DNA of 45,458 nt from a virus (lineage: Duplodnaviria; Caudoviricetes): positions 1-45,458 of IMG/VR virus record IMGVR_UViG_3300032239_001406. One strand, 5' to 3'. This document shows positions 1 to 45,458 of this stretch, piece after piece; position 1 is the first letter of the stretch; each line of letters begins with the position of its first letter. A program made the position numbers and the translations under genes. The notes beneath the pieces were generated by a model. It was given only the letters and a program-made list of their open reading frames with translations. It was not told where the DNA came from and searched no databases.

Positions 1-294
1 AATATTAATGTTGGTAATGATGTTTGGATTGGAGCCAAATCAACTATCATGTCAGGTGTTACTATTGGAGATGGTGCTATTATTGGTTCTACTGCTACGG
101 TAGCTAAAGACGTTCCTCCATATGCTATTGTAGTTGGAAATCCAGGTAAAGTAGTTAAATACAGATTTACACAGGCTCAAATTGATGGGTTAATGCAAAT
201 ACAATGGTGGGATTGGGAAGAAGAAAAAATAAAAGAAGAAGGCATGGCCCTATGGTCTTTAAACATTGATGATTTTATATACAGACATTTATGA
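1..294 (+). CDS. Hexapeptide-repeat (CatB/Vat-like) O-acetyltransferase, 5'-truncated by the window edge
   Basis: Frame 1 is open from base 1: NINVGNDVWIGAKSTIMSGVTIGDGAIIG...VAKDVPPYAIVVGNPGKVVKYRF...QWWDW, the classic left-handed beta-helix acetyltransferase signature. Confidence 0.9.
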   Translation, partial: NINVGNDVWIGAKSTIMSGVTIGDGAIIGSTATVAKDVPPYAIVVGNPGKVVKYRFTQAQIDGLMQIQWWDWEEEKIKEEGMALWSLNIDDFIYRHL

Positions 295-1136
295 TAAAAG
301 TAGATTTTAGCAACGGAATTAAAATTGAAACGGGTGATTTAAAATATTCATTTACACCAGATCAATTACCATTAAAAGTTGAAATACAACGAGCAGTATC
401 TAAAGAAGTAATTTGGACTACTAAATTGGGTAGCCTTATGTGGGCTACTTATCCTGAAAGTGAAATTAATAACGTAATTGTTTATGATGCTAAAGATAAA
501 TTTGTTTACCAACGCAATTGGGAACCAGTAGTAGATGGTTCTATATTCTATCAGTCACTTATTTTATATTGTAAATCAATAGCTAATAAAAGTCATAAAC
601 CAAAAGGATTAGTTATTGGAACACATGATGGTGAATTTGGTGAGTGGGTGCCTGTAGCTACTAAAGTAATGTCCGATATGGTATTGGTTGAAGGTAGTAG
701 AAAACAATATGATAAACTTTATCAAAATTATAAAGGTAAAATTGGCATTAAAACATTATTCAATTTAGTAACTACAGATGGTAGCGACGTTGAGTTTTGG
801 GAAGGTGGTAAAGGTTATACTAATACAGTTGTTAAGCGAGTTATTGATTATTGGGAACGCGAACCAATTGCTGCTACAAAACGTTCATCAATCAGTATTA
901 ACGATTTGATAGAAAAAGAATGTAATGGAAAAATAGATTGGTTACATTTAGACGTTGAAGGTTTAGATGCAAACCTAATTATGGCTATTAATCCTAAGTA
1001 TCTTCCAGGATTCATAATATTTGAAGACTTTAACTTAACGCAAGAAGAAAAAATGACTATATACGCATACTTAGAAGAAGGATTTAATTATCAACTCCAT
1101 TCCGAAGCAGGTATTTGTATGGCCGTATTACAATAA
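291..1136 (+). CDS. FkbM-like SAM-dependent methyltransferase with N-terminal extension
   Basis: IGTHDG motif I, VLVEG, and SISINDLIEKE...IDWLHLDVEGLD...IIFE C-terminal FkbM pattern; ATGA overlap with the upstream gene. Confidence 0.7.
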   Translation: MIKVDFSNGIKIETGDLKYSFTPDQLPLKVEIQRAVSKEVIWTTKLGSLMWATYPESEINNVIVYDAKDKFVYQRNWEPVVDGSIFYQSLILYCKSIANKSHKPKGLVIGTHDGEFGEWVPVATKVMSDMVLVEGSRKQYDKLYQNYKGKIGIKTLFNLVTTDGSDVEFWEGGKGYTNTVVKRVIDYWEREPIAATKRSSISINDLIEKECNGKIDWLHLDVEGLDANLIMAINPKYLPGFIIFEDFNLTQEEKMTIYAYLEEGFNYQLHSEAGICMAVLQ

Positions 1137-1156
1137 TCCTACATATTTTAGTAAAA

Positions 1157-1233
1157 GACTACGCAATGTAGTCAAATTGTATAAAGCGCGCATTATTAAC
1201 GCTCTATAACTCTTTTGCAAGATCTATGCAAAA
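1157..1233 (+). other. Intergenic cluster of three short inverted repeats (terminator or structured RNA)
   Basis: GACTAC-GCAAT-GTAGTC (1157-1173), imperfect TATAAAGCG...CGCTCTATA (about 1180-1208), TTTTGCA-AGATCTA-TGCAAAA (1213-1233). Confidence 0.4.
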
Positions 1234-1236
1234 TTG

Positions 1237-1272
1237 TTTGGTTACCTCAATTATTCGTCGTAGATTTACGGA
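1237..1272 (+). promoter_or_regulatory. Bacteroidota-type host-sigma (early) promoter
   Basis: TTTG (1237-1240), 20-nt spacer, TAGATTTA (1261-1268); near copy at 1484. Confidence 0.75.
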
Positions 1273-1290
1273 AATTAAGAAATTAAAGAT

Positions 1291-1503
1291 ATGAACGAAC
1301 AATTAGTACAAGAAGCCGTGGATTTGTTTATTGAAACATTACCATTACAGAGTATGGATGCTGATCATCCGATGTTTAATGAATTATACGAAAAGGAATG
1401 TCGTATATATGTGTTGTTAGGAATGATGACGGATGATGAAAGTAACGAATATCGAATAGCTGTTAAATACATCAGAAAGTCAATTTGGTTACCTGAAGAA
1501 TAG
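1291..1503 (+). CDS. Hypothetical protein (70 aa, acidic)
   Basis: ORF directly downstream of the promoter, A-rich leader. Confidence 0.6.
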   Translation: MNEQLVQEAVDLFIETLPLQSMDADHPMFNELYEKECRIYVLLGMMTDDESNEYRIAVKYIRKSIWLPEE

Positions 1504-1519
1504 GTCGTAATTTTACGGA
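1484..1519 (+). promoter_or_regulatory. Bacteroidota-type host-sigma (early) promoter
   Basis: TTTGGTTACCT-N9-GTCGTA-N2-TTTACGGAA, same scaffold as 1237; TTTG to TAATTTTA spacer is 20 nt. Confidence 0.75.
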
Positions 1520-1545
1520 AATTAAAAAATATAAAAATAAAGGTT

Positions 1546-2376
1546 ATGCAAAACGTAGTAAAAGAAGCTTTAATAAGCAAATTAGAAGATTTAAAAAATC
1601 AGTTAGTTGGTATTGAGAATTGTTACCAAAGTGTAGAAAATGAGTATATTAGTGAGTGGAAATTTAGACACATTACTATGAGTAATTGTTTAAGTGATGC
1701 TGCTAAGAAAGTAACCATTACAAAAGATGGTAATAGCTTTAATTTCACTTGTGATGATAATCATTGGAGAAGTAATATTACTCTTCGTAGAAACAAAAAC
1801 TATAGAGATGAAGAACAAATGCCAGAACTTAACTGGTTTAGCTCTAGTACTGATTTAGAAGATAAGTATGGTTATTTAGGTATTTTACAAATATTAGGAT
1901 TCTTAGCTAATGCAATGCAAGAACAATCTATTACATTTACTTCCCTTATAGAATTATTTGACGAATTAAGAGTTAAAAGAAATGAAATGTATGGTGATAT
2001 TAAAAACGATATTTGGAAAGTAGAAAATGAACTTCGTAATATAGAACGAGATGAAATTATACTTGCTAAAGAAAAAATGTTAGCTAATAATACAATTACT
2101 ATTCCTAGGGATGCTAATAGATTAAGTGAATTAACTACAGGTGCTGGTAGATGGGATACAAAAAGATTTACACACCTTGAGTGGGTTGAAAATAAAGGTG
2201 GTAAAACATATACAGTAAAAGGTTATTGTGATTTAGCTAAATGGGAAAAAGGTCCTGAACAGCACTTTGAACATTATAAAGTTAAAAAATCATATTTACA
2301 GTCAGCTATTGATGATGCTTATAATGTAATTGCTAGATATGAAAGAGAATTAGCTGCAGAAACTGTTAACGCCTAA
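1546..2376 (+). CDS. Hypothetical protein (276 aa)
   Basis: Long ORF after the promoter; no motif recognised. Confidence 0.75.
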   Translation: MQNVVKEALISKLEDLKNQLVGIENCYQSVENEYISEWKFRHITMSNCLSDAAKKVTITKDGNSFNFTCDDNHWRSNITLRRNKNYRDEEQMPELNWFSSSTDLEDKYGYLGILQILGFLANAMQEQSITFTSLIELFDELRVKRNEMYGDIKNDIWKVENELRNIERDEIILAKEKMLANNTITIPRDANRLSELTTGAGRWDTKRFTHLEWVENKGGKTYTVKGYCDLAKWEKGPEQHFEHYKVKKSYLQSAIDDAYNVIARYERELAAETVNA

Positions 2377-2401
2377 TAATTAACCCATTAAAATTAAATA
2401 A

Positions 2402-2629
2402 ATGAACATCCAATCCACACTAACTAAAATCGCGGAAAAAGTATTCACAGCTAAGTCCTGTGATGACGCTAAAAAAATTGCCCTTGATTACTTAAGTGAA
2501 AGTAAAATAAATGAAGAAGATAGGGTAAAAATGATTGAAGAAATTCAACAGAAAAAAGACTTAGTTAAATTGCAAATATATATTGCAAACGCGCTTTTAA
2601 AATTTGAAGGATTATCAATAAATCAATAA
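2402..2629 (+). CDS. Small helical hypothetical protein
   Basis: 75-aa ORF with A-rich upstream region. Confidence 0.65.
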   Translation: MNIQSTLTKIAEKVFTAKSCDDAKKIALDYLSESKINEEDRVKMIEEIQQKKDLVKLQIYIANALLKFEGLSINQ

Positions 2630-2640
2630 ACAAAAAATAT

Positions 2641-3303
2641 ATGAAAAAGGTTATAATTATTTTAAGTGCTGTTATTCTGTTTGCAGCGTGTAAAAAAACA
2701 GATATAAATGGAACTACATATTATTATATAGGTCCAAACCAAACTAATAATACTAACAGCTGTCCTATTGACACAGCACAGCTAGTATTCCATCCAAAAG
2801 ATACTTTATATACTAGCAACCCATTATCAGGTGACTTACAAAACTTTTCAGTTTCATTTTGGATGAAAACAACTCAAAAAGATTCTAGTTATGGATTTCC
2901 AGATTATACTTTTATAGTAGATAGAGATGTTTTTGGTATAGCAAATGATTGGTCTATAGGAATGTCTAATGGTGGGAAAATTACAGTTCACGGAGCACAA
3001 GTTTATACTACTAATTTAATATCAAATAAAGATTATAACGACAATGTTTATCATCATATTGTAGTAACTTACAACCCTGCTATTAATAAACGTTCTCTAT
3101 ACGTGGATAATATTTTAGAAAAATCAGATACAACATACTCTAATTTTACTTTTACAAATACATCTGTTCCTATAGCAATTGGAATGTCAGGAGTAGAAAC
3201 AAGTAGACATAAAAAGTTTATAGGTAATTTAAAAACTGTTCGTATATACAGTAAGCCTTTATCAGCCTGTGAAGTCCAATATTTATACAATATAAAACCA
3301 TAA
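2641..3303 (+). CDS. Lipoprotein with LamG/concanavalin A-like domain
   Basis: Signal peptide II MKKVIIILSAVILFAA-C-KKTD; FSVSFWMKT, YHHIVVTY, LYVDN, FIGNLKTVRIYSKPLSACEVQYLY match the LamG3 pattern. Confidence 0.85.
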   Translation: MKKVIIILSAVILFAACKKTDINGTTYYYIGPNQTNNTNSCPIDTAQLVFHPKDTLYTSNPLSGDLQNFSVSFWMKTTQKDSSYGFPDYTFIVDRDVFGIANDWSIGMSNGGKITVHGAQVYTTNLISNKDYNDNVYHHIVVTYNPAINKRSLYVDNILEKSDTTYSNFTFTNTSVPIAIGMSGVETSRHKKFIGNLKTVRIYSKPLSACEVQYLYNIKP

Positions 3304-3305
3304 TT

Positions 3306-3554
3306 ATGAAAAATATTTTAATTGTAGTAGCATTAATGGTTGGTCTAACAGCTTGTAGTCAACACACATTACCTTCAAGACATCCTAATTATTTACCTTC
3401 ACGTTATCCGGTTATGCTTCCTTCTAGAGCATATCAAAAACCAAAGGTTAACATAAGAGGAGAAAAAGTAATTATCGTTATGTCTAAACAACAATATTTG
3501 GAAATGGAAAGAAGGAGAAATCAACGTTTCGCTTCACCCCGTTTCAAACACTAA
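3306..3554 (+). CDS. Small basic lipoprotein with three LPSR repeats
   Basis: Lipobox GLTA-C; TLPSRHPNYLPSRYPVMLPSR. Confidence 0.7.
   Translation: MKNILIVVALMVGLTACSQHTLPSRHPNYLPSRYPVMLPSRAYQKPKVNIRGEKVIIVMSKQQYLEMERRRNQRFASPRFKH
3369..3428 (+). repeat. Degenerate 24-nt tandem repeat encoding LPSR three times
   Basis: ttaccttcaaga / ttaccttcacgt / cttccttctaga at 24-nt spacing. Confidence 0.7.
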
Positions 3555-3587
3555 GAATTTTGATCCTTTATTTTTAATTTTAGCATT

Positions 3588-3610
3588 GCCCCTCATTTGA
3601 GGGGTTTTTG
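3588..3610 (+). terminator. Rho-independent terminator
   Basis: GCCCCTC-ATTT-GAGGGGT followed by a T tract. Confidence 0.85.
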
Positions 3611-3619
3611 CTTTTATAT

Positions 3620-3627
3620 ATATTTAT
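3620..3627 (+). promoter_or_regulatory. Putative phage late promoter motif ATATTTAT
   Basis: Recurrent intergenic octamer, immediately after a terminator and before the ATG at 3642. Confidence 0.65.
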
Positions 3628-3641
3628 ATCAAATAACAGTT

Positions 3642-3911
3642 ATGGAAGATGATTTAGATTTACAATTCAAACAAGCCTTAGCAGGAACATTAGACATGGC
3701 TGTTGATTCCCTCCTACAAGTAATTGAATTCGATAGTAGTGTAGATAATCTAATTACTAAAAAATTATCAAAAGAACAAGCAGAAGAACTTATATTTTGG
3801 TTTGATGAAGAGGTTATTCCTATCTATACTGAGTTAGGGATGTTAGATAAGGTAGAAAAAGTAACTAATATTAGAAATTCAATAAAAAAATATAATGAAA
3901 ACATTCATTGA
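3642..3911 (+). CDS. Hypothetical acidic protein (start revised from 3597 to ATG 3642)
   Basis: The 3597 start lies inside the terminator hairpin; MEDDLDLQF follows the promoter motif. Confidence 0.65.
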   Translation: MEDDLDLQFKQALAGTLDMAVDSLLQVIEFDSSVDNLITKKLSKEQAEELIFWFDEEVIPIYTELGMLDKVEKVTNIRNSIKKYNENIH

Positions 3912-4488
3912 GATAGGTTGTTGTTATTTTGATACACTTTACCCATTATTAGAACAAGGGTGGAAAGGTTATATGGTTGATCCTATAGGAGAATATTTAG
4001 ATAAAATACCTTTACATGACAATTTAACTAAAATAGAGGCAGCTGTTACTGCTCAACGTTTATATAAAACCCCAACCATAGGATTAACATATGCTTCAAA
4101 AGAACATTATGCCCATTTAAATGAAATTGAAAGAAGAGATTATGATGGGATGGGTTCAACACAACCATTTAGAACTGGATTTAGTTTAGGTCAATTTGGT
4201 AATTATAAACCAGGAGATATTCAAACAAAAATAGTATCAACTATATCTTTAAATTGGCTTATAGATTATTTTAAAATATCAAAAATTGATTTACTTAAGA
4301 TAGATACCGAAGGTGCCGACTTTGATATTTTAGCCTCTATAGATCTTAAAAAAATTGAGGTTGAAGAAATAAGAATTGAACATAAACATTATGATGATAT
4401 ATTCATGGATGCTTATTTTAAAATTAAGGGATATACGACACAATTTGATCCTAACGATTGGTCAACAATAATAGCTAAAAAATTATGA
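3895..4488 (+). CDS. FkbM-family methyltransferase
   Basis: FIEIG, GWKGYMVDP, IEAAV, IDLLKIDTEGADFDIL, IRIEH. Confidence 0.85.
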   Translation: MKTFIEIGCCYFDTLYPLLEQGWKGYMVDPIGEYLDKIPLHDNLTKIEAAVTAQRLYKTPTIGLTYASKEHYAHLNEIERRDYDGMGSTQPFRTGFSLGQFGNYKPGDIQTKIVSTISLNWLIDYFKISKIDLLKIDTEGADFDILASIDLKKIEVEEIRIEHKHYDDIFMDAYFKIKGYTTQFDPNDWSTIIAKKL

Positions 4489-5147
4489 TAAATTTATTTG
4501 TAGTAGATAATTTCTACCCTAAACCCTATGAATTAAGGGAATTTGCCTTAAAACAAGATTTTAATATTGATGGAAATTATCCAGGCCATCGTACACGTTC
4601 ATTTTTAAGAGATATTGATTATCATCTTAACATAGGTCCTAAACCTGATCAAATTCCAGATTATAAATCAACTATAATGCAAAAACTTGCTGATGTGGTT
4701 AGACCTTTCGCTGGTGAAGTAATTTGGTGGGGTGATAATATAGAAAGTGGAGGATATAGTGGAGCATTTCAATACACAACATCAAGAGATGTAAGTTGGA
4801 TTCACACAGATGATACTACACATTGGGCTGGAGTTTTATATTTAACCCCAAATGCCCCTATTACTTCAGGTACAGGATTATTTAGACATAAACTAACAGG
4901 ATGGCAAACACATCCTTATTTCGATAATGGAGAAATAAATGTTGACCTAAGAAGTTTATTATATTATGATGGTTGGGATAAAACTAAATGGGATATGCAC
5001 ACTATGGTTGGAAATGTGTTTAATAGATTAATATTATATAAAGCAGATCAATGGCACCAATCATTAGATTATTTTGGACATGATTTAAATGATGGAAGAT
5101 TATTTATGACTTTTTTCTTTAACACAGAATTTCCTTATAATTCTTAA
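4485..5147 (+). CDS. 2OG-Fe(II) oxygenase-like protein (DUF6445-like)
   Basis: VVDNFYP, NYPGHRT, WIHTD (HxD), WAGVLYLTP, GTGLF, NRLILY...WH...GRL. Confidence 0.8.
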   Translation: MINLFVVDNFYPKPYELREFALKQDFNIDGNYPGHRTRSFLRDIDYHLNIGPKPDQIPDYKSTIMQKLADVVRPFAGEVIWWGDNIESGGYSGAFQYTTSRDVSWIHTDDTTHWAGVLYLTPNAPITSGTGLFRHKLTGWQTHPYFDNGEINVDLRSLLYYDGWDKTKWDMHTMVGNVFNRLILYKADQWHQSLDYFGHDLNDGRLFMTFFFNTEFPYNS

Positions 5148-5155
5148 TGAAGAAA

Positions 5156-5188
5156 CTTGGAGATACAAATTTAAACTATTATATTTAT
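5156..5188 (+). promoter_or_regulatory. Overlapping host-type (CTTG-N20-TATATTTA) and late-type (ATATTTAT) promoter elements
   Basis: CTTG 5156-5159, TATATTTA 5180-5187, ATATTTAT 5181-5188. Confidence 0.55.
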
Positions 5189-5546
5189 GACCGGGGGTTT
5201 AAGGGAAACAGGGGGTAAGAAAAAGGGGGAGATACAGGTGGTGACATTTACACTAGCGGGGTGTGGAGCGTGTATGGAACTGAAGAAGGAACTAGGGGAA
5301 CAAGGAATACCATTTACCAATATAACCATTGATGATCGTTTAGGGGATATTTTAGAAAGAGAATACATGACTCAAAGTTACCCTATTATTGTTATTATGG
5401 ATAAACAAACTAAAATACCTTATTGGATATTTGTTACCGAATCCTTTATAGACGATCCTAAGGTTATTCATTGGCAAACAGGGAAAGAATTAATTATAAA
5501 AATAAAAAACAAATACAATGCGTTACAAACAACTAGTTTCGGATAA
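5187..5546 (+). CDS. Glutaredoxin/thioredoxin-fold protein (true start may be GTG 5238)
   Basis: VVTFTLAGCGACMELKKELGEQGIPFTNITI with a CxxC motif, and QSYPIIV cis-Pro strand. Confidence 0.8.
   Translation: MTGGLRETGGKKKGEIQVVTFTLAGCGACMELKKELGEQGIPFTNITIDDRLGDILEREYMTQSYPIIVIMDKQTKIPYWIFVTESFIDDPKVIHWQTGKELIIKIKNKYNALQTTSFG
5193..5229 (+). other. G-tract cluster with G-quadruplex potential
   Basis: GGGGG-TTTAA-GGG-AAACA-GGGGG-TAAGAAAAA-GGGGG, plus GGGG at 5258 and 5295, in an otherwise AT-rich sequence. Confidence 0.6.
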
Positions 5547-5703
5547 GTTAGACCAAACGGTTAATACTTTAAATGTTTTAAGAAGTGCTATTTCAATGGG
5601 AGATGCTCAATCTTCAAAACAAATCGTTGAAACTATTAAAGAAAGACTTGAAGAAATTCAAACATTAATTAATACTGAACATGACGATACTAGACAATTT
5701 TAA
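5518..5703 (+). CDS. Small helical hypothetical protein
   Basis: 61-aa amphipathic ORF overlapping both neighbours. Confidence 0.65.
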   Translation: MRYKQLVSDKLDQTVNTLNVLRSAISMGDAQSSKQIVETIKERLEEIQTLINTEHDDTRQF

Positions 5704-6448
5704 GGATTTATTTAAAAAAGATGATGGAGTTATTGAAGTAATAACCTATGCTTCTAGTACTTATGACTTTTGGGATCTTATAGAGGCAAAAAAAGCTGTT
5801 CCTAAATGGTGGAAAGATATGGCTATCAAATTTGACGATGTTATTCCTTTAACTCCTAATCCTATATTTGAAAAATTTAAAAGACCCATTTCTACTGTAA
5901 AACAATGTCCTGCTATTCAAGATATTTTATCGACTGGTATTATTTTTAAAGCATGGAGTGACATTACAATATTAGTAAGTCCTGATGGTGTTGTTGAATC
6001 AATTATTGCGGATGAAAAAATTGGACCTTCCGGTGAAGGATCTAATCATCCCTACATACAAAGAAATGGAGTTTTTAAAAATTATGCCCATTATAAATTA
6101 ACTCCACCAATATTTTTAAAGACAAAAACATATAGAAAATTTTTATGGACTGGTGCCTTTTGGCATAATCCTTCTCTTGTAGAAAATAATATTCATATTG
6201 TACCAGGTATTATAGACTATAAAACTCAAACGGGGATGAATATTAATATGTTTTTACCTCTTAAAAATGAACCATATCAATTAAACATTAATTTTGGTGA
6301 TCCTTTAATTCATTTAATTCCGTTAGATAATAAACCTATTAAAATTATTAAAAAATTAACAGATATTAATGGATTCCAGCATATGAGTAATACACATCTT
6401 AAATTTGTAGGTTCTCCTAAAATACTTAAATCAAAAATGAAAAATTGA
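5681..6448 (+). CDS. Phage beta-rich protein (DUF6065-like or dUTPase-like fold, uncertain)
   Basis: PKWWK, TVKQCPAIQDILSTGIIFKAWSD, IVPGIIDY, GDPLIHLIP resemble, from recall, a phage family often found beside 2OG oxygenases. Confidence 0.5.
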   Translation: MTILDNFKDLFKKDDGVIEVITYASSTYDFWDLIEAKKAVPKWWKDMAIKFDDVIPLTPNPIFEKFKRPISTVKQCPAIQDILSTGIIFKAWSDITILVSPDGVVESIIADEKIGPSGEGSNHPYIQRNGVFKNYAHYKLTPPIFLKTKTYRKFLWTGAFWHNPSLVENNIHIVPGIIDYKTQTGMNINMFLPLKNEPYQLNINFGDPLIHLIPLDNKPIKIIKKLTDINGFQHMSNTHLKFVGSPKILKSKMKN

Positions 6449-6449
6449 T

Positions 6450-6457
6450 ATATTTAT
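6450..6457 (+). promoter_or_regulatory. Putative late promoter ATATTTAT
   Basis: Intergenic, upstream of 6479. Confidence 0.65.
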
Positions 6458-6478
6458 TAATAGTAATATTGTAAAATT

Positions 6479-7066
6479 ATGTCATTTAGTGCAACACAAT
6501 GGGCAACAAGATTATCTGAATGGTCAGGTTCTGCTCAAGGAGATCGTTCATGGAGCGGTTTAGGTAGATCAACTAGACAAGGTCAATATTTTACTTATTT
6601 TGATGTTTATTATTATGGAGGTGGTAAAGTTATAGCTTGGGCCTATAGAGGATATAGTTATCCTAGCCAAACACCAACTGCTGAAAGAAACGTAGAACCA
6701 TTTTATGGTAGTGGTTATTATACCACTTATGTGTATGCTGGAGTTTATCTTATATTTGGATCTTTTAATACATACGCAAATTACAGTTATAACACAAATA
6801 TGAACTGGTATCAACCTCAGGGATATTATAGTGGGATTGTAACTTATGCACCATATAATGGAGGAACTTATTACCAAAATTCATCTTACTCATATTATTA
6901 CGCTGTTACTAATTATGCTGGTTTTGGACAAGCAACAGCTTGGTCTCCATCCACTTTCTATAATTATGCACCTTGGGGTGTTGGCCCTTATAGTGCCGGA
7001 TCTAATATTAGTATTGGTGCCGGTAATGGACCTTACTCAGGTTATCCATATCAATACGTTCACTAA
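6479..7066 (+). CDS. Tyr/Gly/Ser/Asn-rich low-complexity protein, possible fibre tip or adhesin
   Basis: About 36 Tyr in 195 aa, one Lys, no D/E/K/R in the last ~120 residues; follows a late motif. Confidence 0.7.
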   Translation: MSFSATQWATRLSEWSGSAQGDRSWSGLGRSTRQGQYFTYFDVYYYGGGKVIAWAYRGYSYPSQTPTAERNVEPFYGSGYYTTYVYAGVYLIFGSFNTYANYSYNTNMNWYQPQGYYSGIVTYAPYNGGTYYQNSSYSYYYAVTNYAGFGQATAWSPSTFYNYAPWGVGPYSAGSNISIGAGNGPYSGYPYQYVH

Positions 7067-7078
7067 AAATAAAAATAT

Positions 7079-7405
7079 ATGCCATATCAATTTTTTAAAT
7101 CATCTTTTTTAGCAACTACTTTACCTGAAGGAACTACTCCTCCTCCTGGTGGTCAATACATTAAATCTAATGTAGAAAATGTTACTGACGGTGGTATTAT
7201 TTTGAGAGTTCAATTCAATGAAAATTACAACATAAGAAATGTTGCTCTAATTTCAGGTTCAATCAGTTCAGGTCCTGCTGTTAGTCAACAGATAGCACAA
7301 TTTGTTTCTCAAATTTCTCAATCTAGTTCTCCATTTATTTCAACTACTGAAGAAGATTTTAATACACAACTCTCAGACTACGAAACTCTTTTTAACACAT
7401 TATAA
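7079..7405 (+). CDS. Hypothetical protein, possible partner or chaperone of 6479
   Basis: 108-aa ORF directly following 6479, ending TEEDFNTQLSDYETLFN. Confidence 0.65.
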   Translation: MPYQFFKSSFLATTLPEGTTPPPGGQYIKSNVENVTDGGIILRVQFNENYNIRNVALISGSISSGPAVSQQIAQFVSQISQSSSPFISTTEEDFNTQLSDYETLFNTL

Positions 7406-7417
7406 GGTTAAATAAAA

Positions 7418-7756
7418 ATGGAAAAATTGGTTATAGTGTTGATGAGAGACAAAAGTCAAATGGGGGAAAGAATTTTATTTGAATTAAAACATATCCATAG
7501 TATAAAGGATATTAAGATATTTACTCCTATGAGTACCCCTCAAATATTTGAGGATTTCACAAAACAATTCAACATTAATATTTTTCCAGTTGTTCAAATA
7601 GATGAAAATAAAAAATTTATTAGTATCCATATGGATCCTAATCATGAAGAATCTATTAAAGGAGCTGGTGGTAGAAAGATTAATGATTTTACTTTTGTAA
7701 AAGTAAATGACATTGATGAATTAATATCTAAAGCAGTAGAATTAATTAAGAACTAA
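7418..7756 (+). CDS. Thioredoxin-fold-like protein lacking CxxC
   Basis: N-terminal hydrophobic strand, FNINIFPVVQI cis-Pro-like strand and C-terminal helix resemble 5187; no Cys. Confidence 0.45.
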   Translation: MEKLVIVLMRDKSQMGERILFELKHIHSIKDIKIFTPMSTPQIFEDFTKQFNINIFPVVQIDENKKFISIHMDPNHEESIKGAGGRKINDFTFVKVNDIDELISKAVELIKN

Positions 7757-7788
7757 TTTGGTTACCTAAATAGTAGGACGTATATTTG
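7757..7788 (+). promoter_or_regulatory. Bacteroidota-type host-sigma promoter
   Basis: TTTGGTTACCT at 7757, 20-nt spacer after TTTG, perfect TATATTTG at 7781-7788. Confidence 0.8.
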
Positions 7789-7806
7789 GATATAATTAAA
7801 TACGTT

Positions 7807-8580
7807 ATGCTACAAGCCGAACAAATACAACAAAACTGGGACACGTTCCTAGAAATAATAAACGACCATATCACTGGCGAACGCAAGGATAAGTTGTTAA
7901 ATTTTTACAAGCAATACGAAGATAGATTCGTGTTGCTTCCTGCTTCTCATAAAAAAGCTTATCACAATTGTTTTCCGGGTGGTTATGTTGATCACGTAAT
8001 TAGAGTAGTTGAATGTGCTCTTAAAGTAGACCAAGTTTGGAGAGAAATGGGTATGATGAATACTTACACAACTGAAGAGTTAGTATTTTCTGCTATTAAC
8101 CATGACTTAGGTAAATTTGGTACTTTAGACCAACCATCAGTTTTTGATAATGACAACGATTGGGAAATTAAAAACAGAGGTGAACTATATAAGTTCAATA
8201 CCAATATTACTTATATGTCTGTTCCAGATAGAAGTTTACACTTATTATTTTCAATTGGTGTTACAATGAGTGAAAACGAATACATTGCTATTAAAACACA
8301 TGATGGAATGTATGACGATGCAAACAAATCTTACTTACTATCTTACATGCCTGAGACTAAACCACGCTCATCTTTACTTTATGTTTTACATCAAGCAGAT
8401 ATGATGGCTGCTCGCATTGAGTATGAAGTAGAATGGTTACCTAAATTAGTAAAAGGTAATACAAGTAAGCCTCCTAAGAAAGAATTTGTCTTAAATAAAT
8501 CAGGACAATCAGCCCAAAAACAAAAAGCAATGAAATCAATGGGTAACGACAATTTAGCAAACATACTAAAAAATATATAA
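7807..8580 (+). CDS. HD-domain metal-dependent phosphohydrolase (YhaM-like); start revised to ATG 7807
   Basis: PAS..YHNCFPGGYVDHVIRV, AINHDLGK, IKTHDG, LHQAD. Confidence 0.85.
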   Translation: MLQAEQIQQNWDTFLEIINDHITGERKDKLLNFYKQYEDRFVLLPASHKKAYHNCFPGGYVDHVIRVVECALKVDQVWREMGMMNTYTTEELVFSAINHDLGKFGTLDQPSVFDNDNDWEIKNRGELYKFNTNITYMSVPDRSLHLLFSIGVTMSENEYIAIKTHDGMYDDANKSYLLSYMPETKPRSSLLYVLHQADMMAARIEYEVEWLPKLVKGNTSKPPKKEFVLNKSGQSAQKQKAMKSMGNDNLANILKNI

Positions 8581-8581
8581 T

Positions 8582-8857
8582 ATGACATGGGGAATAATAG
8601 CTATCGTACTTTGGATAGCATCAATAGTAGCATATATTATCTACAATTTACTAACTAAAAATGAAAAGTTAGAACGAATGATTGAAGAAAGAGATATCTA
8701 TATTAACAATTTAGACGCCGTAATAGAAGATATTACTAAACGTCTTCAAGAAGTTGATAATAAAGGTACATTTGCCAGCGATGATGAAGTTGGATTTTTC
8801 TTTAATAGTTTAAAACAAATGTCTGAAACACTAAACGTGTATAAAATTAGAAAATAA
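8582..8857 (+). CDS. Single-pass membrane protein with coiled coil
   Basis: N-terminal transmembrane segment WGIIAIVLWIASIVAYIIY, then a heptad-like segment and FASDDEVGFFF. Confidence 0.75.
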   Translation: MTWGIIAIVLWIASIVAYIIYNLLTKNEKLERMIEERDIYINNLDAVIEDITKRLQEVDNKGTFASDDEVGFFFNSLKQMSETLNVYKIRK

Positions 8858-8859
8858 GA

Positions 8860-9630
8860 ATGGCAAAAAATCCACTAGACGATTTATTAAAAGATGAAAC
8901 CGTTGCTCTTACCAAACGAGGTACTGTGCGTAAACGTAAACCAAAAGAATCAATTCAGTATTTTACAAGTGATACTGAAGAAGCAATTTTAGAATATTTA
9001 AGAACTAAAAATTCTGCAAAACGAAATAAGATATTTAATGAAAGAATTAATTACGCGTTTCATAAGTTGGCTGAAAATATCATCCATACTTTTAAGTTTT
9101 ATTATACGGAAGTAAATACTATTGATGAATTAAAACACGAAGTAGTAGCATTTTTACTTGAAAAATTACACTTATATAAGCAAGAAAAGGGTAAAGCATA
9201 CTCGTATTTTGGTACAATTGCTAAGCGTTATCTAATTTTATATAATAACGCTAACTATAAGAAGTTAAAGGAAAAAGCTGATGTGGAAGCCGTAGACGAA
9301 GATAAAACAATATTCATTGATTTAGTTAATGAGGAACATAATAATATGCCGTTAAATAAATTTATAGATTTATTTGTAGGCCATATAGATAAAAATTTAT
9401 ACAAATATTTTCCTAAAGATGAAGACGCAAAAACCGCAGATGCTGTAGTTGAATTATTTAGACGTCGCGAAAGTTTAGATATTTTTAATAAAAAAGGTAT
9501 ATACATTTATATTAGAGAAATAACAGACCAACCAACACCACAGATTACTAAGATAATTAAAAAGTTAAAAACTATATATAAAGAGTTGCTTTCTCAATAT
9601 CTTGAACATGATAGGTTACTTACTAACTAA
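8860..9630 (+). CDS. Phage sigma factor (T4 gp55-like late sigma)
   Basis: YFTSDTEEAILEY, FHKLAENII, DELKHEVVAFLLEKLHLYKQEKGKAYSYFGTIAKRYLI resembles sigma region 2; sits at the head of the structural module. Confidence 0.7.
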   Translation: MAKNPLDDLLKDETVALTKRGTVRKRKPKESIQYFTSDTEEAILEYLRTKNSAKRNKIFNERINYAFHKLAENIIHTFKFYYTEVNTIDELKHEVVAFLLEKLHLYKQEKGKAYSYFGTIAKRYLILYNNANYKKLKEKADVEAVDEDKTIFIDLVNEEHNNMPLNKFIDLFVGHIDKNLYKYFPKDEDAKTADAVVELFRRRESLDIFNKKGIYIYIREITDQPTPQITKIIKKLKTIYKELLSQYLEHDRLLTN

Positions 9631-9645
9631 AAGTTTATTAAGACA

Positions 9646-9653
9646 ATATTTAT
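9646..9653 (+). promoter_or_regulatory. Putative late promoter ATATTTAT
   Basis: Intergenic, at the start of the baseplate module. Confidence 0.7.
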
Positions 9654-9665
9654 TGTCAAAACGTC

Positions 9666-10040
9666 ATGGATTTTAATCAAGTAACATTATTCGGGAATAA
9701 AACATTCGCCGACTTACTTAAGGAAATATACACTAACTCCAAGGATAAGGAAAAACAAATTTCTGCTCTAATTCAGGGTTTGAAACCATTAATCGAAACT
9801 CCGGGTGATGCTACGCTTATTGTTCCCCTTATTAAGGAATATATGGAAATAGCCGTTAAAAACGACGAAGCATTAATCAAAATGGCTGGTATTGTTCAAC
9901 GCGCCATGATGAATGCTGGTGCTAATGAGGATTTATTATTAAGTGATTCAGATAAAGAATTATTATTTAAAAGTTTAGATGATTTAGGTTCAAATGTTAA
10001 ACAAACTGAAATAAAAGAAACAGATGTCGTTAAGTCCTAA
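9666..10040 (+). CDS. Helical phage protein of unknown function
   Basis: 124-aa ORF, LIVPLIKEYMEIAVKNDEALIKMAGIVQR. Confidence 0.75.
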   Translation: MDFNQVTLFGNKTFADLLKEIYTNSKDKEKQISALIQGLKPLIETPGDATLIVPLIKEYMEIAVKNDEALIKMAGIVQRAMMNAGANEDLLLSDSDKELLFKSLDDLGSNVKQTEIKETDVVKS

Positions 10041-12021
10041 TTTTGGTGGTGACATAGCAAGCTCTAATAAGAGTGGGGGTGGTGGATCAGCCGCCCAATT
10101 CTTCCCGGCAAGGGTAAAGGAAATTATATTGCAACCAAGTACAGACCCAAATTCATTATTTGCTCTAAATTCAGGATATACTTCAATAGCATATATTTCA
10201 TTCCATCCCCTTAAATCAGTAGTTGATACTCCTAATAAGGCAAATTTAGTTGCTGCTCCATTAGATATTAATATTAGACGTTTACCATTACTTAATGAGG
10301 TAGTATTAATTTTATCTACTACAGATGTAATGAACGAAAATCAACTCGCTCAAAAATATTATTATATTAGTGGTGTTAGTATTTGGAATAGTGTTCACCA
10401 TAATGGTTTTCCTGATTTACAATATTTAGGAGCTACTCAATCTCCAAATAGTCAAGTTGGTTATCAAAGTACCCAAGATGGTATTGTTAAAAAACCAAAT
10501 GATCCTCCTAAAGATTTATTTTTAGGTAATACATTTATAGAAAATCCTGAAATTAGAAACTTATTTCCTGTAGAAGGAGATGTTATAGTAGAAGGACGTT
10601 TTGGTAATTCAATGCGTTTATCACATACTTCAAGATTCCCATCTCAATCGGTTACAAGTCCTTGGAGTAATCATGGTTCAAATACTAAACCTATTACTAT
10701 TATACGTAATGGTCAAACAAAAGATGTTCCCGCTGTAAAGTGGACTCCAATATTTGAAAGTATAGATGGTGATGCTTCATCTATTTACTTAACTAATGGA
10801 CAAGAGATTCAAATGACTCTTGCCTCAAAAAATTTAGCATCATATGGTACTGTCATAACTTCATCTACTTCAATAGTACAAATACCAAACGTAGTAGTAC
10901 AACCCCAAAATAGAGCACTAATTACATCTGATAATAGTGAATTAGAATTAGCAACCTCACAATCGTTATCTAATCCACCACTTAATATAATTAAACCACC
11001 ATTATCCGCTTCTGTAAGTGCAAGCGCGGGTGTAAATAATTCAAGTATAACTAATAATTCACCAACAGCAAGTGCTAATTCAACTGCAGAAAAAACACCT
11101 TCTTCAGGCCCAGGTTCTTCTAAATATCAAGCAATTCCTGAATCTAAAGTAGGACCGTTAACTTGGTTAGGTGAAGAAATTTTACCATTAGCATATAATT
11201 CAGAATATATTGAAGAAGATGAATCTCAATTTTGGGATAAAAATCCTACACCTATTACAATTCCATCAGCTGTTACTAAAATATTAGCAACGGCTGTAAC
11301 TGATAATAGTAATAGTGGTAATGCCTCTGGTGGTGGTGGAAGTACTACACTTACTCCTGCTCAAATTGAAGCAGCTAAAGCAGCTGCTGCTAAATCTGGT
11401 TTAGATGTAATACCAGGTACTTGGACAACAAATAAAGGTATTCCAATAACATTAATATATTTAGGTAGTCAATGTTTAGAAATTGAAGCAGCTAAATCCT
11501 TTACAGTAATGGCTGCCGCAGCTTCATTAGATGGAGTTAATATACAATTAAATAGTGGATATAGACCTCCATTAAAAGATGTAATAGGAAAAACATCTAA
11601 AGGTAAATCTGTCAACTTTACTTCTCAATATTCACTAAGAACTGCTGATAGATGGACTGGTAAATGTGGAGCGTTTACCGAAGAACAAAGAATGAAAGCA
11701 GGAGCTAGTTGTTTTCATCCTGCCACTGCACCACCAAATGTTTCAAGACATGGAGATGGTATCGCAGCTGATATTAATACAGGAGGATTTGCAGATGTAA
11801 ACCCTTCTACATCAGCTTTAACTAATATATATCCTTGGATGGCATTAAATGGATGGAAATACGGATTTATTAGAGCAGTAAAATCAGAAACATGGCATTT
11901 TGAATATCACCCAGACAAAGCAAAACAAGGACCATATGCTATAGTAGGTAAAGATACAAACTATAACAGAACAATGGCTTTTAAAGGAAAAACAATTAAT
12001 TTAGCAGATATAACAGTATAA
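10024..12021 (+). CDS. Baseplate hub/puncturing protein (gp5-like N-terminus) with Ser/Thr/Pro linker and C-terminal M15 (VanY-like) peptidoglycan peptidase
   Basis: PLLNEVVLI, EGDVIVEGRFGNSMRL; C-terminal AAASLDGVNIQLNSGYR, SRHGDGIAAD, WMALNGWKYGF, ETWHFEY zinc peptidase motifs. Confidence 0.75.
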   Translation: MSLSPNFGGDIASSNKSGGGGSAAQFFPARVKEIILQPSTDPNSLFALNSGYTSIAYISFHPLKSVVDTPNKANLVAAPLDINIRRLPLLNEVVLILSTTDVMNENQLAQKYYYISGVSIWNSVHHNGFPDLQYLGATQSPNSQVGYQSTQDGIVKKPNDPPKDLFLGNTFIENPEIRNLFPVEGDVIVEGRFGNSMRLSHTSRFPSQSVTSPWSNHGSNTKPITIIRNGQTKDVPAVKWTPIFESIDGDASSIYLTNGQEIQMTLASKNLASYGTVITSSTSIVQIPNVVVQPQNRALITSDNSELELATSQSLSNPPLNIIKPPLSASVSASAGVNNSSITNNSPTASANSTAEKTPSSGPGSSKYQAIPESKVGPLTWLGEEILPLAYNSEYIEEDESQFWDKNPTPITIPSAVTKILATAVTDNSNSGNASGGGGSTTLTPAQIEAAKAAAAKSGLDVIPGTWTTNKGIPITLIYLGSQCLEIEAAKSFTVMAAAASLDGVNIQLNSGYRPPLKDVIGKTSKGKSVNFTSQYSLRTADRWTGKCGAFTEEQRMKAGASCFHPATAPPNVSRHGDGIAADINTGGFADVNPSTSALTNIYPWMALNGWKYGFIRAVKSETWHFEYHPDKAKQGPYAIVGKDTNYNRTMAFKGKTINLADITV

Positions 12022-12022
12022 T

Positions 12023-12445
12023 ATGGCAACATACCAACCAGATTTTCCTTATACCGGTGACCAGATAATAGTAACATCGGGTAGAGTATTATTTAATGCT
12101 AAGGATGACTCTGTATTTTTATTTGCTAATAAATCAATAGGATTTTCATCAGCAGGAACTATTAATTTTGATAGTGATGATTCATGTATAATTAATTCAC
12201 CTAAAATTTATTTAGGTTTAAATGCAACAGAACCATTAGTTAAAGGATTTAGATTACAAGCATACTTGCAAGATTTAAATTCAAGTTTATCTCAAATAGG
12301 TATGGCTTTATCTAAAGTAGCAGGTGTACCTGTAGGTTCTCCTATGATAACTGTTAATACAGCTGGCACCGATTTATATAAAACTATTCAAGATTTATCT
12401 ACAAGAACTCCTCAATTATTATCTAAAAACAACTTTACTTTATAA
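12023..12445 (+). CDS. Baseplate spike, gp5 C-terminal beta-helix-like protein
   Basis: Short beta-strand repeats QIIVTSGRVLFNAKDDSVFLFANKSIGFSSAGTINFDS...SPKIYLG...EPLVKG. Confidence 0.6.
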   Translation: MATYQPDFPYTGDQIIVTSGRVLFNAKDDSVFLFANKSIGFSSAGTINFDSDDSCIINSPKIYLGLNATEPLVKGFRLQAYLQDLNSSLSQIGMALSKVAGVPVGSPMITVNTAGTDLYKTIQDLSTRTPQLLSKNNFTL

Positions 12446-12448
12446 TAT

Positions 12449-14518
12449 ATGGCAATAATTGGAGCAAGTGCATTACAAAACTTACAGAAGACAACACAAA
12501 AATCTTCTACGCCATCATCTAGTAAAAAAAGTAATAAAATTGTAACAACTAAAGGTACAGTACTATCTGAAGCAACAGTAAAGGCCGCTGTTAATAAAAG
12601 AGATTTAGGTAAAATAGAAATAATCCCTTTTGACAAACCAGATATATCAAAATTTCCGACAACAATTCCACCAAGAGTATCTGCAATTCCTTCTCCTATT
12701 AATATTCCTACACTTGCTAAAGGTAATTTTAGTTCATTTTTACAATATGCTGCTAATAAATCTATATCGGTAGGTAAAGATTGTGAAATAACTGTACAAA
12801 AAGGAATTACAAAGGCTGATGCTGTTTCTCAAATTGATTTGTGTAATTTAGTATCATACTTTTTAACCCAAGCACTACCCTCAGGCTCTAACCAGTTAAC
12901 ACAGTTTAATACATTAAAAAAGAATGCTCAAGATATTCTTAATAAAATCCAAGAAACTGAAGAGCAAGTCCTTCATTTTCCTATAAAACAAAATTCAATT
13001 GCTTCACCAGCCGGTATTCCTAATACTTCTGGTTCTAGTAATACCTCAACCCCAGGTAATCCTCAACCTACTAATATTTCTAATACTAATTCTAACTATG
13101 GAGGTAGTGGTACATTTTTTACTCCTTCCAAAACTCAATTAGGAGTAAGTAGTACATCTGGTAATAATGGCACCTCAGCAGGAAATGGTCTTACAGTAGA
13201 CCAATCACTTCAATCAATTAGAAAAGTAAAAGATTTAGTTAATAATTTACATATTCCTGAATCTGTTTTAAAAATTTTACCTGGAGGAGCAAAATTAGTT
13301 GAATCATTAAAACGAATAAACCAAAATGTTCCTGATAATATTAGTAATTTTCCTCAACAGGATATTAGAAAAATATTTCAAACATTTAGTGATTTAAAAG
13401 ATATATTAAATGGAATAGCTAACGCAGAAAATCCAGCAGATTTACTCAAAGTAATTAGTGCTAATAATGCTATTTCTAAAATACAGGATATACTTAATCC
13501 TAAAAATTTAATTCCAACATTAAATTCTATATTAGTAACAGTAACATCACTAAATAAAACGTTATCTACATTAAATTCATATATAAGTAAATTAGCCTCT
13601 ATAGCAAACAGTTTAAATACTATTGTACAAGTATTTAAAACTTTAGCCAAATATATTCGTAAATTACCTATTCCAAACATGTGGACTACAGCAGGTCTTA
13701 CTTCTACTTTAAGTAATATAGCTGAAGTTATAGATAAAAAAGCAGATCAAGCTGCAAGTAATATTGAACAAACAACTTCTTTTTTAAATGCCTTAACTAG
13801 AGCATTATCTGGAGTAATTGCTCGTGTTAATGTATTGATTGAATTATTAACTTATATTTTAGGTAATTTACAAAAATGTGATAAAACAAAAAATCTTCCT
13901 ATTACTCAAAAATTAAAAGAAGCAACACTTTTACTTCAAAATAACTTTACTCAATTACAAACTTTATTACCTAAAAAACCAACAACAAGTAAAACTATTA
14001 CGTATAAAGGATACAATTTAACTATAGTAGAGGAAGAAGTAACAGATACCGGTATTGCTTTAAATAGAAGATATGGAATTGTTACTGATAAAAGAGGAGT
14101 ATTAATATTAAAATCAGAATTAACATATTCAACCAATACAGATTTAATATATAATGAACTTAAATTTTTAATTGATAAAAATGGTCTTAATGCTAATGTT
14201 AGTAATACAACATCAACAACAAGTGAAGCTGATGCTATAAATGCACAACTTGATATTCCAACAAATGCTGAACAAAATGCTGAATTAGCTCAAACTCAAT
14301 CTGATATTAATGAAGCTCTTAATCAGGTACAACCTATTAAGAACATGCAGCAAAAACAAACTAAACGAGATAAGCGTAGATTAAAACGTTTAAAACGTAT
14401 TATTAAAAGATTAAAAGCTAATGGTTTAACTAAATCAGAAATTAGAAATTGGAAGGGAGTAAGAAATTATACAACTCAAGAATTTGAAAATGCTTGGAAC
14501 GAATTAAATCAAAACTAA
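12449..14518 (+). CDS. Putative virion structural protein with long amphipathic helices
   Basis: 689 aa within the baseplate module; helical core, S/T/N/G linker, very basic C-terminus. Confidence 0.6.
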   Translation: MAIIGASALQNLQKTTQKSSTPSSSKKSNKIVTTKGTVLSEATVKAAVNKRDLGKIEIIPFDKPDISKFPTTIPPRVSAIPSPINIPTLAKGNFSSFLQYAANKSISVGKDCEITVQKGITKADAVSQIDLCNLVSYFLTQALPSGSNQLTQFNTLKKNAQDILNKIQETEEQVLHFPIKQNSIASPAGIPNTSGSSNTSTPGNPQPTNISNTNSNYGGSGTFFTPSKTQLGVSSTSGNNGTSAGNGLTVDQSLQSIRKVKDLVNNLHIPESVLKILPGGAKLVESLKRINQNVPDNISNFPQQDIRKIFQTFSDLKDILNGIANAENPADLLKVISANNAISKIQDILNPKNLIPTLNSILVTVTSLNKTLSTLNSYISKLASIANSLNTIVQVFKTLAKYIRKLPIPNMWTTAGLTSTLSNIAEVIDKKADQAASNIEQTTSFLNALTRALSGVIARVNVLIELLTYILGNLQKCDKTKNLPITQKLKEATLLLQNNFTQLQTLLPKKPTTSKTITYKGYNLTIVEEEVTDTGIALNRRYGIVTDKRGVLILKSELTYSTNTDLIYNELKFLIDKNGLNANVSNTTSTTSEADAINAQLDIPTNAEQNAELAQTQSDINEALNQVQPIKNMQQKQTKRDKRRLKRLKRIIKRLKANGLTKSEIRNWKGVRNYTTQEFENAWNELNQN

Positions 14519-14540
14519 TAAACAAATTATATTTTTGTAA

Positions 14541-14548
14541 ATATTTAT
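14541..14548 (+). promoter_or_regulatory. Putative late promoter ATATTTAT
   Basis: Intergenic, 4 nt before ATG 14553. Confidence 0.65.
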
Positions 14549-14552
14549 ATAT

Positions 14553-15014
14553 ATGAACATCGCAACTTTTAGAAAATTAATACGAGAAGAGGTAGCTAAG
14601 GCACTCCGTGAGGAATTACCTACTATCCTTAACGAATCTATTAAAGCTCCCACAAAACAAGTGGCACCTAAACGTTCATCAATTTCAGATTTGATGGAAG
14701 GTCGCCCAGAAAAACATACTGATTTTCAAACAACCGGAAATCCAATGTTAGATCTATTAAATGAAACCCGTGTTCAGATGACTACTCAAAATGAAGAATG
14801 GCCATCTATGGGTAATTATGATTCAAGTGCCATTAATAGCTACCGAGCAGAAATGATGGGTGCTTTTGGTGGTGGTGGCGCTCCAACAGTACAATCAGTA
14901 GATCAAATGGTACAAACAGCAAGACCAGCATCCGATGTAACACAAGTTCAAATTAACGCAGTTCCCGATTTTAGTAAAATGATGGGTGCTTTAAAAGAAA
15001 AAGGTAAATTATAA
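14553..15014 (+). CDS. Hypothetical protein with KLIREE leader
   Basis: MNIATFRKLIREEVAKALREELPTILNES. Confidence 0.75.
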   Translation: MNIATFRKLIREEVAKALREELPTILNESIKAPTKQVAPKRSSISDLMEGRPEKHTDFQTTGNPMLDLLNETRVQMTTQNEEWPSMGNYDSSAINSYRAEMMGAFGGGGAPTVQSVDQMVQTARPASDVTQVQINAVPDFSKMMGALKEKGKL

Positions 15015-15457
15015 TGGCCGGATATATATTTAGAAATAATTTAGATGGTAATAAAAGACCAAGTACGGGGGTAGGTATTTCTCTACCTTTTGATGGTTAT
15101 ACTGGAATTAATTCTACATACTCAACTCAAGCGGCTACAAAATCTAATCTTTTAAATTTTTTATTAACTGATAATAGAGAACGTATTTTTAATCCTAACT
15201 TTGGTTCAGGAATTAGAAGTTTAATATTTGAACAAATAACAACTTCAACAGCAGGTAGTTTAGAAACTATGGTTGTTCAAGAAATTAAAACTTATTTTCC
15301 TAATATTATCATTGATAAATTTAATGTTACCCCTATTGAAGATTTAAATACATTGCAAATATATTTTAGATATTCGATAGCGTTAACTAATATACAAGAT
15401 GAAATACAAGTAACATTTCAAAATAATACATTAACTTCTCCAAATGCCATCCAGTAA
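15014..15457 (+). CDS. Baseplate wedge subunit, gp25/GPW-like
   Basis: KSNLLNFLLTDNRERIFNPNFGSGIRSLIFE...IKTYFPNI. Confidence 0.85.
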   Translation: MAGYIFRNNLDGNKRPSTGVGISLPFDGYTGINSTYSTQAATKSNLLNFLLTDNRERIFNPNFGSGIRSLIFEQITTSTAGSLETMVVQEIKTYFPNIIIDKFNVTPIEDLNTLQIYFRYSIALTNIQDEIQVTFQNNTLTSPNAIQ

Positions 15458-17318
15458 GAAAATATCATATATAAATAAAGATTTTGATACCTTTAAGCAA
15501 CAATTAATAACATTTGCTAGGACTTATTATCCTGAATCTTATAATGACTTTACAGAAGCATCACCTGGTATGATGTTTATTGAACAAGCCTCTTACGTAG
15601 GTGATGTTTTATCTTTTTATGCTGATAACCAAATGCAGGAAAACTTTGTTCAATTTGCAAAACAAAGAAAAAGTTTACTTGCTGCTGCTTATAGAGGAGG
15701 TTATGCCCCTAAAGTTACTGCTGCATCAAGTGTAGTAGTAGATGTATATCAAATTTTACCTTCAACAATTATATTTGGACAAACTGTTCCTGATTGGAAT
15801 TATGCCTTAATTATTGAACAAGGGGCTCAATTAGCTTATGTAGGTGATCCTTCAATTAAATTTTACATTAAAAATAAAATTGATTTTACTCAATCAGGAT
15901 CTTCAAACCCAACTGAATTATCTGTTCGTTCATTAAATCAATTAAACCAACCAGATTATTATCTTGTTAAAAAACAAGCAATAGCTGTAGCGGGTGAATT
16001 AAAGTCAGTTGATTTTAGTTTTGGTGCTTCCGTTAAATTTCCAACTGTACAAATAGCAGATCAAAGAATTATAGGTATTGTTAATGCTGTAGATAGTGAT
16101 GGACATAAATGGTATGAAGTACCTTATTTAGCACAAGAAACAATTTTTGCACCTGTAGAAAATACAATATTAAACGATCCAAATTTATATCAATATAGAA
16201 ATCAAGTTCCTTATTTATTAAAATTACAAAAAGTTCCAAGACGTTTTGTAGGTAGATATTTAACTAATAATACTTTACAATTACAATTTGGTGCTGGTAT
16301 TTCAAATGCTGCTGATGAATTTATTACTCCAAACCCAGAAAATGTGGGCATAGGTTTACCTTATGGAGTAGATAGAATGACTACAGCTTATGACCCATCA
16401 AACTTTATGTACACTAAAACATATGGTGTTGCTCCTACTAATACTACATTAACTGTTACTTATTTAGCAGGAGGTGGGGTTGCATCAAACGTACCTTCAA
16501 ATACTTTAGGTACATTTGTTTCTGGTACTGTTTCATTTTATGGAACTAATTTAAACCCAACAATTTCCTCAACGGTTAATCAATCATTAGTTTTTAATAA
16601 TGAAGTAGCAGCTACAGGTGGTGGAGATGGAGATACAGATGATGATTTAAGATTAAATACTTTAGCATCGTATCCAACTCAATTACGTACTGTAACTAAA
16701 GATGATTATTTAATTAGAGCACTTTCTTTGGATCCTGAATATGGTATTGTATCAAAAGCTTATATTACTCAAGATAAAGCAGTTACTCAAGATACTTATG
16801 CACCATTACAAAACAATCCATTTGCTTTAAATTTATATATTCTATCAAGAAATAATATAAATAAACTTGAACCACCAACCCCAGCATTAAAAGCAAATTT
16901 AAAAACATTTTTAGGCGAATATAGAATGTTAACAGATGCTATCAATATTCTTGATGCCTTTATTATTAACATTGGTATAGATTTTGATATCATTGTTAGA
17001 CCGAATTATAATAATAAAGCAGTATTGAATAGTTGTTTAGTAGAATTAAATAGATATTTCGATATAAACAATTGGCAAATAAATCAACCAATTATTCTTG
17101 CAAACGTTTATACTTTACTTGATACTATAGAAGGTGTTCAAACTGTACAAAAAGTTAATTTTTATAACTTAGTTGGTGAAACAACCGGTTATTCAAAATA
17201 CGCGTACGACATAAAAGCCGCTACGATTAATGGAATTATTTATCCTTCATTAGATCCAAGCATCTTTGAAGTTAAATACCCAACAACAGATATTGCTGGT
17301 AGAGTAGTAAACTTCTAA
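15444..17318 (+). CDS. Baseplate wedge protein, T4 gp6/Baseplate J-like
   Basis: KDFDTFKQQL, YNDFTEASPGMMFIE, SYVGDVLSFYAD, LQFGAG, GGGDGDTDDDLR, RTVTKDDY. Confidence 0.85.
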   Translation: MPSSKKISYINKDFDTFKQQLITFARTYYPESYNDFTEASPGMMFIEQASYVGDVLSFYADNQMQENFVQFAKQRKSLLAAAYRGGYAPKVTAASSVVVDVYQILPSTIIFGQTVPDWNYALIIEQGAQLAYVGDPSIKFYIKNKIDFTQSGSSNPTELSVRSLNQLNQPDYYLVKKQAIAVAGELKSVDFSFGASVKFPTVQIADQRIIGIVNAVDSDGHKWYEVPYLAQETIFAPVENTILNDPNLYQYRNQVPYLLKLQKVPRRFVGRYLTNNTLQLQFGAGISNAADEFITPNPENVGIGLPYGVDRMTTAYDPSNFMYTKTYGVAPTNTTLTVTYLAGGGVASNVPSNTLGTFVSGTVSFYGTNLNPTISSTVNQSLVFNNEVAATGGGDGDTDDDLRLNTLASYPTQLRTVTKDDYLIRALSLDPEYGIVSKAYITQDKAVTQDTYAPLQNNPFALNLYILSRNNINKLEPPTPALKANLKTFLGEYRMLTDAINILDAFIINIGIDFDIIVRPNYNNKAVLNSCLVELNRYFDINNWQINQPIILANVYTLLDTIEGVQTVQKVNFYNLVGETTGYSKYAYDIKAATINGIIYPSLDPSIFEVKYPTTDIAGRVVNF

Positions 17319-17334
17319 AAAGTAACAAGTAAGT

Positions 17335-17342
17335 ATATTTAT
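17335..17342 (+). promoter_or_regulatory. Putative late promoter ATATTTAT
   Basis: Intergenic, upstream of 17360. Confidence 0.7.
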
Positions 17343-17359
17343 ATAGGATTAATATACTT

Positions 17360-18523
17360 ATGGCAGTTTTTAAAATATTCTCCGAAAAAGACGCATTTAT
17401 TTGGTCTGAACAGTTAACCCAAAACATGGGCCGTGATGAAATTCTAGAAATTTCAACATACAATGACCCAGACATTGTTAATTCTAATCTATCTTTTATT
17501 CCCTCTGTAACAAGAGCATTGATTAAATTTCCCCAAAGTCAAATAGATCCTTTACTTGATACTATTATTAGTCAAAGTATTACTCGCAATCAAGATTGGA
17601 ATGTTTATTTACAATTGTATTTAGCTAATGCTTCTAATTTACCACAAACATATATATTATTATGTAATGCTGTTTCTCAATCTTGGGAAATGGGTACTGG
17701 TAGATTAGCAGATAGACCAAGAACAACGGATGGAGTATCTTGGACATATAGATTATCCTCCGCTTCAAATGCCGCTTGGCAGACTTCAAGTTTTCAAACT
17801 AATGTAACTTCATCAGATAACGGAATACCAGGACAAAGAGGTGGTGGTAATTGGTTTATTAATCCAGTATCAGTAAGAGGTTTTAATTATATTTCTAATA
17901 AAGATATCACTTTTCCAGTTAAACCAATAGTAGAAAGATGGCATAGTCATAGTTTACATCCGGGTGTTTATCCAGAAGCTTTTGGTAATGAAGGATTTAT
18001 TATTAGATATACAGGAAGTCAAGAATTTAATACTGCAAGTATCCAACAATTAAGTTATTTTTCAATGGATACTCATACTATATATCCTCCTTCATTAACT
18101 TTTAAGTGGGATGATCATGTATTTGATTCTGGTTCTAGCCCTACTATTAGTAATAACCAATTTATTACTACAATAGGTAATATAATGCCAGAAATTCCAT
18201 CACGTGATGTATATAGATTCAATGTTTACTCAAGAGATCAATATCCTCCTAGGTCATTTCAAACCCAGTCCGTATATTTAAATACAAAATTACTTCCTAC
18301 AGCAAGTTGTTGGGCTTTGAAAGATGTAATTACTGGGGAAATGGTTGTTGATTTTGATCTACAATATACAAAATTAAGCTCAAATCCAACTTGTAATTAT
18401 TTTGATGTTTATATGAATGGTTTAGAACCTGAAAGATATTATCAAATATTAATTCAAACTACTATTGGAGACCAAACAATAACAGTCGATAACCCCGATT
18501 ATTATTTTAAATTAGTTAGATAA
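17360..18523 (+). CDS. Virion structural protein (beta-sandwich, DNRLRE-like)
   Basis: EKDAFIWSE..NMGRDEILEI, RALIKF, SQSWEMGTG, GVSW, YFSMDTHTIYPPSL. Confidence 0.6.
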   Translation: MAVFKIFSEKDAFIWSEQLTQNMGRDEILEISTYNDPDIVNSNLSFIPSVTRALIKFPQSQIDPLLDTIISQSITRNQDWNVYLQLYLANASNLPQTYILLCNAVSQSWEMGTGRLADRPRTTDGVSWTYRLSSASNAAWQTSSFQTNVTSSDNGIPGQRGGGNWFINPVSVRGFNYISNKDITFPVKPIVERWHSHSLHPGVYPEAFGNEGFIIRYTGSQEFNTASIQQLSYFSMDTHTIYPPSLTFKWDDHVFDSGSSPTISNNQFITTIGNIMPEIPSRDVYRFNVYSRDQYPPRSFQTQSVYLNTKLLPTASCWALKDVITGEMVVDFDLQYTKLSSNPTCNYFDVYMNGLEPERYYQILIQTTIGDQTITVDNPDYYFKLVR

Positions 18524-18867
18524 TGAGTCAACAAGTTCAATTAACTAAAAAAGTATATGGGAGAGGATTATACCCTCAAATAATTGATACAAAATTTAAT
18601 CAATTAATCCCTCCAGTTGTTGCAACTCCTTCTTCAATAACTGTACCTGAATTTTTTGAAGCATATGAAAATTTATTTTATGAAATTCCAATAGCTGGAG
18701 ATATTAATTCGCATGAATATTTAGTAGCTAGAAGTTCAGAATATATAGGAGCAGAAACTCAAAACAACGAAATTAATTCTTTATTAGATGAGATTAACTC
18801 ATTAAGACAAGAATTATTAGATGCAAATAAAACAATTTTAGATTTGACAACAAATAGTGTAGGTTAA
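18523..18867 (+). CDS. Small structural-module protein with C-terminal coiled coil
   Basis: TAATG-coupled on both sides; EINSLLDEINSLRQELLD. Confidence 0.75.
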   Translation: MSQQVQLTKKVYGRGLYPQIIDTKFNQLIPPVVATPSSITVPEFFEAYENLFYEIPIAGDINSHEYLVARSSEYIGAETQNNEINSLLDEINSLRQELLDANKTILDLTTNSVG

Positions 18868-21800
18868 TGGAAAACATAAGTGTTCAAGATATAAATTATG
18901 TAGCGGTTCCCGAGAATCAAGAATATACTCCCAAAGATGATAGTATACTGAACTCGGTCTTTATAATTAAAAACTTTGGTTATAAAGAAACTGACTATAT
19001 AGAAAACTATGTTTATTCTCCTTCAAATGAATTATTAGCTTCAAATTATAATTTTACTAATTATAGTGTAGAACTTACCTATGAAGGTAGTACTACATTT
19101 AATAAGCTAAACTTATCCCCTGAAACTGATGTTAAAGCACAGGGAATAAATCAAGGTACTGTAAATTCTATTTATTATTTTTATAGAAAATTACTTGGAA
19201 GTTCATCAAATAATAAATTTTTACTTAAAACCATTTCATCAGATCGTACAGAATTACGTGTTGTTCTTCTTTCTGTATCTGTAGATGATTTACAAACATC
19301 ATTTATTGCGTGGTCTAATGAAGTAAATTCAAGAAGTTATTATAGTGATTTTGTACTTAATTTTGGTAATAATAATACCTTAATTGGTGTAAATATTGCT
19401 TACGAAACAGCACAGGTTCCTACTTTATTAATTAAGTTATATGAACCTTTACCCTCAAACTATAACATAAACGATAGTTTTTGGTTAGTAGAAGAAATAT
19501 CAGATCCTATTACTTACGCTGTTACAATTGAACAAGAATTTATTAATGTAATTGAATCTAATCAATTAAGAGGACCAAATATTACTATTGATGTTGATGA
19601 AAAACCAAACTTATCAACACCTCCAATTACCTTAGCATCATTACGTTCAACAGAAGTAACTTCTTCATTACAACAATTAATATCATTATTTGATGAAACA
19701 AGTGCTGAAATTAATATTGAGTATGAAATGTCTTCTGGTTCAACAACATGGACTGCTTTTGAAAATTTTGTACATTTTTCCTCTGCTCAAGAACGTTTAA
19801 CAAATTTTAGATATAAACTATCATTAATAGAAACTTACCAAGCAGAAATCAATACTTTAAATTCTGTAGGGTCGGTTCCTTATATTTCTGAAAGTAAATT
19901 TTCATTACAAGGAAAACTTGATGAAGTAATTAAAAATTTTGATAATTACGAATATTTTCTTTATTATGCCTCTGCATCTTCTGCATGGCCTAAAATAAAT
20001 AATAGCCAACCTTACCAATTATATCCAATATCAGACCCAGTTGCTTTAACTTGGTTTGGTGATACTACATATGGTTCTACTTACTATGGAGGTCAAATAT
20101 TAAGTGCATCTGTTTATGACAGCAATAATCCAAACTATGTTTGGAATACAATGCCTACTTATGTAACAACAGACCCTCAAAATGCAATAATTCAGTTATT
20201 TATTTCAATGTTAGGTCAACATTATGATTATTTGTGGACGTACATTAAAGCAATTACTGATATTCAAATTGCAGATAACAGATTAGTACACGGTATTTCA
20301 AAAGATTTAGTATCTACAGCGTTACAGTCTTTTGGAATTAAATTATATAGTAACAACCGAAATAATGAAGATATTTACACTGCTTTCTTAGGTGTAACTC
20401 CTTCTGGTTCGTTAATTCCATCAACCGGTTCATTATTAATTACAAATTATGTAACTGCTTCTAACCAAACCACTCCCGATAGTGATTTAGTAGCAGAAGG
20501 ATATAAACGTTTATACCATAACTTACCATTGTTATTAAAAGCAAAAGGTACTTATAATGGTTTAAGAGCATTAATGAACTGTTTTGGTATTCCTCCTACA
20601 TTATTACGTATAGATGAATATGGTGGTGTAAATAAAGATGCAGCTCAAGTTCAACAATATTTTGAACGCTTTGCATTTCAAACAGATTTTCAAGGATACG
20701 GAAATATTAATGTTCCTTGGTTACCTTCAATGGCTCAATTCATTGATACAGGTAACCCTAATGTAATGCCTGATGCTATTGAATTTAGATTAAAAACACC
20801 AGGTATTCCTTCATCGGATATAATTGAACCTGTGTTTCAAGTAGGCGCTAATACTAACTTTAGATTTGGTATTCAACTTGCTTATAGTCAATCTTATAAC
20901 AATTATGTAAGTGGTACTATTACATCCCCTGCATCTCCATATTATAATCAAAGATTAGGGGGTAATTTTCAAGAATATGGTTTAATGAAATTAGTAATGT
21001 CTGGTTCTCAAGGATATTGCTACAGTGCTCCTATTTATCTTCCATTTTTTAATAGTGGATGGTGGAGTATTTTATTATACAGACAAAATGGTGCTGCCGA
21101 TAATATATCGGATAACACTTATTGGGTAGTAGCTAAAAATTCAATTTATCAAGGTGAAGATGGTTCAACAGTAGGTTTCCAAGCATCTTCATCAATATAT
21201 GTTATGGGAGCTATTTCATCTTCTTATAACAATTCTTGGAACTACTATAATCCTACTCCTGTAGTATCTGCTTCTTTAATTCCTTTAGACGCCTATTTAG
21301 GTGGTACTAATAGTAATGGTGTATTAGCACCTAATGGAGTTGCCTTTACAGGTTCTTTCCAAGATTTAAGATATTGGAGAAATGAATTAGGATTAGAATC
21401 ATTTAATAAACACGTTTTGAACCCTATGTCTATTCAAAATAACGAATATTCAGGTTCAGACGATTCATATAACGATTTAGTTTTCCGTTTAGCGTTAGGT
21501 AATGATTTAATGACTGTTCCTAACGGACTTGCCTTTACCGGTAGTTCTTATGGTTTAGATCCATATGGAAATGCTTATTATGTAACAGCCTCATACACTG
21601 CATCAGCAGCTGTGTTACAATCAATACATCCAGCAATTACAGGTACAGTAGCTACAACAGCTTCATTTATTATTCCATATAATCCTTCATCTTACGATAT
21701 TGATATGTATGGAGTTTATAGATATGATCTTACACTAAGTGGAAGTGCCTTTAAATATAATGGTTCTTACTATAGTGGAAGTTATTATACTGGTTCTACA

Positions 21801-24572
21801 AGTTATCATGTATTTGCTTTATCATATGGTGTAAATAATTCTGGTAGTGCCGGTGATACTACTTATTATGCTTTATTAAATGAACCAAATGTAGGAGCTA
21901 TTACTACAGTAAATGATAAGGTAAGAGTTGTTGATCAACATATAATAACAGGAAGTACATTATCTCCTTTTATTACCATTACTCAACCACAATTAAATCC
22001 CTTTACTCCAGATTTACCTTATGTAGATGTAAGTTTATCTCCACAAAATTCTATTGATTATGATATTATCAATCAATTAGGATATTGGAATATTGATGAC
22101 TATATAGGTGATCCTTTAGATGCAAGAAGTACTTTTTATCAAAGACTTGCACAATTAAGAAATTACTATTTTAAAAAATATATTCAAAAATATAGCGTAA
22201 TAGACATTATGCGTTTATTAGGTTATTTTGATAACTCATTATTCAAAATGATTAAGGATTGGGTTCCTGGACGTGCTAGTTTAGCATCTGGAGTTATAAT
22301 TCGTCCACATATCCTTGAAAGAGTTAAAATGCAGAGATTTGAACCTGACTTTTACACAGGAAGTTATTATACAGGGGCAATTCCAATGGAAAAAATTTCT
22401 GCTAGTTATAGTTATCAAGAAGATGGAATTACATTTAACTATAATTATACAACAGCAGCACCAAATGTTCCAACTACAAATTCTGTAACATCAACGTTTA
22501 CAACTGCTTCGGGAATTTATGTTTATAATGTAAATGACCAAATGTCTCCATATAATGGTACTTATGGTGGAAGCCAAATATCAGTTTACCATTTACCTAC
22601 TTCAAGTATGGTAATGGAACTTAACAACTTAGATTTTCTTGATATGCCTGTTGTAGATCAAGTTCCAACAGCTGTTACTTATTCTGTTTTACCTTTTTTA
22701 CCTACATTAAACACAGTAGAAAATGATAGAAAAAGTAATAAAAAATTAGATGTAGATTATTCATCTAATCCTAACGTAGCAGTAAACAACTATTATATCA
22801 CTCAAAGATATGATGGTGGTTTAACAGGTTCAACTTCTGCTCCAGCTGATTCTCAATTAGCATTATCTTTATCTCAACAATCATCTTCATTCTTAAACGC
22901 ACCCGTTCAAGATAGTAACTATACAATGAAACCATTAATTGATTCAAGATATAATGGTATTAAATTAATAGCAAGACAATATAACACTTATTCTGTTGGA
23001 GATATATCATATGGTAGCTCACCTGTTATTAGTAAAAATTCAATTTATTTTGCCTACTTTAAAGAAGTAGTAGGTACAGGTTCATGTATGGCTATAACTT
23101 CTTCAACTCTTCCTTATATTAGTAATGTTTATACAAAGTATTTAATTGATGCTCAATCAAATGTACTTGAATTAACAAAACAAAATAAAAACGTATTTTC
23201 AATACAAGAAATATTTAATGATCAACAAGCCGTTATTTCATTATTTAACAACCAACAACCATCAAATCAAATTTTCTTAGATGGTTTAAAAAATATATAT
23301 GCTGGTGGATTTAGATATACTCCTATATTATATAATCCTTATGGTGAATCAACATTAAGCTACGCACTTACTGCCTCAGTAGTCCAAACAATTCCTGCCG
23401 CTGGTGAGGGTGGAATGTATAATGCTTCCCAAGCATCATCAGTATGTGTTATTTCTAATAGTCCGGGAATAACATCTAGTGTATATAATTATGGATATAC
23501 AACATATCCTTATCCTGGAGGATATACTAATGTAAATGCTCAAGTTTATCCTACTTTCTCAGTACAAAGAACAGGAGATTTAGCAACTACTTATATTGAT
23601 AAAGCAATAAACGTATATGTTGCTTTTACTGGTAGTCTTAATTTTTCTGCTAAATTTTCAACAACTCAATATGGTGATCAACCATTTATTAATGTTTCTA
23701 CAAATTATAAATTAGCAAACTTTGTATCAAAATCTAGCATAACAGAAGATGATGGTGCTTATGCTTATGGACAATTTTATGGTGAAGCTCTAATTACTAT
23801 TCCTGCATATACCTATGAAGTTACTTTTCAGGGAACTGCAATTTCTATATATGCCAATAACGGATATGGTTATAATGGTGGTACTTTATTTTATCAGGGA
23901 TATGTAAATGTAGGAAGTTTCCCTCGTTCTTCAAGTTTTTACAATGGTGGTGCTGGTAATGCCTATGCTATTACTTCACAATCTACTTCTACAATTACTA
24001 ATATTATATCAGGAGCTATAGACCCGGGATATAACAATGGGGCTGCTTTCTTTATAAGAGATACAGGTTCATTTAATGTTTTAACTGGTTCTGTTTCTAT
24101 GTCTTACTGGTATGGAGAATTTTTCCAATCTGAATCTTCAGCAGCTATTGCTGGTGGTTATGAAAGAATAGAAGAAGTATATAGTATTAAAAAAGGAGAC
24201 TTGTTTAGATTTTATAATAAAGAAAGTGGACAATTTGATCAATCTTTTGAAAGAGAAGTTAAAGATATTTTTATTCCTTCTCAAACATCTATTTTAAACG
24301 GTGGGAAACCTATGACTATTGAATTTAATAATCAAGTTGATCCTCGTTCATGTCAAGACTGGTCAACTGCTGCAGATAATAACACTGCACATCAAATTAA
24401 TAAATTCATCATAATGAGAAAACTTCCCGATGAAACAAATATTACACTTAATTATCAAAAACAACCAGGTTTAACCTCAGATGGTATAATTATACCAGCG
24501 GATGCCCCTGCAAGCTTAAGAGATGAAGCAGGTAACATTGTAAAACAACTTAAAGCACAAAACTTAATTTAG
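18867..24572 (+). CDS. Very large baseplate/tail structural protein (1901 aa)
   Basis: YKRLYHNLPLLLKAKGT..GLRALMNCFGIP..LRIDEYGG (baseplate wedge/P2 gpI-like), LamG-like FTGSFQDLRYW, FKMIKDWVPGRASLASGVIIRPHILER. Confidence 0.75.
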   Translation: MENISVQDINYVAVPENQEYTPKDDSILNSVFIIKNFGYKETDYIENYVYSPSNELLASNYNFTNYSVELTYEGSTTFNKLNLSPETDVKAQGINQGTVNSIYYFYRKLLGSSSNNKFLLKTISSDRTELRVVLLSVSVDDLQTSFIAWSNEVNSRSYYSDFVLNFGNNNTLIGVNIAYETAQVPTLLIKLYEPLPSNYNINDSFWLVEEISDPITYAVTIEQEFINVIESNQLRGPNITIDVDEKPNLSTPPITLASLRSTEVTSSLQQLISLFDETSAEINIEYEMSSGSTTWTAFENFVHFSSAQERLTNFRYKLSLIETYQAEINTLNSVGSVPYISESKFSLQGKLDEVIKNFDNYEYFLYYASASSAWPKINNSQPYQLYPISDPVALTWFGDTTYGSTYYGGQILSASVYDSNNPNYVWNTMPTYVTTDPQNAIIQLFISMLGQHYDYLWTYIKAITDIQIADNRLVHGISKDLVSTALQSFGIKLYSNNRNNEDIYTAFLGVTPSGSLIPSTGSLLITNYVTASNQTTPDSDLVAEGYKRLYHNLPLLLKAKGTYNGLRALMNCFGIPPTLLRIDEYGGVNKDAAQVQQYFERFAFQTDFQGYGNINVPWLPSMAQFIDTGNPNVMPDAIEFRLKTPGIPSSDIIEPVFQVGANTNFRFGIQLAYSQSYNNYVSGTITSPASPYYNQRLGGNFQEYGLMKLVMSGSQGYCYSAPIYLPFFNSGWWSILLYRQNGAADNISDNTYWVVAKNSIYQGEDGSTVGFQASSSIYVMGAISSSYNNSWNYYNPTPVVSASLIPLDAYLGGTNSNGVLAPNGVAFTGSFQDLRYWRNELGLESFNKHVLNPMSIQNNEYSGSDDSYNDLVFRLALGNDLMTVPNGLAFTGSSYGLDPYGNAYYVTASYTASAAVLQSIHPAITGTVATTASFIIPYNPSSYDIDMYGVYRYDLTLSGSAFKYNGSYYSGSYYTGSTSYHVFALSYGVNNSGSAGDTTYYALLNEPNVGAITTVNDKVRVVDQHIITGSTLSPFITITQPQLNPFTPDLPYVDVSLSPQNSIDYDIINQLGYWNIDDYIGDPLDARSTFYQRLAQLRNYYFKKYIQKYSVIDIMRLLGYFDNSLFKMIKDWVPGRASLASGVIIRPHILERVKMQRFEPDFYTGSYYTGAIPMEKISASYSYQEDGITFNYNYTTAAPNVPTTNSVTSTFTTASGIYVYNVNDQMSPYNGTYGGSQISVYHLPTSSMVMELNNLDFLDMPVVDQVPTAVTYSVLPFLPTLNTVENDRKSNKKLDVDYSSNPNVAVNNYYITQRYDGGLTGSTSAPADSQLALSLSQQSSSFLNAPVQDSNYTMKPLIDSRYNGIKLIARQYNTYSVGDISYGSSPVISKNSIYFAYFKEVVGTGSCMAITSSTLPYISNVYTKYLIDAQSNVLELTKQNKNVFSIQEIFNDQQAVISLFNNQQPSNQIFLDGLKNIYAGGFRYTPILYNPYGESTLSYALTASVVQTIPAAGEGGMYNASQASSVCVISNSPGITSSVYNYGYTTYPYPGGYTNVNAQVYPTFSVQRTGDLATTYIDKAINVYVAFTGSLNFSAKFSTTQYGDQPFINVSTNYKLANFVSKSSITEDDGAYAYGQFYGEALITIPAYTYEVTFQGTAISIYANNGYGYNGGTLFYQGYVNVGSFPRSSSFYNGGAGNAYAITSQSTSTITNIISGAIDPGYNNGAAFFIRDTGSFNVLTGSVSMSYWYGEFFQSESSAAIAGGYERIEEVYSIKKGDLFRFYNKESGQFDQSFEREVKDIFIPSQTSILNGGKPMTIEFNNQVDPRSCQDWSTAADNNTAHQINKFIIMRKLPDETNITLNYQKQPGLTSDGIIIPADAPASLRDEAGNIVKQLKAQNLI

Positions 24573-24587
24573 AAATTCAAAAACATT

Positions 24588-24595
24588 ATATTTAT
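24588..24595 (+). promoter_or_regulatory. Putative late promoter ATATTTAT
   Basis: Intergenic, upstream of 24615. Confidence 0.7.
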
Positions 24596-24614
24596 ATATA
24601 GTAAACAATAAAAC

Positions 24615-25277
24615 ATGGGATATTTAAATTCGACTACTGTAACAGTAGATGCAATATTAACAACAAAAGGCAGACAGTTATTAGCGCAAAATAACGGATC
24701 TTTTAGAATTACTCAATTTGCGCTATCAGACGATGAAATTGATTATACTTTATACAATCCAAATCACCCTTCAGGCTCTGCTTTTTATGGTGAAGCTATT
24801 GAGGCGATGCCAATCATTGAAGCATTCCCTGATGAGACGCAAATTATGAAATATAAGTTATTTACTGCTCCTCGTGGAACAGCAAAATTACCTGTACTTG
24901 ATATTGGTTATGCTTCAATCACTTTAAAACAAGGTGCTACTTTATCAATTACACCTCAAACATTAAACTATTTAGGTGCTGCAACTACATTCGAGTCTTC
25001 GGGTTATACAGCTACTATAGGTGACGTTAGAACACTATCTCAGTTTACTGGTGTGGGTGTTAATACACCGGAAGTAACCGCTTTAAATACATCTACAACA
25101 ATAGGAACTAACGTAAGTAAAACAGTAATTGGTACTACAATTAATATGACTGGTACTACTGTAAACGCATTGTTTGGTTCATCAGCAACTGCTCTTTATA
25201 CTCAATTAATTATAACAGGTAGAGATTCAGGTGCTCGTTTAACAGTTCCAGTAACAATCACAAAAGTAACACAATAA
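24615..25277 (+). CDS. Tail/baseplate structural protein
   Basis: MGYLNSTTVTVDAILTTKGRQLLA..ITQFALSDDEIDY, a tail-collar-like LTxxG motif. Confidence 0.65.
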   Translation: MGYLNSTTVTVDAILTTKGRQLLAQNNGSFRITQFALSDDEIDYTLYNPNHPSGSAFYGEAIEAMPIIEAFPDETQIMKYKLFTAPRGTAKLPVLDIGYASITLKQGATLSITPQTLNYLGAATTFESSGYTATIGDVRTLSQFTGVGVNTPEVTALNTSTTIGTNVSKTVIGTTINMTGTTVNALFGSSATALYTQLIITGRDSGARLTVPVTITKVTQ

Positions 25278-25283
25278 TAAAAT

Positions 25284-26405
25284 ATGAGCTACGTACAATT
25301 TAATCCTGAAGATTTTGTAGTAAGTGCGGATTCAGTTACGTCCACTTTATGGTCTAACTTTACTCCTACTTTAAAACAATTCTTCACTTCATCAACAGGG
25401 GTTGGTGGAACTACTACAGGATCAGCTAACTATATAAATGTATATAATTATAATCCTGCACTTTCAGCATCAAGTTCTGAAATTCAATTTTCTATCGCTT
25501 ATGGTAGAGTAGATAGTTCAGGATCTGCTCCTTATAATGTGTTAGTTCCTAATAATACTCCTACAAGAGTAACTTATGGACAATATAGAACGTTGATTAA
25601 CGAAGATGAAAATACAAATTTTAACTTTGGTAATAATAATACAAGTTCAGTTGATTTATATGTACTTAATATCGAAAGAGCTCGTTATAAAGACCATTTA
25701 TTTTTAGGTACTTTTAATTTAAATTTATCTGAATTAGATGGAACACAAACAACAAATCAATTACCAACAGTTGGTAGATCCATTACATTAACAAATAATA
25801 GTAATAATGTATCAACAGTTACTTATTGCGGTGCAGGTAGAGTTTATGATATAGTAAGTGGTACAAATGGTACTGCTATTACTACAACTAATGGTAATAC
25901 TCCTGGTGTTACTGCTGGTTATACTCCATCTGGTTCTTATGGTTGGTATTTACCTGATGTTGGTTTAATTTTATTAAACCCAAGAGCATTAGCTTTACCT
26001 TTTGCTTCTGGTGGTGTTAATATTCAACCTTATGATTCTCAAGTTACAACAACTAATAATAGTGATTTAACAGGACCTTCAGGATCAGTAGCTAAATTAT
26101 TTCAATCTATCTCTGGTTCTTTAAATTCAGGTTCATTCCAAATCAATAGTGAAGAAAATATTACTTCTGATTATGTATTTGTAAGAGTAATCAACTCAGA
26201 ATTTAATTATTCAACTAACCCATCTATCATTAGTGGTAGTGGTCAATTTATATACCCATCATTAGTAAATAACCCACAAACGTATATTACAACTGTAGGT
26301 TTATACAATGATACCAATGAATTGTTAGCAGTAGCTAAAATGTCAAAACCGCTTCCAAAAGATTTTACTAAGGAAGCATATATTCGTGTAAAGTTAGATT
26401 TCTAA
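25284..26405 (+). CDS. Tail collar/fibre-attachment-like structural protein
   Basis: C-terminal EFNYSTNPS...YITTVGLYNDTNELLAVAKMSKPLPK. Confidence 0.65.
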   Translation: MSYVQFNPEDFVVSADSVTSTLWSNFTPTLKQFFTSSTGVGGTTTGSANYINVYNYNPALSASSSEIQFSIAYGRVDSSGSAPYNVLVPNNTPTRVTYGQYRTLINEDENTNFNFGNNNTSSVDLYVLNIERARYKDHLFLGTFNLNLSELDGTQTTNQLPTVGRSITLTNNSNNVSTVTYCGAGRVYDIVSGTNGTAITTTNGNTPGVTAGYTPSGSYGWYLPDVGLILLNPRALALPFASGGVNIQPYDSQVTTTNNSDLTGPSGSVAKLFQSISGSLNSGSFQINSEENITSDYVFVRVINSEFNYSTNPSIISGSGQFIYPSLVNNPQTYITTVGLYNDTNELLAVAKMSKPLPKDFTKEAYIRVKLDF

Positions 26406-26408
26406 TGA

Positions 26409-29400
26409 ATGAGTTTTGCATACAAAACATTAAAAGGATCGGATACCACTCAGGCGCCGTATGTTGCTAACAAGCAATATACGTTCCCTAGTTCGTCTTT
26501 ATCAAGTTCGAACATTGTAGTTTATACTGGTGAATATGATCCACAGTACATTATAAGTGGTACTGTTTATAATGCTTTTGATCCAATAAACGATACTCAA
26601 GATAATGGATATTATAGAAGATTAATTTTTGATTCAATTCAGAAATTATATTATCAAAACTATATTTCCGGTTCTCAATCTGGTATGTTTTTTGTCTCCT
26701 CAGCTTATGATAACTACGACCAAACAACTCTTGTTTCAGGAGCGATGGCCGGAGCTGTAGTAAAAATATTAAATAATTACACAGCATCAGGAGGTAAATA
26801 CGGAACAGATTATTATAATACAGCAAGTTATGCTATTTTACAGCCAACTAAAATAAGAGTAATTTCAATCCCTCAAGACATTTATGGTAATGGTATTAAA
26901 CCAAGTACTTTTGCTATTACAAGTTCGACATATGATATTAGAGATGATGGGCAGGGAAATTTATATGATTATTTGTCCACACGTTCATTCTATGATGGAA
27001 CAGATAGATATCAACAATCTTATTACTCTGCAAACGCAGATGGAACTTATGTTGGGAATATAGTTTATTCTCCTGGTTTTGCTATTATAACAAACCCAGA
27101 TTATTTATGTTTTTATCCATCTAATCCTATAGCACGAAACGATAGTTATAATATATCAAACGTTGCTGAAGATAAAGTATTACCTATTTTACTTAATGAT
27201 TATGATGATTGTAAAGATATAGATGATGCTACAGTAATGACTTACCCACTAAATGGATATACTTTTCCTTCATTTTCAGTAGTTGGAGGTGAAATTCATA
27301 TTACTAATTGTGGTGTAAATAATTTACAAGTTACTCCTGGTACTTATAAAATATTATATACGGTAAAAAATACTGAAGGTATAGTAAGTAATAAAGCTAC
27401 TTGTAGCTTATATTTGCAAAGTAATAAATTTACCTCATCACTAATTCATTATACTTCAGGATGTTTTAATGAAGTAGCAAGCCAATCAGTTACATTTTCA
27501 CTTGATTTAGGTACTCCTCCTTATAGTTGGTCTTTAAATAATTCAACTTGGACAGGATTTAATGGATGTCCTGCTTTGTATCATCCTATTGTAAGTTTAT
27601 CTGTTCCTACTAATGATAATGTTAACATTTATCTTAAAGATGTAGAAGGAACTATAATGTCTTATTCTCTTGATACAAGAATGTTACCTACAATTCCTAA
27701 TTCAAGCCATTTAGACACTTGTTTAAATCAAAGTACAGGTTGGATTTCAGCTAGTGCTACTGGTGGATATCCTATTAATACACTTTCAGCTAGTATTCAA
27801 TCTGGTTCTTATAATAGTGGATATTTTCCTTTAATAGGGGGTTCTCATGTATTTACAGGATTAAATAGTGGTAGTTATACTGTTACTTGGAAAGACGGTA
27901 GTAATTGTACTACTTCATCAATAGAAGTTATTACAGTTCCTCCTCCAATTGTTGTTAGTGTTCAAGCAGTAGAAGCTGATTGTCCTAGTGATATTGGCAC
28001 CCCAAATGGTGGTATTGCAGTTAATGTAAGTGGAGGATCAGGAACTTATAATTATAGATGGTGGAATGGTTCTTCATTTGTAAAATTTGTAGAAGATCCT
28101 ACTGGTTTAGCTGCTGGAACTTACAATTTATTTGTAAGTGATAGTACAGGATGTAATGCTACTACTTCAAGTAATATTGTTGTTGATGCTCTTACCATTA
28201 TTGGTTTTTCCGGAGCAACACAAACTAATGTTTTATGTTACAATGGTACTAATGGTTCAATTGTTGGAGGTACATTAACTGGAGGTTCTGGAAGTTTATA
28301 TCCTAGATGGAATGGCCCAAGTGGATTTACCTCTACAAATATTAATATTACAAACCTATCAGCAGGTGATTATTATTTAACTGCTTCTGATAGTGCTACA
28401 GGATGTTACCATATATTTGGTCCTTATACAATTACCCAACCTACAGAATTTAAATCATCATCATTCATAATAGCTACTGCTTCCGCAACTCCTGTATTTG
28501 AAGCAACATTTGTTGGTGGTACTCCACCGTATATGGTTTATTTATATTTAAGTCCTGATTTCCAAACAGGTCATTATGTTACAAGTAGTCTTATTGGAGA
28601 ATTTGCAACAGCATCTTTACCACCAAATTCATGTTTAACATCATCTACAAATTGGTTAATGGATGCTTACGATGCTAATGGTTGCCGAATAACAAATTTT
28701 GATATTAATTATCTTTTAAATTTACCTGCTCAAGTAACACAACAGAATTTAGTATGTTATTCTACAGGTTCTGCTGATAATAATGTTTGTGGATGTGCTA
28801 GTGGAAGTTTAATCACATTTTACATAAGTGCCTCAAACACAACTAACCCAAGTGCTTTATTTTCAGATTACATTGATTTAATTGCAAGTGGAACTATAGT
28901 ATATGAAGACTGTAAATTATCTTCAAAAGTACCTTCTGGTTCTTATTATGGAAACCAAAATGTAGTTAGCTTTTCTCCATTAGGAAGTGGAAGTGTTGTA
29001 ACTTATGACCCTTGTCTTGTTCCTCAATATAATCAAGTAACTATTAATATTGTAAACTCACAAAAAACCACATCTACAACAAACGTATCAACTACTGTTG
29101 AAAGTACTAATCCTAATACTCACGTATATGAATTACTTTCATTTAATGCAGTAACTTCTAGCGTATATAATATAACACAAACAGGATTTATTGACATAAC
29201 TGCTTATGTAAATGAAGCATTATCTGATCCTGGATATATCACTACTACAGTTAACATTTCACAAGATGGACAACCACCACTCAATTACTATTATAATTGT
29301 TATGTTGGATTATCCTCTACTTTTTATATTAATGGAATATTTATAGACTCTAATTCTTATTATACTATAGACATAAACTACTCTGCAGGATATGGACCTA

Positions 29401-29426
29401 ACTGTTCAGAAACACCACCAGAATAA
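26409..29426 (+). CDS. Virion fibre/adhesin with Ig-like domain and SprB-type repeats
   Basis: N-terminal structural domain (VISIPQDIYGNGIKP, DDGQGNL, GNIVY); PIARNDSY..ILLND Ig-like domain; 3-4 repeats of C..G.I....GG..Y.W....L.AG.Y.....D..GC. Confidence 0.75.
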   Translation: MSFAYKTLKGSDTTQAPYVANKQYTFPSSSLSSSNIVVYTGEYDPQYIISGTVYNAFDPINDTQDNGYYRRLIFDSIQKLYYQNYISGSQSGMFFVSSAYDNYDQTTLVSGAMAGAVVKILNNYTASGGKYGTDYYNTASYAILQPTKIRVISIPQDIYGNGIKPSTFAITSSTYDIRDDGQGNLYDYLSTRSFYDGTDRYQQSYYSANADGTYVGNIVYSPGFAIITNPDYLCFYPSNPIARNDSYNISNVAEDKVLPILLNDYDDCKDIDDATVMTYPLNGYTFPSFSVVGGEIHITNCGVNNLQVTPGTYKILYTVKNTEGIVSNKATCSLYLQSNKFTSSLIHYTSGCFNEVASQSVTFSLDLGTPPYSWSLNNSTWTGFNGCPALYHPIVSLSVPTNDNVNIYLKDVEGTIMSYSLDTRMLPTIPNSSHLDTCLNQSTGWISASATGGYPINTLSASIQSGSYNSGYFPLIGGSHVFTGLNSGSYTVTWKDGSNCTTSSIEVITVPPPIVVSVQAVEADCPSDIGTPNGGIAVNVSGGSGTYNYRWWNGSSFVKFVEDPTGLAAGTYNLFVSDSTGCNATTSSNIVVDALTIIGFSGATQTNVLCYNGTNGSIVGGTLTGGSGSLYPRWNGPSGFTSTNINITNLSAGDYYLTASDSATGCYHIFGPYTITQPTEFKSSSFIIATASATPVFEATFVGGTPPYMVYLYLSPDFQTGHYVTSSLIGEFATASLPPNSCLTSSTNWLMDAYDANGCRITNFDINYLLNLPAQVTQQNLVCYSTGSADNNVCGCASGSLITFYISASNTTNPSALFSDYIDLIASGTIVYEDCKLSSKVPSGSYYGNQNVVSFSPLGSGSVVTYDPCLVPQYNQVTINIVNSQKTTSTTNVSTTVESTNPNTHVYELLSFNAVTSSVYNITQTGFIDITAYVNEALSDPGYITTTVNISQDGQPPLNYYYNCYVGLSSTFYINGIFIDSNSYYTIDINYSAGYGPNCSETPPE
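27700..28690 (+). repeat. SprB-like protein repeats (approximate bounds)
   Basis: LNSGSYTVTWKDGSNC; GLAAGTYNLFVSDSTGC; NLSAGDYYLTASDSATGC; GGTPPY...DANGC. Confidence 0.7.
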
Positions 29427-29431
29427 ATTTA

Positions 29432-29439
29432 ATATTTAT
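29432..29439 (+). promoter_or_regulatory. Putative late promoter ATATTTAT
   Basis: In the 18-nt gap between the 29426 stop and 29445 start. Confidence 0.65.
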
Positions 29440-29444
29440 AATAA

Positions 29445-29753
29445 ATGCCAACAAATTCAGTACATACAGGTTCATTCGTTATGAGTTTTAAAAACACGTA
29501 CATCGTTTATGAAAACGAAATACGTTGTAATATAACTGAAAATGAATTTAACTTATCACAAAACCCAACTATAGGTTCAGGTAGTGGTAATTACATTCTA
29601 CCTTTTGCTACTGGATCTTCATTTAGACCTTATGTAACAACAGTAGGTATTTATAATGAAGTAAATGAATTATTACTAGTAGGAAAGTTATCACAACCTA
29701 TTCCTATTTCAAACATGGTTGATACTACTTTTATAATAAAGTACGATACCTAA
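29445..29753 (+). CDS. Stand-alone tail-collar-like domain, paralogous to the C-terminus of 25284-26405
   Basis: EFNLSQNPT...PYVTTVGIYNEVNELLLVGKLSQPIP. Confidence 0.8.
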   Translation: MPTNSVHTGSFVMSFKNTYIVYENEIRCNITENEFNLSQNPTIGSGSGNYILPFATGSSFRPYVTTVGIYNEVNELLLVGKLSQPIPISNMVDTTFIIKYDT

Positions 29754-29763
29754 AATAAATTTT

Positions 29764-30222
29764 ATGTCAAATTGGTTATACAATGACGATGGCTCTAAAA
29801 TAGCTATCGCTGAAGATTTTTCAACAGATGAATATGGTTTTATCTATAAAATAACTAACCTAGAAACAGGTAAATATTATATAGGCAAAAAAGCATTTTT
29901 TCATAATAAGAAAAAAAAACTTACTAAAAAAGAAATTGCTGAACAAACAGGACCCGGCCGTAAAGCAACTACTCGAGTAGATCAAGTAGATAGTGGATGG
30001 AAATCATATTGGGGTTCATCTAAAGAATTACTCGCTGATGTAAAAAAATTAGGCGATGATAAATTTGAGCGATTAATACTTAAGTTCGCTAAAACAAAAA
30101 AACAACTTACATATTACGAATTAGAAAGTCAAATATTGCATAATGCCTTATTTGATAGTACTTCATATAACGATAACATTCTTGGAAAGTTTTTCAAGAA
30201 AGACTTTGTTACCACAGAATAA
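29764..30222 (+). CDS. GIY-YIG-like nuclease
   Basis: GFIYKITNLETGKYYIGKK...WKSYWGSS...YN. Confidence 0.75.
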   Translation: MSNWLYNDDGSKIAIAEDFSTDEYGFIYKITNLETGKYYIGKKAFFHNKKKKLTKKEIAEQTGPGRKATTRVDQVDSGWKSYWGSSKELLADVKKLGDDKFERLILKFAKTKKQLTYYELESQILHNALFDSTSYNDNILGKFFKKDFVTTE

Positions 30223-30235
30223 TTTCGTATATTGA
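30205..30235 (+). promoter_or_regulatory. Host-sigma-type promoter for the primase
   Basis: TTTGTTACC at 30205, 19-nt spacer, TCG-TATATTGA at 30228. Confidence 0.6.
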
Positions 30236-30239
30236 GATT

Positions 30240-31178
30240 ATGGTTAATTCAATACTTGTTGGACTGTTAGATAGCGTAATAGGAAAAGGTTCTCCTACCG
30301 CTAGAGGTAACTATGCTTATAAATGTCCGTTCTGTACTCACCATAAAAAGAAATTAGAAATAAACATGGTGCCCAATGCTAAAGGAGAAAACCCATGGCA
30401 TTGTTGGGTATGCGATGCTAAAGGAAAAACATTAGTAGGTTTATTTAAAAAAATTAAGGTTGATAAAGAAAAAATATTTGAATTAAAATCAGCACTTGGT
30501 TTTTCAGAAAAACGTAAAGACGATAAGGAAGAAATAATTAAAATTGAATTACCTAAGGAATTTATCTCAATGTATGAGGCAAATCCTAAAAGTATAATGG
30601 CTAAACATGCTGCTTTATACCTTAAAAATAGAGGAATAAAGAAAGAAGACATTATTAAATATAATATTGGTTATTGCGAATCAGGTCGTTATGCTAATAT
30701 GGTTATAATTCCCTCCTATAATGAGAATGGTGGTTTAGAATATTTTGTAGGACGTAGTTTTGAAAAAGAACCTAGAAAAAAATTTGATGCACCCCATTCA
30801 AACAAAAACACACTTATTGGTTTTGCTAATTTAATAAATTGGAATGTACCTGTTATTTTATGTGAAGGTCCATTCGATGCAATATCAATTAAACGAAATG
30901 CTATCCCGTTATTTGGTAAGAATGTTTCTAAAAAATTAATGCAGAAACTTGTTACAAATGATGTTAAAAAAGTCTATATCGCACTTGATAAAGACGCTAT
31001 AAAGAATACTCTAAAATTATCCGAGGAAATTATGAATTCTGGAAAGGAAGTGTATATAGTAGAATTAGAAGATAAAGACCCCAGTGAAATGGGTTTTGAA
31101 AATTTTACTAAATTGATTCAAACATCAGTTCCACTTACTTTTTCATCATTCTTTTCTCTCAAACTAGCACAAGCATGA
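30240..31178 (+). CDS. DNA primase (DnaG-like, Zn finger plus TOPRIM)
   Basis: CPFC...HCWVC, YLKNRGI, YFVGRSF, CEGPFDA, ALDKDA, KDPSE. Confidence 0.9.
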   Translation: MVNSILVGLLDSVIGKGSPTARGNYAYKCPFCTHHKKKLEINMVPNAKGENPWHCWVCDAKGKTLVGLFKKIKVDKEKIFELKSALGFSEKRKDDKEEIIKIELPKEFISMYEANPKSIMAKHAALYLKNRGIKKEDIIKYNIGYCESGRYANMVIIPSYNENGGLEYFVGRSFEKEPRKKFDAPHSNKNTLIGFANLINWNVPVILCEGPFDAISIKRNAIPLFGKNVSKKLMQKLVTNDVKKVYIALDKDAIKNTLKLSEEIMNSGKEVYIVELEDKDPSEMGFENFTKLIQTSVPLTFSSFFSLKLAQA

Positions 31179-31954
31179 TAGAAAAAAATTCTAACATTAT
31201 TCATGACCCAAAAATTAAAAGGGTTGTTGAATACACACAAGACAACAAACAAGTAAATGTATTAGACCAACGTTTTTACAGACGTAATGGTAAGTACTAT
31301 CCATCTGTAACGTCTATTTTAAATTTCTTTCCTAAAAATCAATTTTTCCATAACTGGTTAAAAGATGTAGGACATAACAGCGAGATTATTGCCAACAAAG
31401 CAGCAAACGAAGGTACTCAAGTACATAACGCACTTGAAGCATTTTTACTTGGTGAAGAATTAGAATGGATTAATCCTGATGGAAGTGCTAGATATAATTT
31501 AGAAGTTTGGAAAATGATTTTACGCTTTGCTGATTTTTGGAACACATATAAGCCTGAATTAGTAACAACTGAATATCATTTATTCTCAGACGAACATTGT
31601 TATGCTGGAACAACAGATATTATTTGTCGTTTTCAAGATAAATTATGGTTATTAGATATTAAAACATCAAATTCAATTCATACTTCATACAATCTACAAT
31701 TAGCTGCGTATGCTAAAGCATGGAACGAAACTCATAACGAGCATATTGAGGAAACCGGAATTATATGGTTAAAAGCATCCACTAGAGGCGCTTCTAAGGA
31801 TAAAATCCAAGGAAACGGCTGGCAACTTAAAAACTGTGGTAACATTGATGATAATTTTAAAATGTTTTTAAACATATACGACATTTATAAATTAGAAAAT
31901 CCCGATCCTAAACCTATGACTGAATCATTACCAACAACTATTAAGATAATTTAA
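31175..31954 (+). CDS. PD-(D/E)xK exonuclease (lambda exo/Cas4-like fold)
   Basis: YPSVTSIL, GTQVH, E..L, YAGTTDII, LLDIKTS, QLAAY. Confidence 0.85.
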   Translation: MIEKNSNIIHDPKIKRVVEYTQDNKQVNVLDQRFYRRNGKYYPSVTSILNFFPKNQFFHNWLKDVGHNSEIIANKAANEGTQVHNALEAFLLGEELEWINPDGSARYNLEVWKMILRFADFWNTYKPELVTTEYHLFSDEHCYAGTTDIICRFQDKLWLLDIKTSNSIHTSYNLQLAAYAKAWNETHNEHIEETGIIWLKASTRGASKDKIQGNGWQLKNCGNIDDNFKMFLNIYDIYKLENPDPKPMTESLPTTIKII

Positions 31955-31956
31955 AC

Positions 31957-31964
31957 ATATTTAT
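31957..31964 (+). promoter_or_regulatory. Putative late promoter ATATTTAT
   Basis: Intergenic, before GTG 31969. Confidence 0.55.
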
Positions 31965-31968
31965 TTAT

Positions 31969-32673
31969 GTGAATAATAATCAATTTACAATAGTAATTCC
32001 TTGTAAAAACGAAGGCATAAACATATACGATTGTTTAGGATTTATTTGCAAGCAAAGAGAAATTAAAAATACCAAAGTTATTATTGCTGATAGTTCAGAT
32101 GATGAAGAATCATTACACTGGTTATATAAATCTCAAATAGATTACAAATATTCTATTAAGATAGAAATTATTAAAGGGGGGTATCCAGCTAAAGCGCGCC
32201 TTGAAGGTTCGAAATTAGTGGATACCCCTTATATACTATTTTTAGATGCTGATATAATGTTATTAGCTAAAAATGTATTAGATATTATATCTGATTTTAA
32301 AGGAGATTTACTAACAGTTCCCTTTATAACTGAAAAAGGATGGAATTGGGTATTTCGTTTATTTGATTTATTTCAAAATTTAAGTATAAAATTAGGAACA
32401 CCATTTGCCGTTGGTGGTTTTCAATATTGGAACACTCAAAAATATTGGGAATTAGGTGGATATAAAGAAGATGAATTATTTGCCGAAGATTATTCTTTAT
32501 CTTCTAAAGTTAAACCCAATAAATTTTTTATTCACAGAACAAAAGGTGTATTTACATCAGCAAGACGCTTTAAGAAAAAAGGCATTGGTTATATGTTTTG
32601 GATTATGATTAAAAGTTATATTAATAGAAATAATCCAGAATTTTTTAAACAACATTACAATTATTGGAAATGA
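31969..32673 (+). CDS. Glycosyltransferase family 2
   Basis: TIVIPCKNEG, IIADSSDD, ILFLDAD, GGYKE..AEDY, TSARRF. Confidence 0.9.
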   Translation: MNNNQFTIVIPCKNEGINIYDCLGFICKQREIKNTKVIIADSSDDEESLHWLYKSQIDYKYSIKIEIIKGGYPAKARLEGSKLVDTPYILFLDADIMLLAKNVLDIISDFKGDLLTVPFITEKGWNWVFRLFDLFQNLSIKLGTPFAVGGFQYWNTQKYWELGGYKEDELFAEDYSLSSKVKPNKFFIHRTKGVFTSARRFKKKGIGYMFWIMIKSYINRNNPEFFKQHYNYWK

Positions 32674-33410
32674 GATATCAATCCATTATAGTTTCAGATT
32701 TACATTTAGGAACTAAAGATTCTAAAGCAGAAGAATTTATAGATTTTTTAGAAAAACATCCCACTGATTTATTAATATTAAATGGAGATATTGTTGATGG
32801 GTGGGCTTTAAATAGAGGAACAAAATGGAAAAAACAACATACAAAAGTTATTTCTAAGTTATTAAGGTTATCAAATACAACACAAATAATTTGGATAAGA
32901 GGAAATCATGACGAATTTATACAAGACTTTATCGGAACCCATTTGGGGTCAATTGAAATTAGAGAAGATTATATTATCAATACAAAAATTTGGGTGGAGA
33001 ATGATGTATATAGGAATGAAAATTATTATGTTTTTCATGGAGATGTTGTGGATGTTTTTATAACCAAATATAAATGGTTATCTAAAATTGGAGCAGTTGG
33101 ATACGACTTTGCGTTATGGCTTAATAGAGTTTATAACACATATCGCAAATGGAGAAATTTACCATACCAATCTATATCACAAAAAATAAAAGGTGGTGTA
33201 AAAGCAGCAACTAATTATATAAATGATTTTGAAACAACCGCACTATCAATGGCTCATAAGAAAGGATGTAATGGAGTTATTTGTGGACACATACATCAGC
33301 CTGAGGATAGAATAATTAATGGTAAACGATATTTAAATAGTGGTGATTGGGTTGAAAACATGAGTGCCATTCTTATTGATAATAACGGCCATATTTGCCT
33401 ATATAAATAA
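32670..33410 (+). CDS. Metallophosphoesterase, LpxH2/PlcP-like (UDP-2,3-diacylglucosamine hydrolase family)
   Basis: SDLHLG, NGDIVDGW, RGNHD, HGD, CGHIH, NSGDWVE; ATGA-coupled to the GT2 gene. Confidence 0.85.
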   Translation: MRYQSIIVSDLHLGTKDSKAEEFIDFLEKHPTDLLILNGDIVDGWALNRGTKWKKQHTKVISKLLRLSNTTQIIWIRGNHDEFIQDFIGTHLGSIEIREDYIINTKIWVENDVYRNENYYVFHGDVVDVFITKYKWLSKIGAVGYDFALWLNRVYNTYRKWRNLPYQSISQKIKGGVKAATNYINDFETTALSMAHKKGCNGVICGHIHQPEDRIINGKRYLNSGDWVENMSAILIDNNGHICLYK

Positions 33411-33420
33411 GTGATTTTGC

Positions 33421-33471
33421 ATATTTATTGGTGTATCTCCTTGGGAGATCACCAATTTTTATTTATCTTCA
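33421..33471 (+). promoter_or_regulatory. Composite element: ATATTTAT, a hairpin with T tract, and a weak host-type promoter
   Basis: ATATTTAT 33421-33428; ATTGGTG-T-ATCTCC-TTG-GGAGAT-CACCAAT 33427-33456 then TTTT; CTTG(33440)-N20-TATCTTCA(33464). Confidence 0.6.
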
Positions 33472-33477
33472 CGCATC

Positions 33478-34218
33478 ATGAAACTAAAAGTAATTAAGGA
33501 AGCACCAAAAGATTTAAAAGCAGTATTAATTGCTGGTCCATCTAATGCAGGCAAGTCGCAATTTGTTAAATCGGTTATTCCTACTGAATATCAAAAATAT
33601 GTTTTAAATCCTGATAAATTTTACGAACCCGAATTAGCTAAAGTTGGTCAAGGTTCTATGGATATGAAGGATTTTACACCTGATCAACTATCAGCAGCCG
33701 CTAAAGCTCAGGCACAAGCGGTAAAACAATATAGATCTGAATTAGAAAAAGCAATTGGTGAAAAACCAGTTATTTTAGATATTACGGGTGGTAGCTATAA
33801 AAAAGTAGCAGAAACTAAAGCAAAATTAGAAAATCAAGGATATGATGTAATGATGATTTTATTATATGCATCTCCATATACCACTTTATCTCGTAACCTT
33901 AAAAGAGATAGATCATTAGACCCAGGTATTGTGTTACGTAATTGGGAGGATGTAATCAAAAATGCTGAACAATACGAACAACTTTTTGGTGCTGATAATT
34001 TTGCTTTTATAGATAATGACCCTGAGGGTGCTAATAAAAGTTTTGATTTAGCTGATGTTGAATCACTATTTGAAAAATCTAAAATTTGGGCTCTAATTTC
34101 TGATGAAGATAAATTAAAAATAGAAGCACGTATTAAAGAACTTATAGATAGAACTGAAGATGCTAATTTTGTAGCATTTGATGAATTAGCAACCAAATTA
34201 AAAGGATTTTTAAAGTAA
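33478..34218 (+). CDS. P-loop kinase (zeta-toxin/AAA_33-like)
   Basis: IAGPSNAGKS, LNPDKFYE, VILDITG, LSRNLKRDR. Confidence 0.8.
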   Translation: MKLKVIKEAPKDLKAVLIAGPSNAGKSQFVKSVIPTEYQKYVLNPDKFYEPELAKVGQGSMDMKDFTPDQLSAAAKAQAQAVKQYRSELEKAIGEKPVILDITGGSYKKVAETKAKLENQGYDVMMILLYASPYTTLSRNLKRDRSLDPGIVLRNWEDVIKNAEQYEQLFGADNFAFIDNDPEGANKSFDLADVESLFEKSKIWALISDEDKLKIEARIKELIDRTEDANFVAFDELATKLKGFLK

Positions 34219-35117
34219 TGGCTAATATATATTTTGACATGGATGGGGTATTAGTTGACTACTTTGGTGGATTAAAAGATACTGCTAAAAAATTAGGTGT
34301 AGCTGAGGATGATAATAAAGCTATTTGGGATGAAATTAATAAAAATCCTGTTGAATGGTGGGCTAACTTAAATCCAATTCCCGATGGCATGAAATTATTT
34401 AATGCTGTAAAATCTAAAGAACCATCTATATTATCTTCAGCAGGTGCTAAACAAGAAACAAAACAAGGTAAATTAGCTTGGCTAAAAAAGAATGGTTTAT
34501 CTCCTTATTTAAAAGAAATTGTATTTGTAAATAATAAATCAGCAAAAAAGAAGTATGCTCAGGATGGTGACATATTAATTGATGATAGAAAAGATAATGT
34601 TGCTGATTGGGAAATGGCTGGTGGACACGGATATGTATTTAATAATAATTCAGGACAAATCTTACAAAAATTAAAATCTGTGAAAGAAAATTATTGGAAA
34701 AATTATTTAAGTAAAAAACGTTTACAAGAAAATATTCTTAAAGAGTATACCCCCGACTTTTTATTTACCTTAAAAGATTTTGTAAATTTTGCTTCCCAAC
34801 AACTTGGGTTAGATGATGTTCCCAAAATTCAAGTTTTAAATTCTTCTAGATTTACTAAAGCTAATAAAAGTTTTGGCGGATATGTTCCCGAAACTAATAA
34901 AATTTCTATTGTAATTAGAGGAAGAAATTTAGCTGATATATTAAGAACATTAGGTCATGAACTAGTTCATGCTAAACAAATGAAAGAAAAAAAATTATCT
35001 CCACATTCCGGCGAAACAGGTTCTCCTGTAGAAAATGAAGCAAATGCTAAAGCAGGTATATTAATGAGAGATTATGGTAAGAAAAACCCCAAAATTTACA
35101 ACCAAATAGAGTTATGA
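34218..35117 (+). CDS. HAD 5'(3')-deoxyribonucleotidase-like domain fused to a HExxH zinc metallopeptidase-like domain
   Basis: IYFDMDGVL, ILSS, GK..W, LIDDR; then SFGGY, LRTLGHELVH, ENEANA. Confidence 0.8.
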   Translation: MANIYFDMDGVLVDYFGGLKDTAKKLGVAEDDNKAIWDEINKNPVEWWANLNPIPDGMKLFNAVKSKEPSILSSAGAKQETKQGKLAWLKKNGLSPYLKEIVFVNNKSAKKKYAQDGDILIDDRKDNVADWEMAGGHGYVFNNNSGQILQKLKSVKENYWKNYLSKKRLQENILKEYTPDFLFTLKDFVNFASQQLGLDDVPKIQVLNSSRFTKANKSFGGYVPETNKISIVIRGRNLADILRTLGHELVHAKQMKEKKLSPHSGETGSPVENEANAKAGILMRDYGKKNPKIYNQIEL

Positions 35118-35629
35118 TAAATTTAAAAGAATTAATTGAAGAAGAAGGCATAACATCATATCAAATTTATTGCGATATGGATGGTGTTATTGCTGATTTT
35201 GAAGCACGTTTTGATCATTTTTTCGGAATGTCTCCAAGTGAGTATGAAGCTAAAAACGGCCGAAGAGCATTTTGGAATCAAATTGATAACAATATAGGAG
35301 TTAGTTTTTGGGTTGGTATCCCTTGGATGCCAGACGGACATCAACTTTGGGATTATATTAAAAAATATAACCCAATTTTATTATCATCACCATCAACATC
35401 AGAATCAAGCCGTATAGGTAAACACTTATGGGTAAAAAAATATTTACCTGGTACTAAATTGATTTTAGCGTTTCCTGATAAAAAAGCAAACTATTCGGGT
35501 GAAGGAAAAATATTAATAGATGATAGATTAGAACCAAATATCGAAATGTGGAGAAGTAAAGGAGGAATTGGTATCCATCACACAAGTGCCAGCGACACTA
35601 TTTCGCAACTTAAAGAATTAGGTTTATGA
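35114..35629 (+). CDS. HAD 5'(3')-deoxyribonucleotidase-like protein (paralog of the previous gene)
   Basis: IYCDMDGVIADF, ILLSSP, GKHLW, ILIDDR, WRSKGGIGI. Confidence 0.85.
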   Translation: MINLKELIEEEGITSYQIYCDMDGVIADFEARFDHFFGMSPSEYEAKNGRRAFWNQIDNNIGVSFWVGIPWMPDGHQLWDYIKKYNPILLSSPSTSESSRIGKHLWVKKYLPGTKLILAFPDKKANYSGEGKILIDDRLEPNIEMWRSKGGIGIHHTSASDTISQLKELGL

Positions 35630-36198
35630 GTGAATCACAATTAAAAAGAGAATTCTCTCAACGCGATGTAAAGCGTATGAGGGATTTGATTACCGGAAAC
35701 TTTGGTGATAGAACACAAGTTCAGGTAGGTTATGAAAAACAAAGCCAAGATCATCAAGAAGGTGATGTGTGGGAAGTTGATGGTAAAGTTTGGACTATTA
35801 AAAACGGTATCAAGCAAACAGTTACTAAGTATGATAACTTAAAACGCATGGTTACCATGCCTTTAACTTGTCCTAATTGTGGCCGTCATATGAAAGTACA
35901 TGAATACAATAAAAAGATGTGGGCAATCCATAAAACATGTTTTGATTGTGTAATTGAATACGAAACTAAGTTACGTCAAGAAGGTAAATTTGAAGCATAC
36001 CAAAAGAACATAATGAATTTAAATAAAGACGCTTTATTGGATGAAACGTTAGAAGCTATTGATGATTGGGCAAGCATAACAAGCACATTCGTTAATGAAG
36101 CTGGTGATGTTGAATCTTGGGGTGGTGGTGCCGTTAGTGTAGAAGAAGTACAAACTTTAAAAGAACAAATTAAAGAATTAAAGAAACGATCTGTTTAG
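35626..36198 (+). CDS. Zn-binding hypothetical protein
   Basis: EGDVWE..GKVWTIKNGIKQ, CPNC...CFDC. Confidence 0.7.
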   Translation: MSESQLKREFSQRDVKRMRDLITGNFGDRTQVQVGYEKQSQDHQEGDVWEVDGKVWTIKNGIKQTVTKYDNLKRMVTMPLTCPNCGRHMKVHEYNKKMWAIHKTCFDCVIEYETKLRQEGKFEAYQKNIMNLNKDALLDETLEAIDDWASITSTFVNEAGDVESWGGGAVSVEEVQTLKEQIKELKKRSV

Positions 36199-36199
36199 A

Positions 36200-36207
36200 A
36201 TATTTAT
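36200..36207 (+). promoter_or_regulatory. Putative late promoter ATATTTAT
   Basis: Intergenic, 4 nt before ATG 36212. Confidence 0.6.
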
Positions 36208-36211
36208 TGCC

Positions 36212-36505
36212 ATGAACGATAATATTTACACTGTTTTGATGACTGTTATTACAGTATTAGGTAGCGCTGCGGCTTTTCGTTTTTATGAAAAAAAATCAAT
36301 GCGCAAAGAACGTGATGATGAATTTATTCGTCATGACTGTAAAGATAGAATATCTAAACTAGAAGCATTACTTGAACGTTCAGCAGCCGAAAAAGATGAG
36401 TTACGAATTATGGTATTAGGACTTACTAAAGAAGTGGCAGCTTTAACTGTTAAGGTTGAATTCTTAACTGCCGAAAATAATAAACTCGAAAGAGCATTAA
36501 GATAA
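36212..36505 (+). CDS. Membrane-anchored coiled-coil protein (spanin- or holin-like?)
   Basis: N-terminal transmembrane segment TVLMTVITVLGSAAAF, then a leucine heptad. Confidence 0.6.
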   Translation: MNDNIYTVLMTVITVLGSAAAFRFYEKKSMRKERDDEFIRHDCKDRISKLEALLERSAAEKDELRIMVLGLTKEVAALTVKVEFLTAENNKLERALR

Positions 36506-36529
36506 TTAAATAATTTAAATATTTTTCAT

Positions 36530-36537
36530 ATATTTAT
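36530..36537 (+). promoter_or_regulatory. Putative late promoter ATATTTAT
   Basis: Intergenic, upstream of 36568. Confidence 0.7.
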
Positions 36538-36567
36538 ATAGAGATAATTCTATTTAAAATATATAAT

Positions 36568-37230
36568 ATGCCCTATACATCAGTCGGTAAATGCGTTTAC
36601 AAAAAAGCAGAAGACGGTAAACGTGGCGAAAAAGTAGGATGCACAAAAGGTGCAATTAAAGACTACTTAGCCGCATTATACGCTTCAGATAAAAACGAAG
36701 CAAAATTAGCACACAAAGAAATTAAAGAAGCACTTCAAGGTGACGTTGACCCAACAACATCTGCTCTTAATATTGATGATCAATTAGGTACATTCTTTAT
36801 AGTACAAAAACCAACAAAAGATTCAACTGTTGAAAATATAGTAGCTGAAGGTGATTTATTTACCGCTGCTAATATGTTTAAGCGTGGTTTAGATTTTGAT
36901 AATGTGTTTGGTTTGTATAAAACTGCTGAAAAGGCTCAAAAAGTTGGTGAATCATTAATTAAAGAAATGAGAAACCAGATGAGAGAAAATCTTAAATTAG
37001 GTGAAGATAAAGTATCTGAACTTCAACAAGAAATTGATGATACTAAAGTAGAAATTGAACATCATATTCAATCAGCTATGACTGAACCTGGTACTCGTGA
37101 TGCACGTTTTGCTGATGCTGAAAGATTATTAGATGATCTTAAAGTAAAAGAAGCTATGTTAGCTAAATTAAAGGGTGCATTGGAAACAGAAGTAAAAAAA
37201 TTAGACGAAGCAGAAAAAACTAAAAAATAA
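36568..37230 (+). CDS. Hypothetical protein with small N-terminal Cys domain and coiled coil
   Basis: MPY..GKCVYKK..KVGC..YLAALYA, helical C-terminus. Confidence 0.7.
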   Translation: MPYTSVGKCVYKKAEDGKRGEKVGCTKGAIKDYLAALYASDKNEAKLAHKEIKEALQGDVDPTTSALNIDDQLGTFFIVQKPTKDSTVENIVAEGDLFTAANMFKRGLDFDNVFGLYKTAEKAQKVGESLIKEMRNQMRENLKLGEDKVSELQQEIDDTKVEIEHHIQSAMTEPGTRDARFADAERLLDDLKVKEAMLAKLKGALETEVKKLDEAEKTKK

Positions 37231-37610
37231 TGAATCCATTAGCTGCATTTCTTTCAATATTGTTTGAAGCAAGAAAACAAGCACATATCTATCATTTACA
37301 AGTTAAAGGATTAGGTTCATATGCCGCTCACAAAGCGTTAAATGAATTCTATGATGAACTTTTAGAATTAATTGATGGTTTAGCTGAATCATCTCAAGGA
37401 AAATATGGTATAATCACTGGTTATACAAATGCTTTTGAAGTAAAGGATCTTAATAATATTCAAGATGCTTTATTATTTATTCAAGAATTAGCTATTATAG
37501 TTGAAACAGAAAGAACAACAATTCCTCAAGATACGTACATTCAAAATCAAATAGATGAGATTGTACAATTATTATATTCAACTGTTTATAAGCTTCAAAA
37601 CTTACAATAA
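37230..37610 (+). CDS. Ferritin/Dps-like four-helix protein
   Basis: HIYHLQVKG..SYAAHKALNEFYDELLELIDGLAE...QNQIDEI...YKL. Confidence 0.75.
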   Translation: MNPLAAFLSILFEARKQAHIYHLQVKGLGSYAAHKALNEFYDELLELIDGLAESSQGKYGIITGYTNAFEVKDLNNIQDALLFIQELAIIVETERTTIPQDTYIQNQIDEIVQLLYSTVYKLQNLQ

Positions 37611-38386
37611 TGTCTTTAAACTTAAAGTTATTAATTAGAGAATCTATTGAACGTCTTTTAGAAGAAAATGTTAAATTTGCCGAAGGTGATAAAGTAAAAA
37701 CTACCGATGGAAAAGAAGGTACAATAACTTTAGCTAAACATCCTTTTTATGCTATTACATTAGATGATGGCGCTACTAAATCATATCATTTTTCTGATTT
37801 GATTAAAGGTGTTCAAGAAAAAATGGAATATAAAGGCGACTTAAATGAAGTATCTCCTTCATTAGCTTTCCATATCAAAAATGGTTTAAGTTTATTTGAA
37901 AACGTGTTTCGCCCTGAATCAAAAGCTTATTTTGATTTATTTACCGAAGCAAGAAAATTATATAAACAAGGATTACTAAAATTAACAACAGAAGAAATTG
38001 AATTACTTGAATCAGGTATTGGTGAAGCAGTAATTTTAGAAAACAAAACAATACATTTGGGTTTACCATTTTTAGGCGACCCTGAATTTTTAACTGAAGA
38101 AGAAAAGAAAAAAGATCCCCCAATTGGCAAACCAAAACGTGGTGGTTCTAAAAAATTCTATGTTTACGTTAAAAATCCAAAAACAAAGAAAATTAAAAAA
38201 GTATCATTCGGTGATACAACTGGGTTACGTGCAAAATTAAATAATCCTAAAGCAAGAAAAGCATTTGCTGCTCGACACAAATGCGCTCAAAAGAAAGATA
38301 GAACAAAAGCATCATATTGGTCATGTAGATTACCAAGATATGCAAAACTATTAGGTTTTAAAACATCATTTAGTGGATACTGGTAA
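37610..38386 (+). CDS. Multidomain protein: leader, KOW/SH3-like domain, helical domain, basic C-terminal Cys/His domain
   Basis: KLLIRESIERLLEE; FAEGDKVKT..GKEGTI; KKFYVYVKNPKTKKIKKVSFG..AFAARHKC..YWSC. Confidence 0.7.
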   Translation: MSLNLKLLIRESIERLLEENVKFAEGDKVKTTDGKEGTITLAKHPFYAITLDDGATKSYHFSDLIKGVQEKMEYKGDLNEVSPSLAFHIKNGLSLFENVFRPESKAYFDLFTEARKLYKQGLLKLTTEEIELLESGIGEAVILENKTIHLGLPFLGDPEFLTEEEKKKDPPIGKPKRGGSKKFYVYVKNPKTKKIKKVSFGDTTGLRAKLNNPKARKAFAARHKCAQKKDRTKASYWSCRLPRYAKLLGFKTSFSGYW

Positions 38387-38642
38387 ACCATACATCGACT
38401 TAGAAGTCACAGACAAGTATATTATAAGAGAGTTCAATGAGGGTATAGACCCCATTGAACTTCTTTGGCATCGTGATGATGAAGATCGCTTAATTGAAAT
38501 AATAGGAGACACAGATTGGCAAATACAACTTGAAAATCAATTGCCTGCCTCCATGAATAAGCCCATATTTATACCAAAACATGAATGGCACCGCACCATT
38601 AAGGGAACGGGCAAGTTGCGTTTAAAAATATATAAATTATGA
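38373..38642 (+). CDS. Small cupin-like protein
   Basis: LLWHRDDEDR, WQIQLENQLP, IFIPKHEWHRTIKG. Confidence 0.7.
   Translation: MDTGKPYIDLEVTDKYIIREFNEGIDPIELLWHRDDEDRLIEIIGDTDWQIQLENQLPASMNKPIFIPKHEWHRTIKGTGKLRLKIYKL
38565..38572 (+). promoter_or_regulatory. Possible intragenic late promoter for the lysis genes
   Basis: ATATTTAT about 66 nt upstream of the holin-like start. Confidence 0.35.
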
Positions 38643-38902
38643 GCTTCATTAAAGACTTGTTTAAAGACAACAACGACATCAACGAAAAATCAGTAGTTGG
38701 GTTCCTATCATTTTTTTGTATGGTAATTGCCCTAATTGTAGACCTAGTTACAGGTGCAATGGGTAAAGAAATGCCAATCAATCAATTTATTTTTGATGGC
38801 TTTTTAGTAGTTACCTTAGGTGCTTTCGGTATCGCTTCTGTTGATAAATTTATTAATAGAAAGAACGAAATCGAACAATTAAAACTTGATAACGATAAAT
38901 AA
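38639..38902 (+). CDS. Holin-like protein with two transmembrane segments
   Basis: Two hydrophobic segments and a charged C-terminal tail, directly upstream of the endolysin. Confidence 0.6.
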   Translation: MSFIKDLFKDNNDINEKSVVGFLSFFCMVIALIVDLVTGAMGKEMPINQFIFDGFLVVTLGAFGIASVDKFINRKNEIEQLKLDNDK

Positions 38903-38909
38903 TTAAAGT

Positions 38910-39509
38910 ATGGACTTAAATAAATTAAAAGGCCACGTGCCTGATACTGTTATCTCTCAGATTCCTGACGTGATGACTAAATTTAATATTGATAATCCAT
39001 TACGTTTAGCACACTTTTTAGCTCAATGTGGGCATGAAAGTGGTGGTTTTCGTTTAACTAAAGAAAACTTAAACTATAGTGCTAAAGGTTTAATGGGTAT
39101 ATTTAAAAAATATTTTCCTTCCGAAGCAAAAGCAAATGAATATGCAAGAAAACCAGAAAAAATTGCTAATTTGGTATATAGTAACAGAATGGGTAATGGT
39201 CCTGAATCAACAGGTGACGGAGCTAAGTTTTGTGGTCGCGGCTATATTCAATTAACTGGTAAAGATAACTATACAGCATTCGGTAAATCAATTAATGAAG
39301 ATATTGCTTCTAACCCACAGTTAGTTGCTGACAAATATGCTTTATTATCAGCTGCTTGGTTTTTTACAAAAAACAAATTACATTTAATAGCTGATGAAGG
39401 TGCTTCTGAATTGACTGTTACTAAGATAACTAAACGTGTTAATGGTGGTACAATCGGTTTACCTGATCGTATTAAACATTTTAAAGAATACTACGCTTTA
39501 TTAGCATAA
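38910..39509 (+). CDS. Endolysin, glycoside hydrolase family 19
   Basis: RLAHFLAQCGHESGGF, ENLNYS, GRGYIQLTGKDNY, SAAWFF, TKRVNGG.IGLPDR. Confidence 0.92.
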   Translation: MDLNKLKGHVPDTVISQIPDVMTKFNIDNPLRLAHFLAQCGHESGGFRLTKENLNYSAKGLMGIFKKYFPSEAKANEYARKPEKIANLVYSNRMGNGPESTGDGAKFCGRGYIQLTGKDNYTAFGKSINEDIASNPQLVADKYALLSAAWFFTKNKLHLIADEGASELTVTKITKRVNGGTIGLPDRIKHFKEYYALLA

Positions 39510-39510
39510 T

Positions 39511-39518
39511 ATATTTAT
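39511..39518 (+). promoter_or_regulatory. Putative late promoter ATATTTAT
   Basis: Intergenic, upstream of 39529. Confidence 0.7.
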
Positions 39519-39528
39519 ATACCGTAGA

Positions 39529-39915
39529 ATGATAAAACTAGCTGATATATTATGTGAAGTTCTTAACGAGGACAGATGCCAAAGAATAGCAAACAGACGC
39601 TATGACAAACCATCAGCATATAAATCAGGAGCAATTGTTCGTTGCCGTAAAGGTAATATTTGGAAAGGTATTAAAAATGAAGTAGCTTTACAAGAAAAAG
39701 AAACTTTACGTAAGTGGTTTGATAGACAAGGTGCACCCGGAAGTGGCGGAGGTTGGGTAGATTGTAATACTTGTCGTGAAGTAGATGGTAAAACAAAATG
39801 TAAATCATGTGGACGTCAAAAAGGAGAAAAGCGTGCTAAGTATCCATCATGTCGCCCCACACCCTCACAATGTAAAAGACCCGGCAAAGGTAAAACTTGG
39901 GGTAAAACAAAATAA
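39529..39915 (+). CDS. Basic Cys-rich small-domain protein with leader
   Basis: MIKLADILCEVLNE; DRC..PSAYKSGAIVRCRKG; LRKWF..WVDCNTC..CGR..KYPSCRP. Confidence 0.75.
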   Translation: MIKLADILCEVLNEDRCQRIANRRYDKPSAYKSGAIVRCRKGNIWKGIKNEVALQEKETLRKWFDRQGAPGSGGGWVDCNTCREVDGKTKCKSCGRQKGEKRAKYPSCRPTPSQCKRPGKGKTWGKTK

Positions 39916-39918
39916 AAC

Positions 39919-40482
39919 ATGAAACTAAAAGACATACTATTAGAAGTAGAATCAGAACAAAAAGTAGATGTTACCGTTGACGCAATTGGTCAAGAGTTAA
40001 AAAAATTAGCTGTAGGCGTTGAAGATGCCTTAGAAGATGCTGCAGAACAAAAAAGTGAAGCCGTATTAACATCTGCAAGTTTATTACTTGCACTTCCTAC
40101 TATGTTAGGATTAGTTGCTCGTGCCGGTAAAGCAGTAACATCTATAGTTCAAAAAACATTAGGTAAAAAACCAACTGACCAAAGTGGTACTGAAAAATAC
40201 TTCCAACAATTAGGTAGAGTAGCTGATGAATTACATCATTTATATATGAAACCAATTGAATTAGTTGTTAAAAAGTTTATTAAAGACCCTAAAAAAGCAC
40301 ATACTGTAGCAAGTGGTATATTCCATGTTATTGTAGCTGTAATGTGTGTTGCCTCTGGAGTTAGTGCTGTTAAAGCATTACAATCAAAAGAAATTTCAAT
40401 GGCTACTTTAGAATCAGCTTTATCAGCTGTTAAAGGTGGTGAAGTTAAAAATTATATGTCAAATTTATTAAAGTTAGCATAA
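39919..40482 (+). CDS. Helical protein with leader and two hydrophobic segments
   Basis: MKLKDILLE; [15 protein letters not shown]; [19 protein letters not shown]. Confidence 0.75.
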
Positions 40483-40483
40483 C

Positions 40484-41374
40484 ATGAAAATTAGAATTAA
40501 AAAAATTAATGAAGATCCAATAGGTAAACAAGATATTTTATCTCGTGATTTATATAAATTAAAAATCAATAAACATATTTCTGATGCTTTTCATGATAAA
40601 ATTCATAAATTAATTCGTATAGGTGATTTAGCTAAAGCTGAAGAACTTTTAAATCGTGTTAAACCAGGTAAAGATGATTTTATTAATGTAGAAGCATTAG
40701 ACCCAGTAGGAAAAGAAGATTCTGATATTAATAATGATGGTAAATCAGATAAAACAGATAAATATCTTCAAGCAAAAAGAGATGCTATTGCTAAAAATAT
40801 GAAAGAAGGTAAAAAGATTTGTGAAACATGTGGCGGTACAGGATATATGGAAGAATCATTATACGAAAGCAAAAAGATTTGTGAAACTTGTGGTGGTTCA
40901 GGATACATGGAAGAATCATTATATGAAGATCATGAAGTTGGAATGGCTATTAATTTGTTAGATGATATTATAATGAATGCTCAACAATTAAAAATGAAGT
41001 TAGGTGGAGAAGAAAGAAATATCCCCGGATGGATTCAAGATCATATTTCACAAGCACAAAATTATATTAACCAGGCAAATACTAATTTTCATGAAGATAA
41101 TGATGTTAGAAATGACAACACTATAACAGAAGATGAAATGTCTGCAGAAGATGAATTTAACCAACTTATGAAACATTATGATTGGTATTTTGAAATGAGT
41201 GATGATGATAGAGTATATGATAAAGGAAAAGCATTAAATCGTAAATTATATGATTTAGCTAAATTTATTGGGTCAGACAAAGCAATAAAAATATTTAACC
41301 AATATGCTCCTAAAGGCAGACCTGGTCAAGAACATTTTTCAAGAACTATTACATCAATTGATCAATTAAGATAA
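40484..41374 (+). CDS. Mosaic protein with EF-hand-like DxNNDG motif and duplicated CxxCxGxG
   Basis: [24 protein letters not shown]; KKICETCGG(T/S)GYMEESLYE twice; PGWIQDHIS. Confidence 0.75.
40811..40927 (+). repeat. 60-nt period tandem duplication (2 copies)
   Basis: aaaaagatttgtgaaac(a/t)tgtgg(c/t)ggt(a/t)caggata(t/c)atggaagaatcattata(c/t)gaa at 40811 and 40871. Confidence 0.95.
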
Positions 41375-42786
41375 TGAAATTTAAATTATCAAAAGAAAGT
41401 GTCCAAAAGTTACGCGGAATCGTAAGTAACGAAGCATCGGATTTTGTTCATGAACAAGCCGAAGAAGTTATTTCGTTTGAGTCTAACCCAATGGAATATA
41501 TTTTAAATAAGTATCCTTCATTAGAGGGTACGTTGCAAGATTTACTTACAGATCATTTCCGTGATTATGTTACGGGAATTTTTGTTGTGGCTCCTAAACC
41601 AACAACGTTTAAAGTTTTGTTACATAACGGACAAATGTTTTTTTTAATATATGGACCAAAATCATATATTGCTAAAGTAGTAGGAAAAACATATTACTTA
41701 CTTAATTTAAACGAAGAAGAAAGTGCAGTGTTAGCAATTGCTAATTTATTACAATTAGGTAGACCTCCAGGATCACAAGGTCCAGACGCTGAAACAAGTT
41801 CAGAAGCACCTACTAGTGATGAAGGTGGTGAAGAAGAAGCACCAGCAGAAGAAGAAGCACCCGCAGAAGAGGAACCAGTAACAGAATCTATAAAAAAAAA
41901 GATTAAGTTAATACTTAGAGAAACTCCTGAACAAATCCAACAGGATTTAGAACCTTTAGGATATAAAGAAAAAGATTTTAAAAAAATATCTGGTAAACAA
42001 GTTAAATTATTAGTACCAGGTAAAGAAAGAAAAGTAGTAGCTGATAAAATTGCTAAAAATCTTGGTTACAAACAAGATAAAGAAATTTCTACAAAACTTA
42101 TAGCGGATGATGGTACTGTTTTATTAGTTAAACCTGTTGAACAACAAGGTGATGCTACAGTTCATATTGAATTAGAAGCATTAGCTGGTTTATTAAAACA
42201 ACTAAAAGAATTAGGTTCAGCTAATATCAAAGTAGGAGGAAAAGTATATAAAGACATTACAGACGGGTATAAAGTACAAGGTACACCTAAAGCTGACTTA
42301 GCTTTAACTAACTCTAAAGGTACTCCTGTAATTTTTATATCACATAAAGATGGAGACTCAGCAAAAGATTTCCAACAATATGGGGGTGTTACAGCATATG
42401 CTGACAATCCTGAAGTTAAATCATTTGCTAAAGCAGTACTAAAAAAATCACCAGGTGGTGTAATGCCTCAAGGTGGTGGATTTAAAAGAAAAGTAAAAGA
42501 CGAAGAACTTATCCGTAAATCAATTTATGGTAAAGGATATGGTGGTGCTTTTAATGAGAATAATGTTCAAGTAGTATGTCAAGGACCTTTATATTTAGAA
42601 AAATCATCAGGTAACACATACGAATTAAAGAGTAATCACAATGTGTATAATGGTACTGTTCCCGGAGAAGGCTATACAGCATATCTTATGGCAACGTTCC
42701 GTAGAGGAAGAAATGATTTAGGCGTTAAAAGTTGTAGAATGGGTATTTATCCAGAAGCAACAAGAAAAACAGCACAAAATATATAA
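41374..42786 (+). CDS. Two-part protein: N-terminal domain, acidic linker, C-terminal restriction-endonuclease-like (PD-(D/E)xK) domain
   Basis: PKPTTFKVLLHNGQ.F; EEEAPA repeats; TPKADLAL...FISHKDG..FQQYGG. Confidence 0.6.
   Translation: MKFKLSKESVQKLRGIVSNEASDFVHEQAEEVISFESNPMEYILNKYPSLEGTLQDLLTDHFRDYVTGIFVVAPKPTTFKVLLHNGQMFFLIYGPKSYIAKVVGKTYYLLNLNEEESAVLAIANLLQLGRPPGSQGPDAETSSEAPTSDEGGEEEAPAEEEAPAEEEPVTESIKKKIKLILRETPEQIQQDLEPLGYKEKDFKKISGKQVKLLVPGKERKVVADKIAKNLGYKQDKEISTKLIADDGTVLLVKPVEQQGDATVHIELEALAGLLKQLKELGSANIKVGGKVYKDITDGYKVQGTPKADLALTNSKGTPVIFISHKDGDSAKDFQQYGGVTAYADNPEVKSFAKAVLKKSPGGVMPQGGGFKRKVKDEELIRKSIYGKGYGGAFNENNVQVVCQGPLYLEKSSGNTYELKSNHNVYNGTVPGEGYTAYLMATFRRGRNDLGVKSCRMGIYPEATRKTAQNI
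41830..41880 (+). repeat. 18-nt repeat encoding an EEEAPA linker
   Basis: gaagaagaagcaccagca gaagaagaagcacccgca gaagaggaacca. Confidence 0.85.
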
Positions 42787-42787
42787 C

Positions 42788-42895
42788 ATGGGAACAAAAG
42801 CAAAAAAACCAAGACCAATGAGGTCTAAAAAATCAGGAGTTAAAAAATTAGCTCTAGTAAAAAGTAATTTAGAAATTTTAAATAAATTAAAATAA
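42788..42895 (+). CDS. 35-aa basic peptide absent from the ORF track
   Basis: MGTKAKKPRPMRSKKSGVKKLALVKSNLEILNKLK; fills the gap exactly and is TAATG-coupled to 42895. Confidence 0.7.
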   Translation: MGTKAKKPRPMRSKKSGVKKLALVKSNLEILNKLK

Positions 42896-43602
42896 TGAAA
42901 CAGCAACTTAATGAAATCCGCAGAATGCAAAAGTTAGCGGGAATTTTAGTTGAAAATGAATTAGATTTGGATGTTCCTGCTGCCACAATAGACATGAAAG
43001 TATTATCTAAATTTACAGAAAATGGAAAGTATGGTACTAATTCAAGTCAACATATTTTAACACTTAAAAAACCATCAGACGACTCTTTAACTGCAGCTAA
43101 AGACGCTTTAACTAAAATAAAAGAAATAAATAATTATTTAAAGCAAACTAATGGTGGAAGTAAATGGTTTTTAAGAGGAATTACTATGGGATATCAAAAT
43201 CCAAAAGCTATGGAAATAGCTAATGAACTTAAAAAACTACACCCATCAGGAGAGGTGAAAGCATTTAATAAAGATAATGTATTCTTTTACTTAAACCCAG
43301 AATCCACATTAAAAGAAGAACAAGATATTGATTATTTTAGTCCTGATAGAACTCGAGGAGGATATGAACATGCTCAATATTGGGATGATGCTAATAATGA
43401 ATTAGAGTTAGGATTTGATGAAGATCAAGATCTTTTAGATATAGCTAATAACGCTGATGAACCATGGCAGAGAGCTTTTGCTAATCAAGTAATTAAAAAT
43501 GCAAAAGCAAAAATTGATTCCTTTTTTGGGAGTGCAAGACAGGAATATCAACTTTTTAAAAATATAGTTAAAAAAGCATATGAAGATAACAATCCTTTTT
43601 AA
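42895..43602 (+). CDS. Hypothetical protein with LNE..RMQKLAGI leader
   Basis: MKQQLNEIRRMQKLAGILVENE; internal TLKEE. Confidence 0.75.
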   Translation: MKQQLNEIRRMQKLAGILVENELDLDVPAATIDMKVLSKFTENGKYGTNSSQHILTLKKPSDDSLTAAKDALTKIKEINNYLKQTNGGSKWFLRGITMGYQNPKAMEIANELKKLHPSGEVKAFNKDNVFFYLNPESTLKEEQDIDYFSPDRTRGGYEHAQYWDDANNELELGFDEDQDLLDIANNADEPWQRAFANQVIKNAKAKIDSFFGSARQEYQLFKNIVKKAYEDNNPF

Positions 43603-43613
43603 TTAAACATATA

Positions 43614-43651
43614 GACAGATTCATAGCCTGTCGCATCGAATAATATTATGC
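43614..43651 (+). other. Two adjacent small hairpins, candidate structured RNA
   Basis: GACAG-ATTCATAGC-CTGTC and GCAT-N11-ATGC. Confidence 0.35.
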
Positions 43652-43655
43652 AGCT

Positions 43656-43689
43656 GTGGCGCACCCAAAAGGTGTGCCACTCTCTTTTT
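43656..43689 (+). terminator. Rho-independent terminator
   Basis: GTGGCGCACC-CAAAA-GGTGTGCCAC (one G-U pair) followed by TCTCTTTTT. Confidence 0.85.
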
Positions 43690-43718
43690 GGTAAATCAAA
43701 AAAATTTAATTATCTTTA
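43687..43718 (+). promoter_or_regulatory. Host-sigma-type promoter
   Basis: TTTG 43687-43690, 20-nt spacer, TATCTTTA 43711-43718. Confidence 0.7.
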
Positions 43719-43723
43719 CAAAT

Positions 43724-45118
43724 ATGAATAAAAAAATAGTAATCGTAGGTGCAGGTGTTGCAGGAATCAACGCTGCTACAAAGTTAGTTGATAATGGCTA
43801 TCCTGGTGAATTGATAACCATTATAGATAAAGGAAACGACCCACATAATCGTTTACCTGAAGAAGTAATGACTGGTATGTTAGGTGCTGGTGGTTGGAGT
43901 GATGGTAAATTAACTTACCATACTGCTATTGGTGGTCAATTAGCCAAATATTGTGGTGAAGAAAAAGCAATGGAGTTGATGAAACAAGTAGTAGATAACT
44001 TTACTCGTTTCCACCCTAAACCAGACGAAATATTCATGTCTGATCCTCAGGAAGAACCAGAATTTATTAAACCATATTTTGGTTTGAGAATGTTCCCTGT
44101 ATGGCACATTGGATCTAATTTCTTACATGAGATTGCTAAAACATGGTATCAATATTTGTTAGATAAAGGTGTTAGATTTAACTGGTTAGAACAAGTTGAT
44201 AGAATTGATTTTGAATACAAAGTAGTACATAGTCATACTTTAACTAAAGATGGACTTCATCATTTTGATGCTCGCTTTACCCACTATGATGAATTAATAT
44301 TCGCAGTAGGCAAATCAGGTATTGATTTTGCTCAAAAATTAGCTGATGATTATAAATTACCTAATGAACCTAAATCAGTACAAATTGGTGTTCGATTTGA
44401 AGCACCACAAAAATATTTTCAAAAACTAATTGATGTTAGTTATGATTTTAAATTATACCAAAAATTCGATAATGTATCTTTACGTTCATTCTGTACTAAT
44501 AACAATGCAGCTTATGTTGCTGTGGAAGAGACTTATGGGGATGTAAGTTATAATGGTCACGCTAAGAAAGGTGAAGAATTTAGAAACAATATGACCAATT
44601 TTGGTATATTGATGGAAATTAAGGGTATTGAAGACCCGTTTGCTTGGAGTAGAAATGTAGTTGATAAATGTAATTTTAGTGGTACAATTCCTAGGTTTGA
44701 AAATGATGGAATTAGTAATTTTAATTTTAGAGCAGGGTTATATTATTCACCAAACCAAACTAGAAAACCATCTAATACATCTGAAGGTAATGTAGTTACT
44801 TGTATTGAATTATTTTCTGGTTTAGATCAAGTTAGAAAAGCATTTGGTGGTTACTTTGAACATATCGAAAACTTTATTAATGATATGAATAATGTATTTA
44901 ACTTTGGTGATGATTGGGGTATGTACATTCCTGAGGTAAAATATCTTAGCCCTGAACCATTAGTTAATTATCATAATTTATCCTTAACAGAATACCCTAA
45001 TGTGTATTTCGTAGGTGATGCTTTATCAGCTCGTGGTATTACAGTATCAGGTGCTCATGGTATTTATGTTGCCGAAAAATTAATTCAACATAACCATCTT
45101 GTAGAATTAACTCAATAA
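43724..45118 (+). CDS. FAD-dependent oxidoreductase (HI0933-like/COG2509-like); start revised to ATG 43724
   Basis: IVIVGAGVAG, GAGGWSDGKL, HIGS, AVGKSG, IGVRFE, RSFCTN, NGHA, TNFGIL, YFVGD..ARGITVSGAHG. Confidence 0.88.
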   Translation: MNKKIVIVGAGVAGINAATKLVDNGYPGELITIIDKGNDPHNRLPEEVMTGMLGAGGWSDGKLTYHTAIGGQLAKYCGEEKAMELMKQVVDNFTRFHPKPDEIFMSDPQEEPEFIKPYFGLRMFPVWHIGSNFLHEIAKTWYQYLLDKGVRFNWLEQVDRIDFEYKVVHSHTLTKDGLHHFDARFTHYDELIFAVGKSGIDFAQKLADDYKLPNEPKSVQIGVRFEAPQKYFQKLIDVSYDFKLYQKFDNVSLRSFCTNNNAAYVAVEETYGDVSYNGHAKKGEEFRNNMTNFGILMEIKGIEDPFAWSRNVVDKCNFSGTIPRFENDGISNFNFRAGLYYSPNQTRKPSNTSEGNVVTCIELFSGLDQVRKAFGGYFEHIENFINDMNNVFNFGDDWGMYIPEVKYLSPEPLVNYHNLSLTEYPNVYFVGDALSARGITVSGAHGIYVAEKLIQHNHLVELTQ

Positions 45119-45120
45119 TA

Positions 45121-45152
45121 TTTGGAGTAGTAAAAATAAGGTCGTACCTTTA
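45121..45152 (+). promoter_or_regulatory. Host-sigma-type promoter
   Basis: TTTG 45121-45124, 20-nt spacer ending GTCG, TACCTTTA 45145-45152. Confidence 0.7.
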
Positions 45153-45164
45153 AACAAAAAGGTT

Positions 45165-45437
45165 ATGATAGAAAGACGCGGACGACCAAAAGAAATAGAA
45201 CAAGAACCAGCACCAACTAAGTATGAACGTCGTTTTGAAGATGACGATATGGTTGAAATATGGAAATATGATTTAAAGAAATTTCCACGTGGACCTATTG
45301 AAGTTAATATAACTTACAAATCAGGCGCTGAAAAACGAATTAAACAACGTGCTAAAGATGCTAAACAAGAAAAGAAAACAGCACGTCAAATGAATAAAAT
45401 AAATAATAAAAGTAATGTCAGTAGTAAAAAAAATTAA
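45165..45437 (+). CDS. Small basic protein with AT-hook-like RRGRPK
   Basis: MIERRGRPKE...WKYDLKKFPRGPIEV. Confidence 0.7.
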   Translation: MIERRGRPKEIEQEPAPTKYERRFEDDDMVEIWKYDLKKFPRGPIEVNITYKSGAEKRIKQRAKDAKQEKKTARQMNKINNKSNVSSKKN

Positions 45438-45458
45438 AACACCAGATGGAACTATTAT
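45415..45458 (+). CDS. Start of the next gene, truncated by the window edge
   Basis: ATG 45415, MSVVKKIKTPDGTI, open to the window end. Confidence 0.45.
   Translation, partial: MSVVKKIKTPDGTI

Follow-up and report, generated by a model that had tools for sequence, protein, structure and literature searches.

The leader peptides that open unrelated proteins in this stretch of viral DNA (45,458 nucleotides; the window) are best read, at a probability of about 0.7, as T4-style capsid-targeting propeptides, carried in part by polyproteins that a prohead protease would also cut internally. We favor head targeting because relatives encode the protease and because the leaders cluster at head genes, swap between bodies and show conservation at the peptide level. 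At 27% complete, the window is part of the genome of an Immutovirus-like myophage, a T4-like phage with a probable host among Flavobacterium-type bacteria. Flavobacterium phage vB_FspM_immuto_2-6A (Immutovirus, NC_055915; here immuto) is the closest cultured relative, with a primase at 44% and an identical gene order, but its cargo set differs and several common bodies bear another leader. The nearest relative of all, L042 (~88% at the nucleotide level), has DNA extending into the terminase and portal genes. The clade is aquatic and widespread, with at least 8,000 close capsid-protein matches. Contigs of public runs reproduce the window DNA, and one run, X1, may be the source sample; joints in the reads were short-sided and kept out of the evidence.

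A sequence-only reading had named nine leaders, one at 14553 and the others in a 10-kb block (33478 to 43602), as variants of one shared peptide ending in [LIV]-x-E. All nine N-termini are present where it placed them and eight end in this way; the exception, 41374, lacks [LIV]xE in its first 25 residues, and its conserved glutamate is E20, not E8. As a discriminator, plain [LIV]xE within the first 25 residues proved nearly uninformative, occurring in 10/16 block proteins versus 16/39 others, the exonuclease included. Unsupervised mixture fitting on 843 body families without homology to any window protein gave diffuse components in a first fit run without a penalty; the mixture fit finds N-terminal motifs beyond chance, with a log-likelihood of 659 versus 32 for shuffled N-termini. 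Seeded profiles, built from families none of which is related to a window protein, gave held-out scores of 19.7 (42895), 12.6 (14553), 10.6 (39919), 9.7 (39529) and 7.0 (37610), each with p = 0.002 from 500 shuffles, and a weak 3.8 for 35114 (p = 0.008). The same profiles miss 33478, 40484 and 41374, leaving five of the nine proposed leaders as strong instances of a real motif and one as a weak instance. Among the 39 window genes outside the block, 14553 alone scores at least 3. A class C match in 34218 (score 5.6) is a false positive caused by its catalytic DxDGV.

Rather than a single shared leader, the window contains at least four classes (A, B, D, and E). The leaders of 33478 and 40484 fit a short K-I/L-R/K-I/V..E class whose 18 proteins include 17 from block families; judged by sequence, this class is lineage-restricted and swaps in relatives. 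Across the clade there are at least six classes of ~8 to 28 aa, one class being longer. The leader-carrying body families number 150, with L at P3 in 74, I in 60 and V in 16, [LIV]xE having been a requirement for selection. Between 14 and 19 proteins per genome score as tagged. In immuto, 19/230 proteins score as leader-bearing, a few likely false positives included; leader-bearing proteins there are gp3, 76, 77, 80, 83, 84, 92-95, 114, 230, and 231, and nearly all of the genes are annotated as hypothetical. Class seeds were picked after immuto had been inspected. The class A profile also matches the terminase large subunit in all four complete genomes and partly measures a generic amphipathic helix, and the class D profile picks up an internal helix of gp73-like proteins.

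The leaders cluster at head genes, with almost none on tail genes. At a score of at least 5 in four complete genomes they occur on 9/30 head, 1/100 tail or neck, 5/135 replication, metabolism or lysis (four of the five being terminase) and 51/655 other proteins, counts that are partly circular in that the profiles were trained on families of complete genomes. The outcome that would refute the earlier proposal, leaders just as common on replication and tail proteins, is not what these counts show. In the interval that starts around the GIY-YIG/primase genes and ends at the capsid gene, 47/145 genes carry a leader, versus 19/775 outside. Leaders are optional: 13/19 distinct N-termini of 35114 homologs and 39/51 of 37610 homologs fall below threshold, some of them as unmodelled variants.

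Further, the class B leader matches the C-terminal tail of the scaffold protein of relatives and is used as a C-terminal tail as well. Among 40,909 internal positions in immuto, the class B profile scores highest at the scaffold tail, which is also the top match in G001 and G003; in G002 and G004 other C-terminal tails outscore it, leaving it in third and fourth place, respectively. The capsid-protein N-terminus is invariant at L6/E8, L32/E34, L48/E50, and E59 in 74/74 aligned sequences, and 114/120 capsid proteins have [LIV]xE in their first 12 residues. An S77 protease scores over the cut-off in 3/3 complete genomes and 8/10 related records, and a gp21-type prohead protease (gp70) is annotated in immuto. 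The protease envisaged by the sequence-only reading is thus found in relatives; a search of the window, 27% complete, returned no protease, scaffold or capsid gene.

The leaders are portable: one body takes different leaders, and one leader class sits on unrelated bodies. Counted as distinct N-termini of homologs, the kinase of 33478 carries class D in eight cases, E in one and none in one; 39919 carries E in four, A in one and D in one; and 40484 carries D in seven, C in eight, B in one and E in two. In Melnitz, and among nuclease homologs, these bodies have leaders of other kinds that likewise end in Glu. The idea that class B occupies a constant slot ahead of the oxidoreductase was rejected, since just 8/69 loci fit it. 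L/I/V-x-E stands at 19/42 module junctions versus 0.94 expected (16/38 without four mis-started ORFs), in a test whose rows are mutually dependent; in immuto, the predicted polyproteins include gp79 and gp80. Such internal polyprotein joints, like the scaffold match of the 42895 leader, are absent from the earlier reading.

The genes described next, and the ATATTTAT copy at 33421, lie on the plus strand. At 14553..14636, a class A leader predicted as an amphipathic helix has [LIV]xE at 12, 20, and 28; its body is a conserved low-complexity protein 5' of the baseplate genes, the counterpart in relatives being immuto gp114. The block opens with a P-loop kinase-like protein (Pfam Zeta_toxin/AAA_33; no match in a PDB search) behind an 8-aa class E leader (33478..34218), followed by a leaderless fusion of an NT5C-type nucleotidase and a HEXXH metallopeptidase-like module with a joint at L-K-E176 (34218..35117; joint at 34737-34745). 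A 5'-3' deoxyribonucleotidase with a D-like leader (E9/E10) comes next (35114..35629); in eight relatives it is fused C-terminal to the kinase at an L-N-E joint. Four genes without an N-terminal leader in the window (35626..37610) encode a conserved Zn-ribbon-like protein (35626), a membrane/coiled-coil protein (36212), a coiled-coil protein that bears class A on 8/26 homolog N-termini (36568) and a ferritin-like DUF5856 protein (37230). Then 37610..38386 joins a class A leader (to E18/E19) to three modules with joints near L-N-E80 and L-T-E163, the last module being a small basic Cys/His unit with tagless copies in small marine phages. An untagged trio inside the block (38373..39509) comprises a small leaderless protein (38373), a holin-like membrane protein so labeled from its hydrophobic segments and its place before the endolysin (38639), and that GH19 endolysin (38910).

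Class D leaders open both 39529..39915 (to E14; two basic Cys-rich DUF5872 modules, joint L-Q-E56) and 39919..40482 (to E9; a helical protein with two hydrophobic segments, for which a family search of the atlas returned no family). At 40484..41374, a class E leader (to E10) precedes a DxDGD unit, two CxxCxGxG repeats, each closing with L-Y-E (128 and 148), and helical units. The protein at 41374..42786 has the loose leader, a clade-wide N-terminal module, an acidic linker, a leader-like joint at L-R-E183 (41914-41922) and a C-terminal module that is probably restriction-endonuclease-like and is replaced in the nearest relative. A PADLOC type II REase match (E 1.5e-5) and invariant K-x-D and S-H-K residues point to this label; an atlas lead falls below threshold (0.89; 14% of members labeled R-HINP1I), scans of PDB sequences and of Pfam returned no match, and the single-sequence fold of residues 184-470 is poor (pLDDT 45.6). 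Finally, 42895..43602 carries a class B leader (to E20) and two modules joined at L-K-E141 (43309-43317), of which module 2 is joined straight to the leader in one relative. In total, 8/16 block genes have no N-terminal leader. What survives of the earlier proposal is head targeting with gp21-type trimming, consistent with leaders at head genes, their swapping and the protease of relatives. The single leader, the ATATTTAT link and injection were overstated, as was the view of the whole block as cargo, since the block takes in the endolysin, the holin-like gene and several families that never have a leader.

The sequence-only reading had also placed several leader genes directly behind ATATTTAT. 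Only 3/9 named genes (14553, 33478, and 39529) have their own copy, and the motif is not leader-specific, since it stands in front of tail genes, the GT2 gene and genes without a leader too. The copy at 33421..33428 is likely a general late promoter; further copies lie near 14541, 36200, 36530, and 39511 and before tail genes. TATTTAT is found upstream of 13/46 leader, 29/100 tail, 14/34 head and 9/125 replication genes, so that leader genes resemble tail and head genes and differ from replication genes; the motif may act as a promoter, and the leader genes may be expressed late. Candidate late-expression elements are TATTTATA and a sigma-like gene at 8860.

Could the leaders lack any function as peptides and be shared 5' DNA cassettes that arose from gene shuffling or from A-rich translation starts? 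The genome is AT-rich (GC 0.31), DNA crossovers are located at leader and joint sequences (at the 41374 and 42895 joints the window DNA stops being homologous to L042 and L044), and one class D position uses ATA in 18/18 Ile cases. However, the leaders are conserved as peptide, not as DNA: several synonymous codons encode the conserved residues, class B codon identity is 0.81 at position 2 versus 0.58 at position 3, the 30 nt upstream of leader genes are only 0.34-0.41 identical, and shuffled N-termini yield no motifs. We consider this explanation very improbable.

A peptide function might instead address a non-head target, such as a phage GroEL/GroES or a membrane assembly site, with the terminal Glu not a cut site. 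GroEL/GroES genes are present in immuto and G003, class A is similar to the N-terminus of terminase, and a T4 head-protein N-terminus directs proteins to GroEL, according to a title cited in PMC10052503; still, this idea seems improbable, as it leaves unexplained the in-register L/I/V-x-E at internal joints, the match of class B to the scaffold tail and the scarcity of leaders in tail proteins. Somewhat less improbable, yet unlikely, is that the tags load the prohead with core filler, mostly degraded and lost or left as DNA-binding bits, with no host effectors. Several [LIV]xE sites occur in each of many bodies that are low-complexity, acidic or small basic modules, head-operon proteins gp72, gp69, and gp67 bear leaders of these same classes, and T4 gp22, gp67, and gp68 get degraded (PMC9958956). 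Filler accounts poorly for kinase, nucleotidase and nuclease modules that are joint-bounded and keep enzyme-type conserved residues, and 46/55 class B body families have a single member in this set, a pattern closer to variable cargo than to structural proteins.

Capsid targeting by short N-terminal peptides is an established principle in T4, where IPI, IPII, IPIII, and Alt carry a capsid targeting sequence (CTS) that gp21 removes (PMC9026906, PMC9958956, PMC5694885, PMC3012670), and the CTS was proposed as a general route for T4-like phages to load varied proteins (PMC9026906). The CTS and the window leaders have in common a short N-terminal peptide with an L/I-x-E end, unrelated bodies, variable cargo and a T4-type head system, the gp21 homolog being encoded by relatives of the window phage. 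T4 has one conserved 10-mer; the clade analyzed here differs, to judge from its sequences, in its several classes, its class B copy of the scaffold C-terminus and its internal joints predicted to make polyproteins. In the giant phages SPN3US, phiKZ, and 201phi2-1, a gp21-like protease cleaves numerous internal head proteins behind a Glu motif; the motif is A/S-x-E and the propeptides mostly span 111-254 aa. Short swappable tags are not described in the excerpts of PMC10052503 and PMC5694885. The present leaders are not of that type (A/S-x-E, >100 aa), with L/I/V at P3 of capsid sites and joints. In phage P1, of another phage group, ~30 N-terminal residues likewise send DarB into the capsid, but the excerpt of PMC9024508 describes no consensus and no Glu cut site for the Dar proteins.

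Closer in content is the cytidylyltransferase/NMNAT block of T4-like cyanophages and Melnitz, which has in common with the window the NT5C, the DxDGD unit, the 37610 and 38373 bodies, DUF5872 and Glu-ending leaders, and some of whose members were detected in virions (PMC3037559, PMC9602691, PMC10665884). Those leaders are of another type, with an aromatic residue near position 4, are not read as targeting tags in the excerpts of these papers, and differ, as Kyanoviridae-type leaders, from those of the window. Virion mass spectrometry of distant T4-like cyanophages detected a cytidylyltransferase with such an N-terminal leader and a protein sharing a 28-aa module, a short match, with 39529 (PMC10665884 Table 3); the cytidylyltransferase was detected in 1/3 phages (PMC3037559 Table S8), and the authors caution that non-structural proteins may co-purify (PMC10665884, PMC9602691). 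A literature search, with most subscription journals outside its reach, returned no description of these leaders, no immuto virion proteome and no virion or cleavage data for this clade.

Under the head-targeting reading, proteins of the presumed late genes would probably dock by their leaders, either on the core of the prohead or on its inner shell. Class B would do so by mimicry of the scaffold tail, whereas classes A and D might rely on a likeness to the N-termini of small core proteins and the capsid protein. The gp21-type protease would then cut after the leader and at internal joints to free single modules. Small basic peptides and the folded kinase, nucleotidase, peptidase and nuclease modules may stay with the DNA, some being ejected into the host; for the enzymes, we see somewhat less than even odds of this. 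More tentatively, and less likely than not, the leaders could be the address codes of a plug-in cargo system, several in number, each reproducing a head-protein docking peptide (one being the scaffold C-terminal tail, usable at either protein end). New enzymes would be recruited by recombination at protease-site codons, and polyproteins would be cut into effectors injected before any phage gene expression.

The placement of proteins in the T4-type scaffolding core is still described as mysterious (PMC9958956), and a leader that matches the scaffold's own tail offers a direct docking hypothesis in a clade with a cultured relative, immuto. If the plug-in system were true, leader profiles would forecast from sequence alone which proteins are injected, and would identify the docking partner still missing for T4. 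Should head targeting hold, the tags would offer a means of loading capsids with proteins, and dozens of hypothetical genes per genome would become candidate first-minute anti-host or counter-defence proteins.

N-terminal leaders ending in [LIV]xE recur on proteins with otherwise unrelated bodies. Our data set comprised 115 loci from IMG/VR (35 from one search and the best 80 of 564 from another), three complete and two partial genomes, Flavobacterium phage vB_FspM_immuto_2-6A (immuto; NC_055915), and the window; genome G003 was used without its last 946 bases. Among the resulting 2,854 proteins (grouped into 971 families by the sequence beyond residue 25), N-termini alike across at least five unrelated families occur in 3 of 55 window proteins, 17 of 233 immuto proteins, and 11 of 228, 11 of 240, and 15 of 222 proteins of the complete genomes. 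Shuffled or internal segments show no similarity across at least five unrelated families. The 117 families matching any window protein were taken out before fitting, and an unsupervised fit on the remainder recovers the motifs K-L-x-D-I-L-K-E and E-I-K-R-M-Q-x-L-A in about 31 and 37 families, respectively, with a likelihood of 659 versus 32 for shuffles. Seeded profiles from the same held-out set, with seeds picked after inspection of immuto, define five leader classes and score the window proteins starting at 42895 (19.7), 14553 (12.6), 39919 (10.6), 39529 (9.7), 37610 (7.0), and 35114 (3.8); a match at 34218 is a false hit. These profiles give no score for 33478, 40484, and 41374. The short class E, which includes 33478 and 40484, holds 18 proteins, 17 of these in block families, and takes the place of class D or class A when homologs of one body are compared.

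The sequence-only reading had proposed one shared leader marking a 10-kb cargo block (33478 to 43602). A leader is real, since profiles built on first residues exceed shuffles and recover it in part of the named proteins, but it comprises several classes, and three named proteins go unscored. The block itself is patchier than proposed: the leader is missing from 8 of its 16 genes, and the families of 35626, 36212, 37230, 38373, and 38910 contain no scoring homologs among 45, 11, 37, 27, and 20 distinct N-termini, respectively. A bare [LIV]xE is found in 10 of 16 block proteins and in 16 of 39 other window proteins. Overall, the observation is partly confirmed. At the block end, an FAD/NAD oxidoreductase (43724 to 45118) is highly conserved, the best 80 of 564 loci showing 73 to 83% identity.

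That the leader is portable is borne out by homologs in which the same body carries different classes. Distinct N-termini fall into classes D (8), E (1), and none (1) for the kinase at 33478; E (4), A (1), and D (1) for 39919; D (7), C (8), B (1), E (2), and unscored (22) for 40484; and D (24), A (2), and unscored (2) for 39529. Homologs of the module at the C-terminus of 41374 (81 in number) mostly bear other Glu-ending leaders, including a sixth, longer class (judged by eye and uncounted); seven of them align starting at the joint and retain L/I-x-E at that place. The T4-like marine phage Melnitz encodes the same modules, preceded by Glu-ending leaders of its own, whereas in small roseophages and one pelagiphage the modules of 37610 and 39529 are leaderless. 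Leaders are conserved as peptides: synonymous codons differ and upstream DNA is unshared, although for class B the positions L, A, and G were preset by the way the sequences were chosen. A separate array of small early-type genes in immuto (67665 to 74128), with a near-identical DNA cassette upstream of each, is a repeat at the DNA level, whereas the window's leaders are alike at the peptide level.

Similar candidate cut sites lie inside proteins. Sequence beyond the leader's last [LIV]xE (389 proteins, 150 families) was sought inside proteins of other families, and at the projected joint [LIV]xE stands exactly in register in 19 of 42 rows versus 0.94 expected, or in 16 of 38 after removal of four rows from mis-started ORFs, the rows not being independent. 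Joints are placed at E176 in 34218, E80 and E163 in 37610, E56 in 39529, E128 and E148 in 40484, E183 in 41374, and E141 in 42895. In related locus L044, a class B leader is fused directly to the module that follows E141, and the DNA match begins at base 43309, where that joint starts; the match of L042, the nearest locus, to 41374 stops at the E183 joint (41912), beyond which lies another module. In eight relatives, kinase and nucleotidase are fused behind a single class D leader. Two 20-residue CxxCxGxG repeats stand in tandem at 40811 to 40927, each ending in L-Y-E, an exact duplication of one module between putative cut sites.

The window, at 45.5 kb, is a fragment (GC 0.31; completeness estimate for the contig alone, G000, 27%) whose + strand carries all long ORFs. 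It encodes baseplate proteins, a GIY-YIG nuclease, a primase, an exonuclease, and the proteins of the block. Its closest cultured phage is immuto, by primase (44%) and by ORF 8860 (41%), and from this kinship only we infer a Flavobacterium-type host. Gene order in immuto is that of the window and continues with terminase, portal, gp21 protease, scaffold-like gp67, and gp23 capsid protein. In L042, which matches at 88.5% nucleotide identity across 3.3 kb, terminase lies about 3 kb and portal about 5 kb past the counterpart of the window's last ORF.

Leaders concentrate near the head genes. In four complete genomes (score of at least 5; categories by homology to immuto), positives make up 9 of 30 head operon proteins, 1 of 100 tail or neck proteins, 5 of 135 replication, metabolism, or lysis proteins, and 51 of 655 others. 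The interval from about the GIY-YIG and primase genes to the capsid gene holds 47 positives among 145 genes, versus 19 of 775 elsewhere. Both sets of positives are partly circular because the same genomes fed the training, whereas the window test is not. Tail and replication proteins largely lack the leader, the five positives among replication, metabolism, or lysis proteins being four terminase large subunits and one RecA; the terminase matches show class A to be, in part, a generic amphipathic helix.

A proposed link between leaders and TATTTAT does not stand. Counted in the 45 nt upstream of genes as TATTTAT plus one further base, the motif precedes 29 of 100 tail genes and 14 of 34 head and terminase genes versus 13 of 46 leader genes, as well as 9 of 125 replication genes and 59 of 618 others, and it likely behaves as a general late promoter. 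The candidate late promoter TATTTATA lies on the sense strand at 6451, 9647, 14542, 17336, 24589, 29433, 31958, 36531, and 39512, and also in immuto and G001 to G003; on the complementary strand it reads as the T4 late promoter, TATAAATA. The product of ORF 8860-9630, which has a weak sigma-factor match (NF008890, E 7e-4), could be its reader.

The gp21-like protease expected under the sequence-only reading is present in relatives, where an S77 protease scores above the Pfam threshold in all three complete genomes and in 8 of 10 related records, but the window, a fragment, has no such gene. In genome G004, one TGA within the protease match span (23315 to 23860) is probably upstream of the protease start; the called ORF is intact at 209 residues. 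Capsid proteins have L-x-E at 8, 34, and 50 plus E59, invariant in the 74 aligned of 120 homologs. G003 has tandem gp23-type capsid genes (60985 and 62727), about 80% identical, the second of which may be a vertex-type paralog. The class B profile, built from N-termini alone (39 families), finds its best internal match in the scaffold C-terminal tail of immuto (1 of 40,909 positions), G001, and G003; this tail ranks third in G002 and fourth in G004, behind other C-terminal tails. In other HK97-fold phages, a scaffold tail binds the shell. The motif also ends non-scaffold proteins (G001 135605; G002 98386 and 95654; G003 48533; G004 23204), some of which carry an N-terminal class A leader as well, and these ends are possible C-terminal tags. 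In roseophage CRP-6 (L161:1468-2157), the 37610 basic C-terminal module is fused ahead of a domain resembling an XkdF-type head protease, which would tie this module to the head of a small phage outside this group.

In T4, gp21 cleavage follows L/I-X-E and residues 1 to 10 of IPIII are the head-targeting signal (PMC9026906, PMC5694885, PMC9958956, PMC3012670); a review proposes that T4-like phages in general use such a capsid targeting sequence (CTS) (PMC9026906). Giant-phage propeptides (PMC10052503) and P1 DarB (PMC9024508) are further analogues; PMC3622015, PMC13326640, and PMC12880540 gave nothing relevant, and our literature search turned up neither a description of these leaders nor an immuto virion proteome. 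Virion data from other phages offer indirect, distant support. S-CREM2 virions contain ORF154, a cytidylyltransferase, and ORF160 (PMC10665884, Table 3). The ORF154 N-terminus ends in L-T-E10, and ORF160 has a 28-residue module in common with 39529 (57% identity, pairwise E 1e-6). A cytidylyltransferase was also detected in S-SM1, though in neither S-PM2 nor Syn9 (PMC3037559, Table S8), and an NMNAT was detected in S-SCSM1 (PMC9602691); the S-CREM2 and S-SCSM1 authors consider co-purification possible (PMC10665884, PMC9602691).

The packaging interpretation is partly supported: head-operon bias, the relatives' protease, and swapped leaders favor it, but one leader on the whole block does not survive. 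Judged from sequences, the leaders would work like the T4 CTS system and are candidate members of it, the window itself having no protease gene. We put head targeting with gp21-type trimming at a probability of roughly 0.7; that the enzymes are then injected into the host is a more tentative proposal, somewhat short of even odds.
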